Source of the DNA: Parcubacteria group bacterium GW2011_GWA2_42_14 | GTDB taxonomy: Bacteria > Patescibacteriota > Minisyncoccia > Sungbacterales > GWA2-42-14 | Length of the DNA stretch: 64,000 nucleotides | Direction: 5' to 3' | Assembly: GCA_000998135.1 (NCBI GenBank) | Contig: LCCV01000004.1 | Location: forward strand, 21,681 to 85,680 | Shown: one piece after another, positions 1 to 64,000 of the stretch | Numbering within the stretch: position 1 is the stretch's first letter | Layout of the letters: each line of letters opens with the position of its first letter | Translations under genes and position numbers: made by a program | Notes under the pieces: model-generated | The model's database searches: none | Told to the model about the DNA's origin: nothing | What the model saw: only the letters and a program-made list of their open reading frames with translations

Positions 1-564
1 ATAATTTTTGAAGCCGGCAGTGCGCACCTTTTCAAGTTTTGCCCTTTCTTCGTTGGTAAATAAGGGACCGTTGATATGGAAACTGCGATGAAGAATATGA
101 ATTGATTCTCCCGGATAAACCATGTAAGCCGGACCGCCCCGGAAAATAAGGCGCTGGCCGCCCTCTTCAAGCCGTTCAAGAACCGCGCTATCAGCTCCTG
201 CCTTAAACAAAACCCTTACCGGTGTTTTCACTGAAACAGGATGATTTAATCTCAAATCCAGATTTTTGGTATTGGAAGTGTCAACCCACTTAACTCTGGC
301 TTGTCGCCCTTTGGCGTCAAACCACAGAGGCACCGTTGGTCCGAAACCGGCTATAGACTTTAGCTCTTTTTCGAGTTCCGGATTATTAATCATAGCGCTA
401 TTCAAGCGAATACCGGCAAGCCGGTTGTCATTGGCAAACTTGGAAAAATGGGGAAAACTCGGCCACAGCGTTACCATCAGCTTAAGCGGTTTTAATAAAA
501 CGGCCTCCGGAATTTTGTTTTTCGAGAGGCCCGGTATCAACTTTTTTAAGAGGCTCGGATTCAT
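1..564 (-). CDS. hypothetical protein. N-terminal part only; the 3' end lies beyond the window start
   Basis: Reverse-strand ATG at 562-564 opens a frame that stays open to position 1 (MNPSLLKKLIPGLSKNK...). No motif recognised. Confidence 0.4.
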   Translation of the reverse strand, partial: MNPSLLKKLIPGLSKNKIPEAVLLKPLKLMVTLWPSFPHFSKFANDNRLAGIRLNSAMINNPELEKELKSIAGFGPTVPLWFDAKGRQARVKWVDTSNTKNLDLRLNHPVSVKTPVRVLFKAGADSAVLERLEEGGQRLIFRGGPAYMVYPGESIHILHRSFHINGPLFTNEERAKLEKVRTAGFKNY

Positions 565-569
565 TTCCG

Positions 570-1541
570 TTATTCCTTTTTGGATTTGCGCGTTACCGAA
601 TGTCCATCTCCCAAACGGCGTTTGGAATCATTTGCCGACGGCAAGGCGTGAACGGTGCGAAGCGCTGTATAAACACTCTTAACCTGTTCCGGCTTCTGCC
701 GATCTTCAAGTTCCTTTTTGAAGTATTTAACCCTTCCGGCTTCTTTGGCCATAATGCCAAAAATCACATCAACCACACGTTCCGGATCGCCCAGAAGAGC
801 AATGTGGTCTTCGCCGACCAAGTCAGCCCAATCTTCATGAACTCTCTTAGTGGTTCCTGTCAGCGGGCCATCGCTAAGATGATCATCGCCGTATGGTTTC
901 TGAACAAAGTAAACGGAATAATGCTGTTTTAGTTCTTCAAAAACTTGGTCTGTCTTGATTTTTTGTTTGGTATTAATATGTGCCAATGTTTCGGCTTGGT
1001 TAGGGTCTACATAATTATACGGAGATTCGTCGCCGATAAAAATTAAAAGCGGTCTTATGGCATTAGGCATATTCACGTTTCTCGCGTAATAAAGAGCGGC
1101 AAGTTCATAACTTTCCTGGGTTGTTCCTCCGCCCTGACCCTCAATGACAAGCTCCTTTAGTCTTACGGCAAGATCAGTGCCCTTGGCAAATGGGCGAACC
1201 TGCAGCGGATAATCCTCGCCATTATGCGCGTCTCCGATAGCGCCCCAACTAATTTCTACGTCCTTTCCCATATATTCTGTCTTGGCTTCATGTTCCAGAT
1301 ACGGAAGTTTAGAAAACATAGTTGCCGGCCACTCTCCCATTGAACCTGTTTGGTCGGTAATAATTACCAAAGGATTGGTGCTTTCGGTAGAAAGTTTTTT
1401 GGGAACAAGATCTTTTGCCTTAACACCCTTGCTTACCGCCTTGCTGTAACTGCCTGCCGCATAACTCCGATAACTCCGGCGGGCACTGTCAAAATCATGA
1501 CCCGACCATACACCCGGACTATAATCGCCTGCTTCAGACAT
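570..1541 (-). CDS. von Willebrand factor A (vWA) domain protein, TerY-like
   Basis: 323-aa ORF. MIDAS-like motif LVIITDQTGSMGE (DxTGS). Divergent from the adjacent kinase/PP2C pair. Confidence 0.7.
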   Translation of the reverse strand: MSEAGDYSPGVWSGHDFDSARRSYRSYAAGSYSKAVSKGVKAKDLVPKKLSTESTNPLVIITDQTGSMGEWPATMFSKLPYLEHEAKTEYMGKDVEISWGAIGDAHNGEDYPLQVRPFAKGTDLAVRLKELVIEGQGGGTTQESYELAALYYARNVNMPNAIRPLLIFIGDESPYNYVDPNQAETLAHINTKQKIKTDQVFEELKQHYSVYFVQKPYGDDHLSDGPLTGTTKRVHEDWADLVGEDHIALLGDPERVVDVIFGIMAKEAGRVKYFKKELEDRQKPEQVKSVYTALRTVHALPSANDSKRRLGDGHSVTRKSKKE

Positions 1542-1800
1542 GGTTTTTTTTCCTTGTTTTTAAAGGTCTAACTGTATAATTATTAGTACTCTATTACCAA
1601 AATAATGTCAAGCCCCGTTAGAGGTTTAAAATTGTCTCCTTACCTGCTTTAGTGTAAGACGTAAGCCGCATTCGCTGTAGGTCTAATTTAAACTAATGTC
1701 TAATTTCGAACCTCTAACGGGGCAAGGCCTGCGGCTTGACAATTAAAAATTATCGTATATTATATAACAAATGATAGTTCGTTAAAAATCAGGAGGATTT

Positions 1801-2841
1801 ATGGCGCGCTTGGAAACCATTGGAAATCTTTATGAGGTTTTGGAAGTAAGCCCCAATGCTTCGGAAGAAGTAATGCGAGCTGCGGCCAAGGCATTAATGG
1901 TAAAATACCATCCTGATAGAGGAGGAGATGTTAATCGTTTTAAAGATGTAAGTTCAGCGCTGGAAATTCTTACCGACCCCAAAGCGCGGGCTCGGCTGGA
2001 AAATAATTTTAGAGATATGAGCGGAAAGGTTGTCGGTGAATATCGCATTTTGGCAAAGATTGCCGAAGGCGGTTTTGGAAAAACCTATAAAGCAGAACAC
2101 ATTGCCGTAGGAGAGCCCGTTTGCATCAAACACTGCCATAATCTGGATAAATTAGATGAAGCGATTCTCATAGAAGAGACAAAAATTATGTGGGACCTGC
2201 GCCATTTCTCCATTCCGGCGATTCGGGGAATCTTAAGGATGCCGGATAAAAAACTGGCCATGGTTATGAGTTATATTCCGGGACCGACTCTCGCCCAAAT
2301 CATAGAAAAGGTTTCCGAAAAAAATGAAGAACTCGACCCCGAACACGTCGCCTGGATTACGGAAAGAGTTCTTAACGCGCTTAGATATATTCACTATCAG
2401 GGTGTTGTGCACGGCGATCTTAAGCCCCATAATATCATCATTGAACCGGATAAACATTTAGCGTCTCTGGTTGATTTCGGTCTTGCCAAAATCAAACCAA
2501 AAGCCAAGTCGGGCAATAAGGGCTATACCGAATTATTTTCGGCTCCCGAGGTAATAGACGGAGGAACGATACTTCCGGAATCCGACTTTTACAGTTTGGG
2601 AATGACGATGATATATGCTTTATCGGGGGACGTAGGGCATTTGTTTAGAAAAGAAGTGCCCCGGCATACTCCCGAACCAATGAAAAAGTTTATTTCAAGA
2701 CTGATTGTGCGTAATCCATTATCAAGGCCGAAATGGCCCAAGGATCCCAATGCCCCTGACCCCTGGGACGAATTCCTTGAAGTAAGAAAAGAATCGTTTG
2801 GCAGAAACCGTTCAAAGTTAAAACCCATCCCCGGATTTTAG
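1801..2841 (+). CDS. J-domain (DnaJ-like) fused to Ser/Thr protein kinase
   Basis: N-terminal YEVLEVSPNASEEVMRAAAKALMVKYHPDRGGD with the HPD motif. Kinase motifs GFGKTY, HGDLKPHNIII, DFGLAK and APE. RBS aggagg upstream. Confidence 0.75.
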   Translation: MARLETIGNLYEVLEVSPNASEEVMRAAAKALMVKYHPDRGGDVNRFKDVSSALEILTDPKARARLENNFRDMSGKVVGEYRILAKIAEGGFGKTYKAEHIAVGEPVCIKHCHNLDKLDEAILIEETKIMWDLRHFSIPAIRGILRMPDKKLAMVMSYIPGPTLAQIIEKVSEKNEELDPEHVAWITERVLNALRYIHYQGVVHGDLKPHNIIIEPDKHLASLVDFGLAKIKPKAKSGNKGYTELFSAPEVIDGGTILPESDFYSLGMTMIYALSGDVGHLFRKEVPRHTPEPMKKFISRLIVRNPLSRPKWPKDPNAPDPWDEFLEVRKESFGRNRSKLKPIPGF

Positions 2842-2891
2842 CAACCATGTTATCCCTTAAACAGCAACAATGGGCATAAGAGAACATACTC

Positions 2892-3635
2892 ATGAAAAAC
2901 ACAATCACCCGGGCTCAAAGGCGGGGTTCACGAGATTATCAGGAAGATTATTATTATTTTTCCCGTATGGAAACGGCGGAACTTAATGGATGGATGCTTG
3001 CGGTAATGGATGGCCATGATGGTAAAGAGGTGGCAGAGTTTTGCCGGGAAGAAATCGGTAAACTATTTGAAATTATCAACCCGGACGAGACGGAACCAAA
3101 GCTTCGCCGTCTCGTGAGCGAACTGAATTCTCGCACCGCAAACTTCCAAGCCGGTTCAACGCTTTCCGTTGCCGTCATTCTCGAAAGCCATTTTATGGCG
3201 TCAATCGCGATTCTGGGAGATTCCCCTGTTGTAGTATTTGATAAGCATGGAAAACTCCATGCAAGTCCTGAACACAATGTTCGTTCGAATCCCGAAGAAC
3301 GCGCGGCCGTTGAAAAACGGGGCGGTGTGTATAGCGACGGATATATTTTTACCCGAGAAAGCAATAACGGCCTTCAACTTAGCAGGGCTCTGGGAAATGC
3401 GCATCTTAACGAAATTCTTTCGCGCGAACCCGATATCTATACAATTTCCGACCCGCAATGGGTACTGGTTGCATCAGATGGGGTTTTTGACCCGTCTCAC
3501 GAACATACTTCCCATCTTCTTGAAGAAATAAAACAGCACGCCATGAATAATGCTTCGGCGGAAGATATTGTGCGGTGGGCGGAAATTCGCGGATTGGAAG
3601 ATAACGCCACGGCCATTGTCTGGAGTTTACCGTAA
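2892..3635 (+). CDS. PP2C-family Ser/Thr protein phosphatase
   Basis: MLAVMDGHDG motif and a C-terminal VASDGV motif. 247 aa, immediately downstream of the kinase. Confidence 0.7.
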   Translation: MKNTITRAQRRGSRDYQEDYYYFSRMETAELNGWMLAVMDGHDGKEVAEFCREEIGKLFEIINPDETEPKLRRLVSELNSRTANFQAGSTLSVAVILESHFMASIAILGDSPVVVFDKHGKLHASPEHNVRSNPEERAAVEKRGGVYSDGYIFTRESNNGLQLSRALGNAHLNEILSREPDIYTISDPQWVLVASDGVFDPSHEHTSHLLEEIKQHAMNNASAEDIVRWAEIRGLEDNATAIVWSLP

Positions 3636-3655
3636 AAATAAAAATCCCGCGGTTA

Positions 3656-3679
3656 ACCCCGCGGTTTTTAAATTTCTCA
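3656..3679. terminator. intrinsic terminator, bidirectional
   Basis: CCGCGG-TTAACC-CCGCGG hairpin followed by a T-run. It sits between convergent genes. Confidence 0.5.
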
Positions 3680-3692
3680 ATCCGGGCTTTTG

Positions 3693-4238
3693 TCACTCAA
3701 TAAAATCAAGTTCGTCTAAAGATTTTTCGTAGCCGTCAATGGCCTTGTCAATTTCTTGGCGAGAAACAGGCCGGTTGGGGTCATGAGCTATTAAATTCCT
3801 GATTTTGTGCGCTTCCCACAATTCATCAATGGAATTAAGTTTGGAGCGGTCAAATTGTTTCAGCCGTTCTCCCATAGTTTCTCCCTGAAGGCCGATACGC
3901 TTCAGTAAATCGTCCGTAATGGAGTCGGCTTCAATTACGGCGAGTTTCCAGTCGGATGGATTGGGAGAGGCGGCTTTGTCCAAAACGCTTTGCCATTTTT
4001 GGGAAACATCAGTTTTCATGGAATCCGGAATTTTTCCGAAACTTTCTTCAACTATTTCTTCTATCGCTTCAAGCGCGGTTTTTTTAGGGCGGCGCAAACG
4101 GAAAAATAGAACATTTATATAAACGATGGCGGCAAAAAATATTATGGAAAAAAAACCGGCAAAAATTTTAATCCAAAAAATCAGGGTTTCTCCGCCCGAA
4201 GAATAAAACCAGTCTAAAAAGTTAAAATAAAGTTCCAT
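3693..4238 (-). CDS. hypothetical membrane protein
   Basis: 181 aa with hydrophobic N-terminal segments. No recognised domain. Confidence 0.4.
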   Translation of the reverse strand: MELYFNFLDWFYSSGGETLIFWIKIFAGFFSIIFFAAIVYINVLFFRLRRPKKTALEAIEEIVEESFGKIPDSMKTDVSQKWQSVLDKAASPNPSDWKLAVIEADSITDDLLKRIGLQGETMGERLKQFDRSKLNSIDELWEAHKIRNLIAHDPNRPVSRQEIDKAIDGYEKSLDELDFIE

Positions 4239-4454
4239 AATTGAATTGGTACTGATTGAAACTTGTTTCTTGCTTCGTTCGAAACGAAACTCATAGAAAC
4301 TAAATCTTCCGTCATTCTTCTCCCCCTAATACTTAGGAAGTAGGAATTAAAGAGGGTGGAGTTAATTTCGCGAGTCCCGAGCACGCCGAGGGATGAGCAA
4401 GTTTCTATTAATTTTTATGAATATTTTGAATGCCGAAAAACAGAGTTGGAAATC

Positions 4455-5918
4455 TCATAAAATTTTTTCCAATTGCGCGGCTATATTAAAAACTCTATCC
4501 TCCTGAAACCACGGGGCGATAAACTGGATTCCGACCGGCAATTTTTTACCTTCTTGCTCAACCCCTCGGCCATGCTCGGGGTAAACCCATCCGGCATTCA
4601 TGGAAAGGCCGGGCAAGCCCGCTAAATTGACGGCAACCGTGTAAATATCGGCCAAATACATTTTTAACGGGTCATCAGTTCTTTCTCCGAATTTAAACGC
4701 GGGGGTCGGAGAGGTCGGCCCGGCAATGATATCAACTTCTTTAAACGCTTTTTCAAAATCTTCTTTAATTAACCGCCTGACTTTCTGGGCCTTAAGATAA
4801 TAAGCGTCATAATAACCGGCGGAAAGCGTATATGTTCCGAGCATTATCCGTCTTTTTACTTCATCTCCAAAACCCTCGGCCCGCGTTTTAGCGTAGATAT
4901 CGTATAAACTTGTTTCTTGTCTCTTGTCGCTTGTCACTAATCCATACCGGATTCCATCAAACCGCGCGAGATTAGCCGATACTTCCGCCGGCATAATTAT
5001 ATAGTATGCGGCTAAAGCATATTCAGATATAGGCAAAGATATTTCCTTTATTTCATGGCCCAAGTCCTGAAGTTTTTTTATCGCATCACGTACAATTTTT
5101 TCTACATCAGAATCAAGGCCCTGACCAAAATACTCTTTAGGCAGTCCGATTTTGAATTTAAGATTTGGGATTTGGGATTTGGGATTTGATTCGACAGTTG
5201 TCGAATCTAACGGGTCTTTTCCCTTAATCACATCAAAAACAATTTTGGCGTCTTCAGCTGTTTTGGTTAAAGGACCGATTTGGTCAAGCGAAGAAGCCAT
5301 TGCTATAAGACCAGAACGCGAAACCATGCCATAAGTCGGTTTTAGGCCCACAACTCCGCAAAAAGAGGCGGGCTGACGGATGGAGCCACCGGTATCAGAC
5401 CCAAGGGCGGAAATACACATGTTTGCCGCAACAGCCGCGGCAGAACCGCCGGAAGAGCCGCCCGGAACGCAAGATGGGTCATGGGGATTTTTAGTCGGTT
5501 TAAATGCGGAATTTTCGGTTGAAGAACCCATGGCAAATTCATCCATATTGGTTCTGCCCAAAAAAATCGCACCTGTTTTTTTCATACGGGCAATAGCAGT
5601 CGCGTCATAGGACGCTTCGTAGTTTTCCAAAATTTTTGACGCGGCCGAGACACGTTTTCCCTCAATAAAAATATTGTCTTTAACAGCAAAAGGAATGCCC
5701 CAAAGAGGGGGCAATTCGTTAAAATCGGACGTTGCTCCATCCAGCCGTTTTGCTTCATTAAGCGCGTCTTCCCCATAGACCTCGAGATAGGCATTCAGTT
5801 CTTTATTTTTATCAATCGCTTTCAGGCAATCAGAAACAAGCTCTGCTATGGAAAATTTTTTGCTCCGTAAACCATCCTGAACTTGTTTAATTGTTAATTC
5901 GCAAAGCTCCATTCTCAT
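4455..5918 (-). CDS. gatA: Glu-tRNA(Gln)/Asp-tRNA(Asn) amidotransferase subunit A
   Basis: Amidase signature GGSSGGSAAAVA. 487 aa. Ends in TGA. Contains a repeat-derived in-frame insert (5148-5220). Confidence 0.9.
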   Translation of the reverse strand: MRMELCELTIKQVQDGLRSKKFSIAELVSDCLKAIDKNKELNAYLEVYGEDALNEAKRLDGATSDFNELPPLWGIPFAVKDNIFIEGKRVSAASKILENYEASYDATAIARMKKTGAIFLGRTNMDEFAMGSSTENSAFKPTKNPHDPSCVPGGSSGGSAAAVAANMCISALGSDTGGSIRQPASFCGVVGLKPTYGMVSRSGLIAMASSLDQIGPLTKTAEDAKIVFDVIKGKDPLDSTTVESNPKSQIPNLKFKIGLPKEYFGQGLDSDVEKIVRDAIKKLQDLGHEIKEISLPISEYALAAYYIIMPAEVSANLARFDGIRYGLVTSDKRQETSLYDIYAKTRAEGFGDEVKRRIMLGTYTLSAGYYDAYYLKAQKVRRLIKEDFEKAFKEVDIIAGPTSPTPAFKFGERTDDPLKMYLADIYTVAVNLAGLPGLSMNAGWVYPEHGRGVEQEGKKLPVGIQFIAPWFQEDRVFNIAAQLEKIL

Positions 5919-6006
5919 AAGGCGACTCTAACGACTCGAATTTTGCACACGAATGACTCGAATAAGTTATTAGAGTCATTCGAGTGTAATTCGTATATTG
6001 GAGTCG

Positions 6007-6333
6007 CTAATTAAATACTGACTTCACTTTCACAAATCCCTCTTTATGCTCCGGCGCGGCTTTTACGAGCTGAGCCACTTTTGACAATTTTTCTTCATGG
6101 TTAAAAGCATTTTCAATAATTTCATCTTTCCTCATGCAATTTATTAAATCTGTTCCGCCGGTAAGCGGCGCGACATTTTCCGTATTCACTTCATTTAATT
6201 TCGTCACAAAATTCAAAACCGCCGAAAGGTCTTTTTCGTTTTTCTCTTCCTCTGCCGGAGTTAAATCTATGCGGGCAAGTTTGGAAATATGCTGAACGTC
6301 TTTTTTTGAAATAGCCATTGTTTTTGTCTCCAA
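6007..6333 (-). CDS. gatC: amidotransferase subunit C
   Basis: 108 aa; MAISKKDVQHISKLARIDL... is a typical GatC N-terminus. Lies upstream of gatA on the same strand. Confidence 0.75.
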   Translation of the reverse strand: METKTMAISKKDVQHISKLARIDLTPAEEEKNEKDLSAVLNFVTKLNEVNTENVAPLTGGTDLINCMRKDEIIENAFNHEEKLSKVAQLVKAAPEHKEGFVKVKSVFN

Positions 6334-6417
6334 TCATTCACTAATTTTATTCGCGAATATTCGCGAAATAATTCGCAATTGATTAGTGATTTTGGAGATA
6401 TTCAGAAACCCTTTTTA

Positions 6418-6774
6418 TCAGTTCCGAAGGGTCAATATTGGTTTTACCAAAAAATCCACGATATTAAGTTTTTCGGTGGCTTCGCGATATTCTTCGCGGC
6501 CGTAATTCGTAAGCATCATTACCGGAATTTTTTTAAACTCTCCTTGTTCCTCATTATTTTTAAAACATCTAAGCCGTCAAGTTTCGGCATGCGTATATCA
6601 AGAATCACAAAATCCGGGTTTTTCCTGTTGAATAAGCTCAGGGTCTTCTTTTCCATCCTTGGCAAGCAAAACCTCCATCCCTTTGTTATTAAAGAGTTTT
6701 TTATAAAGAGTCAGAAGCACCGGGTCGTTGTCAACAACCAAGATTATTTTCTTTGTTTCGTTTTCTTGGGGCAT
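6418..6774 (-). pseudogene. CheY-like response-regulator receiver domain with two compensating frameshifts
   Basis: N-terminal (MPQENETKKIILVVDNDP...EKP) and C-terminal (EFKKIPVMMLTNYGREEY...FLVKPI) segments are in one frame. The central DFVILDIRMPKLDGLDVLKIMRNKE segment is in the +1 frame. The frame-1 reading hits TGA after KPGFCDS. Confidence 0.5.
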
Positions 6775-6844
6775 ATAGTTTTAATGATAAATTACCTTAA
6801 TACAAAAATCAATTCTTTAAATTCCAAAATTTGGATTCATAATC

Positions 6845-6958
6845 TCAAAAAATCCAAAATCCTAATACCCAAATCCCGAATAAATTCAAATTTTAAAATT
6901 CAAAATAGTTTCAACATTTGGTCATTCGGGATTTGAAATTTTGAATTTGGGATTTCAA
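6845..6958. repeat. MITE-like repeat, family F1 (AAATCCCAAATCCCGAATAAATTCAAATTTTAAAATTCAAAAT ... inverted partner)
   Basis: Internal inverted repeat. Homologous copy at 10631-10752. Fragments lie inside gatA and gatB. Confidence 0.65.
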
Positions 6959-6987
6959 TATGCTGAATTTGTTTACTATTTATGGCT

Positions 6988-9219
6988 TCATTTAATAATA
7001 TTTAAAAATTCTTCCTCACTCAATATTTTTACTCCAAATTTCATGGCCTTATTATATTTTAAACCCGGATTTTCACCAGCAACGACATAATCAGTTTTTT
7101 TGTTTACACTTTCAGATATTTCTCCGCCCAAATTGCGGATTTTTCCTTTGGCTTCGTCTCGCGTGAACGATTCTAATTCCCCGGTCAGAACAAACGTTTT
7201 ATCTTTAAACTTGTGTTTTTTTGGTTTTTGGGATTCAATTTTAATTTTTAAGCCAGCTTTTTTAAACCTGTTTAAAAGTTCCCGATTTTTTTTGTCCCGG
7301 AACCAGTTATAAATGCTTTTGGCAACGACACCGCCTATGTCTCGGATTTTTTCCAGTTTTTCCGGTGAGGCCAAATTTAAAGCATTAATTGAACCGAAAT
7401 TTTTGGCAAGGTCAATTGCCGTTTCTTCTCCGACATGATGAATTCCGAGAGAATAAATAAAACGGTTTAATTCAATCGTCCTTTTTTGATTTATGGACGC
7501 GATTAACTTAGAGGCGGATTTTTCGGCAAAACGCTCCAGCGGCTCCAGTTCTTCTTTTTTCAGAGTAAAAATATCAGCCGCGTTTTTAATCAGTCCCGAT
7601 TCAATCAGCGCGTCAATTATTTTCGGGCCGAGACCCTGTATATCAAAAGCTTTTTTGGAAATAAAATGATAAAGTTTTTCGCGCTCTACCGCGCCGCAAT
7701 TTTTATTGGAGCAGTAATAGGCAACGCTAAATTCCTGTTTCTTGTCAGCGCTTTCTATTTTTTTTACCGGCGAGTTGCATACGGGGCAATGAAGCGGCAT
7801 ATGAAATTCTTTCGCGTTTTTTGGGCGCAGACGCCGCAAAACTCCGGTAACCGCGGGAATCACGTCTCCGGCCCGTTCGACTATGACCGTATCGCCGGTT
7901 CTCACATCAAGTCGGCGAATTTCATCTATGTTATGAAGAGTGGCATGAGTAACGGTTACTCCGCCTATTCTTACCGGTTTTAATGTTGCCACCGGAGTTA
8001 AAACTCCGGTTCTTCCGACCTGAACGATTATATTCTTAACAATGGTTGTCGTTTCCTCGGCAGGAAATTTGAAAGCGATAGCGCCTCTCGGAGCTTTTCC
8101 CACAATTCCTAATTTTTCAAAAATTTTTCCGTTATTTATCTGTATCACTACGCCATCAATTAAAAAGGGAAGTTTTTCCCTTTTTCTTCCGACCTCTTTC
8201 CAAAATTCAATAATTTCGTTCGTGTTTTTACAATGTTTCGTAAGCGGTACTGTAGGGAAACCAAGTATTCTCATAATTAAATGTTCTTCCTCGTGGGTTT
8301 CTTGGCCGAGATTCGTAACCAAATCCCAGGCAAAGAATTCAAGGTTTCTTGACGCGGTAATTTTTGGATTAAGCTGTCTTATGGAGCCCGCGGCGATATT
8401 TCGGGGATTGGCAAAAACCGGCAACCCTTTCTTTTTCTGTTCCTTGTTTGCCGCGTTAAACGCGTCTTTGGGCATATAAACTTCGCCTCTTACTTCAATT
8501 TCAGTAATTTTATGGATTGATGAGAGGAATTGCTTAACGCGCGGATATTTTTCAAGAATAATTTTTATTTCCTTGTGTTTTTTGGATAATTCTACGATAT
8601 TTTTTTGTATGCTCAGCGGGATTGATTCCACTGTTTTTAAGTTTTCCGTAACGTCTTCGCCGGTAATTCCGTCTCCGCGGGTTGACCCCGTTAGAAGTTT
8701 AAATAAAATGTTACTTGATTCAAGGGGCATAAGGCGAAAGCCGTTTTGCTTTAAGCTGTTATTGTCATAGTTGGCGTGTTGCCGGACTCCTAACCGGATT
8801 GAGCCGGTTTTAAAAACGCCGTTTTTATAAATGAGAGATACGGCAAAACCGTCGCCCTTGGCTTCGGCAAAATAATCTAATTCTGAAACATGAAACTTGA
8901 AATCTGAAACAAGTTTTTTGATACGGGTTTCCCATTCATGAAGTTCTTCTTCGGAAAAAGCGTCATTTAAAGAAGTCATGCGAACCGTATGCGCAACTTT
9001 TCTGAATTTTTCCAAAGGATTGCCGCCGACCCTTTGCGTCGGCGAATCCGGTGTTAAAAACTCGGGGAACTGTTTTTCGAGTTTCATCAGTTCGTTTTTT
9101 AGGGAATCCAAAGCGGCGTCGGAAATTTCCTGTTTGTCCAAGACATGATAAAGATAGCGGTGATAATTGATTTCTTTTTTTAGTTTTTCTATGCGATCAA
9201 AAACCCTTTTTTTATCCAT
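6988..9219 (-). CDS. ligA: NAD-dependent DNA ligase
   Basis: 743 aa. Adenylation K-x-DG region, Cys4 zinc finger (CPVCNSP...CSNKNCG), HhH and C-terminal BRCT. Ends in TGA. Confidence 0.9.
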   Translation of the reverse strand: MDKKRVFDRIEKLKKEINYHRYLYHVLDKQEISDAALDSLKNELMKLEKQFPEFLTPDSPTQRVGGNPLEKFRKVAHTVRMTSLNDAFSEEELHEWETRIKKLVSDFKFHVSELDYFAEAKGDGFAVSLIYKNGVFKTGSIRLGVRQHANYDNNSLKQNGFRLMPLESSNILFKLLTGSTRGDGITGEDVTENLKTVESIPLSIQKNIVELSKKHKEIKIILEKYPRVKQFLSSIHKITEIEVRGEVYMPKDAFNAANKEQKKKGLPVFANPRNIAAGSIRQLNPKITASRNLEFFAWDLVTNLGQETHEEEHLIMRILGFPTVPLTKHCKNTNEIIEFWKEVGRKREKLPFLIDGVVIQINNGKIFEKLGIVGKAPRGAIAFKFPAEETTTIVKNIIVQVGRTGVLTPVATLKPVRIGGVTVTHATLHNIDEIRRLDVRTGDTVIVERAGDVIPAVTGVLRRLRPKNAKEFHMPLHCPVCNSPVKKIESADKKQEFSVAYYCSNKNCGAVEREKLYHFISKKAFDIQGLGPKIIDALIESGLIKNAADIFTLKKEELEPLERFAEKSASKLIASINQKRTIELNRFIYSLGIHHVGEETAIDLAKNFGSINALNLASPEKLEKIRDIGGVVAKSIYNWFRDKKNRELLNRFKKAGLKIKIESQKPKKHKFKDKTFVLTGELESFTRDEAKGKIRNLGGEISESVNKKTDYVVAGENPGLKYNKAMKFGVKILSEEEFLNIIK

Positions 9220-9284
9220 GTTTACAAAATTAAAAATGAGTGTGTTTTTACTAACCAGTGAAGGCGCAATATCCTTATTCGGTT

Positions 9285-9396
9285 ACCCGGCCCTAATTCC
9301 GAAAATAGTTTACCGCTATGCCATAAGTTAAATCGCGGTATCGCCCGCGGCTTACTTTTTATAAGCGCAGAATTATAACTTAAGAATTAGAGCCGG
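9285..9396. repeat. MITE-like repeat, family F2 (ACCCGGCCCTAATTCCGAA ... GAATTAGAGCCGGG)
   Basis: About 112 bp with 14-bp terminal inverted repeats. Second copy at 18602-18713. Confidence 0.6.
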
Positions 9397-9466
9397 GTTA
9401 AGGTTGGGCAGCCGCAATTTTTTCGTCCTTTGATAAGCTCAGGACTTAAAATTGCGGGCCAAGCAC

Positions 9467-10621
9467 TTAACACTGCCACGCCGGATCTCCCGGGTCTCCG
9501 GTCGGCTTTTTATAGTTATATTCCTTTAAAACTTCATTATCCTGAAGGGTTTTTGAAAAAATTTTTATTTCATCCATAATTCCCTGGAAATTCTGGGCTA
9601 AATTATCAATATTTAATCCGAGTCGCAGCGGTTCATTGCCCTGAGTCAGACTTTCTCCGCGGGGGATAGGAGAGCCTAAAATAATGCCGTTTATATAAAA
9701 TCTTACCTGCGACCCGTCGTAAGTAACCGCGGCATGCGTCCACCTGTTGAGGGTGGTTGCTCCGACCGCGGCGGAATCAGTCGTGAATTCCGTTCCGGCC
9801 GAATCTTTAAATTTAAAACGCAAGTTAAAATTTCCGGTTACCGGCTGGAACAGATAAAAACCGTATGTTTCTTCGGTAGCCCCCGCTCCTTTTTTTAAAA
9901 TAGTTTTGTATCCGTTGACAGCGCTTTTATTACAAACCCAGGAGGTTATGGAAATCGGCCAGTTGAGATTTATGCTTGATGAATTTGGAAACGTTACGCG
10001 GTCATTTTCCGTGTCAAAATACTGCAGTGCTCCGCCGAATACTACCAGCGGAATCGTATTTTGTCTTATTGGGTCTTCTGTTTCAACGCTTGTGGAAAGA
10101 CCCAAAACGCCGTCATTATCGTTGGCCGTCCAGTCAAAAACCGTTTGGCTTGATTCATTGTCAAATCTCCACCAGCCCGCCAAGTTCTCTGCTTCAAGCA
10201 TGGGATACTTAAAAAAGAACGAGCGCTTGGAAAGAAATGAGGAAGTTGTGTCACAGGGCGATCCTCCCGGATATTGTCCTACTCCTAGAATTTCAGTGTA
10301 GCCGGTTCCGGTTTTTTTTGACACTTTTACCGAATTGCAGGCGTTGTTGGAGGCGGTTATTAGCGGGGTGGTCCAGCAATCGTTTGAAAGATTCTGACAA
10401 ATGGCACGGGAAACTCTGTCAAGATAAACCGTTTTTTCAACTATTTCGTCAGCCGCGTAAAGCGCGAAAAACGATGCTCGTATGTCGCCGGAAAGCATAA
10501 GTTCGCTGTAAATAATATCAAATATTCCGAGGGAAATTGAGAGCATTAAAGAGAGCAAAAAGACGGTAAGGAGAAGACTTATACCTCGTTCTTTTTTTAA
10601 TTTTTTCTGCCGCGCTTTCAT
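9467..10621 (-). CDS. pilus-associated protein: N-terminal hydrophobic pilin-like segment plus C-terminal LamG (concanavalin-like) domain
   Basis: MKARQKKLKKERGISLLLTVFLL... N-terminus. C-terminal RFYINGI...FQGIMDEIKIF resembles LamG. Last gene of the pilin operon. The upstream in-frame ATG at 10660 lies inside repeat F1. Confidence 0.5.
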   Translation of the reverse strand: MKARQKKLKKERGISLLLTVFLLSLMLSISLGIFDIIYSELMLSGDIRASFFALYAADEIVEKTVYLDRVSRAICQNLSNDCWTTPLITASNNACNSVKVSKKTGTGYTEILGVGQYPGGSPCDTTSSFLSKRSFFFKYPMLEAENLAGWWRFDNESSQTVFDWTANDNDGVLGLSTSVETEDPIRQNTIPLVVFGGALQYFDTENDRVTFPNSSSINLNWPISITSWVCNKSAVNGYKTILKKGAGATEETYGFYLFQPVTGNFNLRFKFKDSAGTEFTTDSAAVGATTLNRWTHAAVTYDGSQVRFYINGIILGSPIPRGESLTQGNEPLRLGLNIDNLAQNFQGIMDEIKIFSKTLQDNEVLKEYNYKKPTGDPGDPAWQC

Positions 10622-10630
10622 ATTGTTTTT

Positions 10631-10752
10631 AAATCCAAAATCCCAATATCTAAATCTCAAATAAATTCAAATTTCAAAATTCAAATTAGTTTCGGCATTT
10701 GGTCACTTGATTTTTGATATTATTTAGGATTTGAGATTTTGAATTTGGAATT
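10631..10752. repeat. MITE-like repeat, family F1 (second copy)
   Basis: Aligns with 6845-6958 over about 115 bp. Confidence 0.65.
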
Positions 10753-10763
10753 TTAAAGGAATT

Positions 10764-11342
10764 TTAAAGGTTGACATCTCTCACTCTCTGCGTTACCGTT
10801 GTCTGCAAATTCATCGTGGTGTAAAGCCGGAGCTTGGGGTCAAAGGCCTTGGCTTTGAAAGAAATGGTTAAGCGGGGCTGGCCGTCATCGCCGGCAGAGT
10901 CAGTTCCGGTAACCCTTATGATTAACGTTTCAACAATAACTTCCGGCGCGGTTACCGGAGTGCCGTTGGCGCAATCGGGGTCAGTTGTCCAATTGTTTAT
11001 TTTATAAATTCCGCCTGGTAAATCGGGGTCGGGTCCGCTCGGACCATCGGGGTCGGGCGGGTCATAAAAAGCATATCCTATCGCGTTATTGAACTGGTCG
11101 CGAAAATTAATTTGGGTATTGCTTTGTCCGTTGCAGGCCTCAAGCAAAAAACCGGTTCCGGTTCTTATTTCTTTGGTAATGGATTCAATCCCGAATCTGA
11201 CGTTATCCACGACATTTTGAATGGCCGCGGCTTTATATTGGGCGTTTTTGGCGGCAACTAAAATATTGGCGGTTACCATCGCCACGAAAGCAAAAATTCC
11301 CAAAGCTACGGTTGTTTCAAGAAGTGATACTCCGCGTTTCAT
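10764..11342 (-). CDS. type IV pilin-like (minor pilin or pseudopilin)
   Basis: MKRGVSLLETTVALGIFAFV: class III signal, G then VSLLE with Glu at +5. Confidence 0.65.
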   Translation of the reverse strand: MKRGVSLLETTVALGIFAFVAMVTANILVAAKNAQYKAAAIQNVVDNVRFGIESITKEIRTGTGFLLEACNGQSNTQINFRDQFNNAIGYAFYDPPDPDGPSGPDPDLPGGIYKINNWTTDPDCANGTPVTAPEVIVETLIIRVTGTDSAGDDGQPRLTISFKAKAFDPKLRLYTTMNLQTTVTQRVRDVNL

Positions 11343-11409
11343 GAATCATTAATCATGAACCATAAATCATTAACTACTTGTTCAATGTTTTATGTTCCAA
11401 GTATAAAGT

Positions 11410-12078
11410 TTATCTCCAATTATATAATATCTCCGTTTGCACGAGCGTGCGCGAAATCGAGCCGTCCTGCCAAAGTATGGTAACATCTACTTTTATACGG
11501 TCCGAAGCGGGAATAGTGGTGCTTGTGCCGGAACAAGGCGCGGGACCGGGAGGGTCAATACAGACGGTTTCAGGACCAGGGTCAGAAATAGTTATTTTCC
11601 TTTTAAAAGTAGTAACTTGCGGATTAGGGTCGGCAAGGCAGCTGTAGGCGTATAATCCGTAGTTGGGATAAGTGGCTGTTGGCGGAGTTTGGCAGAAATT
11701 CAAAAAACGACCGGAGGCGCCGAAAGCAATAAGTCTTGGTTCAGCGTCAGTTAAATCATAAGTTGCGTCAACTTCCCAATTTCCGTTGGCAAGGGTTGTG
11801 CAGTTAGAAGAAGTATCGGTAATTGCCCTCCAATCAGGATCAGGGTTTTCATCGAAGTCAGCTCCGTCAGGTCCTACGCAAGACGCAAGAACATTGGAAT
11901 CCCGGAAATAACGAATCATTTCAATTCCTTCCTGCGCCAAGTTGGCGGCGACCAGACGATTTTTCGCGGATTTGGAGGAAAGAATGCCCCGGGATATAAG
12001 CATAAACGGACCGATAACGGCGGCAATAATAATGGTAAGAGCGACGATGGATTCAATTATGGTGAAACCCTTCTTCAT
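11410..12078 (-). CDS. type IV pilin
   Basis: MKKGFTIIESIVALTIIIAAV: canonical prepilin peptidase site G/FTIIE. Confidence 0.75.
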   Translation of the reverse strand: MKKGFTIIESIVALTIIIAAVIGPFMLISRGILSSKSAKNRLVAANLAQEGIEMIRYFRDSNVLASCVGPDGADFDENPDPDWRAITDTSSNCTTLANGNWEVDATYDLTDAEPRLIAFGASGRFLNFCQTPPTATYPNYGLYAYSCLADPNPQVTTFKRKITISDPGPETVCIDPPGPAPCSGTSTTIPASDRIKVDVTILWQDGSISRTLVQTEILYNWR

Positions 12079-12145
12079 GAATCATGAATCATGAATCATG
12101 AATCATGTTTTATATTACATGTTCCATGTTTCATGTTTCATCATA
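12079..12145. repeat. heptamer tandem repeats (ATGAATC)x4 and (CATGTTY)x3 abutting the pilin start codon
   Basis: Read directly from the sequence. A degenerate version lies at 11341-11375, upstream of the second pilin. Confidence 0.8.
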
Positions 12146-13465
12146 TTATGGTATTTTACTCCACAACTCCTTAATTCGCGAGCCAATTCCAGATTTCTCT
12201 TCTAATTTACCCGAAACAATTTGATGTTTCTTAAGCTCGTTTTCAAAATCTTCCCGCGTTAAATTTTTTGCGCCAACACCGCTGAACTCTTTGATAGATT
12301 CAAACGGCAAACCAAACTTTTCATAAAAGTAAAAGGCAATCGGAGCATCAATCAATGAATTTTCGGATTTCTTTTTTAACAGCTCTTTCAGCCCCTTAGC
12401 CATCATTTCCGTGAAACCAAGGCGCTCTTTTTTTATTATATCATTTATAATCCTGATTGAGTCCGCCGGATTTTTAAAATCGCTGTTATAAAGTTTAACC
12501 ATTTTTTCAATAATTTCTTCAAACAGACCTTCTGTAATTTTTATCAATCTTTCGTATACGAATAATCTTCTTAATAAATTCCGGATGCCGATTTTAAGCA
12601 ATTGTTCCGATTCGCCAGCCGGAATTTCGTTGGCCAGAAAACAAACGGCGCGAAGATGGTCTACCGCGATTCTTTTTTGCCGTTCCGTTAAAGCGGTATT
12701 TTGAAGCGGCAAAAATAGGCCATCAAAAATATCGGTTTCAAAAACATTTGATTTTCCATTGGCAACGGCGGTTAATCTTTCGAGGCCGGTAACGCTCGCA
12801 ATGCCTTGAACATCAAGACGTTCAATTTTTCTAATATTTTTTCCGGAAATAAGTTTTTTGTGCGTATCCGGAAAATAATAATCAACAAACACAACGTTCC
12901 AGACGCCAATATCTTTTATATAAATTTCGGAGGTAGAGCCGCAAATTCCTTCGTCGCCGGCCGGCCCCCAAAAATTTTCTTTCAGGCCGAGCCGCTGGAT
13001 ATAAGTTGCCCCGAGTTCTTTCCATATATATTCTGAATCTTTATCCAAAGAAAAACCGGAACCTCCGCTAAAAATCGTCACGTAATCTATGAAAATATTC
13101 AGATTTTTGAAAAAATCGCTTGTTATTTTTATGGCGGTTTGTTTTTTGTATCCGCCAAAAGTTAAGGCCGTGAGCATTTCAAAAAAAGTAAGATGCGAAT
13201 TATCGCCGACATTTTCGGCGTCTTCCGGACGAAAACAGTATTGGGAAGAAACCGCGTTGGGCGCCCCTAGCGGCTTATTTAGGCGCGGTTCAGGGTCGTC
13301 CAGGGGATTGATTTCTGACTTGAAATATTTTTCAAAATATTCAATGCCGGAAGAAGTTAAAAGTTTTTTTTGGTTATCAAAAATAAGAGGAGCCGATGGA
13401 ACAAAAATATGTTCCCGTCTTTCAAAAAATTCAAAAAAGCGCCGTTTTAAATCATGACTCTTCAT
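12146..13465 (-). CDS. alanyl-tRNA synthetase catalytic-domain-like protein (truncated, divergent)
   Basis: 439 aa aligns to the AlaRS N-terminal region: N-term ...FFE...H..VPS, HLTFFEMLTALTFGGY, NFWGPAGDEGICGSTSEIY, VWNVVFVDY and TGLERL. It lacks the GGKHND block, and the conserved Asp before TGMGLER is Val. No editing or C-Ala domains follow. Confidence 0.6.
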   Translation of the reverse strand: MKSHDLKRRFFEFFERREHIFVPSAPLIFDNQKKLLTSSGIEYFEKYFKSEINPLDDPEPRLNKPLGAPNAVSSQYCFRPEDAENVGDNSHLTFFEMLTALTFGGYKKQTAIKITSDFFKNLNIFIDYVTIFSGGSGFSLDKDSEYIWKELGATYIQRLGLKENFWGPAGDEGICGSTSEIYIKDIGVWNVVFVDYYFPDTHKKLISGKNIRKIERLDVQGIASVTGLERLTAVANGKSNVFETDIFDGLFLPLQNTALTERQKRIAVDHLRAVCFLANEIPAGESEQLLKIGIRNLLRRLFVYERLIKITEGLFEEIIEKMVKLYNSDFKNPADSIRIINDIIKKERLGFTEMMAKGLKELLKKKSENSLIDAPIAFYFYEKFGLPFESIKEFSGVGAKNLTREDFENELKKHQIVSGKLEEKSGIGSRIKELWSKIP

Positions 13466-13568
13466 TACTTAAATTCTACAATATATGGCTATTTTTACCA
13501 CAGTAAAAATATTTGGCCTCGCAATGCGCCGCGTTGATTTTTCTTGACTTTTCCGATATAATTGTATC

Positions 13569-15473
13569 ATGGAAAATGGCTTCCTCAAAGAAAAATACGG
13601 CCTGCATAAAAGTCCGGAGGTGGAGCAAGCCGCAAAACGGACGGAAGTTCGCACAGGCGAAAAGGTTCCACAAAACCCGGAGACACGCATCCAAAACTAC
13701 CTTGATCGCTTGCAAAATATCATCAACCCCAAGGAATTAGGGGGGCATCCGAACTTCGATAGATGCGAACGGAATTTAGAAATGCTAAAACACTCCCTTT
13801 ACGATAAATTCGTCATCAAGCCGGAGGAAATTCCCGAGGGTTATTTTGAAAATCAACGCCGCCTTGCCCGCGAGCAGGGTCATGGCGATATTGAAATCAC
13901 GCGAGATATGCGCGATCGGTTTGCCGAAGTAATCGTTTCCGATCAAAGAAGCACTCTTGATAACTGGGTTGACTATCTCGCCTCACCGGACGCGACATAT
14001 CCAGACTGGCTTAAGTACTATGCCATAAGAAGCGTTCTTAGTATGGGCGAGTTTGATAAGGATAAAAAACAATTCACAAAACGCTCTAAAGGAACAACTA
14101 AACCATTCCCAGACCTCAATCGCGAAGCGTTGGCGTATGTGCTTGATGCGATTGAGAAAAAATACAAAGGAGAAAAACCCGGCCTTGTCGTAATTGAAGC
14201 CGAAGACAAAGACAAATTTGAGAAACTTCTGCAAGGCGAAAACTTTGCCAAGCTTTACACTTGGGCGATTGAAAAAGTAACTCCCGCATCTAAGGAAGCG
14301 CTCGCTGATACTCGCGGGAAATGGGTGAAATATCTAAAAAGACAGGATCACATGCCGCTTGTGAAATCCCTTCAGGGCCATGGCACCAATTGGTGCACGG
14401 CCGGAGAATCAACCGCCAAAGCGCAACTCGAAAACGGCGATTTTTACGTCTACTACTCATTAGACAAAGACGGCAAACCAACCATCCCGAGAGCTGCCAT
14501 TCGTATGAAAGAAGACCGGATTGCAGAGATTAGGGGTGTTGCTGATAAAGAACAGAATATGGATCCGTATATCACGCCCGTAGTTGAAGCCAAGCTCAAA
14601 GAATTTCCCGACGGCAAAGTATACGAGAAGAAAACACTCGACATGAAAACACTTACGGTAATTGAACAAAAAACTAAGACTGGTGAAAAATTAACGAAAG
14701 CTGATCTCCTTTTTCTCTACGAAATCAATACGTTCATCGAGGGCTTCGGTTTTCATCCTGATCCGCGTATAGCAGAGTTGCGAGCGCAAAGAAATATAAA
14801 AGAAGATATGCCAGTTGTTTTTGAATGTACTCCAGAACAAATCACGTACACTCCGGACGGTATCAATGAAAACACCAAAGCATATGTTGGCAAGCTCGAG
14901 CCAGGCATATTCCAAAAGTTGCCGGAGAATCTTGAACATATTTACACTTCCTTTCCAAAAAATAAAATCCGCAAGGAAAATATAGAAATCGGTGGCAAGA
15001 CCGCTGAACAATTATTAAACGAGCTGGAACAAGCCGGCATCATAACCGATTTCGCTAAAGATATGTTTCGAAGTCGCGACTTTGTTGCAAGTAAAAATAT
15101 CGAAAGCGCAACTCTCATCCGCCTAACCGTCGCCGACCTTGGATTTACGACAGACGTTAACAACAATAAGATCTACCAGCGGGCAGAAGAACTTGGTTTG
15201 GAACTATGTCCATCCGATGTCGGACCTCATTATTATCTCAAACATCAAAATCAGCCGAGGAACAAGATTAACGAATGGGTGGAAATCGGCATGAAGCAAA
15301 TAAACGCCCATGGCGAACAGTGCGTATTCTTGCTGGCACGCTCCTTCGACGGTATGTGGCGAGATGGCGTTGTGTCCAGATCTGATGACTGGCGTAGTAG
15401 TCCGAACCATAGGATTGTGTTCCGTTTTCGTCGTTCGACCCCTTCGATAAACTCAGGGCATGCAAACTCATGA
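13569..15473 (+). CDS. hypothetical protein, 634 aa, with GC content noticeably above its neighbours
   Basis: Long clean ORF. No domain recognised. GC is roughly 45-50% locally against about 35-38% in flanking genes. Confidence 0.5.
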   Translation: MENGFLKEKYGLHKSPEVEQAAKRTEVRTGEKVPQNPETRIQNYLDRLQNIINPKELGGHPNFDRCERNLEMLKHSLYDKFVIKPEEIPEGYFENQRRLAREQGHGDIEITRDMRDRFAEVIVSDQRSTLDNWVDYLASPDATYPDWLKYYAIRSVLSMGEFDKDKKQFTKRSKGTTKPFPDLNREALAYVLDAIEKKYKGEKPGLVVIEAEDKDKFEKLLQGENFAKLYTWAIEKVTPASKEALADTRGKWVKYLKRQDHMPLVKSLQGHGTNWCTAGESTAKAQLENGDFYVYYSLDKDGKPTIPRAAIRMKEDRIAEIRGVADKEQNMDPYITPVVEAKLKEFPDGKVYEKKTLDMKTLTVIEQKTKTGEKLTKADLLFLYEINTFIEGFGFHPDPRIAELRAQRNIKEDMPVVFECTPEQITYTPDGINENTKAYVGKLEPGIFQKLPENLEHIYTSFPKNKIRKENIEIGGKTAEQLLNELEQAGIITDFAKDMFRSRDFVASKNIESATLIRLTVADLGFTTDVNNNKIYQRAEELGLELCPSDVGPHYYLKHQNQPRNKINEWVEIGMKQINAHGEQCVFLLARSFDGMWRDGVVSRSDDWRSSPNHRIVFRFRRSTPSINSGHANS

Positions 15474-15550
15474 CCAGCAAGAAAAATTCAAAAATTTAGT
15501 ATTTCTCATTGTTGACCCCTTATCTTTTTGTTTTTTAATTCTTTTTTTGA

Positions 15551-15579
15551 TTGAAATGTGTTTGCCTTTTTGCTATAAT
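15551..15579 (+). promoter_or_regulatory. putative sigma70-like promoter for gyrB (TTGAAA, 17 nt, TATAAT)
   Basis: Hexamers with 17-bp spacing about 80 bp upstream of the gyrB start. Confidence 0.4.
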
Positions 15580-15602
15580 TAAAAAAGAATCCTTGATTAT
15601 GA

Positions 15603-17801
<2,199 letters not shown>

Positions 17802-17844
17802 CATGGGTTTTATTATGAGTATAATTATAGTAGAGATTAATAAG

Positions 17845-17862
17845 GGCCCGCGGGCCTTTTAA
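17845..17862. terminator. intrinsic terminator after gyrB
   Basis: GGCCCGCGGGCC palindrome followed by TTTT. Confidence 0.5.
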
Positions 17863-17910
17863 AAGTGGCCTTTTTAATGCCGAATTATAAATGATGAATG
17901 GCTGAATAGG

Positions 17911-17938
17911 ATAATTCATAATTTATAATTCATAATTC
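17911..17938. repeat. heptamer tandem repeat (ATAATTC / ATAATTT)x4 abutting the secE start
   Basis: Read directly. Same motif family as 25347-25376. Confidence 0.8.
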
Positions 17939-18124
17939 TTGTTCACTAAAGTATTAACATTTTTTCAAGAAGTTCAGGTTGAGATGAAAAAAGTTACCTG
18001 GCCGACGCGTCCCCAGGCGGTAAATTACACCATCGCCGTTATTGGCATTTCCATCGGAGTGGCCGCTTTTTTAGGCGGGCTTGATTATGTTTTTCAGTTT
18101 ATTTTGAATACGTTTATTTTGTAA
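17939..18124 (+). CDS. secE: preprotein translocase subunit SecE
   Basis: ...FFQEVQVEMKKVTWPTRPQAVNYTIAVIGI... matches the SecE pattern and sits upstream of nusG. A TTG start is implied; an ATG at 17984 is the alternative. Confidence 0.65.
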   Translation: MFTKVLTFFQEVQVEMKKVTWPTRPQAVNYTIAVIGISIGVAAFLGGLDYVFQFILNTFIL

Positions 18125-18161
18125 ATATTGCTAATCAATCGCTAATTTTTTTTGCGAATAT

Positions 18162-18587
18162 TTGCGAAAATTAATTTGTGATTGTTTGGGGATTAATAAT
18201 ATGTCAGAAAAAGAATTCGGTTATCGCGACGGCGGCCTGCCCGGGCCGGAAGAAATTTCTGATGAAGTAAGGCGAACCAAGGAAAAGAAGGGGGCATATC
18301 GTAAAGATTTTTTGGCGGTTGAAAATATTCCCAATTGGTTTACTGATATCGGCGAGGAACGGGAAGATGAAAAAAGCCCGGAAGAAACGGGATGGAAAGA
18401 ATTGGTTGATGATTTTAAAACGCTTTCAGTTGCGGTCCAGCAGGAGTTGCTTCAGGATATGCAATCTAAGATGAAAAGAAATTTTTTCAAAACTAAAAAA
18501 GAAATGCTGGTTCTTTTTCGATACTTGGTTGATAGAAATTTGGAGGTCATAAGGAGAGGAGAGAGAATTAAAAGACAAAAGAAGTAA
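18162..18587 (+). CDS. hypothetical acidic protein inserted between secE and nusG
   Basis: 141 aa, rich in E/K. No recognised domain. Confidence 0.4.
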   Translation: MRKLICDCLGINNMSEKEFGYRDGGLPGPEEISDEVRRTKEKKGAYRKDFLAVENIPNWFTDIGEEREDEKSPEETGWKELVDDFKTLSVAVQQELLQDMQSKMKRNFFKTKKEMLVLFRYLVDRNLEVIRRGERIKRQKK

Positions 18588-18601
18588 TTATTTATTAGTA
18601 T

Positions 18602-18713
18602 ACCCAGCCCTAATTCTGAATTTAGTTTGTCAATAGGCAAGAGATTAAAACGCAGTATCACCTGGCGGCTTGCAACTGAAATCTGTCAAAGGATTATTTA
18701 GAATTAGAGCCGG
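18602..18713. repeat. MITE-like repeat, family F2 (second copy)
   Basis: Aligns to 9285-9396 including both terminal inverted repeats. Confidence 0.6.
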
Positions 18714-18792
18714 GCGCTAAAATTTATTGCTAAAAATTCTTCGTTGTTGAAAATATTATATTTCACAACTGGAATTTTTAGATAAATTTTGC

Positions 18793-19338
18793 ATGCCAAA
18801 GCAAACAGGAGAATTCGGCAGGAATTGGTACGCGGTTCACACCTATTCCGGATATGAGGACGCTGTTGCGAGAAACCTGAAACAGCGCATTGAGTCCTTG
18901 GGAATGGAAGATAAGATTTTCAGCGTACTTGTCCCCACCGAGAAAAAAATTAAAATAAAGCATGGAAAACGAAAAATAGTCGAGGAAAAAATTTATCCCG
19001 GCTATGTTTTGGTTGAAATGATTGTTACCGATGATTCCTGGTATGTGGTGCGAAATACCCCCCGTGTTACCGGTTTTGTCGGCTCGGGTACCACCCCGAC
19101 ACCTTTGTCGCCGGAAGAAATGGATATTTTGCAGAAAAGAATGGGAGTGGATGAGCCGAAATTTAAGATTGAGGTCGGTATCGGGGATCCGATAAAAATT
19201 ACCGACGGTCCATTTAAGGATTTTGACGGTAAGGTTTCAAGTATTGACGAAGAGCGGGGAAAGGTTAAGGTATTGGTTAATATGTTCGGGAGAAATACGC
19301 CGGTAGAACTGGACTCGCTACAGATTAAAAAACTGTAG
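18793..19338 (+). CDS. nusG: transcription termination/antitermination factor NusG
   Basis: NWYAVHTYSGYEDAVARNL NGN domain and a C-terminal KOW motif. Confidence 0.85.
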   Translation: MPKQTGEFGRNWYAVHTYSGYEDAVARNLKQRIESLGMEDKIFSVLVPTEKKIKIKHGKRKIVEEKIYPGYVLVEMIVTDDSWYVVRNTPRVTGFVGSGTTPTPLSPEEMDILQKRMGVDEPKFKIEVGIGDPIKITDGPFKDFDGKVSSIDEERGKVKVLVNMFGRNTPVELDSLQIKKL

Positions 19339-19406
19339 AACGTTGAGTGTGAAGTGTAGAATGTGGTTTTTTCTGCATCTACTCTCTACCATCTACTTTT
19401 GAAACA

Positions 19407-19829
19407 ATGGCAAAGCCAATTAAAACAATATTAAAACTTCAATTGCCTGCCGGAGCCGCAACGCCTGCCCCTCCGGTAGGAACAGCTTTGGGGCCGCATG
19501 GAATAAACCTCGGCGATTTTGTCAATAAATATAATCAGGCAACCCAGAATATGAAAGGAGATATTGTTCCGGTTGAAATTACGATTTATGAAGACCGCTC
19601 TTTTGATTTTAAATTAAAAACTCCTCCTGCCTCTGATTTATTGCGAAAAGCCGCCGGAATTGAAAAGGGCTCCGGCGCTCCCAATAAAAACAAAGTAGGC
19701 AAAGTGACTAAAGAAGACATTCGCAAAATTGCCGAGAAAAAAATGGTTGATTTGAATGCCGAATCAGTTGAGGCCGCCGAAAAAATAATTGCCGGTACTG
19801 CCCGAAGCATGGGAATAGAGGTCAAATAA
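19407..19829 (+). CDS. rplK: 50S ribosomal protein L11
   Basis: [34 protein letters not shown]... Confidence 0.9.
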
Positions 19830-19852
19830 AAAAAGATATTTTATAAATACGA

Positions 19853-19882
19853 AACAGGCCCGGACGGCCTGTTTTGTTGTTT
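19853..19882. terminator. intrinsic terminator after rplK
   Basis: AACAGGCCCGGACGGCCTGTT hairpin followed by a T-rich run. Confidence 0.5.
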
Positions 19883-19947
19883 GACTTTAGATTATAGCTT
19901 ATCTACTATTTTAAACAGGTCTTTGATTGCCAAAAAAGGTTTAAAAA

Positions 19948-20580
19948 ATGAGCGAGCAGGAAAAGCTTAGCGGGCCCAAGGAAAATGTAATGGTTGTGCA
20001 TAAAGATGATATTTTCAAGCATGGGGAATGGCAGGGGTTAAATGACAGAAATTTTATGAAACTTCTAGATATTGTAAGGCAGAAGCATACTTTCTTGCCT
20101 CGCTGGGATGTGGAAGACGACCCGCAATGGCAGCAGATTATTCCTTTCGGCATATTCGTTGCCCAAAAGCATATTTTTTCTTATGTTAAAGCCGGAGGTT
20201 CTTCGGAAAAGCGTTTGGTCGGCGAAAGATTTGTGGGAATTGCCGGACATCTTCGGCAAAGCGATTATGTTGATTATGGCAGTTTGCTGCAATGGTTTGA
20301 GCGTGAATGGAATGAAGAAATCAGATATGAGGGTTCACCTTTTGTCTGGCCGATTGGAGTCATTCATGATACATCGCGGCCGGTTTCTGCTTGCCATCTG
20401 GCCTTTATTTTTCTCCTTTATGGAAGCAAGATGAATTTACGAATTAAGGCCTTTGAAGAAATAACCGAAGCAAAATTTTTGACTTTGGACGAGTTCGATG
20501 GAGTGTCTCCAGCCGTTGATAACTGGAGCCGGGCGGTTTTGGAGTATCTGAAGCAAAATCGTAATTTGCTCGCATTATAA
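19948..20580 (+). CDS. hypothetical protein occupying the usual rplA position
   Basis: 210 aa. No L1 similarity. Function unknown. Confidence 0.4.
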   Translation: MSEQEKLSGPKENVMVVHKDDIFKHGEWQGLNDRNFMKLLDIVRQKHTFLPRWDVEDDPQWQQIIPFGIFVAQKHIFSYVKAGGSSEKRLVGERFVGIAGHLRQSDYVDYGSLLQWFEREWNEEIRYEGSPFVWPIGVIHDTSRPVSACHLAFIFLLYGSKMNLRIKAFEEITEAKFLTLDEFDGVSPAVDNWSRAVLEYLKQNRNLLAL

Positions 20581-20646
20581 TAATTTATCACCTGTGCACA
20601 ACAGGTGTTTTTAATTTTTGGGGAATTGATACTATAATGGATAACA

Positions 20647-21291
20647 ATGAGCTGGTTAAAACAAAAACCATTATTCATAGTTTTTGAAGGCGGAGAGGGT
20701 TCGGGAAAAACCACCCAGACCCGTCTTTTATATACCAGCATGAAAAGAGCCGGCAGGATGGTTATGTATACGGATGAGCCCGGGGCAACGCTTAAGGGGT
20801 TTCAAATTCGTTCCATTCTTTTGGATAAAGATACCGAGCCCCTGGATTCTATGGCCGAATTTTTGCTTTTTGAAGCGGATAGGGCTCAGCACGTATCATT
20901 GATTTTGAAACCGGCGTTAGAAAAGGGAAGCGATATAGTATGCGACAGGTTTTCGCCTTCAACCTTTGCTTATCAGGGATACGCCCGCGGTCTTGAAGCA
21001 AAATATCTTTCAGAAATGAAGCGGGTGGATGCTATTGCCCGCCAAGGCCTTGAGCCGGATTTATACATTCTTCTTGATTTGGATCCAGCAAAAGGACTTC
21101 GCCGCATTAAGGGACAAAAAACCCGTTTTGAAGAAGAGCGGATTGATTTTCATAAAAAAATACGGCAAGGATTTTTAAAACAGGTTCGCCAAAGTCCGAG
21201 AAAATGGTTTATGGTTGACGCAACCAAGCCGATTGAAACGGTTCATGAAGAAATTTGGAAGAAAGTGGCCAAACTAATTTTGAAGAGTTAA
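20647..21291 (+). CDS. tmk: thymidylate kinase
   Basis: P-loop FIVFEGGEGSGKTTQ, a DRF/DR motif and an LID-region arginine. Confidence 0.85.
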   Translation: MSWLKQKPLFIVFEGGEGSGKTTQTRLLYTSMKRAGRMVMYTDEPGATLKGFQIRSILLDKDTEPLDSMAEFLLFEADRAQHVSLILKPALEKGSDIVCDRFSPSTFAYQGYARGLEAKYLSEMKRVDAIARQGLEPDLYILLDLDPAKGLRRIKGQKTRFEEERIDFHKKIRQGFLKQVRQSPRKWFMVDATKPIETVHEEIWKKVAKLILKS

Positions 21292-21332
21292 GTAAAAGGT
21301 CTTTAAGCCCTTTTTGTTTCAGAACCAGTATA

Positions 21333-21437
21333 GACCTTTTGCAAAATAAGGTTTATTCCCAAAATTTTATTCCCTGAGCCTGTCGAAGGGTAAAATTTTG
21401 GCTTAAAATCAAGGTATGTCTTCGACAAGCTCAGACA
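21333..21437. repeat. MITE-like repeat, family F4 (GACCTTTTGCAAAATAAGG ... CCTGAGCCTGTCGAAGGGTAA ... GGTATGTCTTCGACAAGCTCAG)
   Basis: Inverted repeats CTGAGCCTGTCGAAGG / CTTCGACAAGCTCAG. Other copies at 31021-31163 and 56984-57050, and a fragment at 58199-58222. Confidence 0.65.
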
Positions 21438-21472
21438 ATAATGAATAATAGTCTTATTTTGCAAAGGGTCTT

Positions 21473-23185
21473 ATGAATGATAAATATCCAATTGAAAAAT
21501 TCGCGCCCTTATTTCAGGCCGATGAATATTCGGCAGAAGAACGCTTGCTTCTTTCTCCTTTTTTCACCAATCTTGATAAATCGGTTTATGTTCCGCTTAT
21601 TTTAGCGCCCGAGCTTATCGGGGCCTTGTGTTCCAGAACCAGCCGCACGGCCGAAGACCTTCGTTTGATTTACCTGCGTGAGTTCGTGGATCCTTTTATA
21701 AATCCGGTGCGGGAAGAAAAGGATACGAATGCGTTGTGGGAAGAAAAAGTGAGTTACGGCAAAAACCTTAAGGCCTTCATTGAATTTCTCAAAGGCCATT
21801 CGGTTTTGGATATTTTTTCCAATCCCAAAGCCCGCGCCTTTTACATAAAGTGGCTTGCCGAATACGGCGATGATTCCATAGCCCAGATGGCGGGCGGCCA
21901 TTTGATTTTTTGGGGATTGTCGCAATTAGCTATCAAACATTTTGAGGGCCAGCGTATTGCTTTGGCGCCCATTGAAAAATCAACCCGCTATGTTGATTAT
22001 TCTAAAAAGATTAAAGGGCATTATTTGTATTATACTGACCCGACGTTCGAGGACCTGAACCTTAAAAATGATTATGAAATGGCTATGGACGGGCTTTTTG
22101 ATACTTATACCGCTCTTTTGCCGCGTTTGATTGAACGGCTGTCCAAAAAATATCCTGAAGAAAAACCGTATGTTTTGAAAGCAAAAGCATTTGATACCCT
22201 GCGCGGGCTTTTGCCTGTCTCAACCCTTTCCCAGGTTTCTTTTTTCGGAAACGGCCAGTCGTTTGAACACATGATCAGCCGGTCGCTTCGCCATTCATTG
22301 GGGGAAATAAGGTGGGCGGGGGAGAGGGCGCTGGAAGAATTAAATCAGATAACCCCTTCGTTTTTGCGAAGAGTAAAGGATGATGAGAAAAAAGCGATAG
22401 TTGGGGCGTATCAGGAATATTTAGCAAATAAAGGTAGGCGGGTAAAAGAATTCGTGCCGCGTTTATTTGAAGATAATTTGGTTTCCCCGATGCCGGATGC
22501 GGATGTAAAACTTGTTGAATATGACTCGGAAGGCGAATCTAAAATTATCGCGGGGATTCTGTATTCCAGCCCCAATAATCACCGAAGTTGGGATGAATTA
22601 TTAAGCAAGGTTTCGGGAGTGAGCAGAGAAGAAAGGCGGGCTATACTCGCGGCTTATTTGGACGGAAGAGCGCAAAGATGGCAGAAAGTCGGACGCGCTT
22701 TTGAAAACGCATACGTGAGATTTGAAATAACAATGAATATCGGAGCATGGCGCGATTTGCATCGCCACCGGATGCTTACGCAAATGCGCCAGAATTTTTC
22801 CTGTTTTCACGGCTATGATCTTCCCCAAGAAGTCATTGAGGCGGGGTTTGAAGCGGAGTTTCGAAAAGCGATTGAACGCGCCGAGAATGTTTTTTCCAAA
22901 ATATTTAAGCGCGATGAGGACTTGGCGCAATATGCGGCAACGTTTGCCCACCGCCTCCGTTTTATGCAATGGGAAAATTTGCGGGAGTGTTTCTGGGAAA
23001 TGGAACTTCGCACCATTCCCGAGGGCCATCCCGATTACCGCCATATTGAGCAGAAAAAATTCAAGCTTGTTGAAAAAATATATCCGCTTATTGCCGAGTA
23101 TATGCTTGTGAATATGGGAGAATATGATTTTGCCAGAAGGGGGCAGGAAGAAAAAATTCAGAAAAAAATGGAAAAGTTATTGTAG
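21473..23185 (+). CDS. thyX: FAD-dependent thymidylate synthase ThyX-like, long form
   Basis: RHR motif (WRDLHRHRMLTQMRQNFS) and adjacency to tmk. The 570-aa length resembles long-form ThyX. Confidence 0.5.
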   Translation: MNDKYPIEKFAPLFQADEYSAEERLLLSPFFTNLDKSVYVPLILAPELIGALCSRTSRTAEDLRLIYLREFVDPFINPVREEKDTNALWEEKVSYGKNLKAFIEFLKGHSVLDIFSNPKARAFYIKWLAEYGDDSIAQMAGGHLIFWGLSQLAIKHFEGQRIALAPIEKSTRYVDYSKKIKGHYLYYTDPTFEDLNLKNDYEMAMDGLFDTYTALLPRLIERLSKKYPEEKPYVLKAKAFDTLRGLLPVSTLSQVSFFGNGQSFEHMISRSLRHSLGEIRWAGERALEELNQITPSFLRRVKDDEKKAIVGAYQEYLANKGRRVKEFVPRLFEDNLVSPMPDADVKLVEYDSEGESKIIAGILYSSPNNHRSWDELLSKVSGVSREERRAILAAYLDGRAQRWQKVGRAFENAYVRFEITMNIGAWRDLHRHRMLTQMRQNFSCFHGYDLPQEVIEAGFEAEFRKAIERAENVFSKIFKRDEDLAQYAATFAHRLRFMQWENLRECFWEMELRTIPEGHPDYRHIEQKKFKLVEKIYPLIAEYMLVNMGEYDFARRGQEEKIQKKMEKLL

Positions 23186-23293
23186 AGGAACGGGCTTTAT
23201 TTTTGACAAGCTTGATATTATATGATACATAATTTTTAGATTCTTAACATATGCTCATTGCGGTTTTTAAGAAAAAAAGGGGGGTGATGCCGT

Positions 23294-24301
23294 ATGGCTA
23301 TAGTTGCCATTGATACTCAAAAATGCATTGAAGTTGCGCGGCACATCCGCGAAAATGGCGGAGTTCCGCCTGATAGAGAAGACCCGATGCTGTATTCTTT
23401 TCCTGTCGAAATTGTCCATAATGCCTGGTTTGCTATGGTGGGTATCAACCAGCAGACAACTCCTGTGGTTGGGCTAGCTCTTCGCGGTTCGGTAAACGGA
23501 GTTAAGCTTCGCGGGTGGGACTATCTTTTACAGAAAGCCATTTTTGCGTCAAATCAAAATTACGGCATGTTCAGCGTTGATTGGTTTTTGAATGTAACGC
23601 CGGATTCTCTACGGGCGCTATATCATGACCAAGAAGAAGGCGATACGCTCAATCAGGCGGAAGCGAGGGCAATGCTTTTGAATGACCTCGGCGCTTTTTT
23701 GAAAAGAAAAAAATGGGAAAGCATTCACGAAGCATATCTTGAATCAGGAGGATATCTTGTAAGAAGCGACGGCAAGGGCATTATTCAGGTTATTGCGGGA
23801 GCAAAAGCTTATCAGGATCCTGTTCAGAAAAAGGCCTATTATTTTTTGGCTATCATGAAAAACGAAGAATTATGGCGGTATAAGGATATTTTGAATCTTG
23901 GTCCGCCGGTTAATTATCACGAACAACGGCTGCATCTTCGTTTGGGCACTATAAAAATAATTGATGCTGAGTTTGAAAGAAAAATCCGCAATCGCGAAAA
24001 TATTACCGACCAGGAAGACATTGAAATCCGTTTTGCGGTCAGGCGCGTGATTGAATTTATATCCCAGCTTCTTGAAGCAACGCCGTCTTCCGAGCATTAC
24101 CAATTATGGAACCATGCGCGCAATTGTTGTAGTCGTGATAATCCTCATTGCGCCGGTTGCGGGTCCGGATGCAAACTTCCCGAACGTTATCGTGTTTCGG
24201 GAGTTGTTCAATGCCTTTTTGCTCCGGTTTGTAAAAGCGCGGGACTTGGACTAAAGAATATACTTATTGAGCCGCGGCTTGATGATACGATTTGGCAGTA
24301 A
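23294..24301 (+). CDS. hypothetical protein with a C-terminal Cys cluster
   Basis: CCSRDNPHCAGCGSGC near the C-terminus suggests a metal or Fe-S site. Otherwise unassigned. Confidence 0.4.
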   Translation: MAIVAIDTQKCIEVARHIRENGGVPPDREDPMLYSFPVEIVHNAWFAMVGINQQTTPVVGLALRGSVNGVKLRGWDYLLQKAIFASNQNYGMFSVDWFLNVTPDSLRALYHDQEEGDTLNQAEARAMLLNDLGAFLKRKKWESIHEAYLESGGYLVRSDGKGIIQVIAGAKAYQDPVQKKAYYFLAIMKNEELWRYKDILNLGPPVNYHEQRLHLRLGTIKIIDAEFERKIRNRENITDQEDIEIRFAVRRVIEFISQLLEATPSSEHYQLWNHARNCCSRDNPHCAGCGSGCKLPERYRVSGVVQCLFAPVCKSAGLGLKNILIEPRLDDTIWQ

Positions 24302-24310
24302 GTAGAATTA

Positions 24311-24338
24311 TATCGGCAGAAAAAAATGCCGATTTTTT
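24311..24338. terminator. intrinsic terminator
   Basis: ATCGGCAG-AAAAAAA-TGCCGAT followed by TTTTTTT. Confidence 0.55.
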
Positions 24339-24477
24339 TGTGGATAACTTCTTGTCTTTTTTTTGCATCTATGATACTTCTTAAATTGCGGTCTTTGACG
24401 ATCGCAACATAATAAAAGCTCTAATCTCGGCCAAACCCAAAGCTGCAAAAAGCAGCTCGGCTAAAGGAGAAAAAACC

Positions 24478-25161
24478 ATGCCTTATGTTCCCAGCGAAAA
24501 AACAGTTCCGCCGGCAGAGGATAGAAAGATTCTTGACCCGGTTATTGAAGTTTTGGCAAAAGATGCGGCATCAAAGATAACCGACAATTCGTCTTTGATT
24601 CCTCTGTACAAAAACATCTTTTGTGAGGTAGCTTGTGAACTTTGGTTTTTATTGGATGGCGAAGCTACTTCCCATATTGGTCCCGCGAGGCATCTTGCTA
24701 GAACCATTTATGATGTAGCTAAAAAATATGGCTATTGGGGAGCGCATCAAGGCGAATTAAATTATTCAATTACTCGTTTTATCCAGCGCGTTCCGCAAAT
24801 TATGGTTGAACAAAAAAAATGGCTTGAAAAAGATGAACTTCGGTATTGGGTTTACGCTTCGACTACTGATGCTTTAATATCTGCCTCTCGGCATACGGAA
24901 GATTTGGGAATCGGTGTAAGTGGGGTTTTTGAAGATATTAAAGATGAATATAAGTGGAAAGTGAACCGGCCGTATGAGATTGCGCAGGTTATAAAGAGCG
25001 GCGATTGTTATGATGCGCCATATTATATGCGGATCGTTGAAATTGTAGATGAGGATGGAAGGCGTGTAAGTTATTTGGAAATTCCTTTACCACGAAGTGA
25101 TGAAACGCTTCATAAAGACGTTCTTGATTATGAATTGGTTTTGAGGAAAAAAACCAAATAA
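24478..25161 (+). CDS. hypothetical protein
   Basis: 227 aa, preceded by an aaaggag RBS. Confidence 0.4.
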   Translation: MPYVPSEKTVPPAEDRKILDPVIEVLAKDAASKITDNSSLIPLYKNIFCEVACELWFLLDGEATSHIGPARHLARTIYDVAKKYGYWGAHQGELNYSITRFIQRVPQIMVEQKKWLEKDELRYWVYASTTDALISASRHTEDLGIGVSGVFEDIKDEYKWKVNRPYEIAQVIKSGDCYDAPYYMRIVEIVDEDGRRVSYLEIPLPRSDETLHKDVLDYELVLRKKTK

Positions 25162-25175
25162 TTTTTTAGCGATAT

Positions 25176-25203
25176 GCCGCGTAAATTTTACGCGGTTTTT
25201 TTG
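25176..25203. terminator. intrinsic terminator
   Basis: CCGCGTAAATTTTACGCGG hairpin followed by TTTTTTT. Confidence 0.55.
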
Positions 25204-25346
25204 TTGTTTATCCAAAAAAATTTAAGGCATGAACTAAAATTAACACAGTCGGCAACGTTTTTTTGCAAAATTAGTTAAGGTCTGTTACTATGTATTGTAG
25301 ATATAGAGATTGTGAATTGTGTTATGAAATGCAGTTTTTACTCGTT

Positions 25347-25376
25347 TCATAATTCATAATTCATAATTCATAATTC
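25347..25376. repeat. heptamer tandem repeat (CATAATT)x4 abutting the GTG start of the next gene
   Basis: Read directly. Confidence 0.8.
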
Positions 25377-25802
25377 GTGAAAAGTGTGGTAATTTGCGGT
25401 TCACAACGATACAAAGAGGAAATTAAAAAATTTGCCAACCGGCTTAGGGAATTAGGCGTGCCTATTGTTTTTGAGCCGAATTTTGAGCGGCAACGGAAAA
25501 AAATGCTTGCGAAAGCCGAAAAAGAGCGATTGAAAATTAAATCATATAGAGACAGGGTACCCGCAATGGTGCATGAGCATTTTGATAGAATAAGAAAAGC
25601 AGATGTTGGATACTTCTATAATAAAAACGGTTATTTAGGAGTTAATTCAACGCTGGAACTCGGATTTGCCCACGGGAAAAATATGGTTATATACGCCCTT
25701 GAACCGGAAAGGGAGGTTGCCGAAGGAGGAGAAATCTGCCGTGATATTCTTTATACGGAAATAATTGAAACGCCGGAAGAATTAGTGAAGCGATTAATTT
25801 GA
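25377..25802 (+). CDS. nucleoside 2-deoxyribosyltransferase / DNPH1(Rcl)-like protein, paralog A
   Basis: Flavodoxin-like pattern: VVICGSQRY ... FYNKNGYLGVNSTLELGFAHGK (the conserved ...GT.(F)ELG.A.. glutamate motif) ... IYAL. GTG start. Paralogous to 27569-28027. Confidence 0.5.
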   Translation: MKSVVICGSQRYKEEIKKFANRLRELGVPIVFEPNFERQRKKMLAKAEKERLKIKSYRDRVPAMVHEHFDRIRKADVGYFYNKNGYLGVNSTLELGFAHGKNMVIYALEPEREVAEGGEICRDILYTEIIETPEELVKRLI

Positions 25803-25958
25803 CTCGCCACAAATACACTAATGACCACTAATTACACAAATACGTATTCGTGACATTCGTGAAATTTTCGTGTATTGGTGTCGATTAATTTTTGACTTTT
25901 AAAATATTCAGCGCTACTGATAAAGTAGCTCATTTTTAATTAATGAAGGCAAAGAAGT

Positions 25959-26474
25959 ATGTCTAAAATTTGCGATAACAAAAGCGCGGGCATTATTGTA
26001 CGGAAAAACGGCAGTATTTTGATGATTGAGCGAAAAAGATATCCTTTTGGTTTTGCTTTGCCCGCGGGACATCAGGACGGGGATACGCCCGAAAAAACCG
26101 CGGCTAAAGAATTGTCGGAAGAAACGGGATTGATTGCTGATAAATTGGAAAAAAAGCTGGAAATGTTTTTTAAGAATCCATGCAGGCGTGAAGGGTGAAC
26201 ACATCACGATTGGACGATTTTTGAGGCGAGCCGCTGGCATGGCGTTTTAAGGCCCTCGGACGAAGAAACCAAAAAAGTTTTTTGGGCCGATAACCTGGCG
26301 ATTTCCGGCCAGACAGCGCGATTTAAAGAATTTATGGGTAAAATCGGCATGGCGGTTGATTCTGAAAAGTTGCCGGAAATGACAAAATTGTTCAGTGAAA
26401 ATGAGTTATGGAAAGAAAATCCGGGTCTTGAGCCGGTAATGTATTTTTTGTTTAAGGAATTGGGAATTATTTAG
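25959..26474 (+). pseudogene. MutT-like Nudix hydrolase interrupted by an in-frame TGA at 26196-26198
   Basis: Nudix box GHQDGDTPEKTAAKELSEETGL. After the stop the same frame continues THHDWTIFEASRWHGVL..., a match to the MutT 'RHITLWFWLVERWEG' region. Confidence 0.6.
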
Positions 26475-26674
26475 GCGTAGAAATTTTAGGGCCCGGCCTT
26501 GATTTAAAAAGGCCGGGCCTTGTTTTTTGGGCGATTCCAATTTACGAATATCACACAAATGGCTCTAATATTTATTCGAGTCATTTGAGTTAATTTGGGT
26601 ATTAGAGTCGCTTTTTTGACTTTTTAATTTGATGATGCTACTTAATTGGTAAGCTCTTTGAAAGGAGGTATCCT

Positions 26675-27433
26675 GTGTCATACAAAAAGATTTTCCAGTA
26701 TCTTGACCGTGAGCAAAAAAATAATATTTTTAAATTGCTGAAAAAACATAAGAAAAGTTTGAAAAAGATTTTTATTGTAGTGTTTTATTCCATCGGTTCA
26801 ATACAGAATAAATATCAGGAGCGGCCCGGAGATAAAGGAAGGAACGGTGATTATGGGAGACGGTGGCGACAGGCCTTAGATAGATTGGTTGAAGCGAGGC
26901 AAGAAGAACTCATTAAATCCAGTGTTTTATTGGTTCATATTGACCCTACGAAACTTGATGTGATAGTTGCCAAAAAATCAATGCGAATTCTTCAGCCTCA
27001 GCTTAGGTCATTGCAAAAACAATTAAAGCTGGACCAGCTTCACAAGGCATTCAGCCCTATTAAGAAAAAAGAGTTGGAAGTGCTTTTGATGCGTGAAAAA
27101 AATATATTGGTTGTCGGCTGGATTCATTTGGCGGAAATGTATGTTTCCGGCGGCTCGGCCCAAGAAGTGATTGTGGCGGAATTGTTCGGAGTTCCCCTGT
27201 ATTTGAATTCTTCCGAAGATGTGGTGCAAAATTATAAATCCCGCCATGTTCTTGACAGTATTGCCGCAAGTAAAAAAGATGTGGTTAAGAGCCGCAATAT
27301 ATTTTATAACGCGGAAGACACTTTAAATAAGATTATTAAAGATATACCGCGTATCCGCCGGGAAAGAAGCATTCCGGCGCTGGGAAAGCTTTTTGTATAC
27401 GCGTGGAACAGAAAAATGACGGCTTTGAAATAG
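26675..27433 (+). CDS. hypothetical protein
   Basis: 252 aa, basic N-terminus. No domain recognised. Confidence 0.4.
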   Translation: MSYKKIFQYLDREQKNNIFKLLKKHKKSLKKIFIVVFYSIGSIQNKYQERPGDKGRNGDYGRRWRQALDRLVEARQEELIKSSVLLVHIDPTKLDVIVAKKSMRILQPQLRSLQKQLKLDQLHKAFSPIKKKELEVLLMREKNILVVGWIHLAEMYVSGGSAQEVIVAELFGVPLYLNSSEDVVQNYKSRHVLDSIAASKKDVVKSRNIFYNAEDTLNKIIKDIPRIRRERSIPALGKLFVYAWNRKMTALK

Positions 27434-27568
27434 TTGCAAAAAACGCTCGTAATTCTGCGGGCTTTTTTTATTGAATGGAGTGTGATATGCTTTAGAGACA
27501 AGTGACATGGGACATGCGACAAGGAAAATTAAACCCTTGTCTCCTGTCTCTTGTTTCATGTCGCTAAG

Positions 27569-28027
27569 ATGAAAAGCATTGTATTCTGTTCCAGTCAAAG
27601 ATTTAAGAAAGAGATGCGCGAATTTATTTTTGATTTGCGGAAATTATCCCAAGAAAAAGGGGCGCATCTTGTAATTTTTGACCCGGAATTTGAAGAGAAT
27701 CATGACTCGCTTAATTCCCTGCATGAAAAAGACAGGATGCGGAATGAAGAATATAAAAATACCGTTGCCGGAAGAGTTTATGACCATTTGTTCAGAAAAG
27801 TCCGGGTGGCGGATGTTTGTTTCATTTTTAACAAAGACGGGTATCTTGGCGCCAACACCAACGGCGAACTTTTTGCCGCGGCCGCTTTGGGAAAAACAAT
27901 TTATGCTTTGCACGAAAAAACTATGATGGGTCACTATCCGAATGATTTGTATGAGGAGCCGTCATCAAGAAAGCTGATTCATGAAGTTGTGGAAACGCCG
28001 GAGGAGTTGTGGAAAAGAATGGTTTAA
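27569..28027 (+). CDS. nucleoside 2-deoxyribosyltransferase / DNPH1(Rcl)-like protein, paralog B
   Basis: MKSIVFCSSQRF ... FNKDGYLGANTNGELFAAAALGK ... IYALHE ... TPEELWKR. Colinear with paralog A. Confidence 0.5.
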   Translation: MKSIVFCSSQRFKKEMREFIFDLRKLSQEKGAHLVIFDPEFEENHDSLNSLHEKDRMRNEEYKNTVAGRVYDHLFRKVRVADVCFIFNKDGYLGANTNGELFAAAALGKTIYALHEKTMMGHYPNDLYEEPSSRKLIHEVVETPEELWKRMV

Positions 28028-28310
28028 TAGTTTTATGTCTTGATAGTATAATGGCTGTATTAGGTCTTTGAAAAGGAAAAAATATCATGCCGCCGCCGCA
28101 ATTTTATATTCAATGGATAATAGCCATGGTTGGAGTTTTAATCGGCGGTATTGGCACTGGTTTGATTTTTCAAGGGTATTTAATTTTGGGGTTGGTGGTT
28201 GGCGCGATAGGATTGTTGATTTTTAATAAAGCATTAAGGCGTTCATAAAGAACGCTTTTTTTATTGGTTTTTTTATGGTATTTTAATAATGAGGATTAAG
28301 TTATATTAGT

Positions 28311-28390
28311 TGTCATCCTGAGGCCGTAGAGGCCGAAGGATCTCTTATTCGATTATTTTTTAGAGATTCTTCGCTTCGCTCAGAATGACG
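28311..28390. repeat. MITE-like repeat, family F3 (CGTCATTCTGAGG ... GAAGAATCTC ... GAGATTCTTC ... TCAGAATGACG)
   Basis: Nested inverted repeats. Other copies at 42337-42429 and 44187-44269. Confidence 0.6.
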
Positions 28391-29968
28391 TCAGAAAAAT
28401 TGGCAACCTATGCGCCAGTAATCGGCCTAGAAATTCACGCTGAACTAAACACCAAAACCAAGATGTTTTGCGATTCTTTGAATGACCCGGATGAAAAACA
28501 TCCCAATCTTAACATTTGTCCTGTTTGCATGGGGCATCCCGGAACTCTGCCCGTCATCAATCAGGAAGCGGTAAAAAAAGTAATTCAGGTGGGTTTGGCG
28601 CTGGGAGGAGAAATTCCGGAATTTTCGCAATTTGACAGGAAGAATTATTTTTATCCGGATTTGCCCAAGGGGTATCAGATTTCGCAATATAAGTATCCGC
28701 TTGTTCAAGGCGGAGTTTTAGAGATTGGCGGCAAGAAGATTCGCATTACCCGAATCCATCTTGAAGAAGATGCCGGGCGGCTTATTCATGAAGGAGGCCC
28801 TTCGACAAGCCCAGGGCGACAAGCTTCGCTTGTTGACTTTAATCGCGCGGGGCGGCCTCTTATGGAACTCGTAACCGAGCCGGATTTAAGAAGTGGAGAA
28901 GATGTTCGTGTTTTTGGGGAAAAGCTTCAGCAGATTTTGCGGTATGTCGGGGCTTCAAACGCTGACATGGAGAAAGGCGAAATGAGGGTTGAAGTGAATA
29001 TATCACTTCGACAAATCCCAAATCCCAAATCCCAAATCCCGAATAAATCCGAAATTCAAAATTCAAATGACCCAAACACCTTCGGTACTAAAGTAGAAAT
29101 TAAGAATATAAACTCATTCAAATACGCGGAGGATGCGGTGAATTATGAAATTAAAAGGCAGACGGAAATTCTTGAAAGCGGAGGGAAAATTGTTCAGGAA
29201 ACAAGAGGGTGGAATGAACGAAAGGGCGAGTCATTTTCCCAACGTTCTAAAGAAGAATCTCATGATTATCGCTATTTCCCCGAGCCGGATTTGCCCCCCT
29301 TGAATATTTCCCGTGAATTAGTTGAGGAATTAAAAGGTTCATTGCGTGAATTGCCGGAAGCAAAAAAATTAAGATTTATTGATGAATATGGTATTGACGC
29401 AAAACTGGCGGAAATAATTGTGCGTGAAAAAGCGTTGGCGGATTATTTTGAAAGCGTTGTTTCGGAAGTTAAAGAATGGGAAGCTTCTACTCCAGAAACG
29501 ATTAAGGTCCAACCTTCCGCGGGAGGTCAGACCCTGAACCTTGCTCGTCTGGCAGCCAATTTTATAACTGGCGATTTTTTGAAACTTTTGCATGAAACTT
29601 CGGCATCTGTTTCGGAAACCTTGATTACTCCTGAAAATTTCGGCGAATTTTTAACATACTTGGCCGAAGACAAAATTTCTTCAGCCGGCGCCAAAATAGT
29701 TTTTGAAGAAATGTTTAGGACGGGTGCTGACCCTTCGGAAATTATCCGCGATAAAAATATGCTGCAGGTAAAAGATAGTTCGGAACTGGAAGCAATAATT
29801 AAAAAAATTATTGAAGCCAACCCCAAACCGGTTGATGACTATAAAAAAGGTGCCCAAAATTCTTTGCAATTTTTGATGGGACAGGTAATGAAAGAAACAA
29901 AAGGGCGGGCTAACCCAAAAATGGTTCAGGACCTGATTCAAAAATTTATTGAAGTCAGACTTCCATAG
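28385..29968 (+). CDS. gatB: amidotransferase subunit B
   Basis: YAPVIGLEIHAELNTKTKMFC..., and a C-terminal GatB/YqeY-type domain. Contains a repeat-derived in-frame insert (29012-29068). Confidence 0.9.
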   Translation: MTSEKLATYAPVIGLEIHAELNTKTKMFCDSLNDPDEKHPNLNICPVCMGHPGTLPVINQEAVKKVIQVGLALGGEIPEFSQFDRKNYFYPDLPKGYQISQYKYPLVQGGVLEIGGKKIRITRIHLEEDAGRLIHEGGPSTSPGRQASLVDFNRAGRPLMELVTEPDLRSGEDVRVFGEKLQQILRYVGASNADMEKGEMRVEVNISLRQIPNPKSQIPNKSEIQNSNDPNTFGTKVEIKNINSFKYAEDAVNYEIKRQTEILESGGKIVQETRGWNERKGESFSQRSKEESHDYRYFPEPDLPPLNISRELVEELKGSLRELPEAKKLRFIDEYGIDAKLAEIIVREKALADYFESVVSEVKEWEASTPETIKVQPSAGGQTLNLARLAANFITGDFLKLLHETSASVSETLITPENFGEFLTYLAEDKISSAGAKIVFEEMFRTGADPSEIIRDKNMLQVKDSSELEAIIKKIIEANPKPVDDYKKGAQNSLQFLMGQVMKETKGRANPKMVQDLIQKFIEVRLP

Positions 29969-30018
29969 GTTGCCAGGGAAGTCGGACTTTCATAGTTCTA
30001 CAATAATAAGAAAATTTT

Positions 30019-31020
30019 ATGTCTTTGGAAAAATTAAAAACTTATTATTCCGAGAGCGCGGCTCGAGCCATGATTTCCGATTTTCCGGTTTGCCGGCCCA
30101 ATCAATCTGTTGAGGAGGCGCGTTCTTATATTTTGGAAGGAGCGAGGCACTTTGAAACCATTAATTATATTTATGTTATAGGAGACGATAAAAAGCTTCT
30201 CGGAACCGTTTCGCTCCGCGAACTTTTTCAGGCAGAAAAAGAGCGGAAGATTTCCGGCATCATGAAAACTGGTCCGGTTTTTCTTCATCCTCATTCTGAC
30301 CAGGAAAAAGCTGTTCTTTTGGCTTTGCATAATAATATCAAAGCTGTGCCGGTGGTTGACCAGAACCATATTTTATTGGGGATAATACCGTCCGACAAAA
30401 TACTCCAGATTCTGCATTCGGAACATGTGGAGGATCTTTTGAGGGTTGCCGGTATTACAAAATCAATTGAAGAGGTTGCGCATTTGGGCAAGGAATCTTC
30501 GTTTAAGCTCTTTGGACGCAGAATCCCCTCGCTTTTAATAGGCCTTTTTGCGGGCATTGTTGCCGCTTGGTGGATAAGCTCGTTTGAGCATATGATTGAG
30601 GCCGAGTTTCTTTTTGTCGCGTTTATTCCCGCTGTTGTTTATCTTTCTGACGCGGTAGGAACGCAGACGCAGATATTATTTATAAGAGATATGACTTTTG
30701 CCGAACTGTTTCGGACATCGTCTTATATTATCCAGGAATTGAAAGTTGGACTGTTAATATCCATTGCCCTTTCTATGCTTTTTATCGGCGGCGGATTCTT
30801 AATGGGCGGTTCCGTGCAATTTGCCGCAATATTAGTCATTACCGTCGTTTTATCGGTGTTTGCGGCCATGGCCGTATCGCTCTTTGTTCCGTGGCTTCTT
30901 ATTCGTCTGAAACATGACCCGGCCTTGGCTTCCGGCCCTTTTTCTACGGCAGTTTCCGATGTTTTTAGTCTTGTAATTTATTTCACGGTTGCTTCAGTGA
31001 TTTTGAATTTATTTTCTTAA
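30019..31020 (+). CDS. mgtE: magnesium transporter MgtE-like (CBS pair plus MgtE membrane domain, no N-terminal MgtE_N)
   Basis: CBS-like segments followed by five hydrophobic helices and the DPALASGPFSTAVSDVFSLVIYF motif. Confidence 0.65.
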   Translation: MSLEKLKTYYSESAARAMISDFPVCRPNQSVEEARSYILEGARHFETINYIYVIGDDKKLLGTVSLRELFQAEKERKISGIMKTGPVFLHPHSDQEKAVLLALHNNIKAVPVVDQNHILLGIIPSDKILQILHSEHVEDLLRVAGITKSIEEVAHLGKESSFKLFGRRIPSLLIGLFAGIVAAWWISSFEHMIEAEFLFVAFIPAVVYLSDAVGTQTQILFIRDMTFAELFRTSSYIIQELKVGLLISIALSMLFIGGGFLMGGSVQFAAILVITVVLSVFAAMAVSLFVPWLLIRLKHDPALASGPFSTAVSDVFSLVIYFTVASVILNLFS

Positions 31021-31163
31021 GACCTTTTGCAAAATAAGGATTATAGCCGAAATTTTTATGGTGAGCCCGTCGAACCATTATTCCCTGAGTATGTCGAAGG
31101 GTAATAGTTCAATAAACTCACTATAAAAATTTTGGCTTAAAATCAAGGTATGTCTTCGACAAG
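31021..31163. repeat. MITE-like repeat, family F4 (copy 2)
   Basis: Starts at the base after the mgtE stop and ends just before the partial tRNA copy. Confidence 0.65.
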
Positions 31164-31180
31164 CCCCGTTGAAATGTGGT

Positions 31181-31220
31181 GCGAGAATAGTTTAGTGGCA
31201 GAACGACTGCTTCCCAATCC
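31181..31220 (+). other. partial duplicate of the tRNA-Gly 5' half (about 40 nt, no T-arm)
   Basis: GCGAGAATAGTTTAGTGGCAGAACGACTGCTTCCCAATCC, compared with GCGAGATTGGTTTAGTGGTAAAACGAGTGCTTCCCAAGCA in the intact gene 56 nt downstream. Confidence 0.6.
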
Positions 31221-31236
31221 CCGTTAGAAATAGAAT

Positions 31237-31307
31237 GCGAGATTGGTTTAGTGGTAAAACGAGTGCTTCCCAAGCATTAGACAGGAGTTCGATTCTCCTA
31301 TCTCGCA
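31237..31307 (+). tRNA. tRNA-Gly (anticodon CCC)
   Basis: Manual fold: acceptor GCGAGAT/ATCTCGC with G1-C72, C2-G71, G3-C70; anticodon loop TTCCCAA; T-arm AGGAG-TTCGATT-CTCCT. No encoded CCA. Confidence 0.7.
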
Positions 31308-31480
31308 CAATAGTGGACTTTTCGCGCTTCGGCACATCAATCGCCGTTTCTATTTCAGAAAATCTGCGGGTTCTAACATCGTCTAATTGCCCGTATAGAG
31401 AAATGGAACTTTTTATTGCTGATTATTAAAATCTTCTGAGAAAGAAATGGTTTTTGAGTGGTCGGGTGAGGTTCTAACCA
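31308..31480. repeat. module X, copy 1, of a modular repeat of about 180 nt
   Basis: Shares GTGGAC...TTCAGAAA(T)CTCGCGGGTTCTAAC...TATAGAGAAA...TTCTGAGAAAGAAATGGTTTTTGAGTGGTCGGGTGAGGTTCTAAC with 32185-32368 and 33135-33450. Confidence 0.6.
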
Positions 31481-31623
31481 AAAACCTACTAGCTATTGAC
31501 TTATTTTTAGTTTTGTAATAGTCTTGATAATAGAAGTTTCAACCTACCCGAACCCCTCAAGCCGAGTGTTCGGCTTCAAAGGTAAATTTCGGCAAAAACA
31601 AACAGAGAAGGAGGGACCGAAAG

Positions 31624-32082
31624 ATGTTCGGAGTAATCATCGCGGTTTTGATCGGACTGTTTCAGTACATTTTTGTCACGAAGACGCCGGAGGCAATCTG
31701 GCTGACTTCCACGGGCTTTCTGTTTTGGTGGTACATAGTGTGGTCGTCAATCCTTGCCATCATCGTTTTCCTTGTGATGTTGGGTATCACTGGTGCCACG
31801 ACATTCGCGGCTGGATCCACTGGATACGGTGCTGGTAGCAAGTTGTTGCGGGGTATTGGTGGTTTTGTTGGAGGCGGAGCTCTTTCATTGCTGGTCGGTG
31901 TTTTGTTCTTCATTTCCGCTGGCCTAAAAATCGGAGGCATATACTTGCTTTCAACTGCAGTTGTACTTACCGAGCAGGGCTATGTGTGGAATACTACGAC
32001 TTTGATTTTCGGCACCCTTGCTTTGGTCGTTGGACTCATTATGAGCAAATCTTCAGGTTCTTCATCCTCGTCAAAATCCTAG
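31624..32082 (+). CDS. small Gly-rich integral membrane protein with a Ser-rich tail
   Basis: 152 aa with four hydrophobic segments and a ...SSGSSSSSKS C-terminus. Confidence 0.45.
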   Translation: MFGVIIAVLIGLFQYIFVTKTPEAIWLTSTGFLFWWYIVWSSILAIIVFLVMLGITGATTFAAGSTGYGAGSKLLRGIGGFVGGGALSLLVGVLFFISAGLKIGGIYLLSTAVVLTEQGYVWNTTTLIFGTLALVVGLIMSKSSGSSSSSKS

Positions 32083-32103
32083 ACTGGCGAGGCAAACGAG
32101 TTT

Positions 32104-32135
32104 GGCTGGTTGAGCGTATCAACCAGCCGTTTTTT
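32104..32135. terminator. intrinsic terminator
   Basis: GGCTGGTTGAGCGTATCAACCAGCC hairpin followed by TTTTTT. Confidence 0.6.
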
Positions 32136-32184
32136 ATGTAAAATCAGTTCGAGAGAGGTTCTAACATCGTCTATAAAAGTGCAC

Positions 32185-32368
32185 ACTAGTGGACCTTTAG
32201 CGTTCTTGCCGCGCGAAAAGTATTTAGACTTCAGAAATCTCGGAGGTTCTAACGCCGTCTCGTTGCTTGTATAGGGAAAGAGAAAAATTTTTAATTGTCA
32301 AAACCAATTCTTCTGAGAAAGAAATGGTTTTTGAGTGGTCGGGTGAGGTTCTAACTAAAAACCACGAG
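32185..32368. repeat. module X, copy 2
   Basis: See 31308-31480. Confidence 0.6.
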
Positions 32369-32447
32369 ACCTTGTATTTTTTAAGGGAATGATATAATAT
32401 TCTCTACAGAATAGAACACAACAGATACACATTAGGAGGTTTAGACG

Positions 32448-32819
32448 ATGGGAAAGATGGCTTTGCTCGCTGTTTTATTGAGTGTTTTCGTTTTGACCGC
32501 TTGCGACAATGCGCCGCGTTTACCACAAGGAACGCTTGTGAAAGAAGACAACGCAGAAATCCAGGCGCAGTTTGACCGACTTAGCAAAGATGAAACCGCT
32601 ACCGTCACAATCGGAGACGAACATGTAATGTTGATGGTTTTAAAAGATTTCATGAGTACGGACAACATCCGTGGTGTTGGTGGCGGTGATCCATGCAAAG
32701 CATACCGACTTACTGCGAAGGATGGGACAAAAGAAGTTGGGGTTGTCTGCAAAAGTATGCCGTTCGGCAAGAAGTGGGAACATCGCCCGTGGCGCGAATG
32801 GTTTCATTCACTTAGATAA
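32448..32819 (+). CDS. putative lipoprotein
   Basis: MGKMALLAVLLSVFVLTAC lipobox. 123 aa. Confidence 0.45.
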   Translation: MGKMALLAVLLSVFVLTACDNAPRLPQGTLVKEDNAEIQAQFDRLSKDETATVTIGDEHVMLMVLKDFMSTDNIRGVGGGDPCKAYRLTAKDGTKEVGVVCKSMPFGKKWEHRPWREWFHSLR

Positions 32820-33134
32820 TCGTCTAACAGCACAAGCGCCCTTGAGGACACAACCCCAGGGGCATTTTCTTTCAAAATCGAGGTTCTAACGTCGTCTATA
32901 AAAGTGCACCAAAATCTGATTTTCGGAAAATTGACCGACTTTTTCGTTGGCGGCGCAAAGCGCCGCCACCGAAATGGTCTGGAAATTTGCAATTCGTCAG
33001 ATTTTGGTGTGTCTTTACGGTTTGGCTCGAACTCATTTTATCCGAAATTCCTAAAAACTGACTGGAGGCCGCGCTTCGCGCGGAGAATCAGGAATTTTTG
33101 ATAAAATAGTTTCGAGCCGTACTGTAAAGATACA

Positions 33135-33450
33135 CAATAGTGGACTTTTAGCGCTTCGGCGCATCAATTGCCGTTTCTATTTCAGAAATCTCGCGGGTTC
33201 TCCTCCTTCGCTCTACGAGCTTCGGCGGACGCAGTAACACTTGCCTTGCCGTAGCTTCAGCGAAGGCAGGTCGTCTCGCTGCCCGCTTGCCCTGCCGTAG
33301 CTTTACGCGACTGCGTGCCACCTTAGCTTTAGCGGTGGAGCAAGGCGGGTATAGAGAAGTAGAACTTTTTATTGCTAAAAACTAAAATTTTCTGAAAAAG
33401 AAATGGTTTCTCAATGGTTTTGCAGAGGTTCTAACAAAAAAGCGGCTTGA
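33135..33450. repeat. module X, copy 3, with a GC-rich hairpin-rich insertion of about 150 nt (33201-33347)
   Basis: The module is split at CGCGGGTTCT | ... | GGGTATAGAGAAG. The insert contains repeated CC..GCCGTAGCTTYA..G hairpins. Confidence 0.55.
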
Positions 33451-33486
33451 TGTTATCGCGCCGCTATGGATAGTGGAATAGTGGTT

Positions 33487-34017
33487 TTAAGAATCTTCTT
33501 CGTCATACTCGATTTGTTGTTTTAAGATGCTCTCTTGAATATTGTTTGGTTTATCAACAGTCCAGTACTTCCAATGCGGCTTAATCCACCATGAATGAAA
33601 TTTAATGTTAACCCTGCCTTCAAAAAATATCTCCATCAGATGATCATCCAATACGATTCTTAAGAACGATCTTTCGGGCTCCGGAAGGGCGGGATCATAC
33701 GGATCAATTCCACGATTTAATATAACCATTTTTCCAACACCATCTTCCGTTGGCTCAATTCTCTCATATGCCAGAGAAAACCCCTTTTGATAATCATTCA
33801 AAAGAAAGTGAAACACCTCGCTTGAATCAATAAATAGATGCAGACCCGATTTGTTTTTTTTAAAAGTAAGCGTTCGGCCTTCTAATTTTTTATTGACCTT
33901 TACCGTACCGCCCATTGAGCCGACTAATCTAATATACAGCAAATCTACGGGATACTTGTCCAGACACAGCTTTAAATTTTTAAAATCTAACTTTTTTGGC
34001 ATCCAATATTGTTCCAT
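33487..34017 (-). CDS. hypothetical protein
   Basis: 176-aa ORF inside the repeat island. Confidence 0.4.
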   Translation of the reverse strand: MEQYWMPKKLDFKNLKLCLDKYPVDLLYIRLVGSMGGTVKVNKKLEGRTLTFKKNKSGLHLFIDSSEVFHFLLNDYQKGFSLAYERIEPTEDGVGKMVILNRGIDPYDPALPEPERSFLRIVLDDHLMEIFFEGRVNIKFHSWWIKPHWKYWTVDKPNNIQESILKQQIEYDEEDS

Positions 34018-34165
34018 CCGAAAACCCTCTAATTTTATATTTTGTAAAGTAACTTATCTGATATTACTTTAACGATATTAGACATTTTTGCAAATGAAAC
34101 AGGTTCTAACGTCGTCTATAAAAGTGCATAAAAAATTAAAACGGCCGTTAAAGCCGTTTTTAAAA

Positions 34166-34477
34166 TTAATTGTCCGGTGCCGAAGAAATTTTCAATTGCG
34201 CCATTCTTAATCTTGCGATAAGGCGTACGCGGAAATCCTCCGATTGGAAGGGGTTGTATTTTTTCGTGTCAATCTTGGTCACGATTCTTTCCCGTTCTTC
34301 AAGAAACCCCCGTTCGTCGCATTCATGCAGAAGTCCGAAATATCCGTCCCAAGCTTTTTCTTGGGTGATATTTTTGTTTTTAACCAGTTCATCCAGCAGT
34401 TTTTCATAATGCAAGATTTGGGCAAGGGCTTCGTTGTTCGTCAGTTTTTTTGCTTCAATTTCGTCAAAATCCATCAT
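34166..34477 (-). CDS. hypothetical protein
   Basis: 103-aa ORF, with a terminator-like hairpin just downstream at 34141-34161. Confidence 0.35.
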   Translation of the reverse strand: MMDFDEIEAKKLTNNEALAQILHYEKLLDELVKNKNITQEKAWDGYFGLLHECDERGFLEERERIVTKIDTKKYNPFQSEDFRVRLIARLRMAQLKISSAPDN

Positions 34478-34616
34478 ATTCCTCCTTGGCAGAATTTGTG
34501 CTGATTAAGAGGTAGCATAATTAATTCTTTTAAGCAATCTTGTCAGTGGATTTGATATTTGATTTTATTTATGCAACAAATGGGTTTATTGTTCGTTAAA
34601 AATTGCGGAGACACTG

Positions 34617-35504
34617 TTGAAAATAGTCATATCGGTTTTAGCCGCTATTTTTCTTTTCGCATTCGGTTCAGCGCTTCAGGCAAAGGAATTTTTGCGGGTG
34701 AAAGTATTATCTAAAAATACGCGTCCCGGCGATACCGTCATTATCAAACTTGATTCTTCCTACGAAATAAAAGAAGCGCGGGTTTTTACTGAATTTAACA
34801 GGCCTGCGCCGTGTTTTAATTTAGACCGGCAATGGTATTGTGTCGCGGGCATACCTTCGGCATATTCAAAAAAATCCATTGAGCTGATGTTTGATGTAAA
34901 AACAAAAGAGCCGTATTTCCTGATGATTAAAGAAGAAATTTCTGTCGGAAAAAAATCGTTTCCCAAAATTTCGTGGCCTTCTCCCTGGCCATTGTCCGGT
35001 CAGGCGGAAGCGCGTGTTTTTCGGGAAAAAGAAATGTTTAAAATAAAAATAGAAAATTCTTCAACCACATTCGTTCCGTCCGGCGCTTTTGCTTTACCCC
35101 TGGCCAAGATTAAAAAAGTTACTTCTCTTTTCGGAGAGCGCAGGGTTCGCCCCAAACCCCATCTTCCCAGAATTCATAATGGTGTTGATTTTAGGGCCAA
35201 AGCCGGTACGCCGGTTTACGCCCCCAATGACGGCGTTGTGGAAATTTCCGATGATTTTTATTTTGAAGGCGGATTTATTTTGCTTGACCATGGCGGCGGG
35301 ATAAAATCGAACTTCATGCATCTTTCTAAATTGTCGGTAAGGACAGGGGATAAAGTTTTGCGGGGACAGATTATTGGATATTCCGGAAAGACAGGGGCGG
35401 GGATTAGCGCTCCGCATCTTCATTTTGAAATTTGGGTTCATGATACTCCGGTTGACACGTTTAATTTTATTAAGGATTTTAACAAACTTATTTTCAAAAA
35501 ATAA
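34617..35504 (+). CDS. M23-family peptidase (LytM-like)
   Basis: Signal peptide. HNGVDF ... LDHGGGIKS ... APHLHFEIW, the HxxxD/HxH metal motifs. Confidence 0.75.
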   Translation: MKIVISVLAAIFLFAFGSALQAKEFLRVKVLSKNTRPGDTVIIKLDSSYEIKEARVFTEFNRPAPCFNLDRQWYCVAGIPSAYSKKSIELMFDVKTKEPYFLMIKEEISVGKKSFPKISWPSPWPLSGQAEARVFREKEMFKIKIENSSTTFVPSGAFALPLAKIKKVTSLFGERRVRPKPHLPRIHNGVDFRAKAGTPVYAPNDGVVEISDDFYFEGGFILLDHGGGIKSNFMHLSKLSVRTGDKVLRGQIIGYSGKTGAGISAPHLHFEIWVHDTPVDTFNFIKDFNKLIFKK

Positions 35505-35699
35505 GGATTGTTTTTATGAAATATCCGCACATTTAACGTGCGGTTTTTAATTTCACTGTTATTAGTTCTTTTTTAGGTATCTATTTATTTATCTATCGTC
35601 AGATAAATAGATACTTTTGGAAAAATGATAAGTAAATACGCGCTTTTTCAAGCGCGCGTATTTTTTTTTAAATTATGGAGATTGAACCTCCATAGATTA

Positions 35700-37814
35700 T
35701 TAATCTGACTCGTTGAATTGTTCGTTTTCAGATTCTTGCTGAGATGTTGATTCGGGTCCTTTATTTTTCATAGAAAACGGTTTGAACGGGTCGGTATTTT
35801 CCGGAAAAATCTCGCAGGAGCCGTCTTTGTAAATTTCATTCATTATTTTGATGAAGAGCGGTAAAATGTTTTTGCCGCCGGTTTCTTCCTCTCCGAGCGG
35901 TAATTTTTTATCAAACCCCATCCAGCCGCCAAAAATGTATGAAGGAGTAAAACCAATGAACCAGTTATCGGTTGCCTGCCCTTTTTCATTGGTGGCGGTT
36001 CCGGTTTTTCCCGCGGCCGGGCATTTGAATTCAGGATTTAATCTTTTCCAATTTGCCCGATAAGCAGTTCCGTGCCGGTATTCCACAACGCCGCGAAGGC
36101 CGCGAACCATTTGTAGCGCCGTTGATTCATCTAAAATCTTTTCATCTTCTTGCGGTTTATACCGTTCAATTTCTTTATCATTGCGGTCAAAAATTGTTTC
36201 AATCATGTAGGGTTCAATTTTTCCTCCAAAATTGGCAATTATGTTTATGGCTTTGGTTAAATCCATGAGAGTTACTTCGGAAGCGCCAATGGCTGTGGTC
36301 GGATAATCATAAAGCGCGGTGGAAATTCCCATTTTTTTCGCGAGTTCATTTACTTCTTTGATGTTTAGCAATTTGCATCGCGTTACCAGACAAACTGTGG
36401 CTGCATTTCGTGATTCCCAAAGCGCAATTTTTAATTCTGTTTCGCCGCGGTAACGCGGTATATTTTTATACGGGTAATTCTGAATGCATTTTTTGGGTTT
36501 ATCTTTGCCCATGTTGAGGCAGATGGTTCTTACGTCTTGGGTTTTGCATTTTCCTTCGCCTTCGTCATTGCAGTCAAGTTTGGCGCCGTTTTTAACGGCC
36601 GCCGTGTAAACAATCGCTTTGAAAGCGGAACCCGGTTGGCGTTTGGCCTGATAAACCCTGTCAAATTTATCCTGTTCAAAGTCCTCGCTGTTCACCCAGG
36701 CCTTTATTTCGCCGGTTGCTACCTGCATGATAACCAAAGCGCCTGTTATTTTTTCCGTTTTTTCTTCGGAAACCGGATGCCGTTTGTGATATTCGGCGAT
36801 TGCCTCTCCTACCGCCGTTTCAGCGAATTCCTGAAGATATTTGTTGATGGTGAGCTGGATTTTAAGTCCTCCCATCCATACTTCATTTTCATCGTAACGC
36901 AGTTTTAATTGTTGTCTGACATATTCCAAAATATGCGAATTGGGAAAGCGATGATTTTCTTGGGGCGGAGCCGGGGGCAGGGGATGTTTGATAAACGCGC
37001 TGAACTCTGCGTTGCTGATGATTTTTTCGTCCAGCAACTGTTTTAAAACGCGCGTTCTTAATTTTTCCGCTTTTTCTTTCATTCCTTCGTTGAACGGTGA
37101 GCGGCTGGGCGAACGTATGAGCCCTGCCAGCATGGCCGTTTCCGGGATTGTCAGTTCTTTGGCGCTTTTTTGAAAATACCAAAGCGAGGCGGCTTCCACT
37201 CCGAAATTGCCATTGCCGAGATACATATGATTAAGCCATAATTCCAAAATCTGTTCTTTGGACAAGTTTTTTTCAATATAATAGGCGATTACGGCCTTGC
37301 GTATTTTTTTTCTCCATAAAGATTGGCGCACTAAATTTTGTTCAACATCATTTTCTTGAATAACTGCGATTTGCGCGAGTTGTTGGGGAATGGTTGAAGC
37401 GCCCTCGGCCGGACGATGTTCTTTTATGTTTCGCAGGACGGAACGGTAAAGCGAGCAAGGGTCAACGGAAACATGGAATTTTTCAACAACGGAACGCGCA
37501 AGTCCACAGAAATTTCCTTCGGGCTCTTCGGCGAAGAATCGTTTGTCTTCGGCGGCAATGAATACCTTTTGTACGGTTTCTCCCATTTCCGAAAGCGGGA
37601 TTACTATTCTGTTTTCTTTGGCAAATCCCCCTATTTCTTCCCAATTTTCGTCATATACTATGGTTGTGGCCGGGGGCCGGTAATTTAGCAATGATTCCAT
37701 GTTGGGTTTGGCAAGAAGGTCGGAAAAATAATAAAACAGTAAGATGGCGAGCATTATTTTTAATGTAAATCCCACGCCAAAGATAATCAGCCACTTTTTC
37801 AGCCGTTTTTTCAT
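35700..37814 (-). CDS. penicillin-binding protein 1A (bifunctional transglycosylase/transpeptidase)
   Basis: GT51 motifs (EDKRFFAE, RSPSR-like block). Transpeptidase SxxK as PGSAFK, plus SxN and KTG(T) motifs. Confidence 0.85.
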   Translation of the reverse strand: MKKRLKKWLIIFGVGFTLKIMLAILLFYYFSDLLAKPNMESLLNYRPPATTIVYDENWEEIGGFAKENRIVIPLSEMGETVQKVFIAAEDKRFFAEEPEGNFCGLARSVVEKFHVSVDPCSLYRSVLRNIKEHRPAEGASTIPQQLAQIAVIQENDVEQNLVRQSLWRKKIRKAVIAYYIEKNLSKEQILELWLNHMYLGNGNFGVEAASLWYFQKSAKELTIPETAMLAGLIRSPSRSPFNEGMKEKAEKLRTRVLKQLLDEKIISNAEFSAFIKHPLPPAPPQENHRFPNSHILEYVRQQLKLRYDENEVWMGGLKIQLTINKYLQEFAETAVGEAIAEYHKRHPVSEEKTEKITGALVIMQVATGEIKAWVNSEDFEQDKFDRVYQAKRQPGSAFKAIVYTAAVKNGAKLDCNDEGEGKCKTQDVRTICLNMGKDKPKKCIQNYPYKNIPRYRGETELKIALWESRNAATVCLVTRCKLLNIKEVNELAKKMGISTALYDYPTTAIGASEVTLMDLTKAINIIANFGGKIEPYMIETIFDRNDKEIERYKPQEDEKILDESTALQMVRGLRGVVEYRHGTAYRANWKRLNPEFKCPAAGKTGTATNEKGQATDNWFIGFTPSYIFGGWMGFDKKLPLGEEETGGKNILPLFIKIMNEIYKDGSCEIFPENTDPFKPFSMKNKGPESTSQQESENEQFNESD

Positions 37815-37956
37815 CGGTTTTTGTCGTATTGAATTGTGAAGGTGCTATTCGTTAATGTATAATTTTTCGGCTAAAAGTCAAAGTTTGCAAAATATCTTTA
37901 ATTCTGCCACTTTTATAATTAGCTTCTTGTAAATTTAAAAATAGCGGAGGAGCATC

Positions 37957-38943
37957 ATGGAAAAAATAATTACCGGTTTTATTGCTGTTTTTTTGCTGTC
38001 TTTTGCCAATTCGGTTTTAGCCGAACCACACATACCGAAGCCGGATTCTTTTTCGGCAATTTCCCAGGAGCAATACCAAGAAATGTTGGAACAAATTCAG
38101 GCCCTTCAGGAAAAAGTAGAAACGCTGGAAAATTATATTCAGGCCATCGGCCGATTTTCTATTCCCAAAGAAATTGAATTCTGCGGGCAAAAAATGCCGA
38201 TTGATAAATGGTATGTCCGCGAGGAATTAGATAAGCAATTACTCGCCTTGAGTTATAACCGTAGGCAGGTGGTTACCTGGATGAAAAGATCGGGAAAATT
38301 TTTTCCGTACATGGAATCCGAATTAAAAAGGACGAAGCTGCCCGATTGTCTTAAATATTTGATTATTGCTGAATCAAGCTTGTTGGAAGATGCTTCTTCC
38401 CGGGCCGGGGCCAAAGGCATTGCGCAATTCATGAAAGAAACCGGACGGCTTTATAATCTTTCCTATTCGGAGTTTGTGGACGAGCGGATGAATTTTGAAA
38501 AATCAATTACTGCCGCTTTTTCACACCTTAGAGATTTGCATAATGAATTTGGAGATTGGCCGCTTGCTTTAGCAGGATATAACGCCGGAGCCGGAAAAGT
38601 TCGCGAAGTTAAGAGAGTACAAGGAGTAGGGGAATATTGGCGGATGCTCTTTTTGAATAAAAACGGAGTTTCGACCGAAACCAATTCTTATGTCTATAAA
38701 ATCATTGCGGTGAAATTGATTTTTGAAGACCCGAAGAGTTTTGGGTTTTTGCTTGGAGAAGACGATGTTTTTTTGACGCCGGAAACAAAAGAGATTGTTG
38801 TTGCGTTAAGCCGTCCCACTCTGCTTACGGATATCGCGCGCCGTTACCAAACGTCATTTTTTGAAATTAAAAAGCTTAACCCCTGGATCAGGGGGGCTAA
38901 TCTCGGAAAAGGAACGTGGAGGTTGAAAATACCCGCAAATTAA
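37957..38943 (+). CDS. lytic transglycosylase (Slt/MltE-like)
   Basis: Signal peptide. ESSL...AGAKGIAQFMKETG...AGYNAG lysozyme-like motifs. Confidence 0.7.
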   Translation: MEKIITGFIAVFLLSFANSVLAEPHIPKPDSFSAISQEQYQEMLEQIQALQEKVETLENYIQAIGRFSIPKEIEFCGQKMPIDKWYVREELDKQLLALSYNRRQVVTWMKRSGKFFPYMESELKRTKLPDCLKYLIIAESSLLEDASSRAGAKGIAQFMKETGRLYNLSYSEFVDERMNFEKSITAAFSHLRDLHNEFGDWPLALAGYNAGAGKVREVKRVQGVGEYWRMLFLNKNGVSTETNSYVYKIIAVKLIFEDPKSFGFLLGEDDVFLTPETKEIVVALSRPTLLTDIARRYQTSFFEIKKLNPWIRGANLGKGTWRLKIPAN

Positions 38944-39034
38944 CCACGTTAAAGGCCATAATACGGCCTTTTTTCATAAGCAACACCGAGTGTTGCTTAT
39001 TTGGCTGGCGGAAAATAATAGGTATAATGGATTT

Positions 39035-40348
39035 ATGAAGAAATATTTTATTGCCAGTTTGGCCTCTTTCGGAATTATCGGCGCTTTTTGGCTGTCTGCC
39101 AATTTTAATATTGTCAATATTTCCGGGCTGTGGAATAAAACGCCTTCGCAGGGCCTTGCTCAAAAAGAGGAAAAAACAAATGAACCGGAAAAACCGCGTG
39201 AAAAAACAAAAGAAGAATTGGTTGCCGAAGCCCTGGAAAAATCAAATAATATTAAAGGGGTTTATATGACCGCGGCCGTTGCCACCGACAATGGGGCCGC
39301 TTCCAAACGTCTTCGCCAATCACTTGTGGATTTGGTTAAGACAACGGAATTAAATGGGATTGTTATTGATATCAAAGAAACTGACGGGGTTTTTCTTCCA
39401 GAATCTCTGAAAAAATTTATTGAAGAATTGCATAAAGACGATATTTGGGTGATTGCGCGTTTGGTCGTTTTTAACGACACGGTTGAGGCCAAAGCAAATC
39501 CAAAAATAGCATTAAAACGCATCAATGGAAAATTATGGCTAGACCGGCGGGGAAATGGCTGGCTGGATCCGGCAAGTCAAGAGGCCTGGGATTATATTGC
39601 CGGAATTTCTAAAAAAGCAATTGATTATGGATTTGATGAGATTCAATACGACTATATAAGATTTCCATCTGACGGCGATACAAAAAATATTGTCTACCCT
39701 GTGTATAAATCTAAAACAACTCCTAAATATGTTGTCTTGAAATCATTTTTTGAATATATCAGCAAGGCATTGAAAGAATATAAACCCAGTATAATTCTTT
39801 CGGCTGACCTTTTTGGGTACGTGGCCACACAAGCTAATGATTTGGGAGTTGGGCAGAGAATTGAAGACATCGGCAACAGTTTTGATTATATTTCTTTTAT
39901 GCTTTATCCGAGCCACTATTATTCCGGTTTCCAGGTTCCGGCAGATTCTGTTCGCGGACTCCCCGCCGTTTATTTTCCCTACCGGGGAAAAGTCGTAAAA
40001 GATTTGGCTTCCAATCGGCCTTATGAAGTCGTGCATCGTTCATTGCTTTTCGCCATGGATATTTTGTCGGGAAGAGTTGCCACTTCATCTTTGGCTGGCG
40101 TTAACGCAAAAAAAATGGCTACTTCAACGTTGATTGTGCGGGAATCCGAAATTAAGCCGTTAAGCAAATCCCGGCTTCGGCCATGGCTTCAGGATTTTGA
40201 TTTGTCCGCCGACACTTCCAGAGGCATAAAGTACGACGTGGAAAAGGTCAGGGCGCAAATTATGGCCTCCGAAAACGCCGGCGCTTCCGGCTGGCTCTTG
40301 TGGAATCCGTCCAATGTTTATACTAAAGAAGCTTTGCAGTTAAAGTAG
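39035..40348 (+). CDS. putative TIM-barrel glycoside-hydrolase-like protein (GHL/DUF4015-type)
   Basis: N-terminal TM segment. IKGVYMTA... NGIVIDIKETDG ... FDEIQYDYIRFP pattern. Its last 27 codons are duplicated at 41773-41852. The upstream in-frame ATG at 38990 is a possible alternative start. Confidence 0.45.
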   Translation: MKKYFIASLASFGIIGAFWLSANFNIVNISGLWNKTPSQGLAQKEEKTNEPEKPREKTKEELVAEALEKSNNIKGVYMTAAVATDNGAASKRLRQSLVDLVKTTELNGIVIDIKETDGVFLPESLKKFIEELHKDDIWVIARLVVFNDTVEAKANPKIALKRINGKLWLDRRGNGWLDPASQEAWDYIAGISKKAIDYGFDEIQYDYIRFPSDGDTKNIVYPVYKSKTTPKYVVLKSFFEYISKALKEYKPSIILSADLFGYVATQANDLGVGQRIEDIGNSFDYISFMLYPSHYYSGFQVPADSVRGLPAVYFPYRGKVVKDLASNRPYEVVHRSLLFAMDILSGRVATSSLAGVNAKKMATSTLIVRESEIKPLSKSRLRPWLQDFDLSADTSRGIKYDVEKVRAQIMASENAGASGWLLWNPSNVYTKEALQLK

Positions 40349-40360
40349 ATTGTCCAGCTC

Positions 40361-40403
40361 TTGTAAATTAACCTCATTTCGATTATAATCGAAATGAGGT
40401 TAA
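40361..40403 (+). promoter_or_regulatory. putative autoregulated promoter: TTGTAA, 17 nt, TATAAT, with the -10 centred in a 16-bp perfect palindrome (TTAACCTCATTTCGAT|TATAAT|CGAAATGAGGTTAA)
   Basis: Read directly. Immediately upstream of the wHTH (AbiEi-like) gene. Confidence 0.5.
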
Positions 40404-40429
40404 TTTTTATCAATAAAAATCGAAACAAT

Positions 40430-41023
40430 ATGCTGAAAAAAGAAGCAATTTGGCGGGAAATTTTAATTCAGGCCCGAATGAATAAAAAGGCAATATTTAC
40501 CCAAAAAGAACTTGCGGCTTATTTTGGCTTTTCTCTAAGCACCGTTTTTAATGCCCTTAAAGTTTTACGGGCGGCGAACATTATATCGGTTAGCGGCAGG
40601 AATTTTCGTTTGGAATCATATCAAAAACTGCTTTATCTCTGGGCTTCGTTTAGGACATTTCGTAATGATTTAGCATATAGCGCGCGAATCGCGCTTGATC
40701 CAAAAAAGATAGAATCATCAGTTCCTCCCGACAGCGACTTTGGTCTTTATAGCGCGTCTGTTCTTTTATATCATATTGAGCCGGCTGACTACGACCATAT
40801 ATATCTGTATGCTGACGAGGCGCGCATCGCCGAAATTTTTGAACGATTTCCCGGGGCGGATCTTTCCTCCAAAAATCCTAATTTTTTTATTCTTAAAAAA
40901 GATCAATGGCTCACGCGGTATGCGGAAATGCCGCTTGAACAGATTTTTGTTGATATTTGGAATGCGCCGGAATGGTATGCAAAAGATTTTTTGAAAAATA
41001 TAGAGGATAAACTTTTGCCGTAA
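40430..41023 (+). CDS. winged-HTH regulator / antitoxin, AbiEi-like
   Basis: N-terminal wHTH (FTQKELAAYFGFSLSTVFNALKVLRAANII) plus a C-terminal domain. Paired with a downstream nucleotidyltransferase. The upstream in-frame ATG at 40394 is a possible alternative start. Confidence 0.45.
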   Translation: MLKKEAIWREILIQARMNKKAIFTQKELAAYFGFSLSTVFNALKVLRAANIISVSGRNFRLESYQKLLYLWASFRTFRNDLAYSARIALDPKKIESSVPPDSDFGLYSASVLLYHIEPADYDHIYLYADEARIAEIFERFPGADLSSKNPNFFILKKDQWLTRYAEMPLEQIFVDIWNAPEWYAKDFLKNIEDKLLP

Positions 41024-41035
41024 GGGCAATAGACC

Positions 41036-41128
41036 TGTTGCTTAATAATTTTTTGGGAAAATTTGATGCAAAAAACCCTTATTTTAAGCCACTAATTTTT
41101 TAAAAAAACGGCTAAAATCTTAATAGAC
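41036..41128. repeat. element F8 (AATAGACCTGTTGCTTAATA ... TTAATAGAC); its core is inverted relative to the copy at 55382-55478
   Basis: The central 70 bp is the exact reverse complement of the corresponding segment at 55400-55470. Flanked by TTAATA/TATTAA. Confidence 0.6.
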
Positions 41129-41140
41129 GAAATAATAAAT

Positions 41141-41764
41141 ATGGAACAATTTTGGCACAATATAATTACTGATAAGTCTTTTGTTTTTTTGCAGAAATTA
41201 AGAAAGAAGTTCAAATTTGTTTTAATCGGCGGCTGGGCGGTTTATTTTTATACCCATTCGCTTAAATCAAAGGATATTGATATCATCGTCAATTTTGAAG
41301 AACTGGGGCGTCTTCGTGAATCTTTTGACGTGAGAAAAAACGATCGGCTGAAAAAATATGAAATCCAGCAAGCCGGATTTGATATTGATATTTATGTTCC
41401 GCATTGGTCGGAACTCGGCCTGCCGCTTGAGGACGTTCTCAATACAGCAACGCTTATTGAGGGTTTTCGGGTTCCGGAAAAAGAGGTACTATTCGCGTTA
41501 AAACTATTTGCGTATTCACAAAGAAAATCTTCGCTAAAGGGAAAAAAAGATATGATTGATATCCTAAGTCTTTTATATTCTGGCGGTGCCCGGTTTCCAT
41601 CCCTTTTTAAAATAATTGAAAAATATAATGCCCGCGGCATCGGCGCGGAGCTTAAGGAGATTTTGACGACAGTTTTTGAAGTAAAAGAGTTAAATCTAAA
41701 CCGGAAGCATTTTTCGGACTTTAAGAAACCGATTCTCAAAGAATTGCAATCGAGAAATTTTTAA
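41141..41764 (+). CDS. nucleotidyltransferase-fold protein, AbiEii-like toxin candidate
   Basis: VLIGGWAVYFY ... KDIDIIV: an NTase G[GS] motif followed by DxD. Confidence 0.45.
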   Translation: MEQFWHNIITDKSFVFLQKLRKKFKFVLIGGWAVYFYTHSLKSKDIDIIVNFEELGRLRESFDVRKNDRLKKYEIQQAGFDIDIYVPHWSELGLPLEDVLNTATLIEGFRVPEKEVLFALKLFAYSQRKSSLKGKKDMIDILSLLYSGGARFPSLFKIIEKYNARGIGAELKEILTTVFEVKELNLNRKHFSDFKKPILKELQSRNF

Positions 41765-41772
41765 ATTTCCCT

Positions 41773-41852
41773 AATTATGGCCCCCGAAAACGCCGGCGCT
41801 TCTGGCTGGCTCTTGTGGAATCCGTCCAATGTTTATACTAAAGAGGCCTTAA
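41773..41852 (+). repeat. direct repeat: displaced duplicate of the 3' end of the GH-like gene (about 80 bp, about 95% identical to 40262-40336)
   Basis: ATTATGGCCCCCGAAAACGCCGGCGCTTCTGGCTGGCTCTTGTGGAATCCGTCCAATGTTTATACTAAAGAGGC compared with the gene copy; it would encode ...NVYTKEALRGR*. Confidence 0.7.
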
Positions 41853-41903
41853 GGGGCCGATAAATGTCTTTTAAAGGTCCCTGTTTTATGCTATAATGGG
41901 TAT

Positions 41904-42203
41904 ATGAAACTGCCGCCATTTCTCCATAAATATTTCTGGGATGTGGATTTTAAAAAATTGGATTCTAAAGCAGACGGTCAATATATTATTGAGCGCATTT
42001 TGGAATACGGGGACGAAAAGGCGGTTAATTGGCTGAAAAAAAATATTGAGCGCCGTTTTATCGTGTCAGTTTTAAAAAATTGCCGGTCCCTTTCTCCCCA
42101 AAGCGCTAATTTTTGGGCAGTTATTTTTAGGGTTCCGGCGGCTAAAGTTTTATGTTTAAATAAATCGTTTCTAGAAAGACGTTTTAATCACTGGATTTGG
42201 TAG
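41904..42203 (+). CDS. hypothetical protein
   Basis: 99 aa; weak call. Confidence 0.3.
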   Translation: MKLPPFLHKYFWDVDFKKLDSKADGQYIIERILEYGDEKAVNWLKKNIERRFIVSVLKNCRSLSPQSANFWAVIFRVPAAKVLCLNKSFLERRFNHWIW

Positions 42204-42336
42204 TTTGATTTATTTTGAAGACGCCGAAAAACAAAAAATGCCCCGTTTGATTAAAAACGTAAGTTGGCTCGCAGTCAAGAATTTTTTTGCAAGCGAAACA
42301 AGGCACATCTGCCTTGAGACTGATTGAACATTTTTT

Positions 42337-42429
42337 CGTCATTCTGACCCTGAGCGAGACGAAGGGGAAGAATCTTTTAATTAAGCCGCATTTGAGATTC
42401 TTCAGTCGTTCTGCTCCTTCAGAATGACG
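42337..42429. repeat. MITE-like repeat, family F3 (copy 2)
   Basis: CGTCATTCTGA ... TCAGAATGACG termini and the inner GAAGAATCT/AGATTCTTC repeat. Confidence 0.6.
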
Positions 42430-42502
42430 ACCGTATGATAATTATTCAACAGTACCGTTTTAGGAAGTTTATTATTTGAAATAAAAGTGTTATCATGAGT
42501 AT

Positions 42503-42808
42503 ATGCGTCTTGAACATTATCCTGTTGAAAAATTGAAAAAAGAGATTCTGGAAAGTATCGGTCGGCATCTTGACCTTTCGCAGTACCGGGTTTTTTTCTT
42601 TGGTTCGCGCGTTGCCGGCAAGGGCACAGACCGTTCGGATATTGATGTTGGTATTGAAGGAAAAGAGCCTGTGCCGTTTATAATTCTTGAGGATATAAAA
42701 GAAGATTTTGAGAAAATACCAACGTTATATAAAATTGACATAGTTGATTTTTGCCGTGTTGCGCCTAAATTTCGGGTGGTGGCGCTTCAAAAGGTGGAGT
42801 CGCTATGA
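42503..42808 (+). CDS. minimal nucleotidyltransferase (MntA-like antitoxin)
   Basis: FFGSRVAGKGTDRSDIDVGI (GS...DxD). Confidence 0.7.
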   Translation: MRLEHYPVEKLKKEILESIGRHLDLSQYRVFFFGSRVAGKGTDRSDIDVGIEGKEPVPFIILEDIKEDFEKIPTLYKIDIVDFCRVAPKFRVVALQKVESL

Positions 42809-42812
42809 AATT

Positions 42813-43202
42813 ATGACAAAATTTCAATCTCTCTATGAAGATTTTCGCAGCGCTCTTGAACGTTTTGACGAGATTCTAAAAGAACCCAAGAATGATATAG
42901 TGCGGGATTCCGCCATTAAGCGGTTTGAATTGGTTTTTGAGCTTGCCTGGAAAACAACTAAGGCTTATCTTGAAGATTACCATAATGGCACTTGCGTATC
43001 GCCACGCGAGTGTTTTCGCGAAGCATTTCGTATCGGCCTAATTGAACATGATGAACACTGGATAGGCATGACTGCCACGAGGAATTATACCGTGCATGCC
43101 TATAAACAAGCGCTTGCTGAAAAGATATATGTTGAGTTGCCTCAAACACTTATAATGTTTAAAAAACTCGCCGAAGCCTTCGAAAAAAATAAATCCGCTT
43201 AA
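42813..43202 (+). CDS. HEPN-domain protein (HepT-like toxin, HI0074 family)
   Basis: RDSAIKRFELVFELAWK ... TRNYTVHAY (Rx4-6H). Start lies within 8 nt of the MNT stop. The upstream in-frame ATG at 42744 overlaps the MNT gene and is probably not the real start. Confidence 0.7.
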   Translation: MTKFQSLYEDFRSALERFDEILKEPKNDIVRDSAIKRFELVFELAWKTTKAYLEDYHNGTCVSPRECFREAFRIGLIEHDEHWIGMTATRNYTVHAYKQALAEKIYVELPQTLIMFKKLAEAFEKNKSA

Positions 43203-43347
43203 GGAATGGCCTGTTATTCTTTTTTAACTCAGTTCGATTGTCGCCGAAATGAGTCTTTGTTTTATAGCAAAAAAGCGAAATGAATAAAGCTGTTTAATTA
43301 GGCATTAATCGTAAATAATTTTCCGATTTCAAAAGTTTCCAACGTAA

Positions 43348-44157
43348 CTAATAGGGAGTGAAGGTAAGGATAATACCCCATTCTTTTTTTGCCCATTCTT
43401 GTAGAGCTTTTAACTCGTGTTCAGTAACGCCCGCCGAATTGCTATAGAATTTTTCCTGCTTATCTTTTAATTGTAAGTCAAGAACAAATTCCATTGTTTC
43501 ATGGGGCAGCGCTATTAACAGTTCCTCGTCGGTTTTTCCTCGTTTTTTTTCGTATTGCAAGCTTTTTGTAATTTCTTCCATTTTAGGATGAGAAGGGTCT
43601 ACATCATATTCCCAAATCCCGGCAGGATCCAGTACCGAATGTTTTAACTGGTAACGCATCCCTTGTTCTTTCATAAAAATTTTTTGCCTAAGCAGGGTAA
43701 GAATGTCCGCGGAGGAAGGAAGGAACGGAAATTTTGTTTTTTTGTCGCGTTTAGCTTCTTGAATGGTTTCCGGAGGCAGTAGTTTTTTCTTTTCAGCCAT
43801 AAGAATGGGATGAGTATGGACAAAATGCATCATTTCTATTTTTGCGTCTTCCAGGAGCGGAAGTAGGTCTATGCTCTGGCCCATATCTTCCATCATAACC
43901 CCTTCAATATTAAGCCAGCCCTCGGTTTTATTTTTTTTAACGTACGCAAAAAACCTTTCTTGTTTTTCTTCAAATACTGCCGTCCTTAAACGGTCGAGGC
44001 CCTGTGCAAACGTTTCATTAAAGAATTCTCTCGCGGGCAATAATTTTTCCAGTTCCGCCAGAGCGCGTTTGGAAGAAAAAATTTCTGCAAAAAAAGCCCC
44101 GCCGGCCAAACCGGTTTTCAAAAATTCTCTTCGCGATAATTTTTCTTCCTCGGCCAT
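43348..44157 (-). CDS. secreted protein with a twin-arginine (Tat) signal peptide
   Basis: MAEEEKLSRREFLKTGLAGGAFFAEIF...ALA. The called ORF extends N-terminally into repeat F3, so I take the start at the Tat-motif Met. Confidence 0.45.
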   Translation of the reverse strand: MAEEEKLSRREFLKTGLAGGAFFAEIFSSKRALAELEKLLPAREFFNETFAQGLDRLRTAVFEEKQERFFAYVKKNKTEGWLNIEGVMMEDMGQSIDLLPLLEDAKIEMMHFVHTHPILMAEKKKLLPPETIQEAKRDKKTKFPFLPSSADILTLLRQKIFMKEQGMRYQLKHSVLDPAGIWEYDVDPSHPKMEEITKSLQYEKKRGKTDEELLIALPHETMEFVLDLQLKDKQEKFYSNSAGVTEHELKALQEWAKKEWGIILTFTPY

Positions 44158-44186
44158 AATGATTGCGTTAATTATGTTGAAATAGT

Positions 44187-44269
44187 CGTCATTCTGAGGC
44201 CGCAGCCGAAGAATCTCAACAAAATTTGTAAGATTCTTCCCCTTCGCACCGCTCATGGTCAGAATGACG
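44187..44269. repeat. MITE-like repeat, family F3 (copy 3)
   Basis: As above. Confidence 0.6.
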
Positions 44270-44369
44270 CGCTAGCTATACGGCCCCAGAGCGAGTACTA
44301 TTTCAACAGACACTAACTAAACAGCGATAGGAAATTAGGTGCAACCTGTTGGCGGCATTCGAGCGCTGA

Positions 44370-45635
44370 CTAAAAGTAAGATAGCGGTATAAATTTAATT
44401 TTGGTTTTGCCGATTTTTTCTTCTCCCAGATAATCTTTGGTTAAAATCAGAGCCGTCGGGGGTTTAAATTTTTCTATAAAACTAAATAAACTTTTGCCGA
44501 CTAATCGCTTAGAAACATATTTAATTTCTATCGGATAAACCGACTGTTCTTTTTCAATGATAAAATCCACCTCGGCCTTGGCTTTGGTGCGCCAGTATTT
44601 AATGTGCCCGCCAAAGAAATTTTTAAGCAGGATAAATCCATAGTTTTCCGCGAGATTTCCCGCGTCATTTCTTAGTTCTAAGGCGCGCCAATCCGCTAAA
44701 GAATAATTTCTCAATCCCAAATCATTAAAATAAACTTTGGGATTTTTAACCAATTCCGTCCGTTTATTGACAAAAAACGGAAGGACAAAAGAAACAACAT
44801 AAGTTTTAACCAATATATTTAAATGTTTTTTGAGTTCCGGATAGTTCAGGCCCGAGGCATTAGATAATTCTTGATATTTAACAATGCGGCCAATTTGCCC
44901 CGCCAGAAATTTCCCTAATCTTTCAAGTTCCAGGTCGGTCGCCAAACGAAGAAGTTCCTTAATATCTTTTAAAAGATATTTTTCATAGATGCTTTCTAAA
45001 ATCTTTTTTTTCTCCTCCGGCTTCTCCGATAAAACCGCCGCCGGATAACCGCCGAAAATCATATATTCTTCAAGCAGTCCGGCCAATTTTGCATTTATTT
45101 CCCGGCCAAAAACATTACGCAGGTCAAAATCAAAAATGTCGCCGTGGGGCATACTCTCCAAAAGATTATATATTTCTTTGTCGCGCGCTAATAAAAATTC
45201 CCTGAAGGAAAAGGGGTTGAGCGGGAATTCAATAAGCCGTCCCACCATATATTTGCCGGTCTGAAAAGTTAGTTCCAGCGACGACGACCCGGAAATAATA
45301 AATTTTACCGGCGTAGTGTCGTAGAGATACTTTAATTTCTGGCCTCCTTCCAGGCCGTACTGGAATTCGTCAATAAAAACGACTTCATACTGTTGAACTA
45401 TTTTTTTGAAATCTTCAATGTTCTGGTTAAACAATTCTAAATCCGCCCTTTTTTCAAAAGTAATAAACCTGATTTTTTGTCCTTCCCGCTTAATCCGGTC
45501 AGCTAAATTTTCAATAAAGGTTGTTTTGCCAGCCTGCCTTGGTCCGACAATGGAAATGGCTTCTTTTCTGGCCAAAAATGGCTCTATAACAGCTTCCAAT
45601 TGCCTCGGTATATAAATAATCCTGCTATTATTCAT
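44370..45635 (-). CDS. AAA-family ATPase (AAA_14 / DUF4143-type)
   Basis: Walker A GPRQAGKTT, a Walker B FIDEFQ-like motif, and a C-terminal DUF4143-like region. Confidence 0.65.
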   Translation of the reverse strand: MNNSRIIYIPRQLEAVIEPFLARKEAISIVGPRQAGKTTFIENLADRIKREGQKIRFITFEKRADLELFNQNIEDFKKIVQQYEVVFIDEFQYGLEGGQKLKYLYDTTPVKFIISGSSSLELTFQTGKYMVGRLIEFPLNPFSFREFLLARDKEIYNLLESMPHGDIFDFDLRNVFGREINAKLAGLLEEYMIFGGYPAAVLSEKPEEKKKILESIYEKYLLKDIKELLRLATDLELERLGKFLAGQIGRIVKYQELSNASGLNYPELKKHLNILVKTYVVSFVLPFFVNKRTELVKNPKVYFNDLGLRNYSLADWRALELRNDAGNLAENYGFILLKNFFGGHIKYWRTKAKAEVDFIIEKEQSVYPIEIKYVSKRLVGKSLFSFIEKFKPPTALILTKDYLGEEKIGKTKIKFIPLSYF

Positions 45636-45877
45636 AATATATATATTTTAGCAGGGTTATAATTTTAGTCAAGTTAGTTATTCACAGGCACAGAACTCTA
45701 CACGCAAAAGAGAATCGTCCCAGTTTTTTTAAGCGACGCGGCCACCGAGTATTCTTTTGCCAATTTTTAAGAAGAGGAAATTGGTTGCCTTGGTGCCCGG
45801 CGCTATATTTGACTTTTTTAGCCACACTATGCTATAATTAAAGTGCTGTAAAAATCCTACAAAAGGGGGTAGCAGCA

Positions 45878-46279
45878 ATGGTCTTTGTCAGAAATTTAGC
45901 GTTTTTTGTTGTTCTTATTGCGGTTCTGTCGTTTGTTTTTGTTTTACCCGTGTTTGCCGAGTCAAATTTTCAGCCACAGAACTTGATTGGCGAATGGTGG
46001 GCTGATTGGAATTATAGAAATATTGTGAGCGGTAAGTTATTTTTGACTATATTATCCGTTGAAGGAATAAAAGTTTCCGGTAAGTTCGAGCTTACCGGCG
46101 CTAAGGCACCAAATGAAGAATTTAAAGATGGCATTCTCGAAGGGAATACGCTTAAGATTACAACTGAATATCAGTATATTGAACTTGTTTTTGAAGGTAA
46201 GACGTTGTCTGGTTTTGCCTTGAGCGATCCTTATAAGGCAACGCGTTCAGAAATTAAAAATGGCGTTAAGGTAAAATAA
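45878..46279 (+). CDS. hypothetical secreted protein
   Basis: N-terminal signal peptide (FFVVLIAVLSFVFVLPVFA). Confidence 0.4.
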   Translation: MVFVRNLAFFVVLIAVLSFVFVLPVFAESNFQPQNLIGEWWADWNYRNIVSGKLFLTILSVEGIKVSGKFELTGAKAPNEEFKDGILEGNTLKITTEYQYIELVFEGKTLSGFALSDPYKATRSEIKNGVKVK

Positions 46280-46454
46280 AGATAGAAATTGAAAAGGGCC
46301 CCCCTCCCCTTTTTATTTTTCATTCTAAAAATTTTAGTGTTCTGTATTTTTGCTGCGTAGTTTGAATTAAAAATAATTTTAAAAATAAATTGCCCGTCAT
46401 GCAGTTAAGCCCTCTTTTGTAGAGGACCGTTCTGCATGACGGGCCAGTTCTTGA

Positions 46455-46895
46455 CTAAGCGCCCTCCTTTGAGGTTCTTTTGAACTCGAAAGTGCCGCTG
46501 TCGTATTTGTTTTTGTACGTTCCTCTAATGAGGAGCGGATTGACAAGCCAGAACATCATTTCAGTGCTGTTATCGAGGGTACCGATATCGCTGGAAGGAG
46601 CGTCAATCAGGATTTTGCCGTTCTCGAATTTTCCGATTGACATGGAGGAGTACGGCGGGGCAGGCGGTTCGGGCGTTTGAAACATCACCACCGTTACGGT
46701 ATTTGTTTCGGTGTCTGGAGCAAAAGCTGCATGCACCGGCGCATTATCGTGTTTTGGAGCGTCCGAAACCCATTTTCCGGTCCAGATGCCCTGGAAAAGC
46801 ATGATATTGAATTCTTCCGCGGTCGCCGGTAGAACGGTAAACAGCGAGATGAGTAGTGAAACGGTAAGCGAAAGAGCGGCGTTTTTCTTCAACAT
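46455..46895 (-). CDS. hypothetical secreted protein
   Basis: Signal peptide (LSLTVSLLISLFTVLPATA). Confidence 0.4.
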   Translation of the reverse strand: MLKKNAALSLTVSLLISLFTVLPATAEEFNIMLFQGIWTGKWVSDAPKHDNAPVHAAFAPDTETNTVTVVMFQTPEPPAPPYSSMSIGKFENGKILIDAPSSDIGTLDNSTEMMFWLVNPLLIRGTYKNKYDSGTFEFKRTSKEGA

Positions 46896-47223
46896 TGAAT
46901 CCCTCTTATTCTTGTTGTTGGTATGTTTAGATTGTTGTGGAAGAACCTCTTATTTTATTATATCAAAATTAAATAAATTTGTCAATAGTATTGACATAAT
47001 TCGCGCATTTATTGTTGAATTGGTATGATTTTAAGCCATTTTATGAGTATACTAAAAATTTAAAATAAGTCTACCAATTGTAAAATAGATAGAATTTTAC
47101 AAAAGCATATTGTATAAAGCAACCGGTGGTAAAAGTGGTGGAAAAATCCTTATTAATATTTTGTTTGACAAGTAAGTAAATATAGTGCTATTTTGGTGTA
47201 AGCGCTTTAACAATGGTTAAGGA

Positions 47224-48126
47224 TTGGGTATGAAACTTTTAGGCACCGGCCTTGCGCTTCCTTCAACGGAGGTCAAGAATGAAGATATCGCTTTTATACT
47301 GCCATCAGATGTTATAGAACGAAAGACAGGTATTCGATCTCGATACATAGTTAGCGACGAAACCGTGAGCCAGATGGCTGCAAAAGCTGTTAGGGAAGCT
47401 TGCCAATCAGCCAAGCTTCCCATTGAAGACATTCAGCATATTGTTTGTTCAACTAATTCAGGAGAACAATGGGTGCCGCCTACGGTTGCTCGCGTTGCCA
47501 GGCATCTAGGATATTGCGGTCCCGGTTTTGATATCAATGCGGCGTGTGTCGGAAGCATTACGGCTTTGCGTCTCGCGCTTTTTTTGCCAAGTCCGTCTGC
47601 TGTTGTAGCTACCGAGCATGTAACGCCTTTTACCGTGCAGCAACCAGGCGATTGGCCTTCTGTTATTTTTGGTGATGGAGCTGGTGCGGCAGTTATTGAA
47701 GCAGGAAAGTCGCTAATTGGATGGGTTGGCGGCATGAATCCCGAAGGCCACGACTGGATTCAAGTTCCAAAAGGCGGGTACTGCCAGATGAATGGGCCAA
47801 AACTTTTAGAATCTGCGATTCCGCTTATGACCGCCGCACTTACTAATGCCGCTAAGCAGTGTGGTTTACATCCTAAAGAGCTGGATATAATTATACCGCA
47901 TCAGGCAAATCTTCGGATTATAGAAGCATGCATGCAAAAATGGAACGTTTCATCCGAGCGAGTGATAATAACAGTAGATAAATTCGGGAATACTTCTTCT
48001 GCCTCTGTCTTAATGGCGCTTGCCTGGGCGAATCTACATGGAAAGATCAGACGCGGTCAGTGGATTGGCTTAGTTGGATTTGGAGCAGGTCTTATATGGG
48101 AAGCATTGGTGACACGATTGGAATAA
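47224..48126 (+). CDS. 3-oxoacyl-ACP synthase III (FabH)-like condensing enzyme
   Basis: Active-site Cys context NAACVGS, plus HQAN and GNTSSAS motifs. 300 aa. Confidence 0.7.
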   Translation: MGMKLLGTGLALPSTEVKNEDIAFILPSDVIERKTGIRSRYIVSDETVSQMAAKAVREACQSAKLPIEDIQHIVCSTNSGEQWVPPTVARVARHLGYCGPGFDINAACVGSITALRLALFLPSPSAVVATEHVTPFTVQQPGDWPSVIFGDGAGAAVIEAGKSLIGWVGGMNPEGHDWIQVPKGGYCQMNGPKLLESAIPLMTAALTNAAKQCGLHPKELDIIIPHQANLRIIEACMQKWNVSSERVIITVDKFGNTSSASVLMALAWANLHGKIRRGQWIGLVGFGAGLIWEALVTRLE

Positions 48127-48162
48127 TTTATATAAACAAAACCCAACAAAGGAGGAACCACA

Positions 48163-48936
48163 ATGCAAGCATTGCTTTTGGATAATACTGCGGTGGACGA
48201 GGTGATGAAATTTTATAAGACAAATGCAGAAGACGAGGTTCTTTATCCACGAAATCCAGATTGGATAAAAGAACATTTAGGAGATGATTTCTTTTTAACC
48301 GGCATTCTGACGGGCGAGGGTGAAGAGTTGATTGCTGTGGCATGGATGGCTAAGTTGAAAAATTTTGTTTACTTTACGGTTGAGAACGAAAAACTTTTTA
48401 TCAGAAACGACGGCAGTTATGCATACAGCGGCGGATGGTATATTAGGCCTGATTATCGCGGTATGGGAATGTTTAAGCTGCTTGCCGCTACAGTCAATCT
48501 ATTTTGGTTCACTAAAATAAACAAGAATGAATCTGTTCCTTTGTGGGGGCGGATGGTGGGACAGAAGGATGCGGATGGTAGCCCGCTTTTTTGGAACCGA
48601 GTCGGCGAAAGAGTAACAGGGTTACCTTATCATGAACTTTTAGCGCTTCCTTTCGGAACCATGGAGCAAGTAATTTTTGACAGCTGGCCGAAAGATCCCA
48701 TACCTTTGACATGCATCCCGCAGGACATTCTTCGGCAGACGCTGGGTAAAACTCATGAGTCTTTGACCGGCCCTCTTAATCAATTCATTAGGTGGGGGTG
48801 TATAGAAGTTACCGATCGTTTTGTGCCCACGTCTCTTAATCGTTTTCATGTTACTACTAAAAATAGCATTTCTGATCCGGAAAAATTTTTTTATCAAGCG
48901 CTTTCCAAAGTTCTTAATTCCATAAGTGCTGCCTAG
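48163..48936 (+). CDS. hypothetical protein, possibly a GNAT-fold N-acyltransferase
   Basis: 257 aa. No firm motif. The call rests on gene context (downstream of the FabH-like gene) and is weak. Confidence 0.3.
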   Translation: MQALLLDNTAVDEVMKFYKTNAEDEVLYPRNPDWIKEHLGDDFFLTGILTGEGEELIAVAWMAKLKNFVYFTVENEKLFIRNDGSYAYSGGWYIRPDYRGMGMFKLLAATVNLFWFTKINKNESVPLWGRMVGQKDADGSPLFWNRVGERVTGLPYHELLALPFGTMEQVIFDSWPKDPIPLTCIPQDILRQTLGKTHESLTGPLNQFIRWGCIEVTDRFVPTSLNRFHVTTKNSISDPEKFFYQALSKVLNSISAA

Positions 48937-49030
48937 AAAATTCTATCAGTGAAATGTTCGTATAAAAATAAGGCCAGTCGCAATGTGACTGGCTTTTTCT
49001 TGGTAATTTTTCTCAGGGTTTGTACCATTT

Positions 49031-50308
49031 TCAGATGTTTTGGAAAGGTTTAATAATTTCGGCTGGAGGAAGTATGCGGCTGCCTTTTAGCGAAACATCA
49101 TATTTTATCTCAATCGGTTTTATGCGTTTTCGCCGTATTGCGTCGCCGAGCGATTCAGTTGGCGATATGCGCACCTCCCGTTCCAAGATTTCTTTGATGG
49201 TGCTTGTAATAAACGGGGTTGGTTCGTTGATTGGCCGGATGGTGAGGCATAAAAAGAGCAGAAGAAGATTATTTTCCGTAATTTGTTCTATTTGCAGTTC
49301 AAAATCTTCGGTAAAAAATCCCGTAAGTTTTCCAAGCGCCCGTTTTATCGCTTCTTCCCGAAATACAAAGTTTCCGATTTTATATGATTTTTCCGAGTCC
49401 CGGGGGCCAATTACGCCGATTGTTCCATCAGAAAATCCGCATGAACATTTAAAGCCGTTTTTTATAATCATACGGTCTCCCGTATTATATCGTATGAGGG
49501 GTGCAGGAAGCTGGTGAAGCGCTGTAACGATGGATAAGCCGTTAACCGTCTCGAAAATAAAATCTTGAGTATTAAGATGATAAGCGTTCGGGCTTATAGC
49601 TTCTAAGGTGGCGCAAAGAGAAGATCTCATGCCCATAGATGACGGCCCCTCGGTCATGGCGTAGATATAAAGTATTAGCGCTCTTGGATAAACGTGTTTT
49701 AAAAGTGAAATGGCGGCGGAGGTGAGCGGTTCGCCTGTAAGATACAGAAACATAATGTGCGATGGTGAATATCCTTGTTGTTCCAGTGTTTTGGCAAAAG
49801 ATACTGCGGTTGATGGGCGGATACCCAGCCAGTCGACTTCCATTTCGCGCGCGATGTTAGCTGAAAGGATAAAATCGTTAATATCTCCCAAAGATATAAT
49901 AGAACCGGGTGGAAAAAATTGTCCCTGAAGTCCAGCGCCGATAGACGCCGCAGCATTACTTGCGGGTCGTAGCATGAGGCATGATTTGGGAGATTTATTA
50001 GTCAGTTTTTGAATAAAGTTATAATAAGGCGGTATAAAGTGGTGCGATTTAATAGTTATGAGGGGCCGTCCGCCGGTGCCGCTTGAAATATCGGCAAAGT
50101 AGTAGTAATTATTTGAGGTAAATATTGTTCGGTCCTGTACCGATATCGAAAGGAGGTCTTCTTTTGTCAAAATAGGAATTTTTTTTAAGTCATTGTCGTT
50201 TTGAAAATCTTTTTCAGGAAAAAATTCATTTCTTTTCCATAATTCACGATAAAAGTTTGAATTTTGCCATACATAATTTATGAGTTCAACGAGTTTAGTA
50301 GGTTTCAT
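49031..50308 (-). CDS. phenylacetate-CoA ligase (PaaK/CapK/F390-synthetase)-like adenylating enzyme, paralog 1
   Basis: SSGTGGRPL P-loop-like motif and YNTGD. Confidence 0.6.
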   Translation of the reverse strand: MKPTKLVELINYVWQNSNFYRELWKRNEFFPEKDFQNDNDLKKIPILTKEDLLSISVQDRTIFTSNNYYYFADISSGTGGRPLITIKSHHFIPPYYNFIQKLTNKSPKSCLMLRPASNAAASIGAGLQGQFFPPGSIISLGDINDFILSANIAREMEVDWLGIRPSTAVSFAKTLEQQGYSPSHIMFLYLTGEPLTSAAISLLKHVYPRALILYIYAMTEGPSSMGMRSSLCATLEAISPNAYHLNTQDFIFETVNGLSIVTALHQLPAPLIRYNTGDRMIIKNGFKCSCGFSDGTIGVIGPRDSEKSYKIGNFVFREEAIKRALGKLTGFFTEDFELQIEQITENNLLLLFLCLTIRPINEPTPFITSTIKEILEREVRISPTESLGDAIRRKRIKPIEIKYDVSLKGSRILPPAEIIKPFQNI

Positions 50309-50314
50309 GTTATT

Positions 50315-51607
50315 TTATTTTAACACAGCCATATCAATAATTGGCCTAAATTTACCCAAATTAGATGGGTGCTCTAGGTGTCCAACTGTTTTTATTTGAA
50401 AACTTATTTCACTGCCGATGATAGAACGAAATACATTAGAAAGTTGTTGTTGGGCAGAATTATCAAATGACGGCTGTGGTATGATTCGTATTTCTAGGAA
50501 ATCCGTAGAAAGTTTAACGATTTGATATTGTAAAATCTTATTGCAAAATTTGTTGAATATTTCGGCAATTTCAAAATGGTGAATTTTTCTAGGTCCGATA
50601 TTTAAAAAAAGACCAAGCCGTCCATCTATTGTGAATCGTTCTGTTTCAAGGCCGCAGGGGCAGTTATTTTCTAAAATACGCCCGTAATCTCCGGTATCGT
50701 AGCGTATGAAAGGCATATTGTAGTTATTTAGGTCAGTTAGGATTATTCTTCCGCCTTTTTCCGGTGGTACTTGACGGCCGTTTTCATCCACTGTTTCCAA
50801 AATAAATGATTCGCTATTTAAATGAAAATCTTTATGATATTTACACTCAACGCCCACCGCCCCTAATTCTTCTAGTCCGTATTTATTATATAATTCACAT
50901 TGAAGCGTTTTTTCAATAAATACTCTTTGAGAGGAATGCAGCATTTCGCCGTATGATAGTGCGTATTTAAATTTAAGCTGGCTTCCAGGCCCCTTTTCCG
51001 TTATTAACCTGCTTAACTCTATTAATATAGATGGATAGCTTTGAATTATATCCGCATCATGTTGTCTTATAAGTGTTATGACACCCCCGGGGTTTTTAAG
51101 AAAATCCGCAACCGAAATAAAGAGCCGTTGGGGACTGGATGCGGGACTCATACGGATGTTTATTATTTTTGTTTTTCGTATAATATGAGTAAGTGGTATT
51201 CCTGTCCAGTATAAAAATCTTAGTGATAGAAAATCTGCATAAGCAGTTTGCGGCGAGAAAGAGGCGGGAATGAATTTGAAAGGTTCCCCTGTTGAGCCGG
51301 AAGTATGTTTCCATGGTAGCGTTTTTGATACCTCATTATTTATATAATATTCCTGCGGCTTATTCTTGAATACCCTTTTATTTATAATAGGGAGTTGTTT
51401 AAGAATATCAGAATTTGTTATATCCGTTAATTTTAAACCATTAGTATCCCATAAATCATGATATAAAGATATGTTTTTGTAAGCGTAAGCAGTGAGTTTT
51501 TGTAATTTTTTCTCCTGCCATTTTTTTATAACCCACTTTGGCATAGCGTGTATGTCTTTCCAAACCTCAAACCGCGCGCGTTCCATATTTTTTTCTAAGA
51601 TGTTCAT
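50315..51607 (-). CDS. PaaK/CapK-like adenylating enzyme, paralog 2
   Basis: TSGSTGEPFKF and YDTGD. Confidence 0.65.
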   Translation of the reverse strand: MNILEKNMERARFEVWKDIHAMPKWVIKKWQEKKLQKLTAYAYKNISLYHDLWDTNGLKLTDITNSDILKQLPIINKRVFKNKPQEYYINNEVSKTLPWKHTSGSTGEPFKFIPASFSPQTAYADFLSLRFLYWTGIPLTHIIRKTKIINIRMSPASSPQRLFISVADFLKNPGGVITLIRQHDADIIQSYPSILIELSRLITEKGPGSQLKFKYALSYGEMLHSSQRVFIEKTLQCELYNKYGLEELGAVGVECKYHKDFHLNSESFILETVDENGRQVPPEKGGRIILTDLNNYNMPFIRYDTGDYGRILENNCPCGLETERFTIDGRLGLFLNIGPRKIHHFEIAEIFNKFCNKILQYQIVKLSTDFLEIRIIPQPSFDNSAQQQLSNVFRSIIGSEISFQIKTVGHLEHPSNLGKFRPIIDMAVLK

Positions 51608-51734
51608 AGGATGTTAAAATAAAAAAGTAAAAGTAATTGCGGCGCAATAAGGGTATTTTTGGAGTATTTAACAGCAGTTGACCGGTATGTTTAAAAAATA
51701 TTTGATAAAAAATATTTTTATCTATTCCCCCATC

Positions 51735-53048
51735 ATGACAGAATTTTCTCTGTTTATTCCGTCGCAATTAAAATTATTTGCCGGAGAATTGAATAGTGCC
51801 GTATGGAATTGGGCCGCTGCTGAATCTAGAAAATTTTTTGAAGATAGCGACTGGCAGGAATTGGTATTTATTAAGCTTAGAAACATACTTGTTCATGCCG
51901 GCAGAAATGTTCCGTACTGGCGGAGAATTTTTAGGGAAATCGGTTTTAATCCCCAAAAATTTAAAAACTTTGAAGATTTTCAAAAGTTGCCTGTTATTAC
52001 CAGAAAAAAACTAAAAAAAATTCCTATTGAAGAATTAATCGCAAAAAATATTTCAAAAAAATATTTTATACAAGCAGCTACTTCCGGTTCTACCGCCGAA
52101 CCGTTAAAATTTTTTCAAGACGGAAAGATAATTTTATTGCGCCGTCTGTTTCTTTTTTACGAATTAAATTATCCTAATTTTCGTGACGGTCCTTTTTTGT
52201 TAATTGGCCTTCAGACCATAAGGCATTTAAACGGATTGGGGTATCAAGTAGGCGGACATAAGTTGGAAGACGATAATTGGCGGATAAAGATTTTTTATCC
52301 GAACATCCGTTCTTTCCGTCCACGATACATTCTTTCCACCCCATCTTATTTAAAGAGATTTATTTTTTTTTGTCAACGAGATGGTTTTACGGTTGACAGA
52401 TTGGCCGGGGTTTTTTGTTATGGGGAACATTTTGGAGAAGAAGAGCGGCGAAGTGTTGAAGCATTCCTTGGTTGCCCTGCTTATGCTGTTTACGGTTCAC
52501 AAGAATGTTCGCTTATTGCCAGTCAATGCGCTAAATATAATTATCATGTAGCCCCCTGGATGAATTATGTTGAAATCATTGATGATAATGATAAACCGGT
52601 TTCTAGGGGTGTTTTAGGCAGAATTGTTATTACGTCACTTATGAATGAAACAATGCCTTTTATTCGTTATCAACTGGGGGATTTGGGCCGTTTAAGCAGC
52701 GGTAAGTGTTTATGCGGCAATTCGAGTCCAATTATTGAAATTGAGGGCAGGATTGTCGGTAATATAGAATTTTCTGATGGTACGGCCTTTCCATTATATC
52801 CCATATTGCAATATTTGGCAGATCATTATTCATCGGAAATTAAACAATTTCAGATTGAACAAATGTCTAAATTTCGGTTAATCTTTAGATACATCCCAAT
52901 GTATACCGGACAATCTTTAGATTTTGAGCGGGTGATGACAGAATACTTAAATTCCATAGTTAGGAATAGGATGGACATTAAGATGGAGGTCATTGATTAT
53001 ATTTTTCCGAACCAAAATGGAAAAACTCCTATATTTATAAAAAGATAA
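51735..53048 (+). CDS. PaaK/CapK-like adenylating enzyme, paralog 3
   Basis: TSGSTAEPLKF and YQLGD. Confidence 0.6.
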   Translation: MTEFSLFIPSQLKLFAGELNSAVWNWAAAESRKFFEDSDWQELVFIKLRNILVHAGRNVPYWRRIFREIGFNPQKFKNFEDFQKLPVITRKKLKKIPIEELIAKNISKKYFIQAATSGSTAEPLKFFQDGKIILLRRLFLFYELNYPNFRDGPFLLIGLQTIRHLNGLGYQVGGHKLEDDNWRIKIFYPNIRSFRPRYILSTPSYLKRFIFFCQRDGFTVDRLAGVFCYGEHFGEEERRSVEAFLGCPAYAVYGSQECSLIASQCAKYNYHVAPWMNYVEIIDDNDKPVSRGVLGRIVITSLMNETMPFIRYQLGDLGRLSSGKCLCGNSSPIIEIEGRIVGNIEFSDGTAFPLYPILQYLADHYSSEIKQFQIEQMSKFRLIFRYIPMYTGQSLDFERVMTEYLNSIVRNRMDIKMEVIDYIFPNQNGKTPIFIKR

Positions 53049-53059
53049 TTTTTTTGGAA

Positions 53060-53173
53060 ATGATTCAGGATAAAAATATAACGCCGGTGATAATTCTAGC
53101 CGCGGGCCGAGGCCGGCGGCTGATGCCGTTTACGGCGGACAGGCCGAAGTGTTTGGTGGCGGCTGGAAAGTAG
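53060..53173 (+). pseudogene. truncated duplicate of the 5' end of the NTP-transferase gene at 55495
   Basis: Encodes MIQDKNITPVIILAAGRGRRLMPFTADRPKCLVAAGK*. The DNA is about 90% identical to 55540-55615. Confidence 0.6.
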
Positions 53174-53248
53174 GGTTGGTGGCGATTGGCATAATAAAAG
53201 ATTTTTGGCTTTTTTGAATTTTGCTTTTGGTTGTGATAGAATAAAGCA

Positions 53249-54115
53249 ATGGATAAGCAAAACGGGTTAATAAGAAAACTAAAAGAGTATTTTGAAAAGC
53301 GCGATGACGTGGCGATGGCTTTTTTATTCGGGTCGCGGGCCGAAGATCGGCGGCATTCCGGTTCCGACTGGGATATTGCCGTATATTTTAAACCAGAGGT
53401 GGAACGAACCGAATGGGAAGAACATAACCGCGAGTACCCGGAAGAAACCCGTGTCTGGGGCGACTGTGTTGATATTTTAAAAACGGATAAAGTGGATTTG
53501 CTAGTGCTTAATCGGGCCCCAGCTACCATTGCCGATTCGGCCATACGCGGCGTCCCGTTAGTGGTAAAAGACCGCGGACTCTGGTTAGAGTTTATGCTTA
53601 TTATTACCAGCGCTGCTGAAGATTTGAGAGAATTTGCCCGTGATTATTACGAAATTTATATGCGCTCAAAATCTCTTACCTTGCGCGACGCGGAGAGATT
53701 AGGCAGAATTATTGAGTTTATTAATAATCAAATGACTCTTTATTCGGTTTTTCGCGAGCTTACTTTTGGAGAATACGAGAAGGATTTGATTAAACGCGGA
53801 GCGGCAGAGCGCTGGGTTGAGAATATGGTTAACTCGACAATGGATATTTCTAAAATAGTTCTTTCCTCCAGCAAAAAGCCCATGCCTTACGGCTATGCGG
53901 ACACGATTCGCGTTGCTCTGCTTTATTTAAACATTAATGATGGGTTTTGGCAAAAATTTTTGGATTGGGTTAAGCTCCGGAACGCTTTGGCTCACGAATA
54001 TACTGATATTAAGTGGAAGAAAATTGAAGATTTTGCCAAAACCAGCGAACCTTATTTTCAGACCTTAGTTAAATCAGCCCAAACATTTTTGGAAAGAGAA
54101 AGAGAAGGCGTTTAG
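53249..54115 (+). CDS. fused minimal nucleotidyltransferase + HEPN (DUF86) protein
   Basis: N-terminal FLFGSRAEDRRHSGSDWDIAVY (GS...DxD). C-terminal LRNALAHEY (Rx4-6H). Confidence 0.65.
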   Translation: MDKQNGLIRKLKEYFEKRDDVAMAFLFGSRAEDRRHSGSDWDIAVYFKPEVERTEWEEHNREYPEETRVWGDCVDILKTDKVDLLVLNRAPATIADSAIRGVPLVVKDRGLWLEFMLIITSAAEDLREFARDYYEIYMRSKSLTLRDAERLGRIIEFINNQMTLYSVFRELTFGEYEKDLIKRGAAERWVENMVNSTMDISKIVLSSSKKPMPYGYADTIRVALLYLNINDGFWQKFLDWVKLRNALAHEYTDIKWKKIEDFAKTSEPYFQTLVKSAQTFLEREREGV

Positions 54116-54142
54116 CGTTAAAAATCCTCAATAAATCTCAAT

Positions 54143-54205
54143 AAAATTTTTCATCCCGCCACTCTAGCCAAGGGCGGGATTTATCAAGTTTCATTGATAT
54201 TTTAA
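54143..54205. repeat. hairpin repeat F7 (TTTTTCATCCCGCC-loop-GGCGGGATTTATCAA)
   Basis: 8-bp stem ATCCCGCC/GGCGGGAT. Second copy at 55262-55322. Together they bracket the 54533-55245 gene pair. Confidence 0.6.
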
Positions 54206-54532
54206 TTTCGTCCGCAAGAATTCCCCGCGGCAAGCCGCGGGGATGAATTGCGGAGCACGAAATTAACCCAGCACCAAGTTTTTCGATAATCTTCTGATAA
54301 CGCAATTGCAAGCCGCAGGCGATTCCGTGAAATAAACAAGTGATTTAAGATAACCGTTTTCGAACTTTGGCGCTGGGTAATGAATATAAAATAAGATACC
54401 CCGCGTCGCTTGGCGCGGGGTGACAATAAATTCATTAAGCGAAGGCCGTCGTAAAAGAAGGGCGTAAAACGGCAGAAAGTGGATGATAGAGGGAGTTTGA
54501 CCAGGAATCAATAGGTATGATACAGTTTATAT

Positions 54533-54766
54533 ATGGTTATATTAACGCAAAAAAAACGTTTTAAATCACGCGAGCTTATTATTGATTTTGAAAGGTATCG
54601 CGGTCAACACGTGGCGATTTTTAATAATCGCGTAATCGGACGGGGCTCTTCCGCGACGGAGGCAATTAAGGAGGCTTTGCGTTTTTCTCCTCGCCTCGAG
54701 CGTTCTCAATTGATACTATTTTTCGTTCCTAAACAGCCGATTTTTATCTACTTTTTTCAAGCATGA
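54533..54766 (+). CDS. small hypothetical protein, cotranscribed with an aspartic protease
   Basis: 77 aa. Its stop overlaps the downstream start (ATGA). Confidence 0.3.
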   Translation: MVILTQKKRFKSRELIIDFERYRGQHVAIFNNRVIGRGSSATEAIKEALRFSPRLERSQLILFFVPKQPIFIYFFQA

Positions 54767-55245
54767 CAAGTATGAAGGGAATAATTTATCCGTATCGTAT
54801 ACGGCTGCGCTATGATGGCGGCATTGAAACTTTGCCGCTTATTTTATCCAGAATTAAATATGAACGCGGCGAACCTTTGACTGTTCTTTGCCTTTTGGAT
54901 TCCGGCGCGCAGGTCTCATTGCTTTCTAAAGCTGACGCAGACGAACTTAATATTGTTTTGGCTGATGGAGAAAAAATGGTTGTGGGCGGGGTTGGTGGTG
55001 AAGAAATAATTGGCTATCGGCACAATATTACTATTGATATTGGGGGAGTATCGTTTAGCGCGCCTGCTGTTTTCGCGATACGTGACGATGTGCCAAGAGT
55101 GCTTGGACGAGATGGCGTCTTTAATAATTTTTTCATTATTTTTGATGAAAAACGGCGCCGCGCCGCGCTCTTAAAATATCAAGCGGCTGCGATTACCGTG
55201 ATGGAAAAAGAAATTTTTAGTCGATTACCGATTGAGCCGCTATGA
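54763..55245 (+). CDS. retropepsin-like (clan AA) aspartic protease
   Basis: LLDSGAQVSLL contains the D-S-G-A catalytic motif; about 160 aa. Confidence 0.55.
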   Translation: MTSMKGIIYPYRIRLRYDGGIETLPLILSRIKYERGEPLTVLCLLDSGAQVSLLSKADADELNIVLADGEKMVVGGVGGEEIIGYRHNITIDIGGVSFSAPAVFAIRDDVPRVLGRDGVFNNFFIIFDEKRRRAALLKYQAAAITVMEKEIFSRLPIEPL

Positions 55246-55261
55246 GTTTTTTGATTCCCTA

Positions 55262-55322
55262 AAAGATTTTTCATCCCGCCCCTTATTTAATGGCGGGATT
55301 TATCAAATTTTACCGATGTTTT
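55262..55322. repeat. hairpin repeat F7 (copy 2)
   Basis: Same stem as 54153-54180 with a different loop. Confidence 0.6.
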
Positions 55323-55381
55323 TATGGCCGGTCTATTAAGCAAATGTTAGTATTATTGCACTCGCGGATGGCGTTTCCTAT

Positions 55382-55478
55382 AATAGACCTGTTGCTTATT
55401 AAGATTTTAGCCGTTTTTTTAAAAAATTAGTGGCTTAAAATAAGGGTTTTTTGCATCAAATTTTCCCAAAAAATTATT
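55382..55478. repeat. element F8 (copy 2; core inverted relative to 41036-41128)
   Basis: See 41036-41128. Confidence 0.6.
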
Positions 55479-55494
55479 AATGCGGAACAAAGCC

Positions 55495-56286
55495 ATGGTT
55501 TCAAAACCGGAAAAATCTAAGCATGATATACGCGTTTTAATCCTTGCCGCGGGCCGAGGCCGGCGGCTGATGCCTTATACGGCGGACAGGCCCAAGTGTT
55601 TGGTGGAGGTAGGTGGCCGGCCGATTTTATTTTATCAGCTGCGGGCTCTGGAAAAACACGGCATTAAAAACGTTGTTATAGTTGTCGGTTATCAGGCGGA
55701 AAAAATCAAAGATTATGTTCGCGATAATTTTTCCGGTTTAAAAGTTGAGTTTGTTTATAATCCTGATTACTTATCCACTAACGATATTTATTCATTGTAT
55801 CTGGCGCGTTCTTATTTGAATGACGGCGTTATTATTCTTGATTCCGATGTTTTGTTTCATTCGAAAATGCTTTCCGAATTATCAGAGTATCATTCCGGTC
55901 GAAGCGCTATTTGTGTCAGAGTCGGCAGCTGCGGAGACGAAGAAATGAAAGTGGGGGTTAATTCCAAAGGGATGGTCGTTCGCCTTAGTAAGGGCTTGCC
56001 GCCTGAAGAAACAGTTGGTGAGTCCATGGGAATATCTTTTTTTTCAGATAAATTTTCAAATTATCTCTCGCGTACCTTGGAAAAGATTATTGATATGGGC
56101 GGGATTCTTTTATATAGAGAGGCGGCAATTGAAAGAGTTATTTCTGAACATGCGGAACCATTGCATCTTTTGAATATAAGCCGGTATCCCGCTATTGAAA
56201 TTGATTTTCCGGAAGACATAGAAAGAGCCGAGAAAGAGATTTTGCCGCAAATAATTGGTGAATTTAAATTGACACAGTATAGATAA
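55495..56286 (+). CDS. sugar-phosphate / phospho-alcohol nucleotidyltransferase (NTP_transferase fold)
   Basis: ILAAGRGRRLMPYTADRPKCLVEVGGRPIL signature (G-x-G-x-R-L). The upstream in-frame ATG at 55480 is a possible alternative start. Confidence 0.65.
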   Translation: MVSKPEKSKHDIRVLILAAGRGRRLMPYTADRPKCLVEVGGRPILFYQLRALEKHGIKNVVIVVGYQAEKIKDYVRDNFSGLKVEFVYNPDYLSTNDIYSLYLARSYLNDGVIILDSDVLFHSKMLSELSEYHSGRSAICVRVGSCGDEEMKVGVNSKGMVVRLSKGLPPEETVGESMGISFFSDKFSNYLSRTLEKIIDMGGILLYREAAIERVISEHAEPLHLLNISRYPAIEIDFPEDIERAEKEILPQIIGEFKLTQYR

Positions 56287-56306
56287 TTATAGTAATGTGA
56301 AGACAT

Positions 56307-56537
56307 ATGACAACCAAAATCCTTATTTTAAAAGAAGCAAAGCTTTCGTTGCCCAAGTCGTGGCGTGGTTCTGAAATATTGATGCGGACGGAAGGCGATA
56401 TGCTGGTCGTAAAAAAAATCCTGAAGTCGCCGGGGCCGATTTTTGATGAGCCGGCAACACGGACCTTGGAATTGCTTGGAAGGCGCGTATCGGCCAAAAC
56501 CATCCGTGAGGCGGTACGTTGGGCCAGAAAGCGGTAA
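56307..56537 (+). CDS. AbrB/MazE-type antitoxin (VapB-like)
   Basis: 76 aa, immediately upstream of the PIN gene. Small basic C-terminus. Confidence 0.45.
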   Translation: MTTKILILKEAKLSLPKSWRGSEILMRTEGDMLVVKKILKSPGPIFDEPATRTLELLGRRVSAKTIREAVRWARKR

Positions 56538-56540
56538 TTT

Positions 56541-56963
56541 ATGCTGGTTGTGCTTGATACAAACGTTGTCGTTTCCGCGATTTTATGGAAAGGGCGCCTT
56601 GCTCCTTTATTTGAACTTCTTAACCGGCGCGTCCTCACGCCCTGTTTCAATCCAGAAACCGTTGCTGAACTTTTCCGCGTAGCAGACTATCCGCATATTT
56701 TTAAGCAGTCCCGGCGCATGGGCACTGATTTGAAATCTGTTTTTGCCCGAGTCGTTGAGGCGGGTATTGTGGTGGAGGACGTAAAAATTTCCGAAACGGT
56801 TCCGGATGATCCATCTGATGAAAAGTTTCTTGCCTGTGCCGTAGTAGCACGGGCAAATTTTATTATATCCGGAGACAGCCATTTGCTCCGCCTCGGAATG
56901 TTTCGCGATATTCCTATTCTTTCACCGAGAATGTTTTTGGCAATTTTTAAAAAGGAAATTTAA
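56541..56963 (+). CDS. PIN-domain ribonuclease toxin (VapC-like)
   Basis: MLVVLDTNVVVSA... with acidic residues in the D...E...D...D pattern. Confidence 0.65.
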   Translation: MLVVLDTNVVVSAILWKGRLAPLFELLNRRVLTPCFNPETVAELFRVADYPHIFKQSRRMGTDLKSVFARVVEAGIVVEDVKISETVPDDPSDEKFLACAVVARANFIISGDSHLLRLGMFRDIPILSPRMFLAIFKKEI

Positions 56964-56983
56964 AAGACAGAGTTTTGTATTAG

Positions 56984-57050
56984 AGACCTTTTGCAAAATA
57001 AGCTTTCGCGTTTTTATTGTCTGAGCTTGTCGAAGACATACTTTAATTTT
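56984..57050. repeat. MITE-like repeat, family F4 (partial copy 3)
   Basis: GACCTTTTGCAAAATAAG ... CTGAGCTTGTCGAAGACATAC. Confidence 0.55.
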
Positions 57051-57081
57051 ATAAGATTTTATGCTGAAATTTTACCCTTCG

Positions 57082-58188
57082 ATGAAAATGAATGACCTCT
57101 TTTTAAATTTTAAGATCCTGCTGTCGTTTTGGGACATAATCAAGCGGCGGGATTTTATTTTGGGCAAGGCCGTCAAAGATTTTGAGAAGAAACTCGCGTT
57201 ATATCTTGAAGCGCCTTATGTTTTAGGAGTGGCCAGCTGCACCGACGCACTGATTCTATCCTTAAAGGCGCTTGGCATCGGGCATGGGGACGAAGTAATT
57301 GTTCCGGCCGTCAGTTTTTTTTCAACTGCCGGAGCGGTTTCCTGGGTTAACGCCAAACCGGTTTTTGTTGATATTGAAGAAAAAAGTTTTAATATCAACT
57401 CGGATTTAATTGAAAAAGTCATTATGCCAAAAACTAAAGCGATAATTGTTGCGCATCTTGCCGGTAGAATGGCAGCTCTGGAAAAAATTTCTGCTCTTAC
57501 AGGAAAGTATAATTTATATTTAATTGAAGACGCGGCTCAAACTCTCGGCGCTAAATATAAAAATCGCCATATCGGATATTACGCCGATTTGGCTTGTTTA
57601 AGTTTTAATCCCCAAAAAATTCTTTCGGCTTACGGCGACGGCGGAGCGATTGTGACCGGACAAACCGCACTGGCGGAAAAAATTTCTATGATGAGAATGT
57701 ACGGAGCTAACGGCTATAAAGAAGTAAGTTTTCGCCACCCGATTGCCGGTGTTTCCAGCCGATTAAGTTCTTTTCAGGCGGCCGTATTAAATATAAAACT
57801 TGACCAATTGAACAAAATTATTGAAAAATGGAGGAAAAATTATTTTTTGTACTCGGAACTTTTGAGGGGCGTTGACAGCATCGTTCTTCCGGAAACCCCT
57901 TCCGAGGACTATTACATTAACGGTTATCGTTTTATTATTTTAACAAAAAAAAGAGATGAATTGCTTAAATACCTAAGAGATAATAGGGTAGATGCGCGCA
58001 GCCACTATTCGGTTCCGCTTCCTTATCTTGGCGCGTTTGAGTATTTGAATTATAAAAAGGGTGATTTTCCGGTTGCCGAAAAATTTGCCGAAGAATCCCT
58101 GGCGCTTCCTTTAAGCCACAGGATATCGGAATCGGAAATGCGCCATATCGCTGATTTAATAAGGAAATTTTTTGAGGTTATCGAATAA
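57082..58188 (+). CDS. DegT/DnrJ/EryC1/StrS-family PLP-dependent sugar aminotransferase
   Basis: FILGKAVKDFEKKLALYLEAPYVLGVASCTDAL, and a PLP-lysine region ...SFNPQKIL... The upstream in-frame ATG at 57061 is a possible alternative start. Confidence 0.8.
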   Translation: MKMNDLFLNFKILLSFWDIIKRRDFILGKAVKDFEKKLALYLEAPYVLGVASCTDALILSLKALGIGHGDEVIVPAVSFFSTAGAVSWVNAKPVFVDIEEKSFNINSDLIEKVIMPKTKAIIVAHLAGRMAALEKISALTGKYNLYLIEDAAQTLGAKYKNRHIGYYADLACLSFNPQKILSAYGDGGAIVTGQTALAEKISMMRMYGANGYKEVSFRHPIAGVSSRLSSFQAAVLNIKLDQLNKIIEKWRKNYFLYSELLRGVDSIVLPETPSEDYYINGYRFIILTKKRDELLKYLRDNRVDARSHYSVPLPYLGAFEYLNYKKGDFPVAEKFAEESLALPLSHRISESEMRHIADLIRKFFEVIE

Positions 58189-58311
58189 TTTAGTTATTGC
58201 CTGAGCTTGTCGAAGGCATACAAATAAGAATTTATAAAATAAGGTAGTCCCTCGACTCCGCTCGGGGAATATTCAATAGTTTCTTTTGCTGTTTGACGCG
58301 TTTTAAATATT

Positions 58312-58593
58312 TTGTTAATATACGCATATATGGTTAAAATTATTTCGTTGGACAAAATAGAGAATAATTTGACTGGTTTTTTTGGAGGTTTGCAAAGAAA
58401 TTCTTATGTGGTGGTGAAAAAAAACGGCAAGACGATTGCCGGTATTATTAATGCCGAGGAAATGGAGGATTTTTTAGACGCGCGTGATTTGTCTCTGCAA
58501 AAACAAATTAGGCGAAGTTATCGGGAGTTTAAAGGCGGTAAAGCCAAGCCAGCGCGTATTCTTCTTCAAAAAATTACTGCAACAGGAAAATAA
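58312..58593 (+). CDS. Phd/YefM-like antitoxin candidate
   Basis: 93 aa, directly upstream of and abutting the RelE/ParE-like gene. Confidence 0.4.
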   Translation: MLIYAYMVKIISLDKIENNLTGFFGGLQRNSYVVVKKNGKTIAGIINAEEMEDFLDARDLSLQKQIRRSYREFKGGKAKPARILLQKITATGK

Positions 58594-58875
58594 ATGGCAA
58601 AGTATATTGTTTTAACAACTTCGCTTTTTGACCGAGAAGCCGGGAAACTCGCTAAATTCCATAGGAATATCACCGATGTTTTATCCTCGGTGATTTTTGT
58701 TTTGGAAAACGACCCTTTCAATAATTCACGGCATTATGATATTCGTAAACTAGAAAGCGTTAAACACGGAGAAGGTCAGTTTCGAATTCGCTTAGGACAA
58801 TGGCGGATCCGCTATGATGTGGAGGATGATAAGGTTATTCTTTATTCTTTTCGCGACCGTAAAGAAGGGTATTGA
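58594..58875 (+). CDS. RelE/ParE-family toxin
   Basis: C-terminal WRIRYDVEDDKVILYSFRDRKEGY, typical of RelE/ParE. Confidence 0.6.
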   Translation: MAKYIVLTTSLFDREAGKLAKFHRNITDVLSSVIFVLENDPFNNSRHYDIRKLESVKHGEGQFRIRLGQWRIRYDVEDDKVILYSFRDRKEGY

Positions 58876-58894
58876 AAATAGAGTTTGTTTATAC

Positions 58895-60214
58895 ATGGAA
58901 CAAAAATATTTGTTTGAAGAAAACCCGAATCCCAATGCCAAAATCGCTTTTGTAGTTTGGAACGCTAATGATTTTTATGTTTATAAGGATGTTTACAAGC
59001 ATCTTCCCGAGGCGGAAATTGTTGTTAGCGATACATTTTATAGCCCTATTTGGCAAAGAGGCGATGAACATATTACAGATTTAATTAATCTTTTGAAACG
59101 TCACGGCGTTAATTGGCGGGTTATAAGGCATCTTAATTTGAGCGATGAAAAGGAAAAAGAAATAATTGAAAATTTTTTCGCGAAATATGAAATAATTGTT
59201 GCTCTTCGATTATGGACGCCACTAGCAACAGCAATGTTCAATAGCTGGCTTTTTAAGAAAAAAAGCGTATTGATGAATTACGGAGCGGGCAAAGATATTA
59301 TTACCTTTGCTCCGTGGGTTGCCCACTTTAACATTGTATTGAGCGATGGACCGCGCGAGCATCATTATTTTAATCTTTTAAGCAATTCTTATATTGTTGG
59401 CGTGCCGAAGTATGATAATTGGTTTAGTCAGACAATTGATTCAGTTAAAATTGAACAAATAAAAAACCGTTTGGACCCCGCCAAAAAAACATTGTTGTAT
59501 CTTCCAACTCATAGCGCTTTTTCATCGCTTTATAAATTTAGTGATGCCGTCATATCTTTGGCGGATAAATATAATATTTTAATCAAGTTGCACTATTTAA
59601 ACTCCATTACTGAAGAAAATATTGTAAAAAAATTCAAAGAGCATAAAAAAATTTTTCTTTTTGATGAAAAGGATGACCTCTTACCATTATTTTGTCTTGC
59701 CGATGCTGTTTTAAGCGATTCGTCGTCAGCGTCGCTTGAAGCGATATTGGTGGATAAACCGTTGGTAATTCTTGACACCCAGGAAGATGAGAAAAACATG
59801 ACCGAGGAAAAAGAGTATAATGGATTATGGTATTCCTCCGGCCAGGTTTACTCTAAAAGCATTGAACAGCAGATTAAAAAGCCGGAAATGGCGGTTGGCG
59901 AAGTTGTTAAGAATCCCGAAGAAGTGGGGGTGGCTGTTGCAAGGTCCTTTGGAGCGGAACCCCGGTTTAAGGAGAATAGAAAAAGATTGCGCGATGAGCT
60001 TTTTTCTTACAACGACGGAAAATGCGGGGAACGCGCCGCTGGTGTCATTAGAAAATATCTTCATGGTGAAATAAAACCGGAGCCGCCGATGCTCGGCATG
60101 GCCATCCGCAGTTATTTTTCTTCTCAGGCCAAAGAATATCAATTGAAATTGCGTAAGAAAGAGAAAGAGATAGAGTGGTTGAAAGAAATAGCGGCAGGGC
60201 GTAAAAAGATTTAG
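58895..60214 (+). CDS. CDP-polyol phosphotransferase, TagB/TagF-like, paralog 1
   Basis: [13 protein letters not shown] motif region. Paralogous to 61712-63070 end to end (both start ..NPNPNAKI.F and end [11 protein letters not shown]). The upstream in-frame ATG at 58814 is a possible alternative start. Confidence 0.55.
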
Positions 60215-60227
60215 AAACAAAATTTAT

Positions 60228-60989
60228 ATGATTTCGCGCCACAAACATTATATAAAAACAGCGCTGGTTACAGGCGGGGTTGAGGGTATCGGTCGGGCTG
60301 TTGTTTTGCGTCTGGTAGACGACGGTTTTCGGATTGCCATAAATTATAAAGATGCAAAAACAAAAAATTATGCCGAATTACTGGCTGAAAATTTAAGAAA
60401 GAAAAACGCCGATTTTATGATTATCAAAGCGGATATATCTCAAGAAAAACAGGTAAGAGAAATGATGCGAATAATCAAGAATAGGTTCGGCGGTTTGGAT
60501 GTTGTTGTAAATAACGCTGGAATAAATCAAACCGAAATTTTTGCCAAGCTTGATTTAAGGCGCTTTAATGATGTTTTGCAAACAAATTTGTTCGGTTCCG
60601 TTTTGGTTACGAAACATGCTTTGCCGCTTTTGAAAAAATCAAATGACCCGCGAATAATTTTTATTTCTTCGGTTAATTCTTTTATCGGCTCTCCTCATAG
60701 GGCCGCTTATATCGTTTCTAAAAGCGGAATTTTGGGCTTGTCCCGGGCTTTGGCCGCGGAGCTTGCCCCGAAAATTTTGGTAAATACGGTGGTGCCGGGA
60801 TATATTGATACCAAGATGTTTCATAAATTCAGTAGGGGTCCTGTCGGCGAAAAAATAAAAAAAATTCCACTGGGAAGAATAGGAAGGCCGGAAGAAGTGG
60901 CGTCGGTTGTATCTTTTCTTTGCTTTCAAGATGCCTCTTATATTACCGGGCAATGCATCCACGTAAACGGAGGACTTTATTTTTCATGA
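60228..60989 (+). CDS. short-chain dehydrogenase/reductase (SDR)
   Basis: [11 protein letters not shown] Rossmann motif, NNAG, and the YxxxK catalytic pair (YIVSK). Confidence 0.8.
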
Positions 60990-61705
60990 TTTCTAAAAAT
61001 AAAATAAAAAAAATTAGGGTTGTGGCAATTTTATTGGCGGGAGGAAGGGGTGAAAGAATGGGAGGCGTTTTTAAACAGTTTTTAAAAATTAGCGGGAAGC
61101 CGGTCTTTTTTTATTCTTTGGAGAAATTGATTGACAATGAATTTATTAACGAAATTATTGTCGTTGTTCCCGAACAAAAAGTAAATTATACTAAACGTCT
61201 TATTGAAAAAAAATTAAATAATGCAAAAGTTAGGGTTATTCCGTGTGAAAAAACGCGAAAATTATCGTCTTCGCGCGTAATTTTTGATTTTAAAAAAAGA
61301 GAATGTCCGCCGGATTATGTCATTTTTCACGATGCCGCCCGCCCGGCAATTTCTGAACGCATAGTCAATAGTGTTATTTGCGAAGCCGTTCGTTGCGGCG
61401 GGGCGGTTGTTGCCGGAAAAGCGGCCGACCTTATTTTTGAAGCCGGAAGCGGGTATATACATCGCGCCATACCCAAAGAAATGGCGTATTGTGGTTTTAC
61501 TCCGCAATGTTTTCGGTTCAAAGACCTATATGAGGCGCATAAAAAATCTGCCGATAAAAAAATTTTTGATTCGGCGGATAATATTGAACTTTTATTGCGT
61601 TTTTCCAAAAAATGCCGTATTAAACTAATTGAGTATTCGCGGCCCATTCATAAAATTACTTTTTCGTACGATATCGCGATGATTAAGCAGTTTTTAAAAA
61701 AATGA
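60986..61705 (+). CDS. IspD/TarI-like cytidylyltransferase (CDP-polyol synthesis)
   Basis: [27 protein letters not shown]. 4-nt ATGA overlap with the SDR gene. Confidence 0.6.
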
Positions 61706-61711
61706 CGCTCT

Positions 61712-63070
61712 ATGGAAATTGGTTTGAATAAAAAATATCAAGATAATCCCAATCCAAACGCAAAAATCGGGTTTGTTATTATGTACCCTTTTCAGTTTAA
61801 CGTGTTTAAGAATGTATACGAGCGCCTTAAAGATGAAGCGGAGTTTATTATTGATGGCGGCCGATTTTTTCCTAATCCGCCGCCTCCGGAAATTATTGAA
61901 AACTGCATTAGAACTTTACAAGAACAAGGCGTTTATTTCAGGGTTCTTTATTATGAAGATTATCGGCGCCAAAAATACCTTGTGGATTTTTTTTCAAATT
62001 ATAAGGCGTTAGTAGGGTTATGGAGAAGCGGCTGTCTGGTTATTCCCCAGACCGATAAGGCGCGCAAGGTTCATATGAATTATGGCGCGGGAAAGGAACT
62101 TACTATGTTTTGGTCGCGACACCGGGATTGGGATTTGTATCTTTGCTTGGGGCCGCGCGTATATGAGATTATTAAACTTTTTACCTGGGCGGAAATTGTC
62201 GGCTACCCGAAATTTGACGATTGGTTTAATGATACCGTGGACGAAAACGCGGTTTCAGAAATTAAAAAAAAATTGGACCCTTCAAAAAAAACGGTTCTTT
62301 ACCTTCCGACTCACGGAGACCTTTCTTCAATAGACGCGCTTGCCGGCGAGCTTAGAAAAAATACATCACTTTATAATATTTTGGTGAAGCCCCATTATTA
62401 CACTCCATTGGAAGAACCTGACCGCATAAAGAAATTGCAACATAATGGTATTATCCTTTTTCAGGATGAAAGTGATACCTTGCCGTTTTTTAAGGTTGCG
62501 GATGCCGTTGTGAGCGACAATTCCAGCGCTATTTTTGACGCCATTTTGGCCGATAAGCCGGTTGTGGTTACCGATTTTTTGTCGGAAGAGTATTTAAATG
62601 ATGAGCATAAAAAACTGAAATCTTTTCGTTTCCGCCTGCCTGAGGGCGCCCTGACTTATTCGCAAAGTATTGAACAGAGAATAAAGCGCGACGGTTCGGT
62701 GGTTGCCCTAAAAAAAGCGGCAGAATTTAAAAATGCGGTGGAACAGGCATTGGCCGACGGCCAACAGTTTCAAGAAGCAAGAAAAAAGTTGCGGGAAGAA
62801 ATTTTTGCTTTCAATGACGGAAAATGTGGGGAGCGCGCGGCTTGCGCGATTCAGAAACTTATTTCTTTGGAACGCCTTCCGGAAAAACCGATTTTGTATC
62901 ATGTGTTTGAAGCGGAGTATCAGGTGTTTAGAGAATATTCAAACGCGCTTAGCAAAACCGGTCCGTCAGGCAGAAGCATAATGGATTATTATAGCTCAAG
63001 AGCGGTTTTTCGAATAAAGTCCCTGCCGTTTTTTAAGCGCGTGGCAACTGTCATAAAAGAGTTTTTTTAA
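61712..63070 (+). CDS. CDP-polyol phosphotransferase, TagB/TagF-like, paralog 2
   Basis: KKTVLYLPTHGDLSS. Paralogous to 58895-60214. Confidence 0.55.
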   Translation: MEIGLNKKYQDNPNPNAKIGFVIMYPFQFNVFKNVYERLKDEAEFIIDGGRFFPNPPPPEIIENCIRTLQEQGVYFRVLYYEDYRRQKYLVDFFSNYKALVGLWRSGCLVIPQTDKARKVHMNYGAGKELTMFWSRHRDWDLYLCLGPRVYEIIKLFTWAEIVGYPKFDDWFNDTVDENAVSEIKKKLDPSKKTVLYLPTHGDLSSIDALAGELRKNTSLYNILVKPHYYTPLEEPDRIKKLQHNGIILFQDESDTLPFFKVADAVVSDNSSAIFDAILADKPVVVTDFLSEEYLNDEHKKLKSFRFRLPEGALTYSQSIEQRIKRDGSVVALKKAAEFKNAVEQALADGQQFQEARKKLREEIFAFNDGKCGERAACAIQKLISLERLPEKPILYHVFEAEYQVFREYSNALSKTGPSGRSIMDYYSSRAVFRIKSLPFFKRVATVIKEFF

Positions 63071-63261
63071 CTGTTTGTCTGCGAAAACAAGCGATAGTGA
63101 AGTTTGAACAGCAACAAACAGTTAACCCCTCACCAATCTTGTGGTTGCCTTGGGCCGGAATTCAAAAAGCCGAGAACACTTTTCCGGTGTTCGAGGCGAA
63201 TGCTGTGAGATTATTCCTTGTTTATTCTTACAGTTTTTTTGAGATTGGTGAGGGGTTAATT

Positions 63262-64000
63262 TCATCTGTTTTTTATTATCATATATTTTCCGAGCCACAG
63301 GCAGGCATTTATGTTTATTTCAAGAAAAATAAAAAATAATGCCTGCGAAATTGTTTTTTGAAAAATTTCATCGTTCAGGGCTTTTATAATATGTGATGTT
63401 CCGGCAAGAGCGCGCCAGAGAGAAGTTTTGAATGAAGTATTGAACACCGGGCATGTCGGATGAATTTTTGAAATAAGAAAGCAATCATATCCAACGCGAA
63501 GCCAGTATCTGACAAATTTTCTAAAATTAAAGTCGGCCTCGTGCGGAATGAATACGGGACGATAGAGAAGGGGCGCGCCGAGCTTGTGGAGTCGGATTTT
63601 AAGTTCCCAATCGTTGAATGTTCTTAAATTATGGTTGAACCCGCCGCAATCCAAAAGCGCCTGTTTTCGGTAACATACGTTTGCCGTATCGCCGCAATTG
63701 TTGAAAGGGCTCATTGTAGCGGACTTGCATTCGGCTTTCATATAAGGAAGCCGCCGCCAGAACATAAATGTGTCATAACGGCTTGGTTCGGCTCCGTTAT
63801 CGCGATGCGGTTTTTTCCATCCGCCGACGGCGATGCATTCCTTATTAGTTTCAAACGCGCTGAGGAATTGGTATAGCCATTCCGGAGGAGCGATGCAGTC
63901 GTCATCGGTTATAGCTATGAATTCTCCACCCGAGGAGAGTATTCCCGCGTTTCTGGCAAACGAAGAGCCGAGATTTTTTTCAAGCGTTATCAGGGTAATG
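63262..64000 (-). CDS. family-2 glycosyltransferase (3' part; the 5' end lies beyond the window)
   Basis: The reverse frame continues past 63765 to the window end with ...GEFIAITDDDCIAPPEW... (DxD). Confidence 0.55.
   Translation of the reverse strand, partial: ITLITLEKNLGSSFARNAGILSSGGEFIAITDDDCIAPPEWLYQFLSAFETNKECIAVGGWKKPHRDNGAEPSRYDTFMFWRRLPYMKAECKSATMSPFNNCGDTANVCYRKQALLDCGGFNHNLRTFNDWELKIRLHKLGAPLLYRPVFIPHEADFNFRKFVRYWLRVGYDCFLISKIHPTCPVFNTSFKTSLWRALAGTSHIIKALNDEIFQKTISQALFFIFLEININACLWLGKYMIIKNR

Follow-up and report, generated by a model that had tools for sequence, protein, structure and literature searches.

In a 64-kb stretch of Candidatus Sungbacteria DNA (the whole stretch analysed, here called the window), three copies of a module of about 175 nt (M) and three exact copies of a 27-nt repeat (R28, 27-28 nt in length) frame three small genes directly 3' of tRNA-Gly(CCC). 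The same frame is found around different genes at tRNA sites of other Parcubacteria, which suggests an undescribed form of cassette stacking that proceeds without a local integrase. The array extends over 3.1 kb in the order tRNA-Gly, M1-gene1-R28a, M2-gene2-R28b, M3-gene3 (reverse)-R28c, flank, and each cassette is 0.7-1.2 kb in size and carries a single gene. All copies of the module and the repeat in the window are limited to 31.3-34.1 kb. The features are as follows.

31045..31137, no strand: palindromic MITE-like element (inverted repeat I2), between mgtE and the tRNA
31164..31217, + strand: dead tandem duplicate of the 17-nt tRNA leader and the tRNA-Gly 5' half up to the anticodon loop (direct repeat D6)
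31237..31308, + strand: tRNA-Gly(CCC), the array anchor (ARAGORN; Rfam tRNA 69.6 bits)
31306..31478, + strand: M1, type A, covariance-model score 197.9 bits
31624..32082, + strand: cargo 1, 152-aa Gly-rich multi-pass membrane protein, with its own promoter-like TTGACT-N17-TAGTCT upstream and a terminator at 32103-32129
32157..32183, + strand: R28a, exact 27-nt repeat, contiguous with M2
32182..32355, + strand: M2, type B, covariance-model score 164.4 bits
32448..32819, + strand: cargo 2, 123-aa predicted lipoprotein (signal peptide ending ...LTAC), with a terminator hairpin at 32838-32863
32882..32908, + strand: R28b, exact 27-nt repeat, separated from M3 by two palindromic insertions
32907..33135, no strand: the two MITE-like palindromes between R28b and M3 (32907-33009 and about 33010-33135; inverted repeat I1), seen as self-complementary matches
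33133..33435, + strand: M3, type A, covariance-model score 146.7 bits
33487..34017, - strand: cargo 3, 176-aa beta-rich protein of unknown function, transcribed towards M3, with a terminator at 33441-33465
34102..34128, + strand: R28c, lone repeat closing the array

The module, the repeats and the tRNA lie where an initial annotation of this DNA had placed them, and the three direct repeats that it gave as 28 nt are three exact copies of 27 nt. The R28 sequence GGTTCTAACRTCGTCTATAAAAGTGCA has exactly three occurrences (32157, 32882, and 34102) and none in shuffles. The 9-mer GGTTCTAAC is the most conserved part of R28 and recurs twice inside M; it occurs eight times, all on the + strand and all within 31369-34110 (0.25 expected). 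A 17-nt box is common to M and R28. M1 has GGTTCTAACATCGTCTA as its internal box (31369) and GAGGTTCTAAC as its terminal one (31468-31478), and the GGTTCTAAC boxes are spaced at exactly 88 and 102 bp in three genomes. M2 is 75% identical to M1 overall, with the last 45 nt identical, and M3 harbors about 147 nt of GC-rich insertions in the form of three hairpins (33202-33348), which split the internal box region. All copies of M are in one orientation, and the comparison of junctions shows that M always starts right after ...GCA/C, the tRNA-Gly(CCC) 3' end (...TCGCA/CAATAG) directly abutting M1. Downstream of R28c there is a bidirectional terminator (34138-34160), followed by a flanking 103-aa gene. 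The array sequence is also present in several independent assemblies (NCBI, JGI, ENA), a number of whose contigs end inside the repeats, and the array is thus not an assembly artefact.

The same grammar is found at four other loci in other Parcubacteria: a tRNA, M, one self-contained gene in either orientation and R28, with a lone R28 last. These loci are arranged as follows.

L023: tRNA-Gly(CCC), Mb, reverse 127-aa gene, R28, then Ma, nucleoside deoxyribosyltransferase, R28
L016: tRNA-Leu, then M, secreted 160-aa protein, R28
L097: tRNA-Gly(TCC), then M, 63-aa membrane gene, R28 variant
L088: tRNA-Gly(CCC), partial M, R28

Together with the window there are thus five arrays, each of which begins at a tRNA 3' end and finishes with a lone R28, anchored at tRNA-Gly(CCC), tRNA-Gly(TCC) or tRNA-Leu and carrying unrelated cargo. 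The tRNA 3' end borders on the first module in the window, L023, L088, and L097, and in L016 this module lies just after tRNA-Leu. The module does occur in relatives, where the initial annotation had proposed to look for it. In Candidatus Giovannonibacteria (L013), an R28-like box stands immediately 5' of a full module. A covariance model run over 85 loci revealed no diverged module copies beyond those named in this text. The frame is patchy among relatives: one with an MgtE 86% identical (L087) has neither tRNA nor modules after mgtE, and another (L089) has the tRNA-Gly with no module, followed by a gene that is not homologous to the flank in the window; neither offers an unambiguous empty site for comparison. 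Such relatives, whose mgtE is homologous, are without the module/repeat frame.

Between genomes, M and R28 have diverged less than the adjoining tRNA. Identity to M1 is 85% for both L023 Ma and the L013 copy, and R28 agrees at 27/27 positions, whereas the tRNA-Gly genes match at 55/72 and the L088 MgtE is 54% identical. This conservation of the frame beyond that of the tRNA and MgtE argues for selection or mobility, not for neutral repeats. It bears on a reading that we hold to be quite unlikely, in which an R28+M unit was amplified by unequal crossing-over and its copies serve as passive patches of homology for gene exchange after DNA uptake, with no dedicated machinery. Such passive repeats would account for the failure to find a recombinase and for the identity of the last 45 nt of M1 and M2 where the rest is about 75% identical, a pattern that suggests gene conversion; L088, whose structure fits deletion between 17-nt direct repeats, seems to have lost the stretch from the internal box to the next R28. 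There is also a precedent in the tRNA-linked repeats (TLRs) of E. coli, such as the 178-bp tyrT repeats, which are about 180 bp in size, number one to five, directly follow a tRNA gene, and may be co-transcribed with the tRNA, their function being unclear (PMC8144298). TLRs are defined, however, by 18-19 bp at the repeat 3' end that are identical to the 3' end of the upstream tRNA (PMC8144298), an identity that R28 lacks, and they are contiguous with no genes between copies, whereas the modules in the window are separated by genes. Passive amplification is further at odds with a sequence and box spacing that are conserved where the tRNA and MgtE have diverged much more, and with the same strict order at three different tRNA species.

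The reading that we prefer, with a confidence somewhat short of even, is that of a tandem array of integrase-less single-gene cassettes in which the R28/M boundary is an attP-like junction. Each cassette would have M at its start, R28 at its end and a self-contained promoter-gene-terminator unit in either orientation between them. R28/M would be the joined, attP-like form of a site-specific recombination site, of which tRNA/M would be the left junction and the lone R28 the right junction, and older cassettes would be displaced outwards as further ones enter at the same anchor. The three GGTTCTAAC boxes, 88 and 102 bp apart, would be the likely binding sites of a recombinase supplied in trans and encoded outside of the window. 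The grammar, its return around unrelated cargo, the conservation of the frame and the lack of a local recombinase are observed; that recombination takes place, what the boxes do and that an enzyme acts in trans we infer. The integrated element or cassette array proposed in the initial annotation is retained in this form, as a tRNA-anchored, cassette-like array with no integrase, but its promoter-less genes and its portable promoter or leader are not.

Several observations count against cassettes of this kind. No recombinase domain, whether of an integrase, a transposase or another type, was found in any ORF of the 64-kb window, in agreement with the initial annotation, or beside the other arrays inspected. 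All contigs of near-identical strains share one array, with no insertion/excision polymorphism seen, and homologues of gene 1 and gene 3 also occur without the M/R28 frame. The R28/M junction has a dyad of only 8/10, which is unremarkable. Finally, R28 has no significant similarity to tRNA 3' ends: its alignment to them is no better than that of shuffles (124-904 of 2000 reach the score), with only GCAC and a T-loop-like GGTTC.A in common. R28 as a decayed tRNA 3' end was consequently rejected, and there is no classical extended att core. The duplicated tRNA 5' half seen in the initial annotation is a real copy (54 nt, 78% identical between 31164-31217 and 31220-31273), but it is a tandem duplication with nothing between the copies and thus differs from the classical att remnants that border an element. 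In its tRNA part, 35/37 positions match the L088 tRNA-Gly and only 32/37 the live copy in the window.

Accretion of integrative elements at tRNA genes, including integrase-less CIMEs, has been described (PMC5704250), as have the tycheposon islands of Prochlorococcus (bioRxiv 10.1101/2020.12.28.424599). The arrays resemble these systems in the anchor at a tRNA 3' end, in the proposed outward displacement of older units by successive insertions, in the persistence of units without their own integrase between repeated junctions, and in patchy occupancy among relatives. Whereas the arrays adjoin tRNA genes as integrative elements and CIMEs do, direct repeats of a tRNA 3' segment (att core) are lacking at their boundaries. 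CIMEs and tycheposons use true partial tRNA copies as separators, but the junction repeat of the window contains no recognizable tRNA fragment; in them an integrase, intact or as a remnant, lies within the array or close to it, and none was seen among the ORFs of the window or at the other loci inspected. They are also several kb or larger, as against single-gene units of 0.7-1.2 kb in the window, and the window junctions, unlike theirs, each carry a conserved and structured 175-nt module. An origin from a phage or plasmid was rejected, as no viral contigs with the R28 or module pattern were found and blastn of phage and plasmid collections gave no match.

The + strand of M is predicted to fold into a rod rich in G·U pairs. 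For M1 the + strand has a z of -2.7 and the - strand of -0.4; across the type A copies, + strand values range from -1.8 to -4.7 and the - strand folds no better than shuffles. M3 has a z of -4.5, and its insertions fall in the apical region of the predicted fold, leaving the basal stems, which are still predicted to form, intact. Over the nine copies, 89% of cells are paired, as against about 50% in slid controls, and the 5' hairpin, GCGC-UUCG-GCGC, has compensatory changes in L023 Ma (GACG-CCUU-CGUU). A subterminal hairpin is conserved, but no inverted repeat was found at the DNA level at the ends of M, which pair only via G·U (GGACUUU with GAGGUUC). M may act as a folded strand or be transcribed, and it possibly encodes a small RNA. 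M as a coding sequence was rejected; its ATG-led frame shifts in M3 and meets a stop after 4 codons in L013.

The main alternative to the cassette reading, which we regard as rather unlikely, is that M encodes a structured small RNA, some 150-175 nt long and of two subtypes, whose synthesis would draw either on the tRNA transcript or on a promoter in R28. Processing of the tRNA transcript at its 3' side would free the copy adjoining the tRNA, and the other copies would be made from R28, with TATAAA as the -10 and a start at the CAC that begins M; the arrays would have arisen by duplication, with the cargo genes as later insertions or regulatory partners. Besides the pairing, the strand bias of the fold and the position of the M3 insertions, a small RNA is consistent with the finding that the RNA 5' ends set by the tRNA 3' end and by R28 TATAAA-N6 would nearly coincide, and L023 has R28 copies with TTGAAA or TTGAGA 17 nt upstream of TATAAA. 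The strand-specific G·U fold with some compensatory changes fits a role as RNA at least as well as one as a DNA site. Nevertheless, covariation over the nine copies is weak, with double changes at three pairs and the observed value reached in 24-37 of 500 shuffles. Shuffles of type B copies fold as well as the copies themselves, and no terminator follows M. No Rfam family, those of 6S RNA and of Y RNA-like and tRNA-like RNAs included, matches the modules at the gathering score, nor does any overlap them even at E<=10, and in a scan of the window the tRNA alone reaches the gathering score. A small RNA would place GGTTCTAAC, the part of R28 most conserved and recurring within M, in a promoter spacer, and it leaves unexplained both the lone terminal R28 of every array and the presence of exactly one unrelated gene, in either orientation, between copies.

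The strict start of M right after GCA/C, the single orientation of its copies, and a conserved subterminal hairpin in the absence of DNA-level terminal inverted repeats are also what would be expected if M alone were a small non-autonomous mobile element, either IS200/IS605 PATE-style or another strand-specific element. Such an element would insert 3' of a GCAC-type target at tRNA ends and at the end of R28, so that a lone R28 would be an unoccupied target. We give this only a slim chance: none of the loci showed a TnpA or TnpB-like gene, a simple target does not explain the 17-nt box common to M and R28, and module copies were found only at these arrays in all sequence searched. Nor does M qualify as a MITE, which has terminal inverted repeats and a target-site duplication, as the ends of M form no inverted repeat at the DNA level.

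The three cargo genes of the window are mutually unrelated, and the module is, therefore, not the 5' UTR of a paralogous gene family, as the initial annotation had considered it might be. No family was found for cargo 1 in Pfam, NCBIfam, PHROG or PADLOC, nor was there a family match for cargo 2. Cargo 3 has no match in Pfam, NCBIfam, PHROG, PADLOC, PDB sequences or viral folds, and gene 3 as the missing recombinase was rejected on these grounds; it is not the orphan that it was taken for, as it has 336 homologues. The small genes do have their own terminators, as first described, but they do not lack promoters: upstream of gene 2 lies an extended -10, TGATATAAT, and the TTGACT region of gene 1 is conserved in a homologue elsewhere. 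This homologue, in L097, is 76% identical and keeps the same promoter and terminator with neither module nor R28 beside it, the homology to the gene 1 cassette starting 14 nt past the terminal box and stopping about 8 nt before the next GAGGTTCTAAC. Closer homologues of gene 1, P0241-P0244, are 89-94% identical. The conservation of this promoter where M is absent, the position of cargo promoter-like sequences downstream of M and the lack of relatedness among cargo genes all argue against M as a cis-acting leader or portable promoter of the next gene, as had been suggested. The next gene is co-oriented with the module at M1, M2, L023 Ma, L016, and L097, but three of the nine copies are followed by a convergent gene (M3, L023 Mb) or an IS (L054). 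On account of these convergent neighbors the leader/promoter role was rejected, and we give it very little credence.

Integron and CALIN units are single genes of less than 1 kb, arranged head to tail and each bounded by a structured, partly palindromic non-coding site, the attC. A CALIN is a cluster of attC sites without an integrase, and such an array can lack any nearby integrase. The attC is an imperfect palindrome whose two ends carry an inverse core (RYYYAAC) and a core (GTTRRRY) complementary to each other, and it is conserved mainly in structure; the cassettes are generally promoter-less and co-oriented, with attI as their anchor. The window resembles these arrays in its stacked sub-kb single-gene units, its structured boundary site, and the lack of a nearby integrase. 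Its site, unlike attC, is about 200 nt long and conserved in sequence, and its cassettes, unlike those of integrons, have their own promoters, can be inverted (gene 3), and are anchored at a tRNA, not attI. The RYYYAAC/GTTRRRY pair was not found; TTCTAAC resembles RYYYAAC, but there is no complementary GTTAGAA, and all eight GGTTCTAAC are on the + strand. An integron attC was rejected, as the boxes are all on one strand and the cassettes are neither promoter-less nor all co-oriented.

It is decidedly unlikely, though worth stating, that the arrays represent a new CPR recombination system, integron-like but without the integron integrase, in which cassettes enter at tRNA 3' ends, the 175-nt module at each boundary takes an active part and the enzyme is encoded elsewhere. 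In such a system the module would be a folded single strand recognized like attC or, alternatively, a transcribed guide or bridge-like RNA with GGUUCUAAC segments matching the DNA boxes. A small GIY-YIG nuclease is inserted at the tRNA/module junction in two arrays, and it would be one candidate for the enzyme.

In the pdif modules of Acinetobacter plasmids, small cargo lies between repeated 28-bp sites and is thought to be moved by the host Xer recombinase, which is encoded elsewhere. The window is similar in that small cargo units are bounded by repeated 28-bp sites. The pdif sites, however, are 11-6-11 dyads in alternating orientation with no 175-nt module, whereas R28 has no significant dyad and all of its copies are direct; a dif-like site was rejected on the dyad test. 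In CRISPR arrays, identical repeats recur at regular intervals, divided by unique spacers of 25-50 nt. A CRISPR array was likewise rejected, as successive copies of R28 lie 725 and 1220 nt from each other, with genes and conserved modules in what would be the spacers.

Genomes of the CPR/Patescibacteria are tiny, and the ways in which these bacteria acquire accessory genes are poorly understood. If single surface-protein genes are stacked at tRNA sites by a conserved non-coding frame, in several Parcubacteria lineages and with no local integrase, this frame would be a compact platform for gene capture. The GGTTCTAAC boxes 88 and 102 bp apart, combined with R28, would be a concrete signature for finding flexible loci in CPR genomes. 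If the module were a functional RNA, it would represent a new RNA family, unusual in having two modes of biogenesis.

The 65-aa ORF at 32904-33101, listed as a gene in the initial annotation, is probably not one, as it lies wholly inside the two palindromic insertions. The MITE-like element at 31045-31137 lies outside of the module/repeat frame and has a related copy at 21333-21416.

The 3.1-kb array that follows tRNA-Gly(CCC) is base-for-base identical in independent NCBI, JGI and ENA assemblies, and several contigs from the population that carries it break within its repeats, indicating that the region is real. The window sequence is also contained in contig MHQY01000033.1 of a Candidatus Sungbacteria MAG (GCA_001820775.1). 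In other assemblies of the window's strain (L003-L009), contigs end within the first module, within the first R28 repeat, or between the second R28 and the third module. Short-read assemblies are systematically broken by these repeats, and arrays of this kind are thus probably under-represented in MAGs. All the elements listed in the initial annotation are present: the tRNA-Gly, its half-copy, a MITE-like element, a non-coding module of about 175 nt (M) and a short direct repeat (R28). With the cargo genes, they are:

31045-31137, MITE-like palindromic element
31164-31217, 54-nt tandem duplicate of the tRNA-Gly leader and 5' half
31237-31308, tRNA-Gly(CCC)
31306-31478, module M1
31624-32082, gene 1, Gly-rich membrane protein
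32157, 32882 and 34102, three exact copies of the 27-nt R28 (R28a, R28b, R28c), none expected by chance
32182-32355, module M2
32448-32819, gene 2, lipoprotein
33133-33435, module M3
33487-34017, minus strand, gene 3, beta-rich protein of 176 aa

The order is tRNA/M1-gene 1-R28a/M2-gene 2-R28b/M3-gene 3 (minus strand)-R28c/flank. R28a is directly contiguous with M2, only two palindromic insertions (32907-33135) lie between R28b and M3, and at M1 the position of R28 is taken by the tRNA 3' end (...TCGCA followed by CAATAGTGGAC vs ...GTGCA followed by CACTAGTGGAC). The 65-aa ORF that NCBI annotates at 32904-33101, wholly contained in the palindromic insertions, is probably spurious. R28 and M share a short motif, and each full unit contains three such boxes, at the start of R28 (GGTTCTAACRTCGTCTA...), in the interior of M (the same 17 nt) and at the end of M (GAGGTTCTAAC). 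Eight copies of the 9-mer GGTTCTAAC are present in the 64 kb (expected 0.25), all on the plus strand and within 31369-34110. M1 and M3 are type A modules and M2 is type B; M1 and M2 are identical over their last 45 nt and about 75% identical in the remainder. M3 is enlarged by about 147 nt of inserted GC-rich hairpins, which break up its internal box (GGTTCT / AACA / TCGTCT / TGCCC); its basal stems are still predicted to form.

Relatives of this frame, M and R28 around each cargo gene, were sought by an exact-pattern scan (one genome per species), a metagenome scan and protein look-ups. The first gave one true match, L013 from Ca. Giovannonibacteria, in which an R28-like box and then a full module stand at the contig end, preceded by tRNA-Val and a pair of small membrane genes. 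The second gave four true contigs: L023, ordered tRNA-Gly(CCC)/Mb-reverse 127-aa gene-R28/Ma-nucleoside deoxyribosyltransferase gene-R28, with about 20 nt similar to the module start after the final R28; L068, its reverse-complement duplicate; L016, ordered tRNA-Leu, GIY-YIG gene, M, 160-aa secreted protein, R28; and L054, in which a cut module is followed by an IS. Protein look-ups added two further loci. In L097/L098, tRNA-Gly(TCC) precedes a GIY-YIG gene with a duplicate of the tRNA end flanking it, after which come a module that has diverged (56 bits), a gene for a 63-aa membrane protein and a variant of R28. L088, syntenic with the window (gatB-mgtE; MgtE 54% identical), has 52 nt of the module start after its tRNA-Gly(CCC), then a short insertion and the box plus TAAAAGTGCA, as though a deletion had joined the internal box to the following R28. 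Neither tRNA nor module follows mgtE in L087 (MgtE 86% identical), and in L089 the tRNA is present and the module absent.

M1 is 85% identical to Ma and likewise to the L013 copy, R28 is identical at 27/27 positions between the window and L023, and in three genomes the box spacings are exactly 88 and 102 bp. The tRNA-Gly genes next to the window and L023 arrays are identical at only 55/72 positions. Both module types occur in the window and both in L023. In all five arrays the first element is a tRNA 3' end and the last an R28 standing alone; a single unrelated gene, of either orientation, separates every M from the R28 that follows.

This grammar, which runs from the tRNA to a lone R28 with R28/M at each internal boundary, is the best discriminator between readings. 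Repeated site-specific insertion at one anchor would yield a left junction, joined sites and a right junction, and the grammar, matching that outcome, favors integrase-less single-gene cassettes, with R28/M as an attP-like site bearing three phased putative protein-binding boxes. We hold this tentatively, at somewhat under an even chance. The recurrence of the grammar in five arrays supports the tRNA-anchored cassette array initially proposed, and the lack of an integrase remarked on at that time holds throughout the 64-kb window and beside the other arrays, where no recombinase was found. This lack counts seriously against cassettes, as do the findings that R28 is not a recognisable tRNA fragment, that the dyad at the R28/M junction is unremarkable, that no polymorphism was seen at the array among near-identical strains, and that homologues of genes 1 and 3 occur also without the frame.

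Repeated insertion is how tycheposons and integrative elements build up stacks at tRNA genes (PMC5704250; bioRxiv 10.1101/2020.12.28.424599). The array most resembles such tandem accretion and integron/CALIN arrays, but lacks the tRNA-derived att repeats of the former, the attC cores of the latter, and the integrase of accreted elements and integrons. The tRNA-linked repeats of E. coli are similar in position and size, but their defining 18-19-bp tRNA-end identity (PMC8144298) is absent here; that the repeats are passive, tRNA-linked and serve as homology patches is rather improbable.

No Rfam family matches the non-coding M. RNAalifold predicts a rod in which P1 pairs GGACUUU with GAGGUUC, three G·U pairs included, together with a small 5' hairpin, UCAA/UUGA, CCGUUUCU/AGAAAUGG and UUUCAGAA/UUCUGAGA. 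Compared with shuffled sequences, type A copies fold better on the plus strand (z -1.8 to -4.7); the minus strand and type B copies show no such advantage. In the 5' hairpin the changes are compensatory (GCGC-UUCG-GCGC vs GACG-CCUU-CGUU), and over the whole structure double changes occur in only three pairs, the observed values being reached by 24-37 of 500 shuffles. A folded plus strand is thus plausible, not proven. The main rival, in which M encodes a small RNA produced from the tRNA transcript or an R28 promoter, is consistent with the TATAAA of R28, positioned for a transcription start at the CAC opening M, and with TTGAAA or TTGAGA at the -35 position of the L023 copies. The best-conserved part of R28 would, however, fall in the promoter spacer, and a pure small-RNA gene family does not predict the grammar; we regard it as unlikely yet credible, and it and the cassette reading are not mutually exclusive. 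A leader or promoter role for M, which also does not predict the grammar, is scarcely credible, and the notion of M as a small mobile element, strand-specific and targeting R28, is highly doubtful.

Genes 1-3, all three searched, have no convincing match in Pfam, NCBIfam, PHROGs or PADLOC, and each has a terminator. An extended -10 (TGATATAAT) precedes gene 2 and the TTGACT region of gene 1 is kept in a homologue in another locus, indicating, contrary to the initial annotation, that the cassettes are not promoter-less. Gene 3, previously called an orphan, is one of a family that numbers at least 336 proteins (65-84% identical, mostly on short contigs) from CPR bins (Paceibacterota, Niyogibacteria, Brennerbacteria) and bins labelled DPANN archaea, with no relative in Pfam or PDB. 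Its homologues elsewhere are convergent and lie directly after a tRNA 3' fragment or R28-like box:

L090, 6001-6531
L091, 6001-6525
L093, 5001-5474

The dead tRNA-Gly 5' half-copy (31164-31217) is nearer the L088 tRNA-Gly (11177-11248; 35/37) than the live copy (31237-31273; 32/37), indicating that the D-arm and anticodon stem of the live tRNA are the diverged ones. The live copy follows 2 nt downstream, and with nothing between the two, tandem duplication is indicated rather than an element boundary. Immediately upstream of the mature tRNA 5' end, at 31222-31236, stand the -10-hexamer-like TAGAAA/TAGAAT, from which transcription may proceed with little or no leader.

The IS of L054 (about 700-1925), directly after the module, has terminal inverted repeats (GCTCATAATT..GTTACCGTA) and a 390-aa product with no Pfam match. 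A small GIY-YIG nuclease gene (about 85-90 aa) sits exactly at the tRNA/module junction of two independent arrays (tRNA-Leu, tRNA-Gly(TCC)):

L016, about 1017-1270, minus strand
L097, 3984-4256
L098, 1987-2259

The L097 insertion is flanked by a tRNA 3'-end duplicate (CCTGCCCGCACA) plus about 20 nt. An insert of about 24 nt (CTCTTCGAYT..CTCAGAGTAAA) occupies the same module position, inside TTTCA/GAAA, in L016 (about 975-1000, minus strand) and L088 (11301-11324). Related ...CCCTGAGT..GTCGAAGGGT... hairpin elements are found at 31065-31110 in the window, at about 4380-4415 in the L097 module, and beside the tRNA-Leu of L016.

Follow-up and report, generated by a model that had tools for sequence, protein, structure and literature searches.

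Since mobility genes are missing from most toxin-antitoxin and small defence modules, the movement of these modules between genomes is largely without explanation. Small recombinase-free modules situated between recombination sites, for which the enzyme is encoded elsewhere, are represented by the Xer-dependent IMEXs and the pdif modules. The term CIME denotes a decayed ICE or IME moved by the integrase of a related element; CIMEs possess neither integrase nor transfer genes, and successive elements pile up with a copy of the target end between each of them (PMC5704250). The classical signature of integrase-driven elements is that they integrate into a gene's 3' end, restore this end, and accrete in tandem with repeated target ends (PMC5704250). 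CR2-sul2 is an integrase-less unit moved in trans by the integrase of GIsul2 (PMC9376610). The MMEs of Neisseria are recombinase-free whole-gene cassettes, exchanged between strains by homologous recombination (PMC3082526). Among the toxins related to those discussed below, MenT1 adds CMP to tRNA 3' ends (PMC10435456; PMC7450476).

The analysed window, a 64,000-nt stretch of a Sungbacteria (CPR) genome, carries a two-gene cassette behind a cell-wall hydrolase-like gene, the end of which is repeated on the far side of the cassette (Table 1). The product of this host gene, a putative glycoside hydrolase (GH) with the start codon ATG at 39035, is identical to P0121 (437 aa). A repeat search of the window revealed a 78-nt direct repeat, identical at 74 of 78 positions (95%) and with mismatches at repeat positions 11, 31, 73 and 76; both copies correspond to the last 26 codons of the host gene. 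The first copy (DR1) is in frame with the gene and reads ...IMASENAGASGWLLWNPSNVYTKEALQLK, and the second (DR2), starting 8 nt past the ORF2 stop, reads ...IMAPENAGASGWLLWNPSNVYTKEALRGR, its stop falling at the homologous codon. A 72-nt version of the repeat, with up to three mismatches allowed, matched only these two places in the window and was matched in 0/100 shuffled controls. Independent assemblies, among them two NCBI MAGs and a 51.7-kb ENA contig, contain the repeat with 100% identity, and it is therefore no assembly artefact; its exact 35-nt core had no match in the metagenome contig collection, and a JGI contig with the core exists elsewhere.

Exactly two genes and a MITE fragment lie between DR1 and DR2. 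The original prediction, which described gene-end direct repeats of about 80 bp and about 95% identity around a cassette devoid of an integrase, agrees with these data: profile scans of the insert genes revealed no recombinase between the copies, and none was found in the annotated 20 kb around the cassette or among 20 further window ORFs. The proposed insertion at a gene end is corroborated by two GH orthologues (79% and 72% aa identity), in both of which the gene end occurs only once and the cassette is absent; GH orthologues end in ...NVYTKEAL followed by three residues. The uninterrupted locus was found in these two orthologues but not in this species, where look-ups of the DUF6922, GH, ORF1 and ORF2 proteins gave occupied sites or repeat-broken contigs and no empty site. 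The cassette is present on every contig of the population, and the 90% cluster of GH contained no allele with the end ..EALRGR.

Table 1. Features of the cassette locus, with positions in the window.
Feature	Positions	Strand	Details
Host gene, DUF4015 putative glycoside hydrolase (GH), 437 aa	39035-40348	+	Pfam PF13200, E 2.1e-77
DR1, working gene-end copy	40258-40335	+	CDS runs on to stop 40346-40348
Cassette promoter and palindrome	40361-40406	+	-35 TTGTAA 40361-40366; -10 TATAAT 40384-40389; TTGTAA-17-TATAAT at 40361-40389; palindrome 40365-40406
ORF1, 197 aa, N-terminal wHTH and conserved C-terminal domain	40430-41023	+	HTH_Crp_2, E 3e-6
Truncated MITE	41031-41125		~110 bp in public copies; terminal inverted repeats TAGACCTGTTGCTTA..
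ORF2, 207 aa, Pol-beta-type nucleotidyltransferase (MenT/AbiEii/DUF6036 kind)	41141-41764	+	Motif GG-x12-DID
DR2, orphan gene-end copy	41773-41863	+	Repeat 41773-41850, then RGR, stop 41861-41863
Second-cassette remnant, DUF6922 gene (41904-42203) and 79-nt tail (42211-42289)	41904-42289	+	PF21956, E 5e-14
MNT (42503-42808) and HepT (42813-43202) toxin-antitoxin pair	42503-43202	+	Further unit of the same island
Decayed copy of cassette operator, 5' leader and ATG	43223-43290	+	71% over 58 nt; by-eye comparison with the family promoter layout

The cassette of about 1.3-1.4 kb consists of (i) a promoter with a palindromic operator; (ii) a winged-helix gene, ORF1; (iii) a gene of a nucleotidyltransferase with the MenT/AbiEii fold, ORF2. 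The perfect 42-nt palindrome is centred on the -10 box and folds with -25.2 kcal/mol (z -6.5); it is the presumed operator of the winged-helix protein and, as a hairpin, could also terminate transcription of the host gene. The layout TTGACA, ATTTC(G/T)A.TAT.AT.GAAAT, AAAATCGAAAC and ATG, in this order, is kept at unrelated loci. In ORF1 (287 homologues; AlphaFold model pLDDT 92.8) a generic Crp/FNR-like winged helix alone is recognised, the C-terminal domain matching no known fold family and the PDB search giving only wHTH matches. AbiEi models from Pfam, NCBIfam and PADLOC did not match ORF1, and no AbiEi chain appeared in the Foldseek top 50 or in a profile search against PDB sequences (E <= 1). 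The best PDB matches of ORF2 (2592 homologues; model pLDDT 91.5) are the MenT1 structures 8an4/8an5 (E 1e-5, TM 0.57-0.63), followed by JHP933. ORF2 scores 15.6 bits against AbiEii (PF08843, DUF1814; cut-off 22.5), in the C-terminal half only, and 15.7 bits against DUF6036 (cut-off 23.6), while its homologue P0079 clears both cut-offs; a literature search yielded no paper on DUF6036. ORF1 is the presumed antitoxin and autorepressor and ORF2 the presumed toxin, and we infer toxin-antitoxin activity and autoregulation for the pair.

The analysis of related loci supports the wHTH-NTase pair as a discrete mobile unit. An ORF1 homologue stands directly upstream of an ORF2 homologue at 157/160 related loci, and cassettes 84-92% identical in DNA occupy unrelated flanks, with the shared homology extending from exactly the -35 box (CTTGACA) to a point about 25 nt or less from the ORF2 stop. 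Flanking direct repeats of at least 40 bits were found at 16/108 loci, compared with 3/99 and 4/91 displaced controls, and inverted repeats at 0/108; a detectable flanking repeat is absent at about 80% of the loci. Together with the accretion described below, the unrelated flanks and the enrichment of repeats bear out the mobility that had been proposed, and the expected copies with other flanking gene ends were found as well, for instance at locus L049. The flanking repeats are 17-285 nt long, mostly imperfect and unrelated in sequence between loci, and lining up 30 loci disclosed no shared motif at their edges, including an AAAAYCGC-like idea at the left edges. The start of the second copy lies close to the ORF2 stop, from 13 nt ahead of it to 16 nt past it, at 13 of the 30 loci with a repeat. 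A transposon or IS reading was rejected, given the lack of a transposase and of terminal inverted repeats at the cassette ends and the variable length and mostly imperfect state of the flanking repeats. Searches of viral contigs and phage records gave no member of the cassette family, and a plasmid search gave one weak match (29% identity). The gene-end-copy layout, at times with arrays of several cassettes, recurs in many CPR genomes; in the literature, searches for toxin-antitoxin cassettes of CPR, for flanking repeats and for cassettes lacking an integrase retrieved no paper with this arrangement.

The MITE is a passenger outside the cassette proper. It is polymorphic in the population, being missing from contigs L002, L004 and L005, and the three contigs without it have a shorter version of the spacer between ORF1 and ORF2; another partial copy is found on the minus strand, at 55384-55480. 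The window is devoid of 98 bp between 41125 and 41126, which are present in longer public copies, including its own GenBank record. Behind DR2, the 79-nt tail of the second-cassette remnant corresponds to a sequence that in the sister species stands behind an AbiEii gene, absent from the window; the intact counterpart, at the sister-species locus L180, comprises DUF6922 and AbiEii (PF08843), followed by a third gene-end copy. The decayed operator farther downstream is a relic of another wHTH-NTase cassette.

Two loci demonstrate arrays of such units. L180 has the order GH with DR1, wHTH-NTase cassette, DR2, DUF6922-AbiEii, DR3; all three gene-end copies stay in frame up to a stop, which falls at the homologous codon, and each extra copy stands directly behind a cassette, so that two different toxin-antitoxin cassettes are separated. 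The Saccharibacteria locus L049 contains four consecutive copies of a 59-nt gene end (..NSLDYVVMVRNWTV*), the units between the copies being AbiEii, MNT-HepT, wHTH-NTase and MNT-HepT. Serial accretion, with one gene-end copy per cassette, is seen directly at both loci.

These features suggest an integrase-less toxin-antitoxin cassette that moves in and out by a single crossover via a carried gene-end copy, likely through host homologous recombination, and the chances that this interpretation is correct are judged about even. The cassette would carry along a short copy of the terminus of its host gene, and would enter as a circle, or as a linear piece circularising via its two repeats. If the carried copy recombined with the chromosomal gene end in one (Campbell-type) crossover, the host gene would stay intact but receive part of its end from the incoming copy; the cassette would land right behind the stop codon, and the former end would be displaced downstream as an orphan copy. 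Repeated integration would stack the cassettes, the newest adjoining the gene and one gene-end copy following each, whereas recombination between copies could lead to excision, tandem amplification or gene conversion. Because no recombinase is carried, the crossover would most likely be performed by the general homologous recombination of the host.

Recombinant alleles are common at this locus. One DR1 position is converted to the DR2 state in L010; L001 and L002 each combine sequence of the two sister lineages, and their two breakpoints differ. In L181, a GH allele about 15% divergent from that of L180 is joined to the L180 array, matching at 99.3%, and the near-identity starts at the operator. 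Gene-end copies within a genome (95% and 84-87% identity) resemble each other more closely than do orthologous copies of different species (74-84%). Contig L003 joins the ORF2 end via a hybrid repeat, with mismatch 1 in the DR2 state and mismatches 2-4 in the DR1 state, to the cassette promoter, and therefore indicates a circle or a tandem copy; this junction is a single contig with only 28 nt of ORF2 at the contig end, and may be a PCR chimera formed at the repeat.

An alternative, considered unlikely, keeps the same architecture and attributes the crossover to a site-specific recombinase encoded elsewhere or by a helper element, the cassettes being cis-mobilizable hitchhikers or decayed CIME-like remnants and the repeats attL/attR. 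The locus does show integration at a 3' end with a restored end and accretion, as integrase-driven elements do, and the mobilisation of an integrase-less unit by GIsul2 (PMC9376610) provides a precedent. Two unrelated cassettes of L180 have the same left repeat limit (C.GATT...GAAAACGCCGGCG), a 13-mer identical in all five copies, the L049 copies all end at the stop codon, and the L003 crossover lies in CCGAAAACGCCGGCGCTTC. Different cassette types with common repeat boundaries would have a simpler account in a fixed crossover site. Some repeats (17-30 nt) are short for RecA, and homologous recombination alone cannot account for the first acquisition of a copy of a new target, related cassettes being found at unrelated loci. 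Against a dedicated recombinase, no integrase was found among the window ORFs checked or near any examined array, the repeats vary in length and are unrelated between loci, with no common edge motif, and the exchange points at the locus are several, not one. The second repeat fits the ORF2 stop tightly at many independent loci, unlike the outcome of random decay of larger elements. Between the two mechanisms, the evidence leans to the side of homologous recombination.

Somewhat less probable still is that the insertion event itself duplicated the target on the spot, for example by fork template switching or widely staggered breaks, and so produced the repeats, in which case the orphan would simply decay and no copy would travel. 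Cassettes could then reach unrelated loci with no gene-end copy carried along. The repeat length is very variable, and the repeats are gene 3' ends but, at several loci, also gene 5' ends or intergenic sequence (terminators). Some repeats are perfect (L125, 285 nt and 100%; L069; L025; L145), and some orphans look decayed (L180 DR3; L037, with a frameshift; L057). However, orphan and working copies differ by 43 synonymous and 33 non-synonymous codon differences, i.e. 57% synonymous, compared with 21% expected under neutrality and 35% under in-place decay of a duplicate (P = 8e-5). The orphan copies were therefore formerly real gene ends. In L049 the orphan copies show 8 synonymous differences to 1 non-synonymous, and its four copies use four different Leu codons at one site with the amino acid unchanged. 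The working GH end of L180 is derived (..NSKNEYT..), and its oldest orphan copy keeps the ancestral motif of the orthologues (..NPSNVYT..); the synonymous excess and this displaced motif argue for the claim of the original prediction that the cassette supplied a replacement end. To our knowledge, no bacterial mechanism gives duplications of 17-285 nt around a precisely bounded insert.

It is very improbable that DR2 is the leftover of a paralogous or tandemly duplicated hydrolase gene overwritten by the cassette and unlinked to the insertion. At L029, L091 and L049 the repeated end is indeed shared with adjacent paralogous genes, but GH is single-copy in the window, with nothing GH-like upstream of 41773, and DR2 is therefore no part of a paralogue and represents a duplicated terminus, as had been supposed. 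The tight spacing of DR2 behind the ORF2 stop, the three copies in the sister species, with the extra ones directly behind cassettes, and the single end of the cassette-free orthologues also oppose a paralogue. CPR genomes are rich in diversity-generating retroelements (DGRs), whose layout of a gene 3' end and a nearby imperfect copy fits the locus, but a DGR template/variable repeat pair was rejected and is, like an assembly artefact, of negligible probability, since the scanned insert and neighbouring genes (38990-45635) contain no reverse transcriptase, the DR1/DR2 mismatch pairs (T/C, C/T, A/G, T/C) are not adenine-specific, adenine occurring in only 1/4 in either copy, and the copies are identical in independent assemblies.

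Returning to the carried gene-end copy, the locus and its relatives provide a testable route for module movement, with a sharp-limit cassette, a carried copy of the target end and arrays recording successive arrivals. A broader proposal, possible though doubtful, is that CPR bacteria harbour an undescribed kind of mobile cassette, in which a short gene-end imitation on promoter-to-stop toxin-antitoxin and defence modules would act as a homology address, host homologous recombination alone would suffice for insertion and excision, the last codons would be rewritten at each visit, and integron-like arrays would arise without a dedicated integrase or attachment-site hairpin. If homologous recombination alone is responsible, this would be a minimal form of gene mobility, suited to tiny streamlined CPR genomes and repeatedly replacing host C-terminal codons; if a hidden recombinase is involved, the repeats supply sites for finding the enzyme. 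Either way, gene-end copies could be a simple marker for the annotation of such CPR islands.

Compared with known toxin-antitoxin systems, the cassette resembles AbiE and MenAT (DUF1814 toxins) in having a DNA-binding partner upstream, a Pol-beta nucleotidyltransferase downstream and a palindrome over the promoter. The antitoxin-first bicistronic operon of AbiE, with negative autoregulation via promoter inverted repeats, is reflected in the conserved gene order and in the palindrome kept at unrelated loci, through which ORF1 may repress its own promoter. The designation "AbiE-like" fits only in a loose sense, as regards the MenT1/AbiEii-type fold, the winged helix and the conserved palindrome, and HMM confirmation of AbiEi and AbiEii was not reached at curated thresholds: ORF2 remains under the AbiEii and DUF6036 cut-offs, and ORF1 shows neither the AbiEi-type antitoxin structure (COG5340: AbiEi wHTH and C-terminal antitoxicity domain) nor a MenA match beyond a generic winged helix.

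As regards mobility, the integrase-less accretion at a gene end in L180 and L049 is similar to that of CIMEs and tandem arrays (the ICESt1/ICESt3 family at fda; streptococcal IMEs). Unlike a CIME, the cassette is a sharply bounded 1.3-kb toxin-antitoxin module that reaches from promoter to stop; the many sites at which it occurs are unrelated, and so are the repeats (17-285 nt) around it. Neither an integrase-bearing relative nor a larger parent element was found in the window, the sister locus or the arrays examined. The GIsul2, IMEX and pdif systems act at a fixed, recognisable att or dif site, whereas the repeats of the window family are locus-specific and share no common motif. The likeness to MMEs lies in exchange of this kind in the recombinants L001, L002 and L181; MMEs, however, rely on a double crossover in two conserved flanking genes without duplication, while one flank is duplicated at the window cassette, which therefore points to a single crossover of a circle. 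Integron arrays and CALINs, often with toxin-antitoxin cassettes, are likewise built from small cassettes of one or two genes with similar repeats between them; here too the newest cassette is probably at the entry point, and a circular intermediate is plausible. The differences from integrons are as follows: (i) the repeats are coding gene ends without an attC hairpin, and attC-like hairpins were rejected, as repeat folding on either strand was no better than that of shuffles (z -1.7 to +0.8); (ii) the cassette has its own conserved -35/-10 promoter, whereas integron cassettes are mostly promoterless and expressed from Pc, situated beside intI/attI; (iii) the first repeat doubles as the functional end of a host gene; (iv) no IntI or intI was found in the annotated surroundings and the window ORFs checked. 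The gene-end-copy cassettes represent a novel form among the cis-mobilizable or integron-like systems.

The end of the GH gene (PF13200, DUF4015 putative glycoside hydrolase, E 2e-77) forms the first copy of a 78-nt direct repeat, the second copy of which begins 8 nt past the stop codon of ORF2. The two copies are identical at 74 of 78 positions and differ at repeat positions 11, 31, 73 and 76. A 72-nt version of the repeat, with up to 3 mismatches allowed, matches only these two places in the window and gives 0 matches in 100 shuffles, which confirms the duplicated gene end of about 80 bp put forward in the original prediction. Copy 1, the working end, reads ...NPSNVYTKEALQLK to its stop codon; copy 2, the orphan, reads ...NPSNVYTKEALRGR and, as predicted for an ending of the EALRGR type, closes with a stop at the codon homologous to that of copy 1. 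Thirteen GH orthologues terminate in NVYT.EAL, mostly with three residues after it, so both endings resemble genuine gene termini. The same locus is matched in a Candidatus Sungbacteria MAG from the Rifle aquifer (Parcubacteria, CPR; GenBank MHQY01000033.1, GCA_001820775.1), and other independent assemblies carry it at 99.8-100% identity. Uninterrupted loci are found in relatives, whose GH orthologues, 79% (L097) and 72% (L098/L099) identical in amino acids, possess a single gene end and lack both the cassette and a second copy.

Features of the cassette and its surroundings in the window
Feature	Position	Size	Remark
GH end, copy 1	40258-40335	78 nt	working end
Promoter TTGTAA-17-TATAAT	40361-40389		-10 box central in perfect 42-nt palindrome
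ORF1	40430-41023	197 aa	start fixed by family alignment
Truncated MITE	41031-41125		between ORF1 and ORF2
ORF2	41141-41764	207 aa
GH end, copy 2	41773-41850	78 nt	orphan end
Remnant of second cassette	41904-42289		orphan DUF6922 gene (99 aa) and 79-nt tail
REP-like pair	42337-42376 / 44230-44269	40 nt	90% identical, inverted
MNT-HepT pair	42503-43202		two genes
Cassette relic	43223-43290		decayed operator, leader and ATG, after HepT gene
AAA_14-DUF4143 gene	44370-45635 (-)
MNT-HepT fusion	53249-54115	288 aa	one ORF
Second partial MITE copy	55384-55480 (-)		14 kb away
Dispersed repeats	31180-34130	28-137 nt	several, 81-100% identical, upstream of locus; L007 vs window self-comparison

The insert between the copies has the palindromic promoter that had been foreseen, and its operator layout is kept throughout the family: ATTTC(G/T)A.TAT.AT.GAAAT on the -10 box, then AAAATCGAAAC, then ATG. 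This conservation supports a putative autoregulation of the cassette by ORF1, which combines a Crp-like winged helix with a conserved C-terminal domain that no solved structure matches. ORF2 carries a Pol-beta nucleotidyltransferase motif, and its model (pLDDT 91.5) has as best PDB matches MenT1 (8an4/8an5, TM about 0.6), a tRNA-modifying toxin (PMC10435456), and JHP933, in agreement with the NTase fold claimed for the second gene. The term "AbiE-like" is probably apt for how the pair works, but its membership of AbiE is not established: the AbiEi test of ORF1 was negative, and ORF2 scores slightly under the Pfam cut-offs of DUF6036 and AbiEii, both of which some homologues exceed. The insert is integrase-free as described, with no recombinase in it, in the annotated surrounding 20 kb or among 20 further window ORFs.

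The MITE, about 110 bp long with terminal inverted repeats (TAGACCTGTTGCTTA..), varies in presence within the ORF1-ORF2 spacer among population contigs and is missing from three contigs of the locus (L002, L004, L005). At 41125/41126 the window lacks 98 bp found in longer public copies, including MHQY01000033.1 (L007 10733-10830). The missing stretch comprises the MITE right end and an 83-nt segment before ORF2 that contains two hairpins; three MITE-less contigs have this segment alone. The absence from the window is either a real variant or an altered window sequence.

A word-indexed search reveals 2592 homologues of ORF2 and 287 of ORF1, mostly in CPR, and in 157 of 160 loci from the genome and metagenome collections the gene immediately before the ORF2 homologue is an ORF1 homologue. 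The predicted mobility is upheld by cassettes 84-92% identical in DNA that stand in flanks without detectable similarity. Homology of such cassettes starts exactly at the -35 box (CTTGACA) and stops no more than about 25 nt from the ORF2 stop; these limits point to a moving unit of about 1.3 kb, from promoter to stop. The ORF1-ORF2 pair is a conserved, mobile module.

For flanking repeats, the 700 nt that precede ORF1 were compared with the 700 nt that follow ORF2 in 108 analysable loci. Direct repeats of at least 40 bits occur in 16 of these loci, against inverted repeats in 0/108 and control hits in 3/99 and 4/91 displaced segments. At 30 bits or more, repeats are present in 30 loci, the window and the sister species (L180) counted in; they span 17-285 nt and are 77-100% identical, and the second copy starts -13 to +16 nt from the ORF2 stop in 13 of these 30 loci. 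Sorted by an automated rule, ten repeats coincide with the upstream gene's 3' end and three with the downstream gene's 5' start, the remainder being intergenic and often terminators. The repeat sequences differ between loci without relation, and no common motif is seen at their edges among the 30 loci. Flanking repeats are a family trait.

Three single loci deserve description. In L125 the cassette stands between two identical 285-nt copies of a gene's 5' part (2959-3243 and 4604-4888). The upstream one is a gene start cut short, the intact gene starts 4 nt past the toxin stop codon, and the duplication looks very recent. In L163 (3114-3241) a remnant of about 25 nt from an ORF2 3' end precedes the first repeat; it is left over from an earlier tandem cassette and resembles the junction in contig L003. 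In L072 (5081-6816) the module is surrounded by an array of 62-nt repeats that contain a hairpin (CTTAAAAGGCAAGTTTAACGAGGTTGCACCTCGACGGGTACATCGAGGAACAACCTCAAATAC).

The sister species L180 encodes a GH protein 84% identical to that of the window, followed by the cassette (ORF1 70%, ORF2 66%), DUF6922 and a true AbiEii gene. Its three GH-end copies (working; directly after ORF2; after AbiEii) all stay in frame up to a stop codon in the homologous position, the last being the most decayed. The second cassette of the window is degenerate, reduced to DUF6922 and a 79-nt tail: the window lineage has lost the AbiEii gene by deletion, and no third copy remains. Downstream of it follow the MNT-HepT pair and a relic operator, which belongs to another wHTH-NTase cassette of the same island. 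DUF6922 overlaps the bona fide AbiEii gene in L180 (6427-7437), suggesting that DUF6922 proteins may be partners (antitoxins) of AbiEii toxins. The REP-like pair (..GTCATTCTGA..GAAGAATC..) brackets the MNT-HepT region and a 302-aa gene; an AAA_14-DUF4143 gene is also present in the island, and the 288-aa ORF, with an MNT-type nucleotidyltransferase domain and a HepT domain, is the fused form of the two-gene pair.

The array pattern is displayed most clearly by L049 (Saccharibacteria, 2771-10510), where the 59-nt terminus of a surface-protein gene (..NSLDYVVMVRNWTV, then stop) has three further downstream copies, four in a row altogether. The units set apart by these copies are AbiEii, MNT-HepT, the wHTH-NTase cassette and a second MNT-HepT, all of the NTase toxin-antitoxin type; a paralogue of the host gene further downstream also has the 59-nt end. 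In L030 (2275-7161), repeats of about 145 nt, composed of a short coding end, a terminator and then a -35 box, lie between AbiE, wHTH-NTase, AAA_14-DUF4143 ATPase and phytase-like units.

Contig L003 of the window locus starts with the last 28 nt of ORF2, an 8-nt spacer and a hybrid repeat (copy-2 state at mismatch 1, copy-1 state at mismatches 2-4), followed by the cassette promoter and the whole cassette, and probably represents a circle junction or a tandem-copy junction. The crossover falls in a 19-nt identical stretch, too short for an assembly graph of k >= 21 to have joined the two paths; a PCR chimera is possible. In contig L010 one position of copy 1 has been converted to the copy-2 state, and L001 and L002, from two samples, are of the sister-species type up to 40403 and 40449, respectively, and of the window type beyond. 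In L181 a GH allele that diverges by about 15% from that of L180 is linked to the L180 array (99.3% match thereafter), with near-identity starting at the cassette operator. Copies within a genome are 95% (window) or 84-87% (L180) identical and orthologous copies between species 74-84%, a higher internal likeness that marks gene conversion or repeated re-insertion.

Ten pairs of working and orphan ends differ synonymously at 43 codons and non-synonymously at 33. The synonymous share of 57% compares with 21% expected for random change and 35% for decay of an in-place duplicate with the working copy drifting synonymously (P = 8e-5). In L049 synonymous differences outnumber non-synonymous ones 8 to 1, and one site shows four different leucine codons. 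NSKNEYT, in the working end of L180, is the unusual form; the orthologues and both window copies have kept NPSNVYT, as has the oldest orphan of L180. The synonymous excess and the derived working end of L180 fit a gene end that would arrive with the cassette and replace the resident one, as originally proposed. Some orphans look decayed (the third copy of L180, L037, L057); therefore import of ends and decay of orphans both occur.

The simplest account of the repeats, arrays, imported-looking ends and junction contig is a Campbell-type single crossover, in which a circular cassette carrying a gene-end copy would recombine with the chromosomal gene end, with reversal and unequal exchange through the resulting repeats. 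Host homologous recombination is favoured as the probable agent, since the exchange points are several and the repeat sequences vary by locus. Both observations speak against a recombinase acting in trans, the main rival, which would better explain the repeat limits shared by different cassettes in L180 and L049. A third option is that insertion itself duplicates the target in place; it is compatible with perfect repeats such as that of L125 (285 nt) and with cassettes reaching new loci, but the synonymous excess in orphans does not fit it. A cassette may first gain a copy of a new target by imprecise excision and subsequent re-insertion. The original observation is confirmed, its interpretation as an inserted mobile cassette is supported, the finding extends to a pattern across the family, and the toxin-antitoxin role of ORF1-ORF2 is presumed.

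Full-text searches on DUF6036, CPR toxin-antitoxin cassettes and flanking repeats, and integrase-less cassettes gave no paper with a description of the arrangement. The closest known systems are cis-mobilizable elements (CIMEs), which accrete in tandem at gene 3' ends (PMC5704250), integron or CALIN arrays, and the minimal mobile elements of Neisseria (PMC3082526). For the cassette, unlike CIMEs, neither a parent element nor an integrase was seen. It differs from integron/CALIN arrays in having repeats without attC hairpins and a promoter of its own, and from the Neisseria elements in that its locus duplicates one flank.

What the first reader, a model, noticed from the sequence alone, without database searches (positions are those of the whole stretch)
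47224..53048. FabH-like condensing enzyme plus three tandem PaaK/CapK-like adenylating enzymes
A KAS III-type enzyme with an intact Cys/His/Asn triad context, a 257-aa protein of unclear fold, and three paralogous aryl/acyl-adenylate-forming ligases (TSGSTGxP and Y[ND/QL]TGD motifs) sit together upstream of sugar-modifying genes. CPR-like genomes generally lack fatty-acid synthesis, so a FabH-like enzyme here is unexpected. The set suggests activation and condensation of an acyl or aryl acid and its transfer onto an amino sugar or glycopolymer: a lipidated or acylated surface polymer, or a small natural product. Three divergent ligases suggest several substrates.
Basis: partly seen in the sequence, partly recalled or inferred. 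Interest (0 to 1): 0.6.

Follow-up and report, generated by a model that had tools for sequence, protein, structure and literature searches.

The report
CPR sugar-acylation cassette with FabH-like enzyme
The genes are real and belong to a gene set found only in a few groups of ultra-small (CPR/Parcubacteria) bacteria; it most likely attaches unusual acyl groups to an amino sugar of a teichoic-acid-like surface polymer, which is moderately interesting but a variation on known sugar-tailoring logic.

Summary
All five genes exist as described, in Candidatus Sungbacteria. The FabH-like protein keeps Cys/His/Asn. It scores below curated FabH cut-offs and has lost E. coli FabH residues W32, R151 and K214 (CoA/ACP contacts, from memory). 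No carrier protein lies nearby. The 257-aa protein is a GNAT acyltransferase of the AstA type (model pLDDT 94; Foldseek 1yle E 2.5e-13). Its family is tiny and seen only in Parcubacteria.

The three ligases are PaaK-type adenylate-forming enzymes. They are ancient paralogues (21-25% identity) on different strands, each with its own orthologues.

Across about 16 distinct related loci the constant core is a DegT aminotransferase, the GNAT and an adjacent PaaK-like ligase. In one lineage this core is fused to TagD/TagF teichoic-acid genes. In this window it is followed by a nucleotidyltransferase, DegT, two TagF-like genes and an SDR+IspD pair. The FabH-like gene is an accessory found in three of those loci, and all 12 clusters of its clade trace to GNAT-bearing contigs.

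Best reading: dedicated acid-activating ligases feed a GNAT that N-acylates an amino sugar of a surface glycopolymer. The KAS III extends the acyl unit, as VioS is proposed to in the Pseudomonas viosamine island. Substrates are unknown. I rate it a new variant of a known kind.

The parts
47224..48126 (+). KAS III (FabH-derived) condensing-enzyme homologue, 300 aa. Databases annotate the start at the ATG at 47230, giving 298 aa.
   Evidence: Pfam ACP_syn_III_C 96.7 bits. NCBIfam FabH 203.5 and 191.1 bits, below the cut-offs of 249 and 292. Best PDB hit 2ebd, E 6e-47. C108/H226/N256 are invariant. E. coli W32, R151, K214 and F87 are replaced, R249 is kept. A promoter-like site lies at 47165-47194.
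48163..48936 (+). AstA-type GNAT acyltransferase, 257 aa. It is the constant centre of the cassette.
   Evidence: Pfam AstA 2.2e-9. AF2 model pLDDT 94.4. Foldseek 1yle E 2.5e-13, then GNAT N-acetyltransferases. 33 clusters at 90% identity, all named ones CPR. 10 representatives with E<1e-10 among 1.84 billion.
48970..48996 (.). Bidirectional terminator-like hairpin between the FabH-GNAT operon and the convergent Lig2-Lig1 operon.
   Evidence: 12-bp stem followed by a T-run, detected on both strands.
49031..50308 (-). Lig1: divergent PaaK-type adenylate-forming enzyme, 425 aa. It is the usual partner of the GNAT.
   Evidence: No Pfam hit; weak NCBIfam FlxY/DVU1553/PaaK hits. Orthologues at 40-58% identity in most related loci, almost always convergent directly downstream of the GNAT. 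The family has 17 close clusters, then a gap to E 1e-9. AF2 model pLDDT 78.7 matches PaaK1/BT_0428 over its full length, E about 1e-18. SSG, TE, D278 and R303 are invariant; there is no invariant C-terminal Lys.
50315..51607 (-). Lig2: PaaK/CapK-like adenylate-forming enzyme, 430 aa.
   Evidence: NCBIfam DVU_1553 131 bits, FlxY 108, PaaK 66-84, all below cut-offs. PDB 4r1l E 2e-23. TSGSTGEP, YDTGD and a C-terminal GK are present. Orthologue in L011 at 42% identity, plus two further paralogues there.
51678..53048 (+). Lig3: PaaK-like adenylate-forming enzyme, 456 aa (databases annotate 453 aa).
   Evidence: NCBIfam FlxY 114.5 bits, cut-off 520. PDB ClxA 9s3l E 4.6e-24 and 4r1l E 9e-21. Orthologues in Sungbacteria (42%) and Azambacteria (38%), where it sits between the GNAT and TagD-TagF.
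45878..46279 (+). Small secreted protein 'sec133', conserved beside the cassette.
   Evidence: N-terminal hydrophobic signal-like segment. 37% identical homologue in L011 in the same neighbourhood. No Pfam hit.
46455..46895 (-). Small secreted protein 'sec146', conserved beside the cassette in three candidate phyla.
   Evidence: 43-53% identical homologues next to the cassette in Sungbacteria, Azambacteria and Niyogibacteria loci. A perfect sigma-70-like promoter lies at 46985-46957. No Pfam hit.
55480..56286 (+). Sugar-1-phosphate nucleotidylyltransferase-like protein.
   Evidence: Pfam NTP_transferase and NTP_transf_3. NCBIfam hits to GlmU/AglF/RmlA-type N-terminal domains, all below cut-off. 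A 72-nt copy of its 5' part lies at 53091-53162, directly after Lig3.
57061..58188 (+). DegT/DnrJ/EryC1-type sugar aminotransferase.
   Evidence: Pfam 7e-99. Resembles LegC/PseC/4-amino-4,6-dideoxyhexose transaminases, all below cut-offs. A DegT gene lies directly upstream of the GNAT (or of FabH-GNAT) in most related loci.
58814..60214 (+). TagF-like polyol-phosphate transferase 1.
   Evidence: Pfam Glyphos_transf 1.2e-14. 40% identical to the TagF-like gene that follows GNAT-Lig3-TagD in the Azambacteria locus.
60228..60989 (+). FabG/acetoacetyl-CoA-reductase-like SDR.
   Evidence: adh_short_C2 1e-56. NCBIfam FabG 216 bits (cut-off 298) and acetoacetyl-CoA reductase 203 bits (cut-off 302). 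Its role is ambiguous: either partner of the IspD-like gene in CDP-alditol synthesis, or reductase for a 3-oxoacyl unit.
60920..61705 (+). IspD/TarI-like cytidylyltransferase.
   Evidence: Pfam IspD 1.4e-26. NCBIfam ribitol-5-P cytidylyltransferase 117.8 bits, cut-off 166. The databases' call of this gene (239 aa) overlaps the end of the SDR gene by 4 bases (L021 8517-9278 and 9275-9994).
61712..63070 (+). TagF-like polyol-phosphate transferase 2.
   Evidence: Pfam Glyphos_transf 7e-17. 38% identical to TagF-like 1.

Best explanation
This is the Sungbacteria version of a Parcubacteria-specific tailoring cassette for a cell-surface glycopolymer.

Inferred mechanism:
1. A DegT aminotransferase makes a nucleotide-linked amino sugar.
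2. The AstA-type GNAT transfers an acyl group from a thioester, most likely an acyl-CoA, onto that amine.
3. These organisms lack fatty-acid and general acyl-CoA metabolism. The acyl donor is therefore made on the spot by a dedicated PaaK-type acid-activating ligase. Lig1 is the usual partner of the GNAT.
4. In Sungbacteria and one related lineage, a FabH-derived KAS III sits immediately upstream of the GNAT. It would extend the activated acid by two carbons to a 3-oxoacyl unit without a carrier protein. The FabG-like SDR might then reduce that unit. This parallels the roles proposed for VioS and VioR in the Pseudomonas syringae viosamine island.
5. Lig2 and Lig3 are old paralogues. They would activate further acids, either as primer or extender for the KAS III or as extra substituents.
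6. The acylated sugar ends up in a teichoic-acid-like poly(alditol/glycerol phosphate) polymer built by the TagF-like enzymes.

Shown here: the gene identities, the protein folds, conservation of the catalytic residues, absence of a carrier protein nearby, and the conserved gene neighbourhood. Inferred: every substrate, the use of CoA, the direction of flow and the final polymer.
For: - **GNAT.** High-confidence GNAT fold. The nearest structure is succinyl-CoA-dependent AstA. A Q/RxxG CoA-loop motif follows strand beta-4.
- **GNAT-ligase pairing.** In all about 14 informative loci a PaaK-like ligase lies directly beside the GNAT, or one gene away in L020/L035. It is Lig1 in types A and C, and Lig3 in type B.
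- **DegT.** Present in about 12 of those loci, usually as the gene just upstream of the GNAT (same calls).
- **Teichoic-acid link.** The Azambacteria-type loci read GNAT-Lig3-TagD-TagF-DegT. One variant reads FabH-GNAT-Lig3-TagD-TagF.
- **This window.** It carries a nucleotidyltransferase, DegT, two TagF-like genes and an SDR+IspD-like pair downstream. Peptidoglycan genes (PBP1, SLT, M23) and DUF4015 lie upstream.
- **KAS III.** The triad is invariant. All 12 clusters of its clade trace to GNAT-bearing contigs. Three are seen directly in loci, and nine are inferred from identical longest-contig lengths.
- **Operon structure.** FabH and the GNAT look like a two-gene operon with a promoter-like site and a terminator-like hairpin.
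- **No carrier protein.** None was found in the 64-kb window or in four related loci. K214 is charge-reversed; from memory it belongs to the FabH ACP-docking patch. Both fit carrier-free chemistry.
- **Precedent.** In the viosamine island, vioA (DegT type), vioS (KAS III), vioR (3-oxoacyl reductase), acp, vioB and vioM are proposed to make dTDP-N-(3-hydroxy-1-oxobutyl)-2-O-methylviosamine. Mutant mass spectrometry supports vioA, vioB, vioT, vioR and vioM. The roles of vioS and acp rest on homology (PMC3927599). FdhC, a GNAT that puts 3-hydroxybutanoyl on an amino sugar, appears among the structural neighbours at rank 49.
- **Lipid background.** CPR bacteria are described as putative symbionts unable to synthesise membrane lipids (PMC7242380 abstract).
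Against: - No substrate is known for any of the five proteins.
- No NDP-sugar 4,6-dehydratase lies in the window. The amino-sugar route is therefore incomplete here. An NAD-epimerase/dehydratase-family gene lies just beyond the window end. The sister locus has a GFO/IDH/MocA oxidoreductase that could supply a keto sugar.
- In this window DegT is 8 kb from the GNAT, separated by toxin-antitoxin cassettes.
- The SDR is coupled to the IspD-like gene and may serve only CDP-alditol synthesis.
- The closest solved relatives of Lig3 and Lig1 include the AMP-ligases ClxA, NatL2 and AjiA1. PDB ligands show them adenylating or binding aryl acids. From memory they couple aryl acids without CoA, so the CoA-ligase assumption may be wrong.
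- Lig1 lacks an invariant C-terminal catalytic Lys.
- A source of malonyl thioester for a condensing reaction is unknown.
- The KAS III has lost the residues that, from memory, stack on the CoA adenine in E. coli FabH.
- KAS III-like enzymes can also act as plain acyltransferases.
Confidence: 0.45

Rival explanations
1. The ligases do not make CoA thioesters. They act as stand-alone amide or ester synthetases that use the acyl-adenylate directly, as NatL2, AjiA1, ClxA and BagE do (from memory). They would attach acids or amino acids to the amino sugar or to hydroxyls of the polyol-phosphate polymer. That would be a carrier-free analogue of teichoic-acid D-alanylation. The GNAT would simply use a common donor such as acetyl- or succinyl-CoA.
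For: - ClxA is the best solved relative of Lig3. NatL2 and AjiA1 rank just behind the BT_0428 PaaK for Lig1.
- The BagE/FevW NCBIfam model gives weak hits.
- There are 1-5 ligase paralogues per locus, more than a single GNAT needs.
- No carrier protein was found.
- DltA structures appear among the more distant structural neighbours of the Lig1 model.
Against: - The strict one-to-one pairing of the GNAT with an adjacent ligase is more easily explained by donor supply.
- Sequence similarity to the ester- and amide-forming enzymes is no greater than to true PaaK CoA ligases (4r1l, 2y27).
- Nothing here distinguishes the two chemistries.
Confidence: 0.2
2. The block is a small-molecule biosynthetic cluster. 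Aryl or acyl acids would be activated by PaaK-like ligases and condensed by a PqsD/DarB-like KAS III. The product would be amidated by the GNAT and released as a diffusible metabolite. The neighbouring sugar genes would be unrelated.
For: - Weak NCBIfam similarity to flexirubin FlxY (ligases) and FlxB (SDR).
- PqsD appears among the PDB hits of the KAS III, E 3e-25.
- No ACP was found.
- YcaO/nitroreductase RiPP-type genes lie about 3 kb beyond the polymer genes.
Against: - The KAS III is far closer to FabH (203 bits) than to DarB or StlD (26-34 bits).
- It is absent from most loci that carry the GNAT and ligases.
- DegT, TagD, TagF, secreted proteins, TPR and beta-propeller proteins are the conserved neighbours.
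- No cyclase, amidohydrolase, transporter or tailoring oxidase typical of such clusters is present.
Confidence: 0.12
3. The genes are salvage or housekeeping functions with no common product. The ligases would activate scavenged fatty or aromatic acids for membrane-lipid remodelling, and the FabH-like enzyme would be a remnant of fatty-acid synthesis.
For: CPR bacteria must acquire lipids from outside (PMC7242380). FabH and acyl-CoA ligases are lipid-metabolism families.
Against: - The protein is at most 37-38% identical to genuine FabH, for example P0049 in a fabD-fabH-fabG-acp-fabF operon.
- It scores below the curated FabH cut-offs and its CoA/ACP contact residues are altered.
- No other fab or pls genes lie in the window.
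- Its clade occurs only with the GNAT cassette.
- PaaK-type enzymes are not the long-chain FadD type.
Confidence: 0.08

Closest known systems
Viosamine island of Pseudomonas syringae pv. tabaci, and orfA-orfN of the P. aeruginosa PAK flagellin glycosylation island (PMC3927599)
   Same: A DegT-type aminotransferase, a KAS III homologue, a 3-oxoacyl-reductase-type SDR, an N-acyltransferase and (in type C loci) a methyltransferase are grouped together. There they are proposed to put a short 3-hydroxyacyl group on a 4-amino sugar that decorates a surface structure.
   Different: - No ACP here.
- The acyltransferase is an AstA-type GNAT, not VioB, which is annotated as a dTDP-viosamine acetyltransferase of 213 aa.
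- One to five PaaK-type ligases are added.
- The target appears to be a TagF-type polymer rather than flagellin.
- The KAS III is present in only some lineages.
AstA/AruAI arginine/ornithine N-succinyltransferase (PF04958; PDB 1yle)
   Same: Best sequence-profile and best fold match for the 257-aa protein. It has a GNAT core and shares the conserved 'G.P(L)FW..VG' segment.
   Different: - About 80 residues shorter.
- NCBIfam scores of 16-27 bits against cut-offs of 284-521.
- 12% identity in the structural alignment.
- No ast operon.
- The profile built from the family does not recover canonical AstA proteins among its 14 hits at E<1e-3 in 1.84 billion proteins. One weak 312-aa hit, P0185, was not examined.
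PaaK-family ANL enzymes: phenylacetate-CoA ligases PaaK1/2 and BT_0428; the AMP-ligases NatL2, AjiA1 and ClxA; uncharacterised DVU_1553, FlxY and 'CapK' proteins
   Same: Two-domain PaaK-type fold (Lig1 model, E about 1e-18). P-loop, TE, Y.TGD and CxCG motifs are present. Lig2 and Lig3 keep the C-terminal GK lysine.
   Different: - All three fall far below every curated family cut-off.
- Lig1 forms an isolated Parcubacteria-only clade and lacks an invariant C-terminal Lys.
- There is no paa, benzoxazole or flexirubin gene context.
FabH (beta-ketoacyl-ACP synthase III) of type II fatty-acid synthesis
   Same: Best-matching family. The Cys-His-Asn triad, the oxyanion-hole GFG motif, N247 and R249 are retained.
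   Different: - Below the NCBIfam FabH cut-offs.
- No fab operon and no ACP.
- W32, R36, R151, K214 and F87 are replaced.
- The clade is confined to the GNAT cassette. Its nearest outgroup lies on a high-GC contig that looks like a mobile element.
Wall-teichoic-acid / group-2-capsule type poly(alditol phosphate) loci (TagD or TarI/J-Bcs1 plus TagF-like polymerases)
   Same: Two Glyphos_transf proteins and an SDR+IspD-like pair in this window. TagD+TagF directly follow the GNAT and ligase in the Azambacteria loci.
   Different: - No TagO, TagA, TagB, TagGH or Dlt genes were seen.
- The GNAT, PaaK-like and KAS III genes are, to my knowledge, not part of described teichoic-acid loci.

Membership tests
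FabH / KAS III | ACP_syn_III and ACP_syn_III_C domains above Pfam gathering score | tested here: met
   96.7 bits (cut-off 26.6) and 26.6 bits (cut-off 24).
FabH / KAS III | Cys-His-Asn catalytic triad | tested here: met
   C108/H226/N256 align with E. coli C112/H244/N274 and are invariant in the 12-sequence alignment.
FabH / KAS III | Score above curated NCBIfam FabH cut-offs | tested here: not met
   PRK09352 203.5 bits (cut-off 249). TIGR00747 191.1 bits (cut-off 292.1).
FabH / KAS III | ACP partner and fab operon context | tested here: not met
   No ACP-like ORF in the window or in L011-L014 (best E>1). No fab genes in the window. A genuine FabH (P0049) sits in a fabD-H-G-acp-F operon. The rest of the genome was not searchable.
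FabH / KAS III | CoA-adenine and ACP-docking residues of E. coli FabH (W32, R151, K214, R249) | tested here: not met
   W32 to V, R151 to G/W and K214 to E in the clade. R249 is kept. These residues are kept in 3 of the 4 bona fide FabH sequences in the alignment (P0114 differs). The residue roles and the E. coli sequence are from memory.
FabH / KAS III | Decarboxylative Claisen condensation activity | not testable with these tools
   Needs an enzyme assay.
AstA (arginine N-succinyltransferase, PF04958) | Pfam hit above gathering score | tested here: met
   36.8 bits (cut-off 29.4). It covers only profile positions 124-235 of 337.
AstA (arginine N-succinyltransferase, PF04958) | Curated NCBIfam AstA/AOST cut-offs | tested here: not met
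   16-27 bits against cut-offs of 284-521.
AstA (arginine N-succinyltransferase, PF04958) | Fold similarity to a solved AstA-family structure | tested here: met
   Foldseek 1yle E 2.5e-13, TM 0.58 on the query length, 12% identity. Model pLDDT 94.4.
AstA (arginine N-succinyltransferase, PF04958) | About 340-aa architecture and ast catabolic operon context | tested here: not met
   257 aa. The neighbours are DegT, a KAS III and PaaK-like ligases.
PaaK phenylacetate-CoA ligase | ANL core motifs (P-loop, TE, Y.TGD, A8 Arg, A10 Lys) | tested here: inconclusive
   Lig2 and Lig3 have all motifs, including the C-terminal GK. Lig1 has SSG, TE, D278 and R303 invariant, but its P-loop is degenerate after SSGT and it has no invariant C-terminal Lys.
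PaaK phenylacetate-CoA ligase | Curated equivalog cut-off | tested here: not met
   TIGR02155 23.5-74 bits against a cut-off of 646. Haloarchaeal PaaK 38-84 bits against 700.
PaaK phenylacetate-CoA ligase | PaaK-type two-domain fold | tested here: met
   The Lig1 model matches 2y27, 4r1l and 4rvo over about 450 columns, E about 1e-18. Lig2 and Lig3 match 4r1l by sequence, E 2e-23 and 9e-21.
Coenzyme F390 synthetase / FlxY / DVU_1553 / BagE-FevW | Curated NCBIfam cut-offs | tested here: not met
   - F390: at most 52.6 bits (cut-off 458.7).
- FlxY: at most 114.5 bits (cut-off 520).
- DVU_1553: at most 131 bits (cut-off 300).
- BagE/FevW: at most 56.3 bits (cut-off 800).
Viosamine-island-type N-acyl amino-sugar pathway | DegT aminotransferase + KAS III + N-acyltransferase in one locus | tested here: met
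   Window genes. L011 reads DegT-FabH-GNAT contiguously.
Viosamine-island-type N-acyl amino-sugar pathway | Dedicated ACP | tested here: not met
Viosamine-island-type N-acyl amino-sugar pathway | 3-oxoacyl reductase dedicated to the acyl unit | tested here: inconclusive
   A FabG-like SDR lies at 60228-60989. It is coupled to the IspD-like gene and lies 11 kb from the KAS III. No SDR was seen in L011.
Teichoic-acid-type polymer locus | TagF-family polymerase plus CDP-alditol/glycerol synthesis genes | tested here: met
   Two Glyphos_transf proteins and SDR+IspD in the window. CTP_transf_like plus Glyphos_transf in L012.
Teichoic-acid-type polymer locus | Linkage-unit and export genes (TagO/A/B, TagGH) | tested here: inconclusive
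   None appears among the window ORFs that were scanned. The rest of the genome was not searchable.

The most novel reading that the evidence does not exclude
The cassette is a carrier-protein-free mini assembly line. PaaK-type ligases and a FabH-derived KAS III have lost the canonical CoA/ACP contact residues. Together they would build an unusual (aryl/acyl)-beta-ketoacyl or peptide-like side chain directly on an amino sugar of a teichoic-acid-like polymer. The organism has no fatty-acid synthesis. At least some of the ligases would act as CoA-independent amide or ester synthetases. That would be a new chemistry for decorating the CPR cell surface, the interface with their hosts.
Probability: 0.15. 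Interest if true: 0.7.

Novelty: new variant of a known kind. Interest (0 to 1): 0.45.

Why it matters
CPR/Parcubacteria are thought to live attached to other cells, yet almost nothing is known about their surface polymers.

- **Testable genetic handle.** This cassette is restricted to a few Parcubacteria lineages. It contains two protein families seen nowhere else in the searches run here: an AstA-type GNAT and the Lig1 clade of PaaK-like enzymes.
- **FabH without fatty-acid synthesis.** It explains why a FabH-like gene can occur in a genome without fatty-acid synthesis. The gene has been recruited for glycan tailoring and is not a lipid-synthesis remnant.
- **New enzymology, if confirmed.** It would add a new acyltransferase/ligase pairing to the known ways of N-acylating amino sugars. 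It could also supply new ACP-independent condensing and ligating enzymes.

Tried and rejected
- **Carrier-protein search.** An HMM and phmmer searches used E. coli AcpP, B. subtilis DltC and a CPR-contig ACP. They were run against all six-frame ORFs of at least 45 aa in the window and in L011-L014. Nothing scored better than E about 1.
- **Solved-structure search with the GNAT family profile.** Only 1yle appeared, at E 0.69. The fold search was needed.
- **Literature on PaaK/CapK/F390-type ligases in glycan amidation.** Searches found nothing usable. I recalled that a methanogen glycan threonine-transfer gene might be F390-synthetase-like. I could not confirm this and do not use it.
- **Literature on this cassette in CPR.** Nothing specific was found.
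- **Flexirubin / dialkylresorcinol (DarB/FlxY/FlxB) reading.** Rejected. DarB/StlD scores are 26-34 bits against 203 bits for FabH, and all Flx scores are far below cut-off.
- **Recent tandem duplication of the ligases.** Rejected. They share 21-25% identity and each has separate orthologues.
- **The 14-kb segment bounded by the 84-nt inverted repeat as an assembly artefact.** Rejected. Three independent assemblies show the same arrangement.

Full report
**1. What is in the sequence**

The window is part of contig MHQY01000033.1 of assembly GCA_001820775.1. The organism is Candidatus Sungbacteria bacterium RIFCSPLOWO2_12_FULL_41, a CPR/Parcubacteria bacterium. The rest of the window carries housekeeping genes. 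These include GatA, GatB, LigA, AlaRS, GyrB, NusG, L11, Tmk and ThyX, and also MgtE, PBP1, an M23 peptidase and SLT. No fab genes are present.

The five flagged ORFs exist as described. The FabH-like gene (47224-48126, +) and the 257-aa gene (48163-48936, +) look like a two-gene unit. A promoter-like site lies at 47165-47194. A 12-bp-stem hairpin at 48970-48996 reads as a terminator on both strands.

Lig2 (50315-51607) and Lig1 (49031-50308) lie on the minus strand, 6 bp apart, and converge on that hairpin. Lig3 (51678-53048) is on the plus strand and diverges from Lig2 across a 70-bp spacer. 'Three tandem ligases' therefore needs qualifying. The genes are adjacent but lie in three orientations relative to their neighbours. 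They share only 21-25% identity.

**2. The FabH-like protein**

- It matches ACP_syn_III_C (9.4e-28) and solved FabH structures; the best is Aquifex 2ebd at E 6e-47.
- C108, H226 and N256 align with E. coli C112, H244 and N274. They are invariant in a 12-sequence alignment that spans the clade and genuine FabHs.
- It scores below both curated NCBIfam FabH cut-offs: 203.5 against 249, and 191.1 against 292.
- It belongs to a tight clade of 12 clusters at 73-100% identity.
- Three sequences follow at 46-48% identity. The bulk of true FabH comes next, at 39% or less and mostly 32-37%.
- One true FabH at 37-38% identity (P0049) lies in a fabD-fabH-fabG-acp-fabF operon.

I mapped the protein onto E. 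coli FabH, using a sequence recalled from memory. The recalled sequence places C112, H244, N274, W32, R36, R151, R249 and F87 at their literature positions. The mapping shows these changes in the clade:

| E. coli residue | In the clade |
|---|---|
| W32 | V or L |
| R36 | K |
| R151 | G (W in another alignment) |
| K214 | E |
| F87 | V |
| R249, N247, GFG oxyanion motif | retained |

Three of the four genuine FabH sequences in the alignment keep W32, R36, R151 and K214. From my own knowledge, W32 and R151 sandwich the CoA adenine in E. coli FabH. K214 belongs to the basic ACP-docking patch.

No ACP-like or PCP-like ORF exists in the window or in four related loci. The enzyme therefore looks catalytically competent but not like a housekeeping, ACP-dependent FabH.

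**3. The 257-aa protein**

- Pfam gives AstA (2.2e-9), covering only the middle third of that profile.
- With 24 homologues as alignment, AlphaFold2 gave a confident model (pLDDT 94.4, pTM 0.89).
- Foldseek against the PDB puts the AstA-family structure 1yle first (E 2.5e-13, TM 0.58).
- A long list of GNAT N-acyltransferases follows, including SpeG, Eis, AAC(6') and GNA1. FdhC, a sugar N-3-hydroxybutanoyltransferase, is at rank 49.
- The sequence after strand beta-4 carries a Q/RxxG motif typical of the GNAT CoA-pyrophosphate loop.

The family is very small. There are 33 clusters at 90% identity. A profile search of 1.84 billion representatives found only 10 proteins with E<1e-10. Every named member is Parcubacteria: Sungbacteria, Azambacteria, Niyogibacteria or Kaiserbacteria. 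The 'unclear fold' is thus resolved. The protein is an acyl-CoA-type N-acyltransferase of a new, narrow subfamily.

**4. The ligases**

All three are PaaK-type members of the ANL superfamily. ANL enzymes activate a carboxylic acid as an acyl-adenylate.

- Lig2 and Lig3 match B. thetaiotaomicron BT_0428, a PaaK, at E 2e-23 and 9e-21. Lig3's best hit is ClxA at E 4.6e-24. NatL2, AjiA1 and PaaK1/2 follow (names).
- All three fall far below every curated NCBIfam cut-off: PaaK, F390 synthetase, FlxY, DVU_1553 and BagE/FevW.
- Lig1 has no Pfam hit. An AF2 model (pLDDT 78.7) aligns over its full length with PaaK1 and BT_0428 at E about 1e-18.
- Lig1's family is isolated. There are 17 close clusters, all named ones CPR, then a jump to E 1e-9.
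- Lig1 keeps SSG(T), the TE motif, D278 of Y.TGD and R303. The P-loop after SSGT is variable. There is no invariant C-terminal lysine; the equivalent position is mostly Arg.
- Lig2, Lig3 and the 'Lig443' group of other loci keep a lysine at the canonical C-terminal position, as GK in Lig3 and in most Lig2-group sequences.

**5. Comparative context**

I examined the neighbourhoods of GNAT homologues from three sources. These were the protein database, species-representative genomes and JGI metagenomes. After removing duplicates this gives about 16 distinct loci, which fall into three architectures.

| Type | Where | Gene order |
|---|---|---|
| A | Sungbacteria; this window is a rearranged example | DUF4015, sec146, sec133, DegT, FabH, GNAT, Lig1(-), Lig2, Lig3, TPR, ligase, GFO/IDH/MocA, ligase, PIG-L |
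| B | Azambacteria-like | sec146, [sec133, FabH], GNAT, Lig3, TagD, TagF, DegT |
| C | Niyogibacteria, Kaiserbacteria and others | DegT, GNAT, Lig1(-), methyltransferase, beta-propeller, PGA_cap, Lig443, TPR/PQQ |

- In every locus long enough to judge (about 14), a PaaK-like ligase lies next to the GNAT. In the Kaiserbacteria locus it is one gene away.
- DegT is present in about 12 of those loci.
- The FabH-like gene occurs in only three distinct loci.
- All 12 clusters of its clade trace to GNAT-bearing contigs. Three are seen directly. Nine are inferred because the longest-contig lengths of the FabH hits and the GNAT hits coincide.
- Each window ligase has its own orthologues. Lig1 reaches 40-58% identity in types A and C. 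Lig2 reaches 42% in L011. Lig3 reaches 38-42% in types A and B.

**6. Surroundings in the window**

Downstream lie a sugar-1-P nucleotidylyltransferase, DegT and a TagF-like protein. A FabG-like SDR, an IspD/TarI-like cytidylyltransferase and a second TagF-like protein follow. As annotated in the databases, the IspD-like gene overlaps the end of the SDR gene by 4 bases. A GT2 gene and an NAD-epimerase/dehydratase-family gene lie just beyond. TagF-like 1 is 40% identical to the TagF-like gene of the type B locus.

These genes are interrupted by toxin-antitoxin and other cassettes: a MntA-HepT fusion, DUF5678 with an aspartyl protease, a PIN pair and a ParE-like pair. Two duplicated gene fragments mark insertion scars. 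One is 78 nt of the DUF4015 3' end, repeated at 41773-41850. The other is 72 nt of the nucleotidyltransferase 5' part, repeated at 53091-53162, right after Lig3. The ancestral arrangement was probably one contiguous glycopolymer locus, as it still is in the sister Sungbacterium.

**7. Mechanism**

The best-supported reading is a tailoring cassette for a surface glycopolymer. DegT makes an amino sugar nucleotide. The GNAT N-acylates it from a thioester donor. The adjacent PaaK-type ligase makes that donor from a free acid. This is a sensible arrangement in organisms described as unable to make membrane lipids (PMC7242380).

In Sungbacteria the KAS III sits immediately upstream of the GNAT, between DegT and the GNAT in the sister locus. 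It would extend the acyl unit to a 3-oxoacyl group, and the FabG-like SDR might reduce that group. This mirrors the Pseudomonas viosamine island. There vioA, vioS (KAS III), vioR (reductase), acp, vioB and vioM are proposed to give dTDP-N-(3-hydroxy-1-oxobutyl)-2-O-methylviosamine. Mutant data support vioA, vioB, vioT, vioR and vioM; the roles of vioS and acp rest on homology (PMC3927599).

The extra ligases would supply the primer or extender, or add further substituents. The TagD/TagF linkage points to a teichoic-acid-like polymer as the destination.

All substrates, CoA use and the final product are inferred. I give this reading 0.45.

The main rival (0.2) keeps the same target. It has the ligases acting without CoA as amide or ester synthetases, as their solved relatives NatL2, AjiA1 and ClxA do (chemistry from memory; the PDB ligands are listed). 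A diffusible natural product (0.12) and unrelated salvage functions (0.08) fit the conserved neighbourhood poorly.

**8. Comparison with what is known, and novelty**

The logic of aminotransferase plus N-acyltransferase plus acyl-unit synthesis is known from O-antigen and flagellin glycan pathways. Several things differ here:

- the acyltransferase family, an AstA-type GNAT of a tiny CPR-only subfamily;
- the constant pairing with PaaK-type ligases, including the isolated Lig1 clade;
- the absence of a carrier protein;
- the altered CoA/ACP surface of the KAS III;
- the link to TagF-type polymer genes;
- the CPR host.

None of the five proteins passes a curated family threshold other than the broad Pfam domains. 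I therefore class the finding as a new variant of a known kind, and I score interest at 0.45. It is a solid, testable lead on CPR surface chemistry and on why a FabH homologue persists without fatty-acid synthesis. Nothing seen here demands a new principle.

Noticed in passing
window 41042-41125 and 55397-55480: A perfect 84-nt inverted repeat whose arms lie 14,271 nt apart. It brackets the whole FabH/GNAT/ligase block together with the inserted TA and AAA cassettes. Both arms follow the same 12-nt motif, TAGACCTGTTGC, on the plus strand. There are only two copies in the window, and three independent assemblies show the same arrangement. It could permit inversion of the segment, or it could be a small mobile or promoter element in two orientations.
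   Followed up: partly
window 40258-40335 vs 41773-41850; 53091-53162 vs 55538-55609: Direct repeats that duplicate the 3' end of the DUF4015 gene (78 nt, 95%) and the 5' part of the nucleotidyltransferase gene (72 nt, 92%). They flank inserted cassettes: g209/g207 in one case, and the MntA-HepT fusion with DUF5678 and an aspartyl protease in the other. They look like insertion scars that split an ancestral contiguous locus.
   Followed up: partly
window 45878-46279 (+) and 46455-46895 (-); homologues in L011, L012, L019, L025-L029, L033: Two small secreted proteins without a Pfam family are conserved next to the cassette in Sungbacteria, Azambacteria and Niyogibacteria. They share a G(E/A)W.G.W motif, and sec146 has a conserved PAPPAPSFSS-like segment. 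A third relative, lipoprotein-like with a GEWEG motif, lies at L021 13494-13940. They could be substrates, carriers or binding proteins for the polymer.
   Followed up: partly
L015 (contig Hain_H51..., 26 kb), gene at 10001-10930: One of the three nearest relatives of the FabH-like clade outside it (P0047, 46% identity) lies on a 66% GC contig. That contig carries a Gp3-like recombination directionality factor, a Hydrolase_2 protein and two proteins of more than 1,200 aa, so it looks like a phage or integrative element. The gene is translationally coupled to unannotated 476-aa and 218-aa proteins. The 218-aa protein carries a GNAT-like QGRGLR motif but has no Pfam hit.
   Followed up: partly
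L021 14098-17104 (about 2-5 kb beyond the 3' end of the window on the same contig): A YcaO protein is followed by a fusion of a methyltransferase-like domain (Pfam MTS) with a nitroreductase domain. This pair is typical of azoline/azole RiPP clusters. A 469-aa membrane protein follows, then two TPR proteins homologous to the TPR proteins of the related cassettes in L011, L013 and L014.
   Followed up: no
window 53249-54115 (+): A single ORF fuses a MntA-type nucleotidyltransferase antitoxin domain to a HepT RNase toxin domain (Pfam Polbeta + HepT-like; NCBIfam MntA and HepT). A separate, unfused MntA/HepT pair lies at about 42503-43202.
   Followed up: no
window 1801-2841 (+) and 2892-3635 (+): A DnaJ (J-domain) fused to a Ser/Thr protein kinase, followed by a PP2C phosphatase.
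   Followed up: no
L013, L014, L020, L035, L037, L039 (type C loci): A PGA_cap (CapA/MslH-like) protein is translationally coupled to a further PaaK-like ligase ('Lig443'). It lies beside a large beta-propeller protein and a methyltransferase. This module replaces FabH, Lig2 and Lig3 in non-Sungbacteria versions of the cassette.
   Followed up: partly
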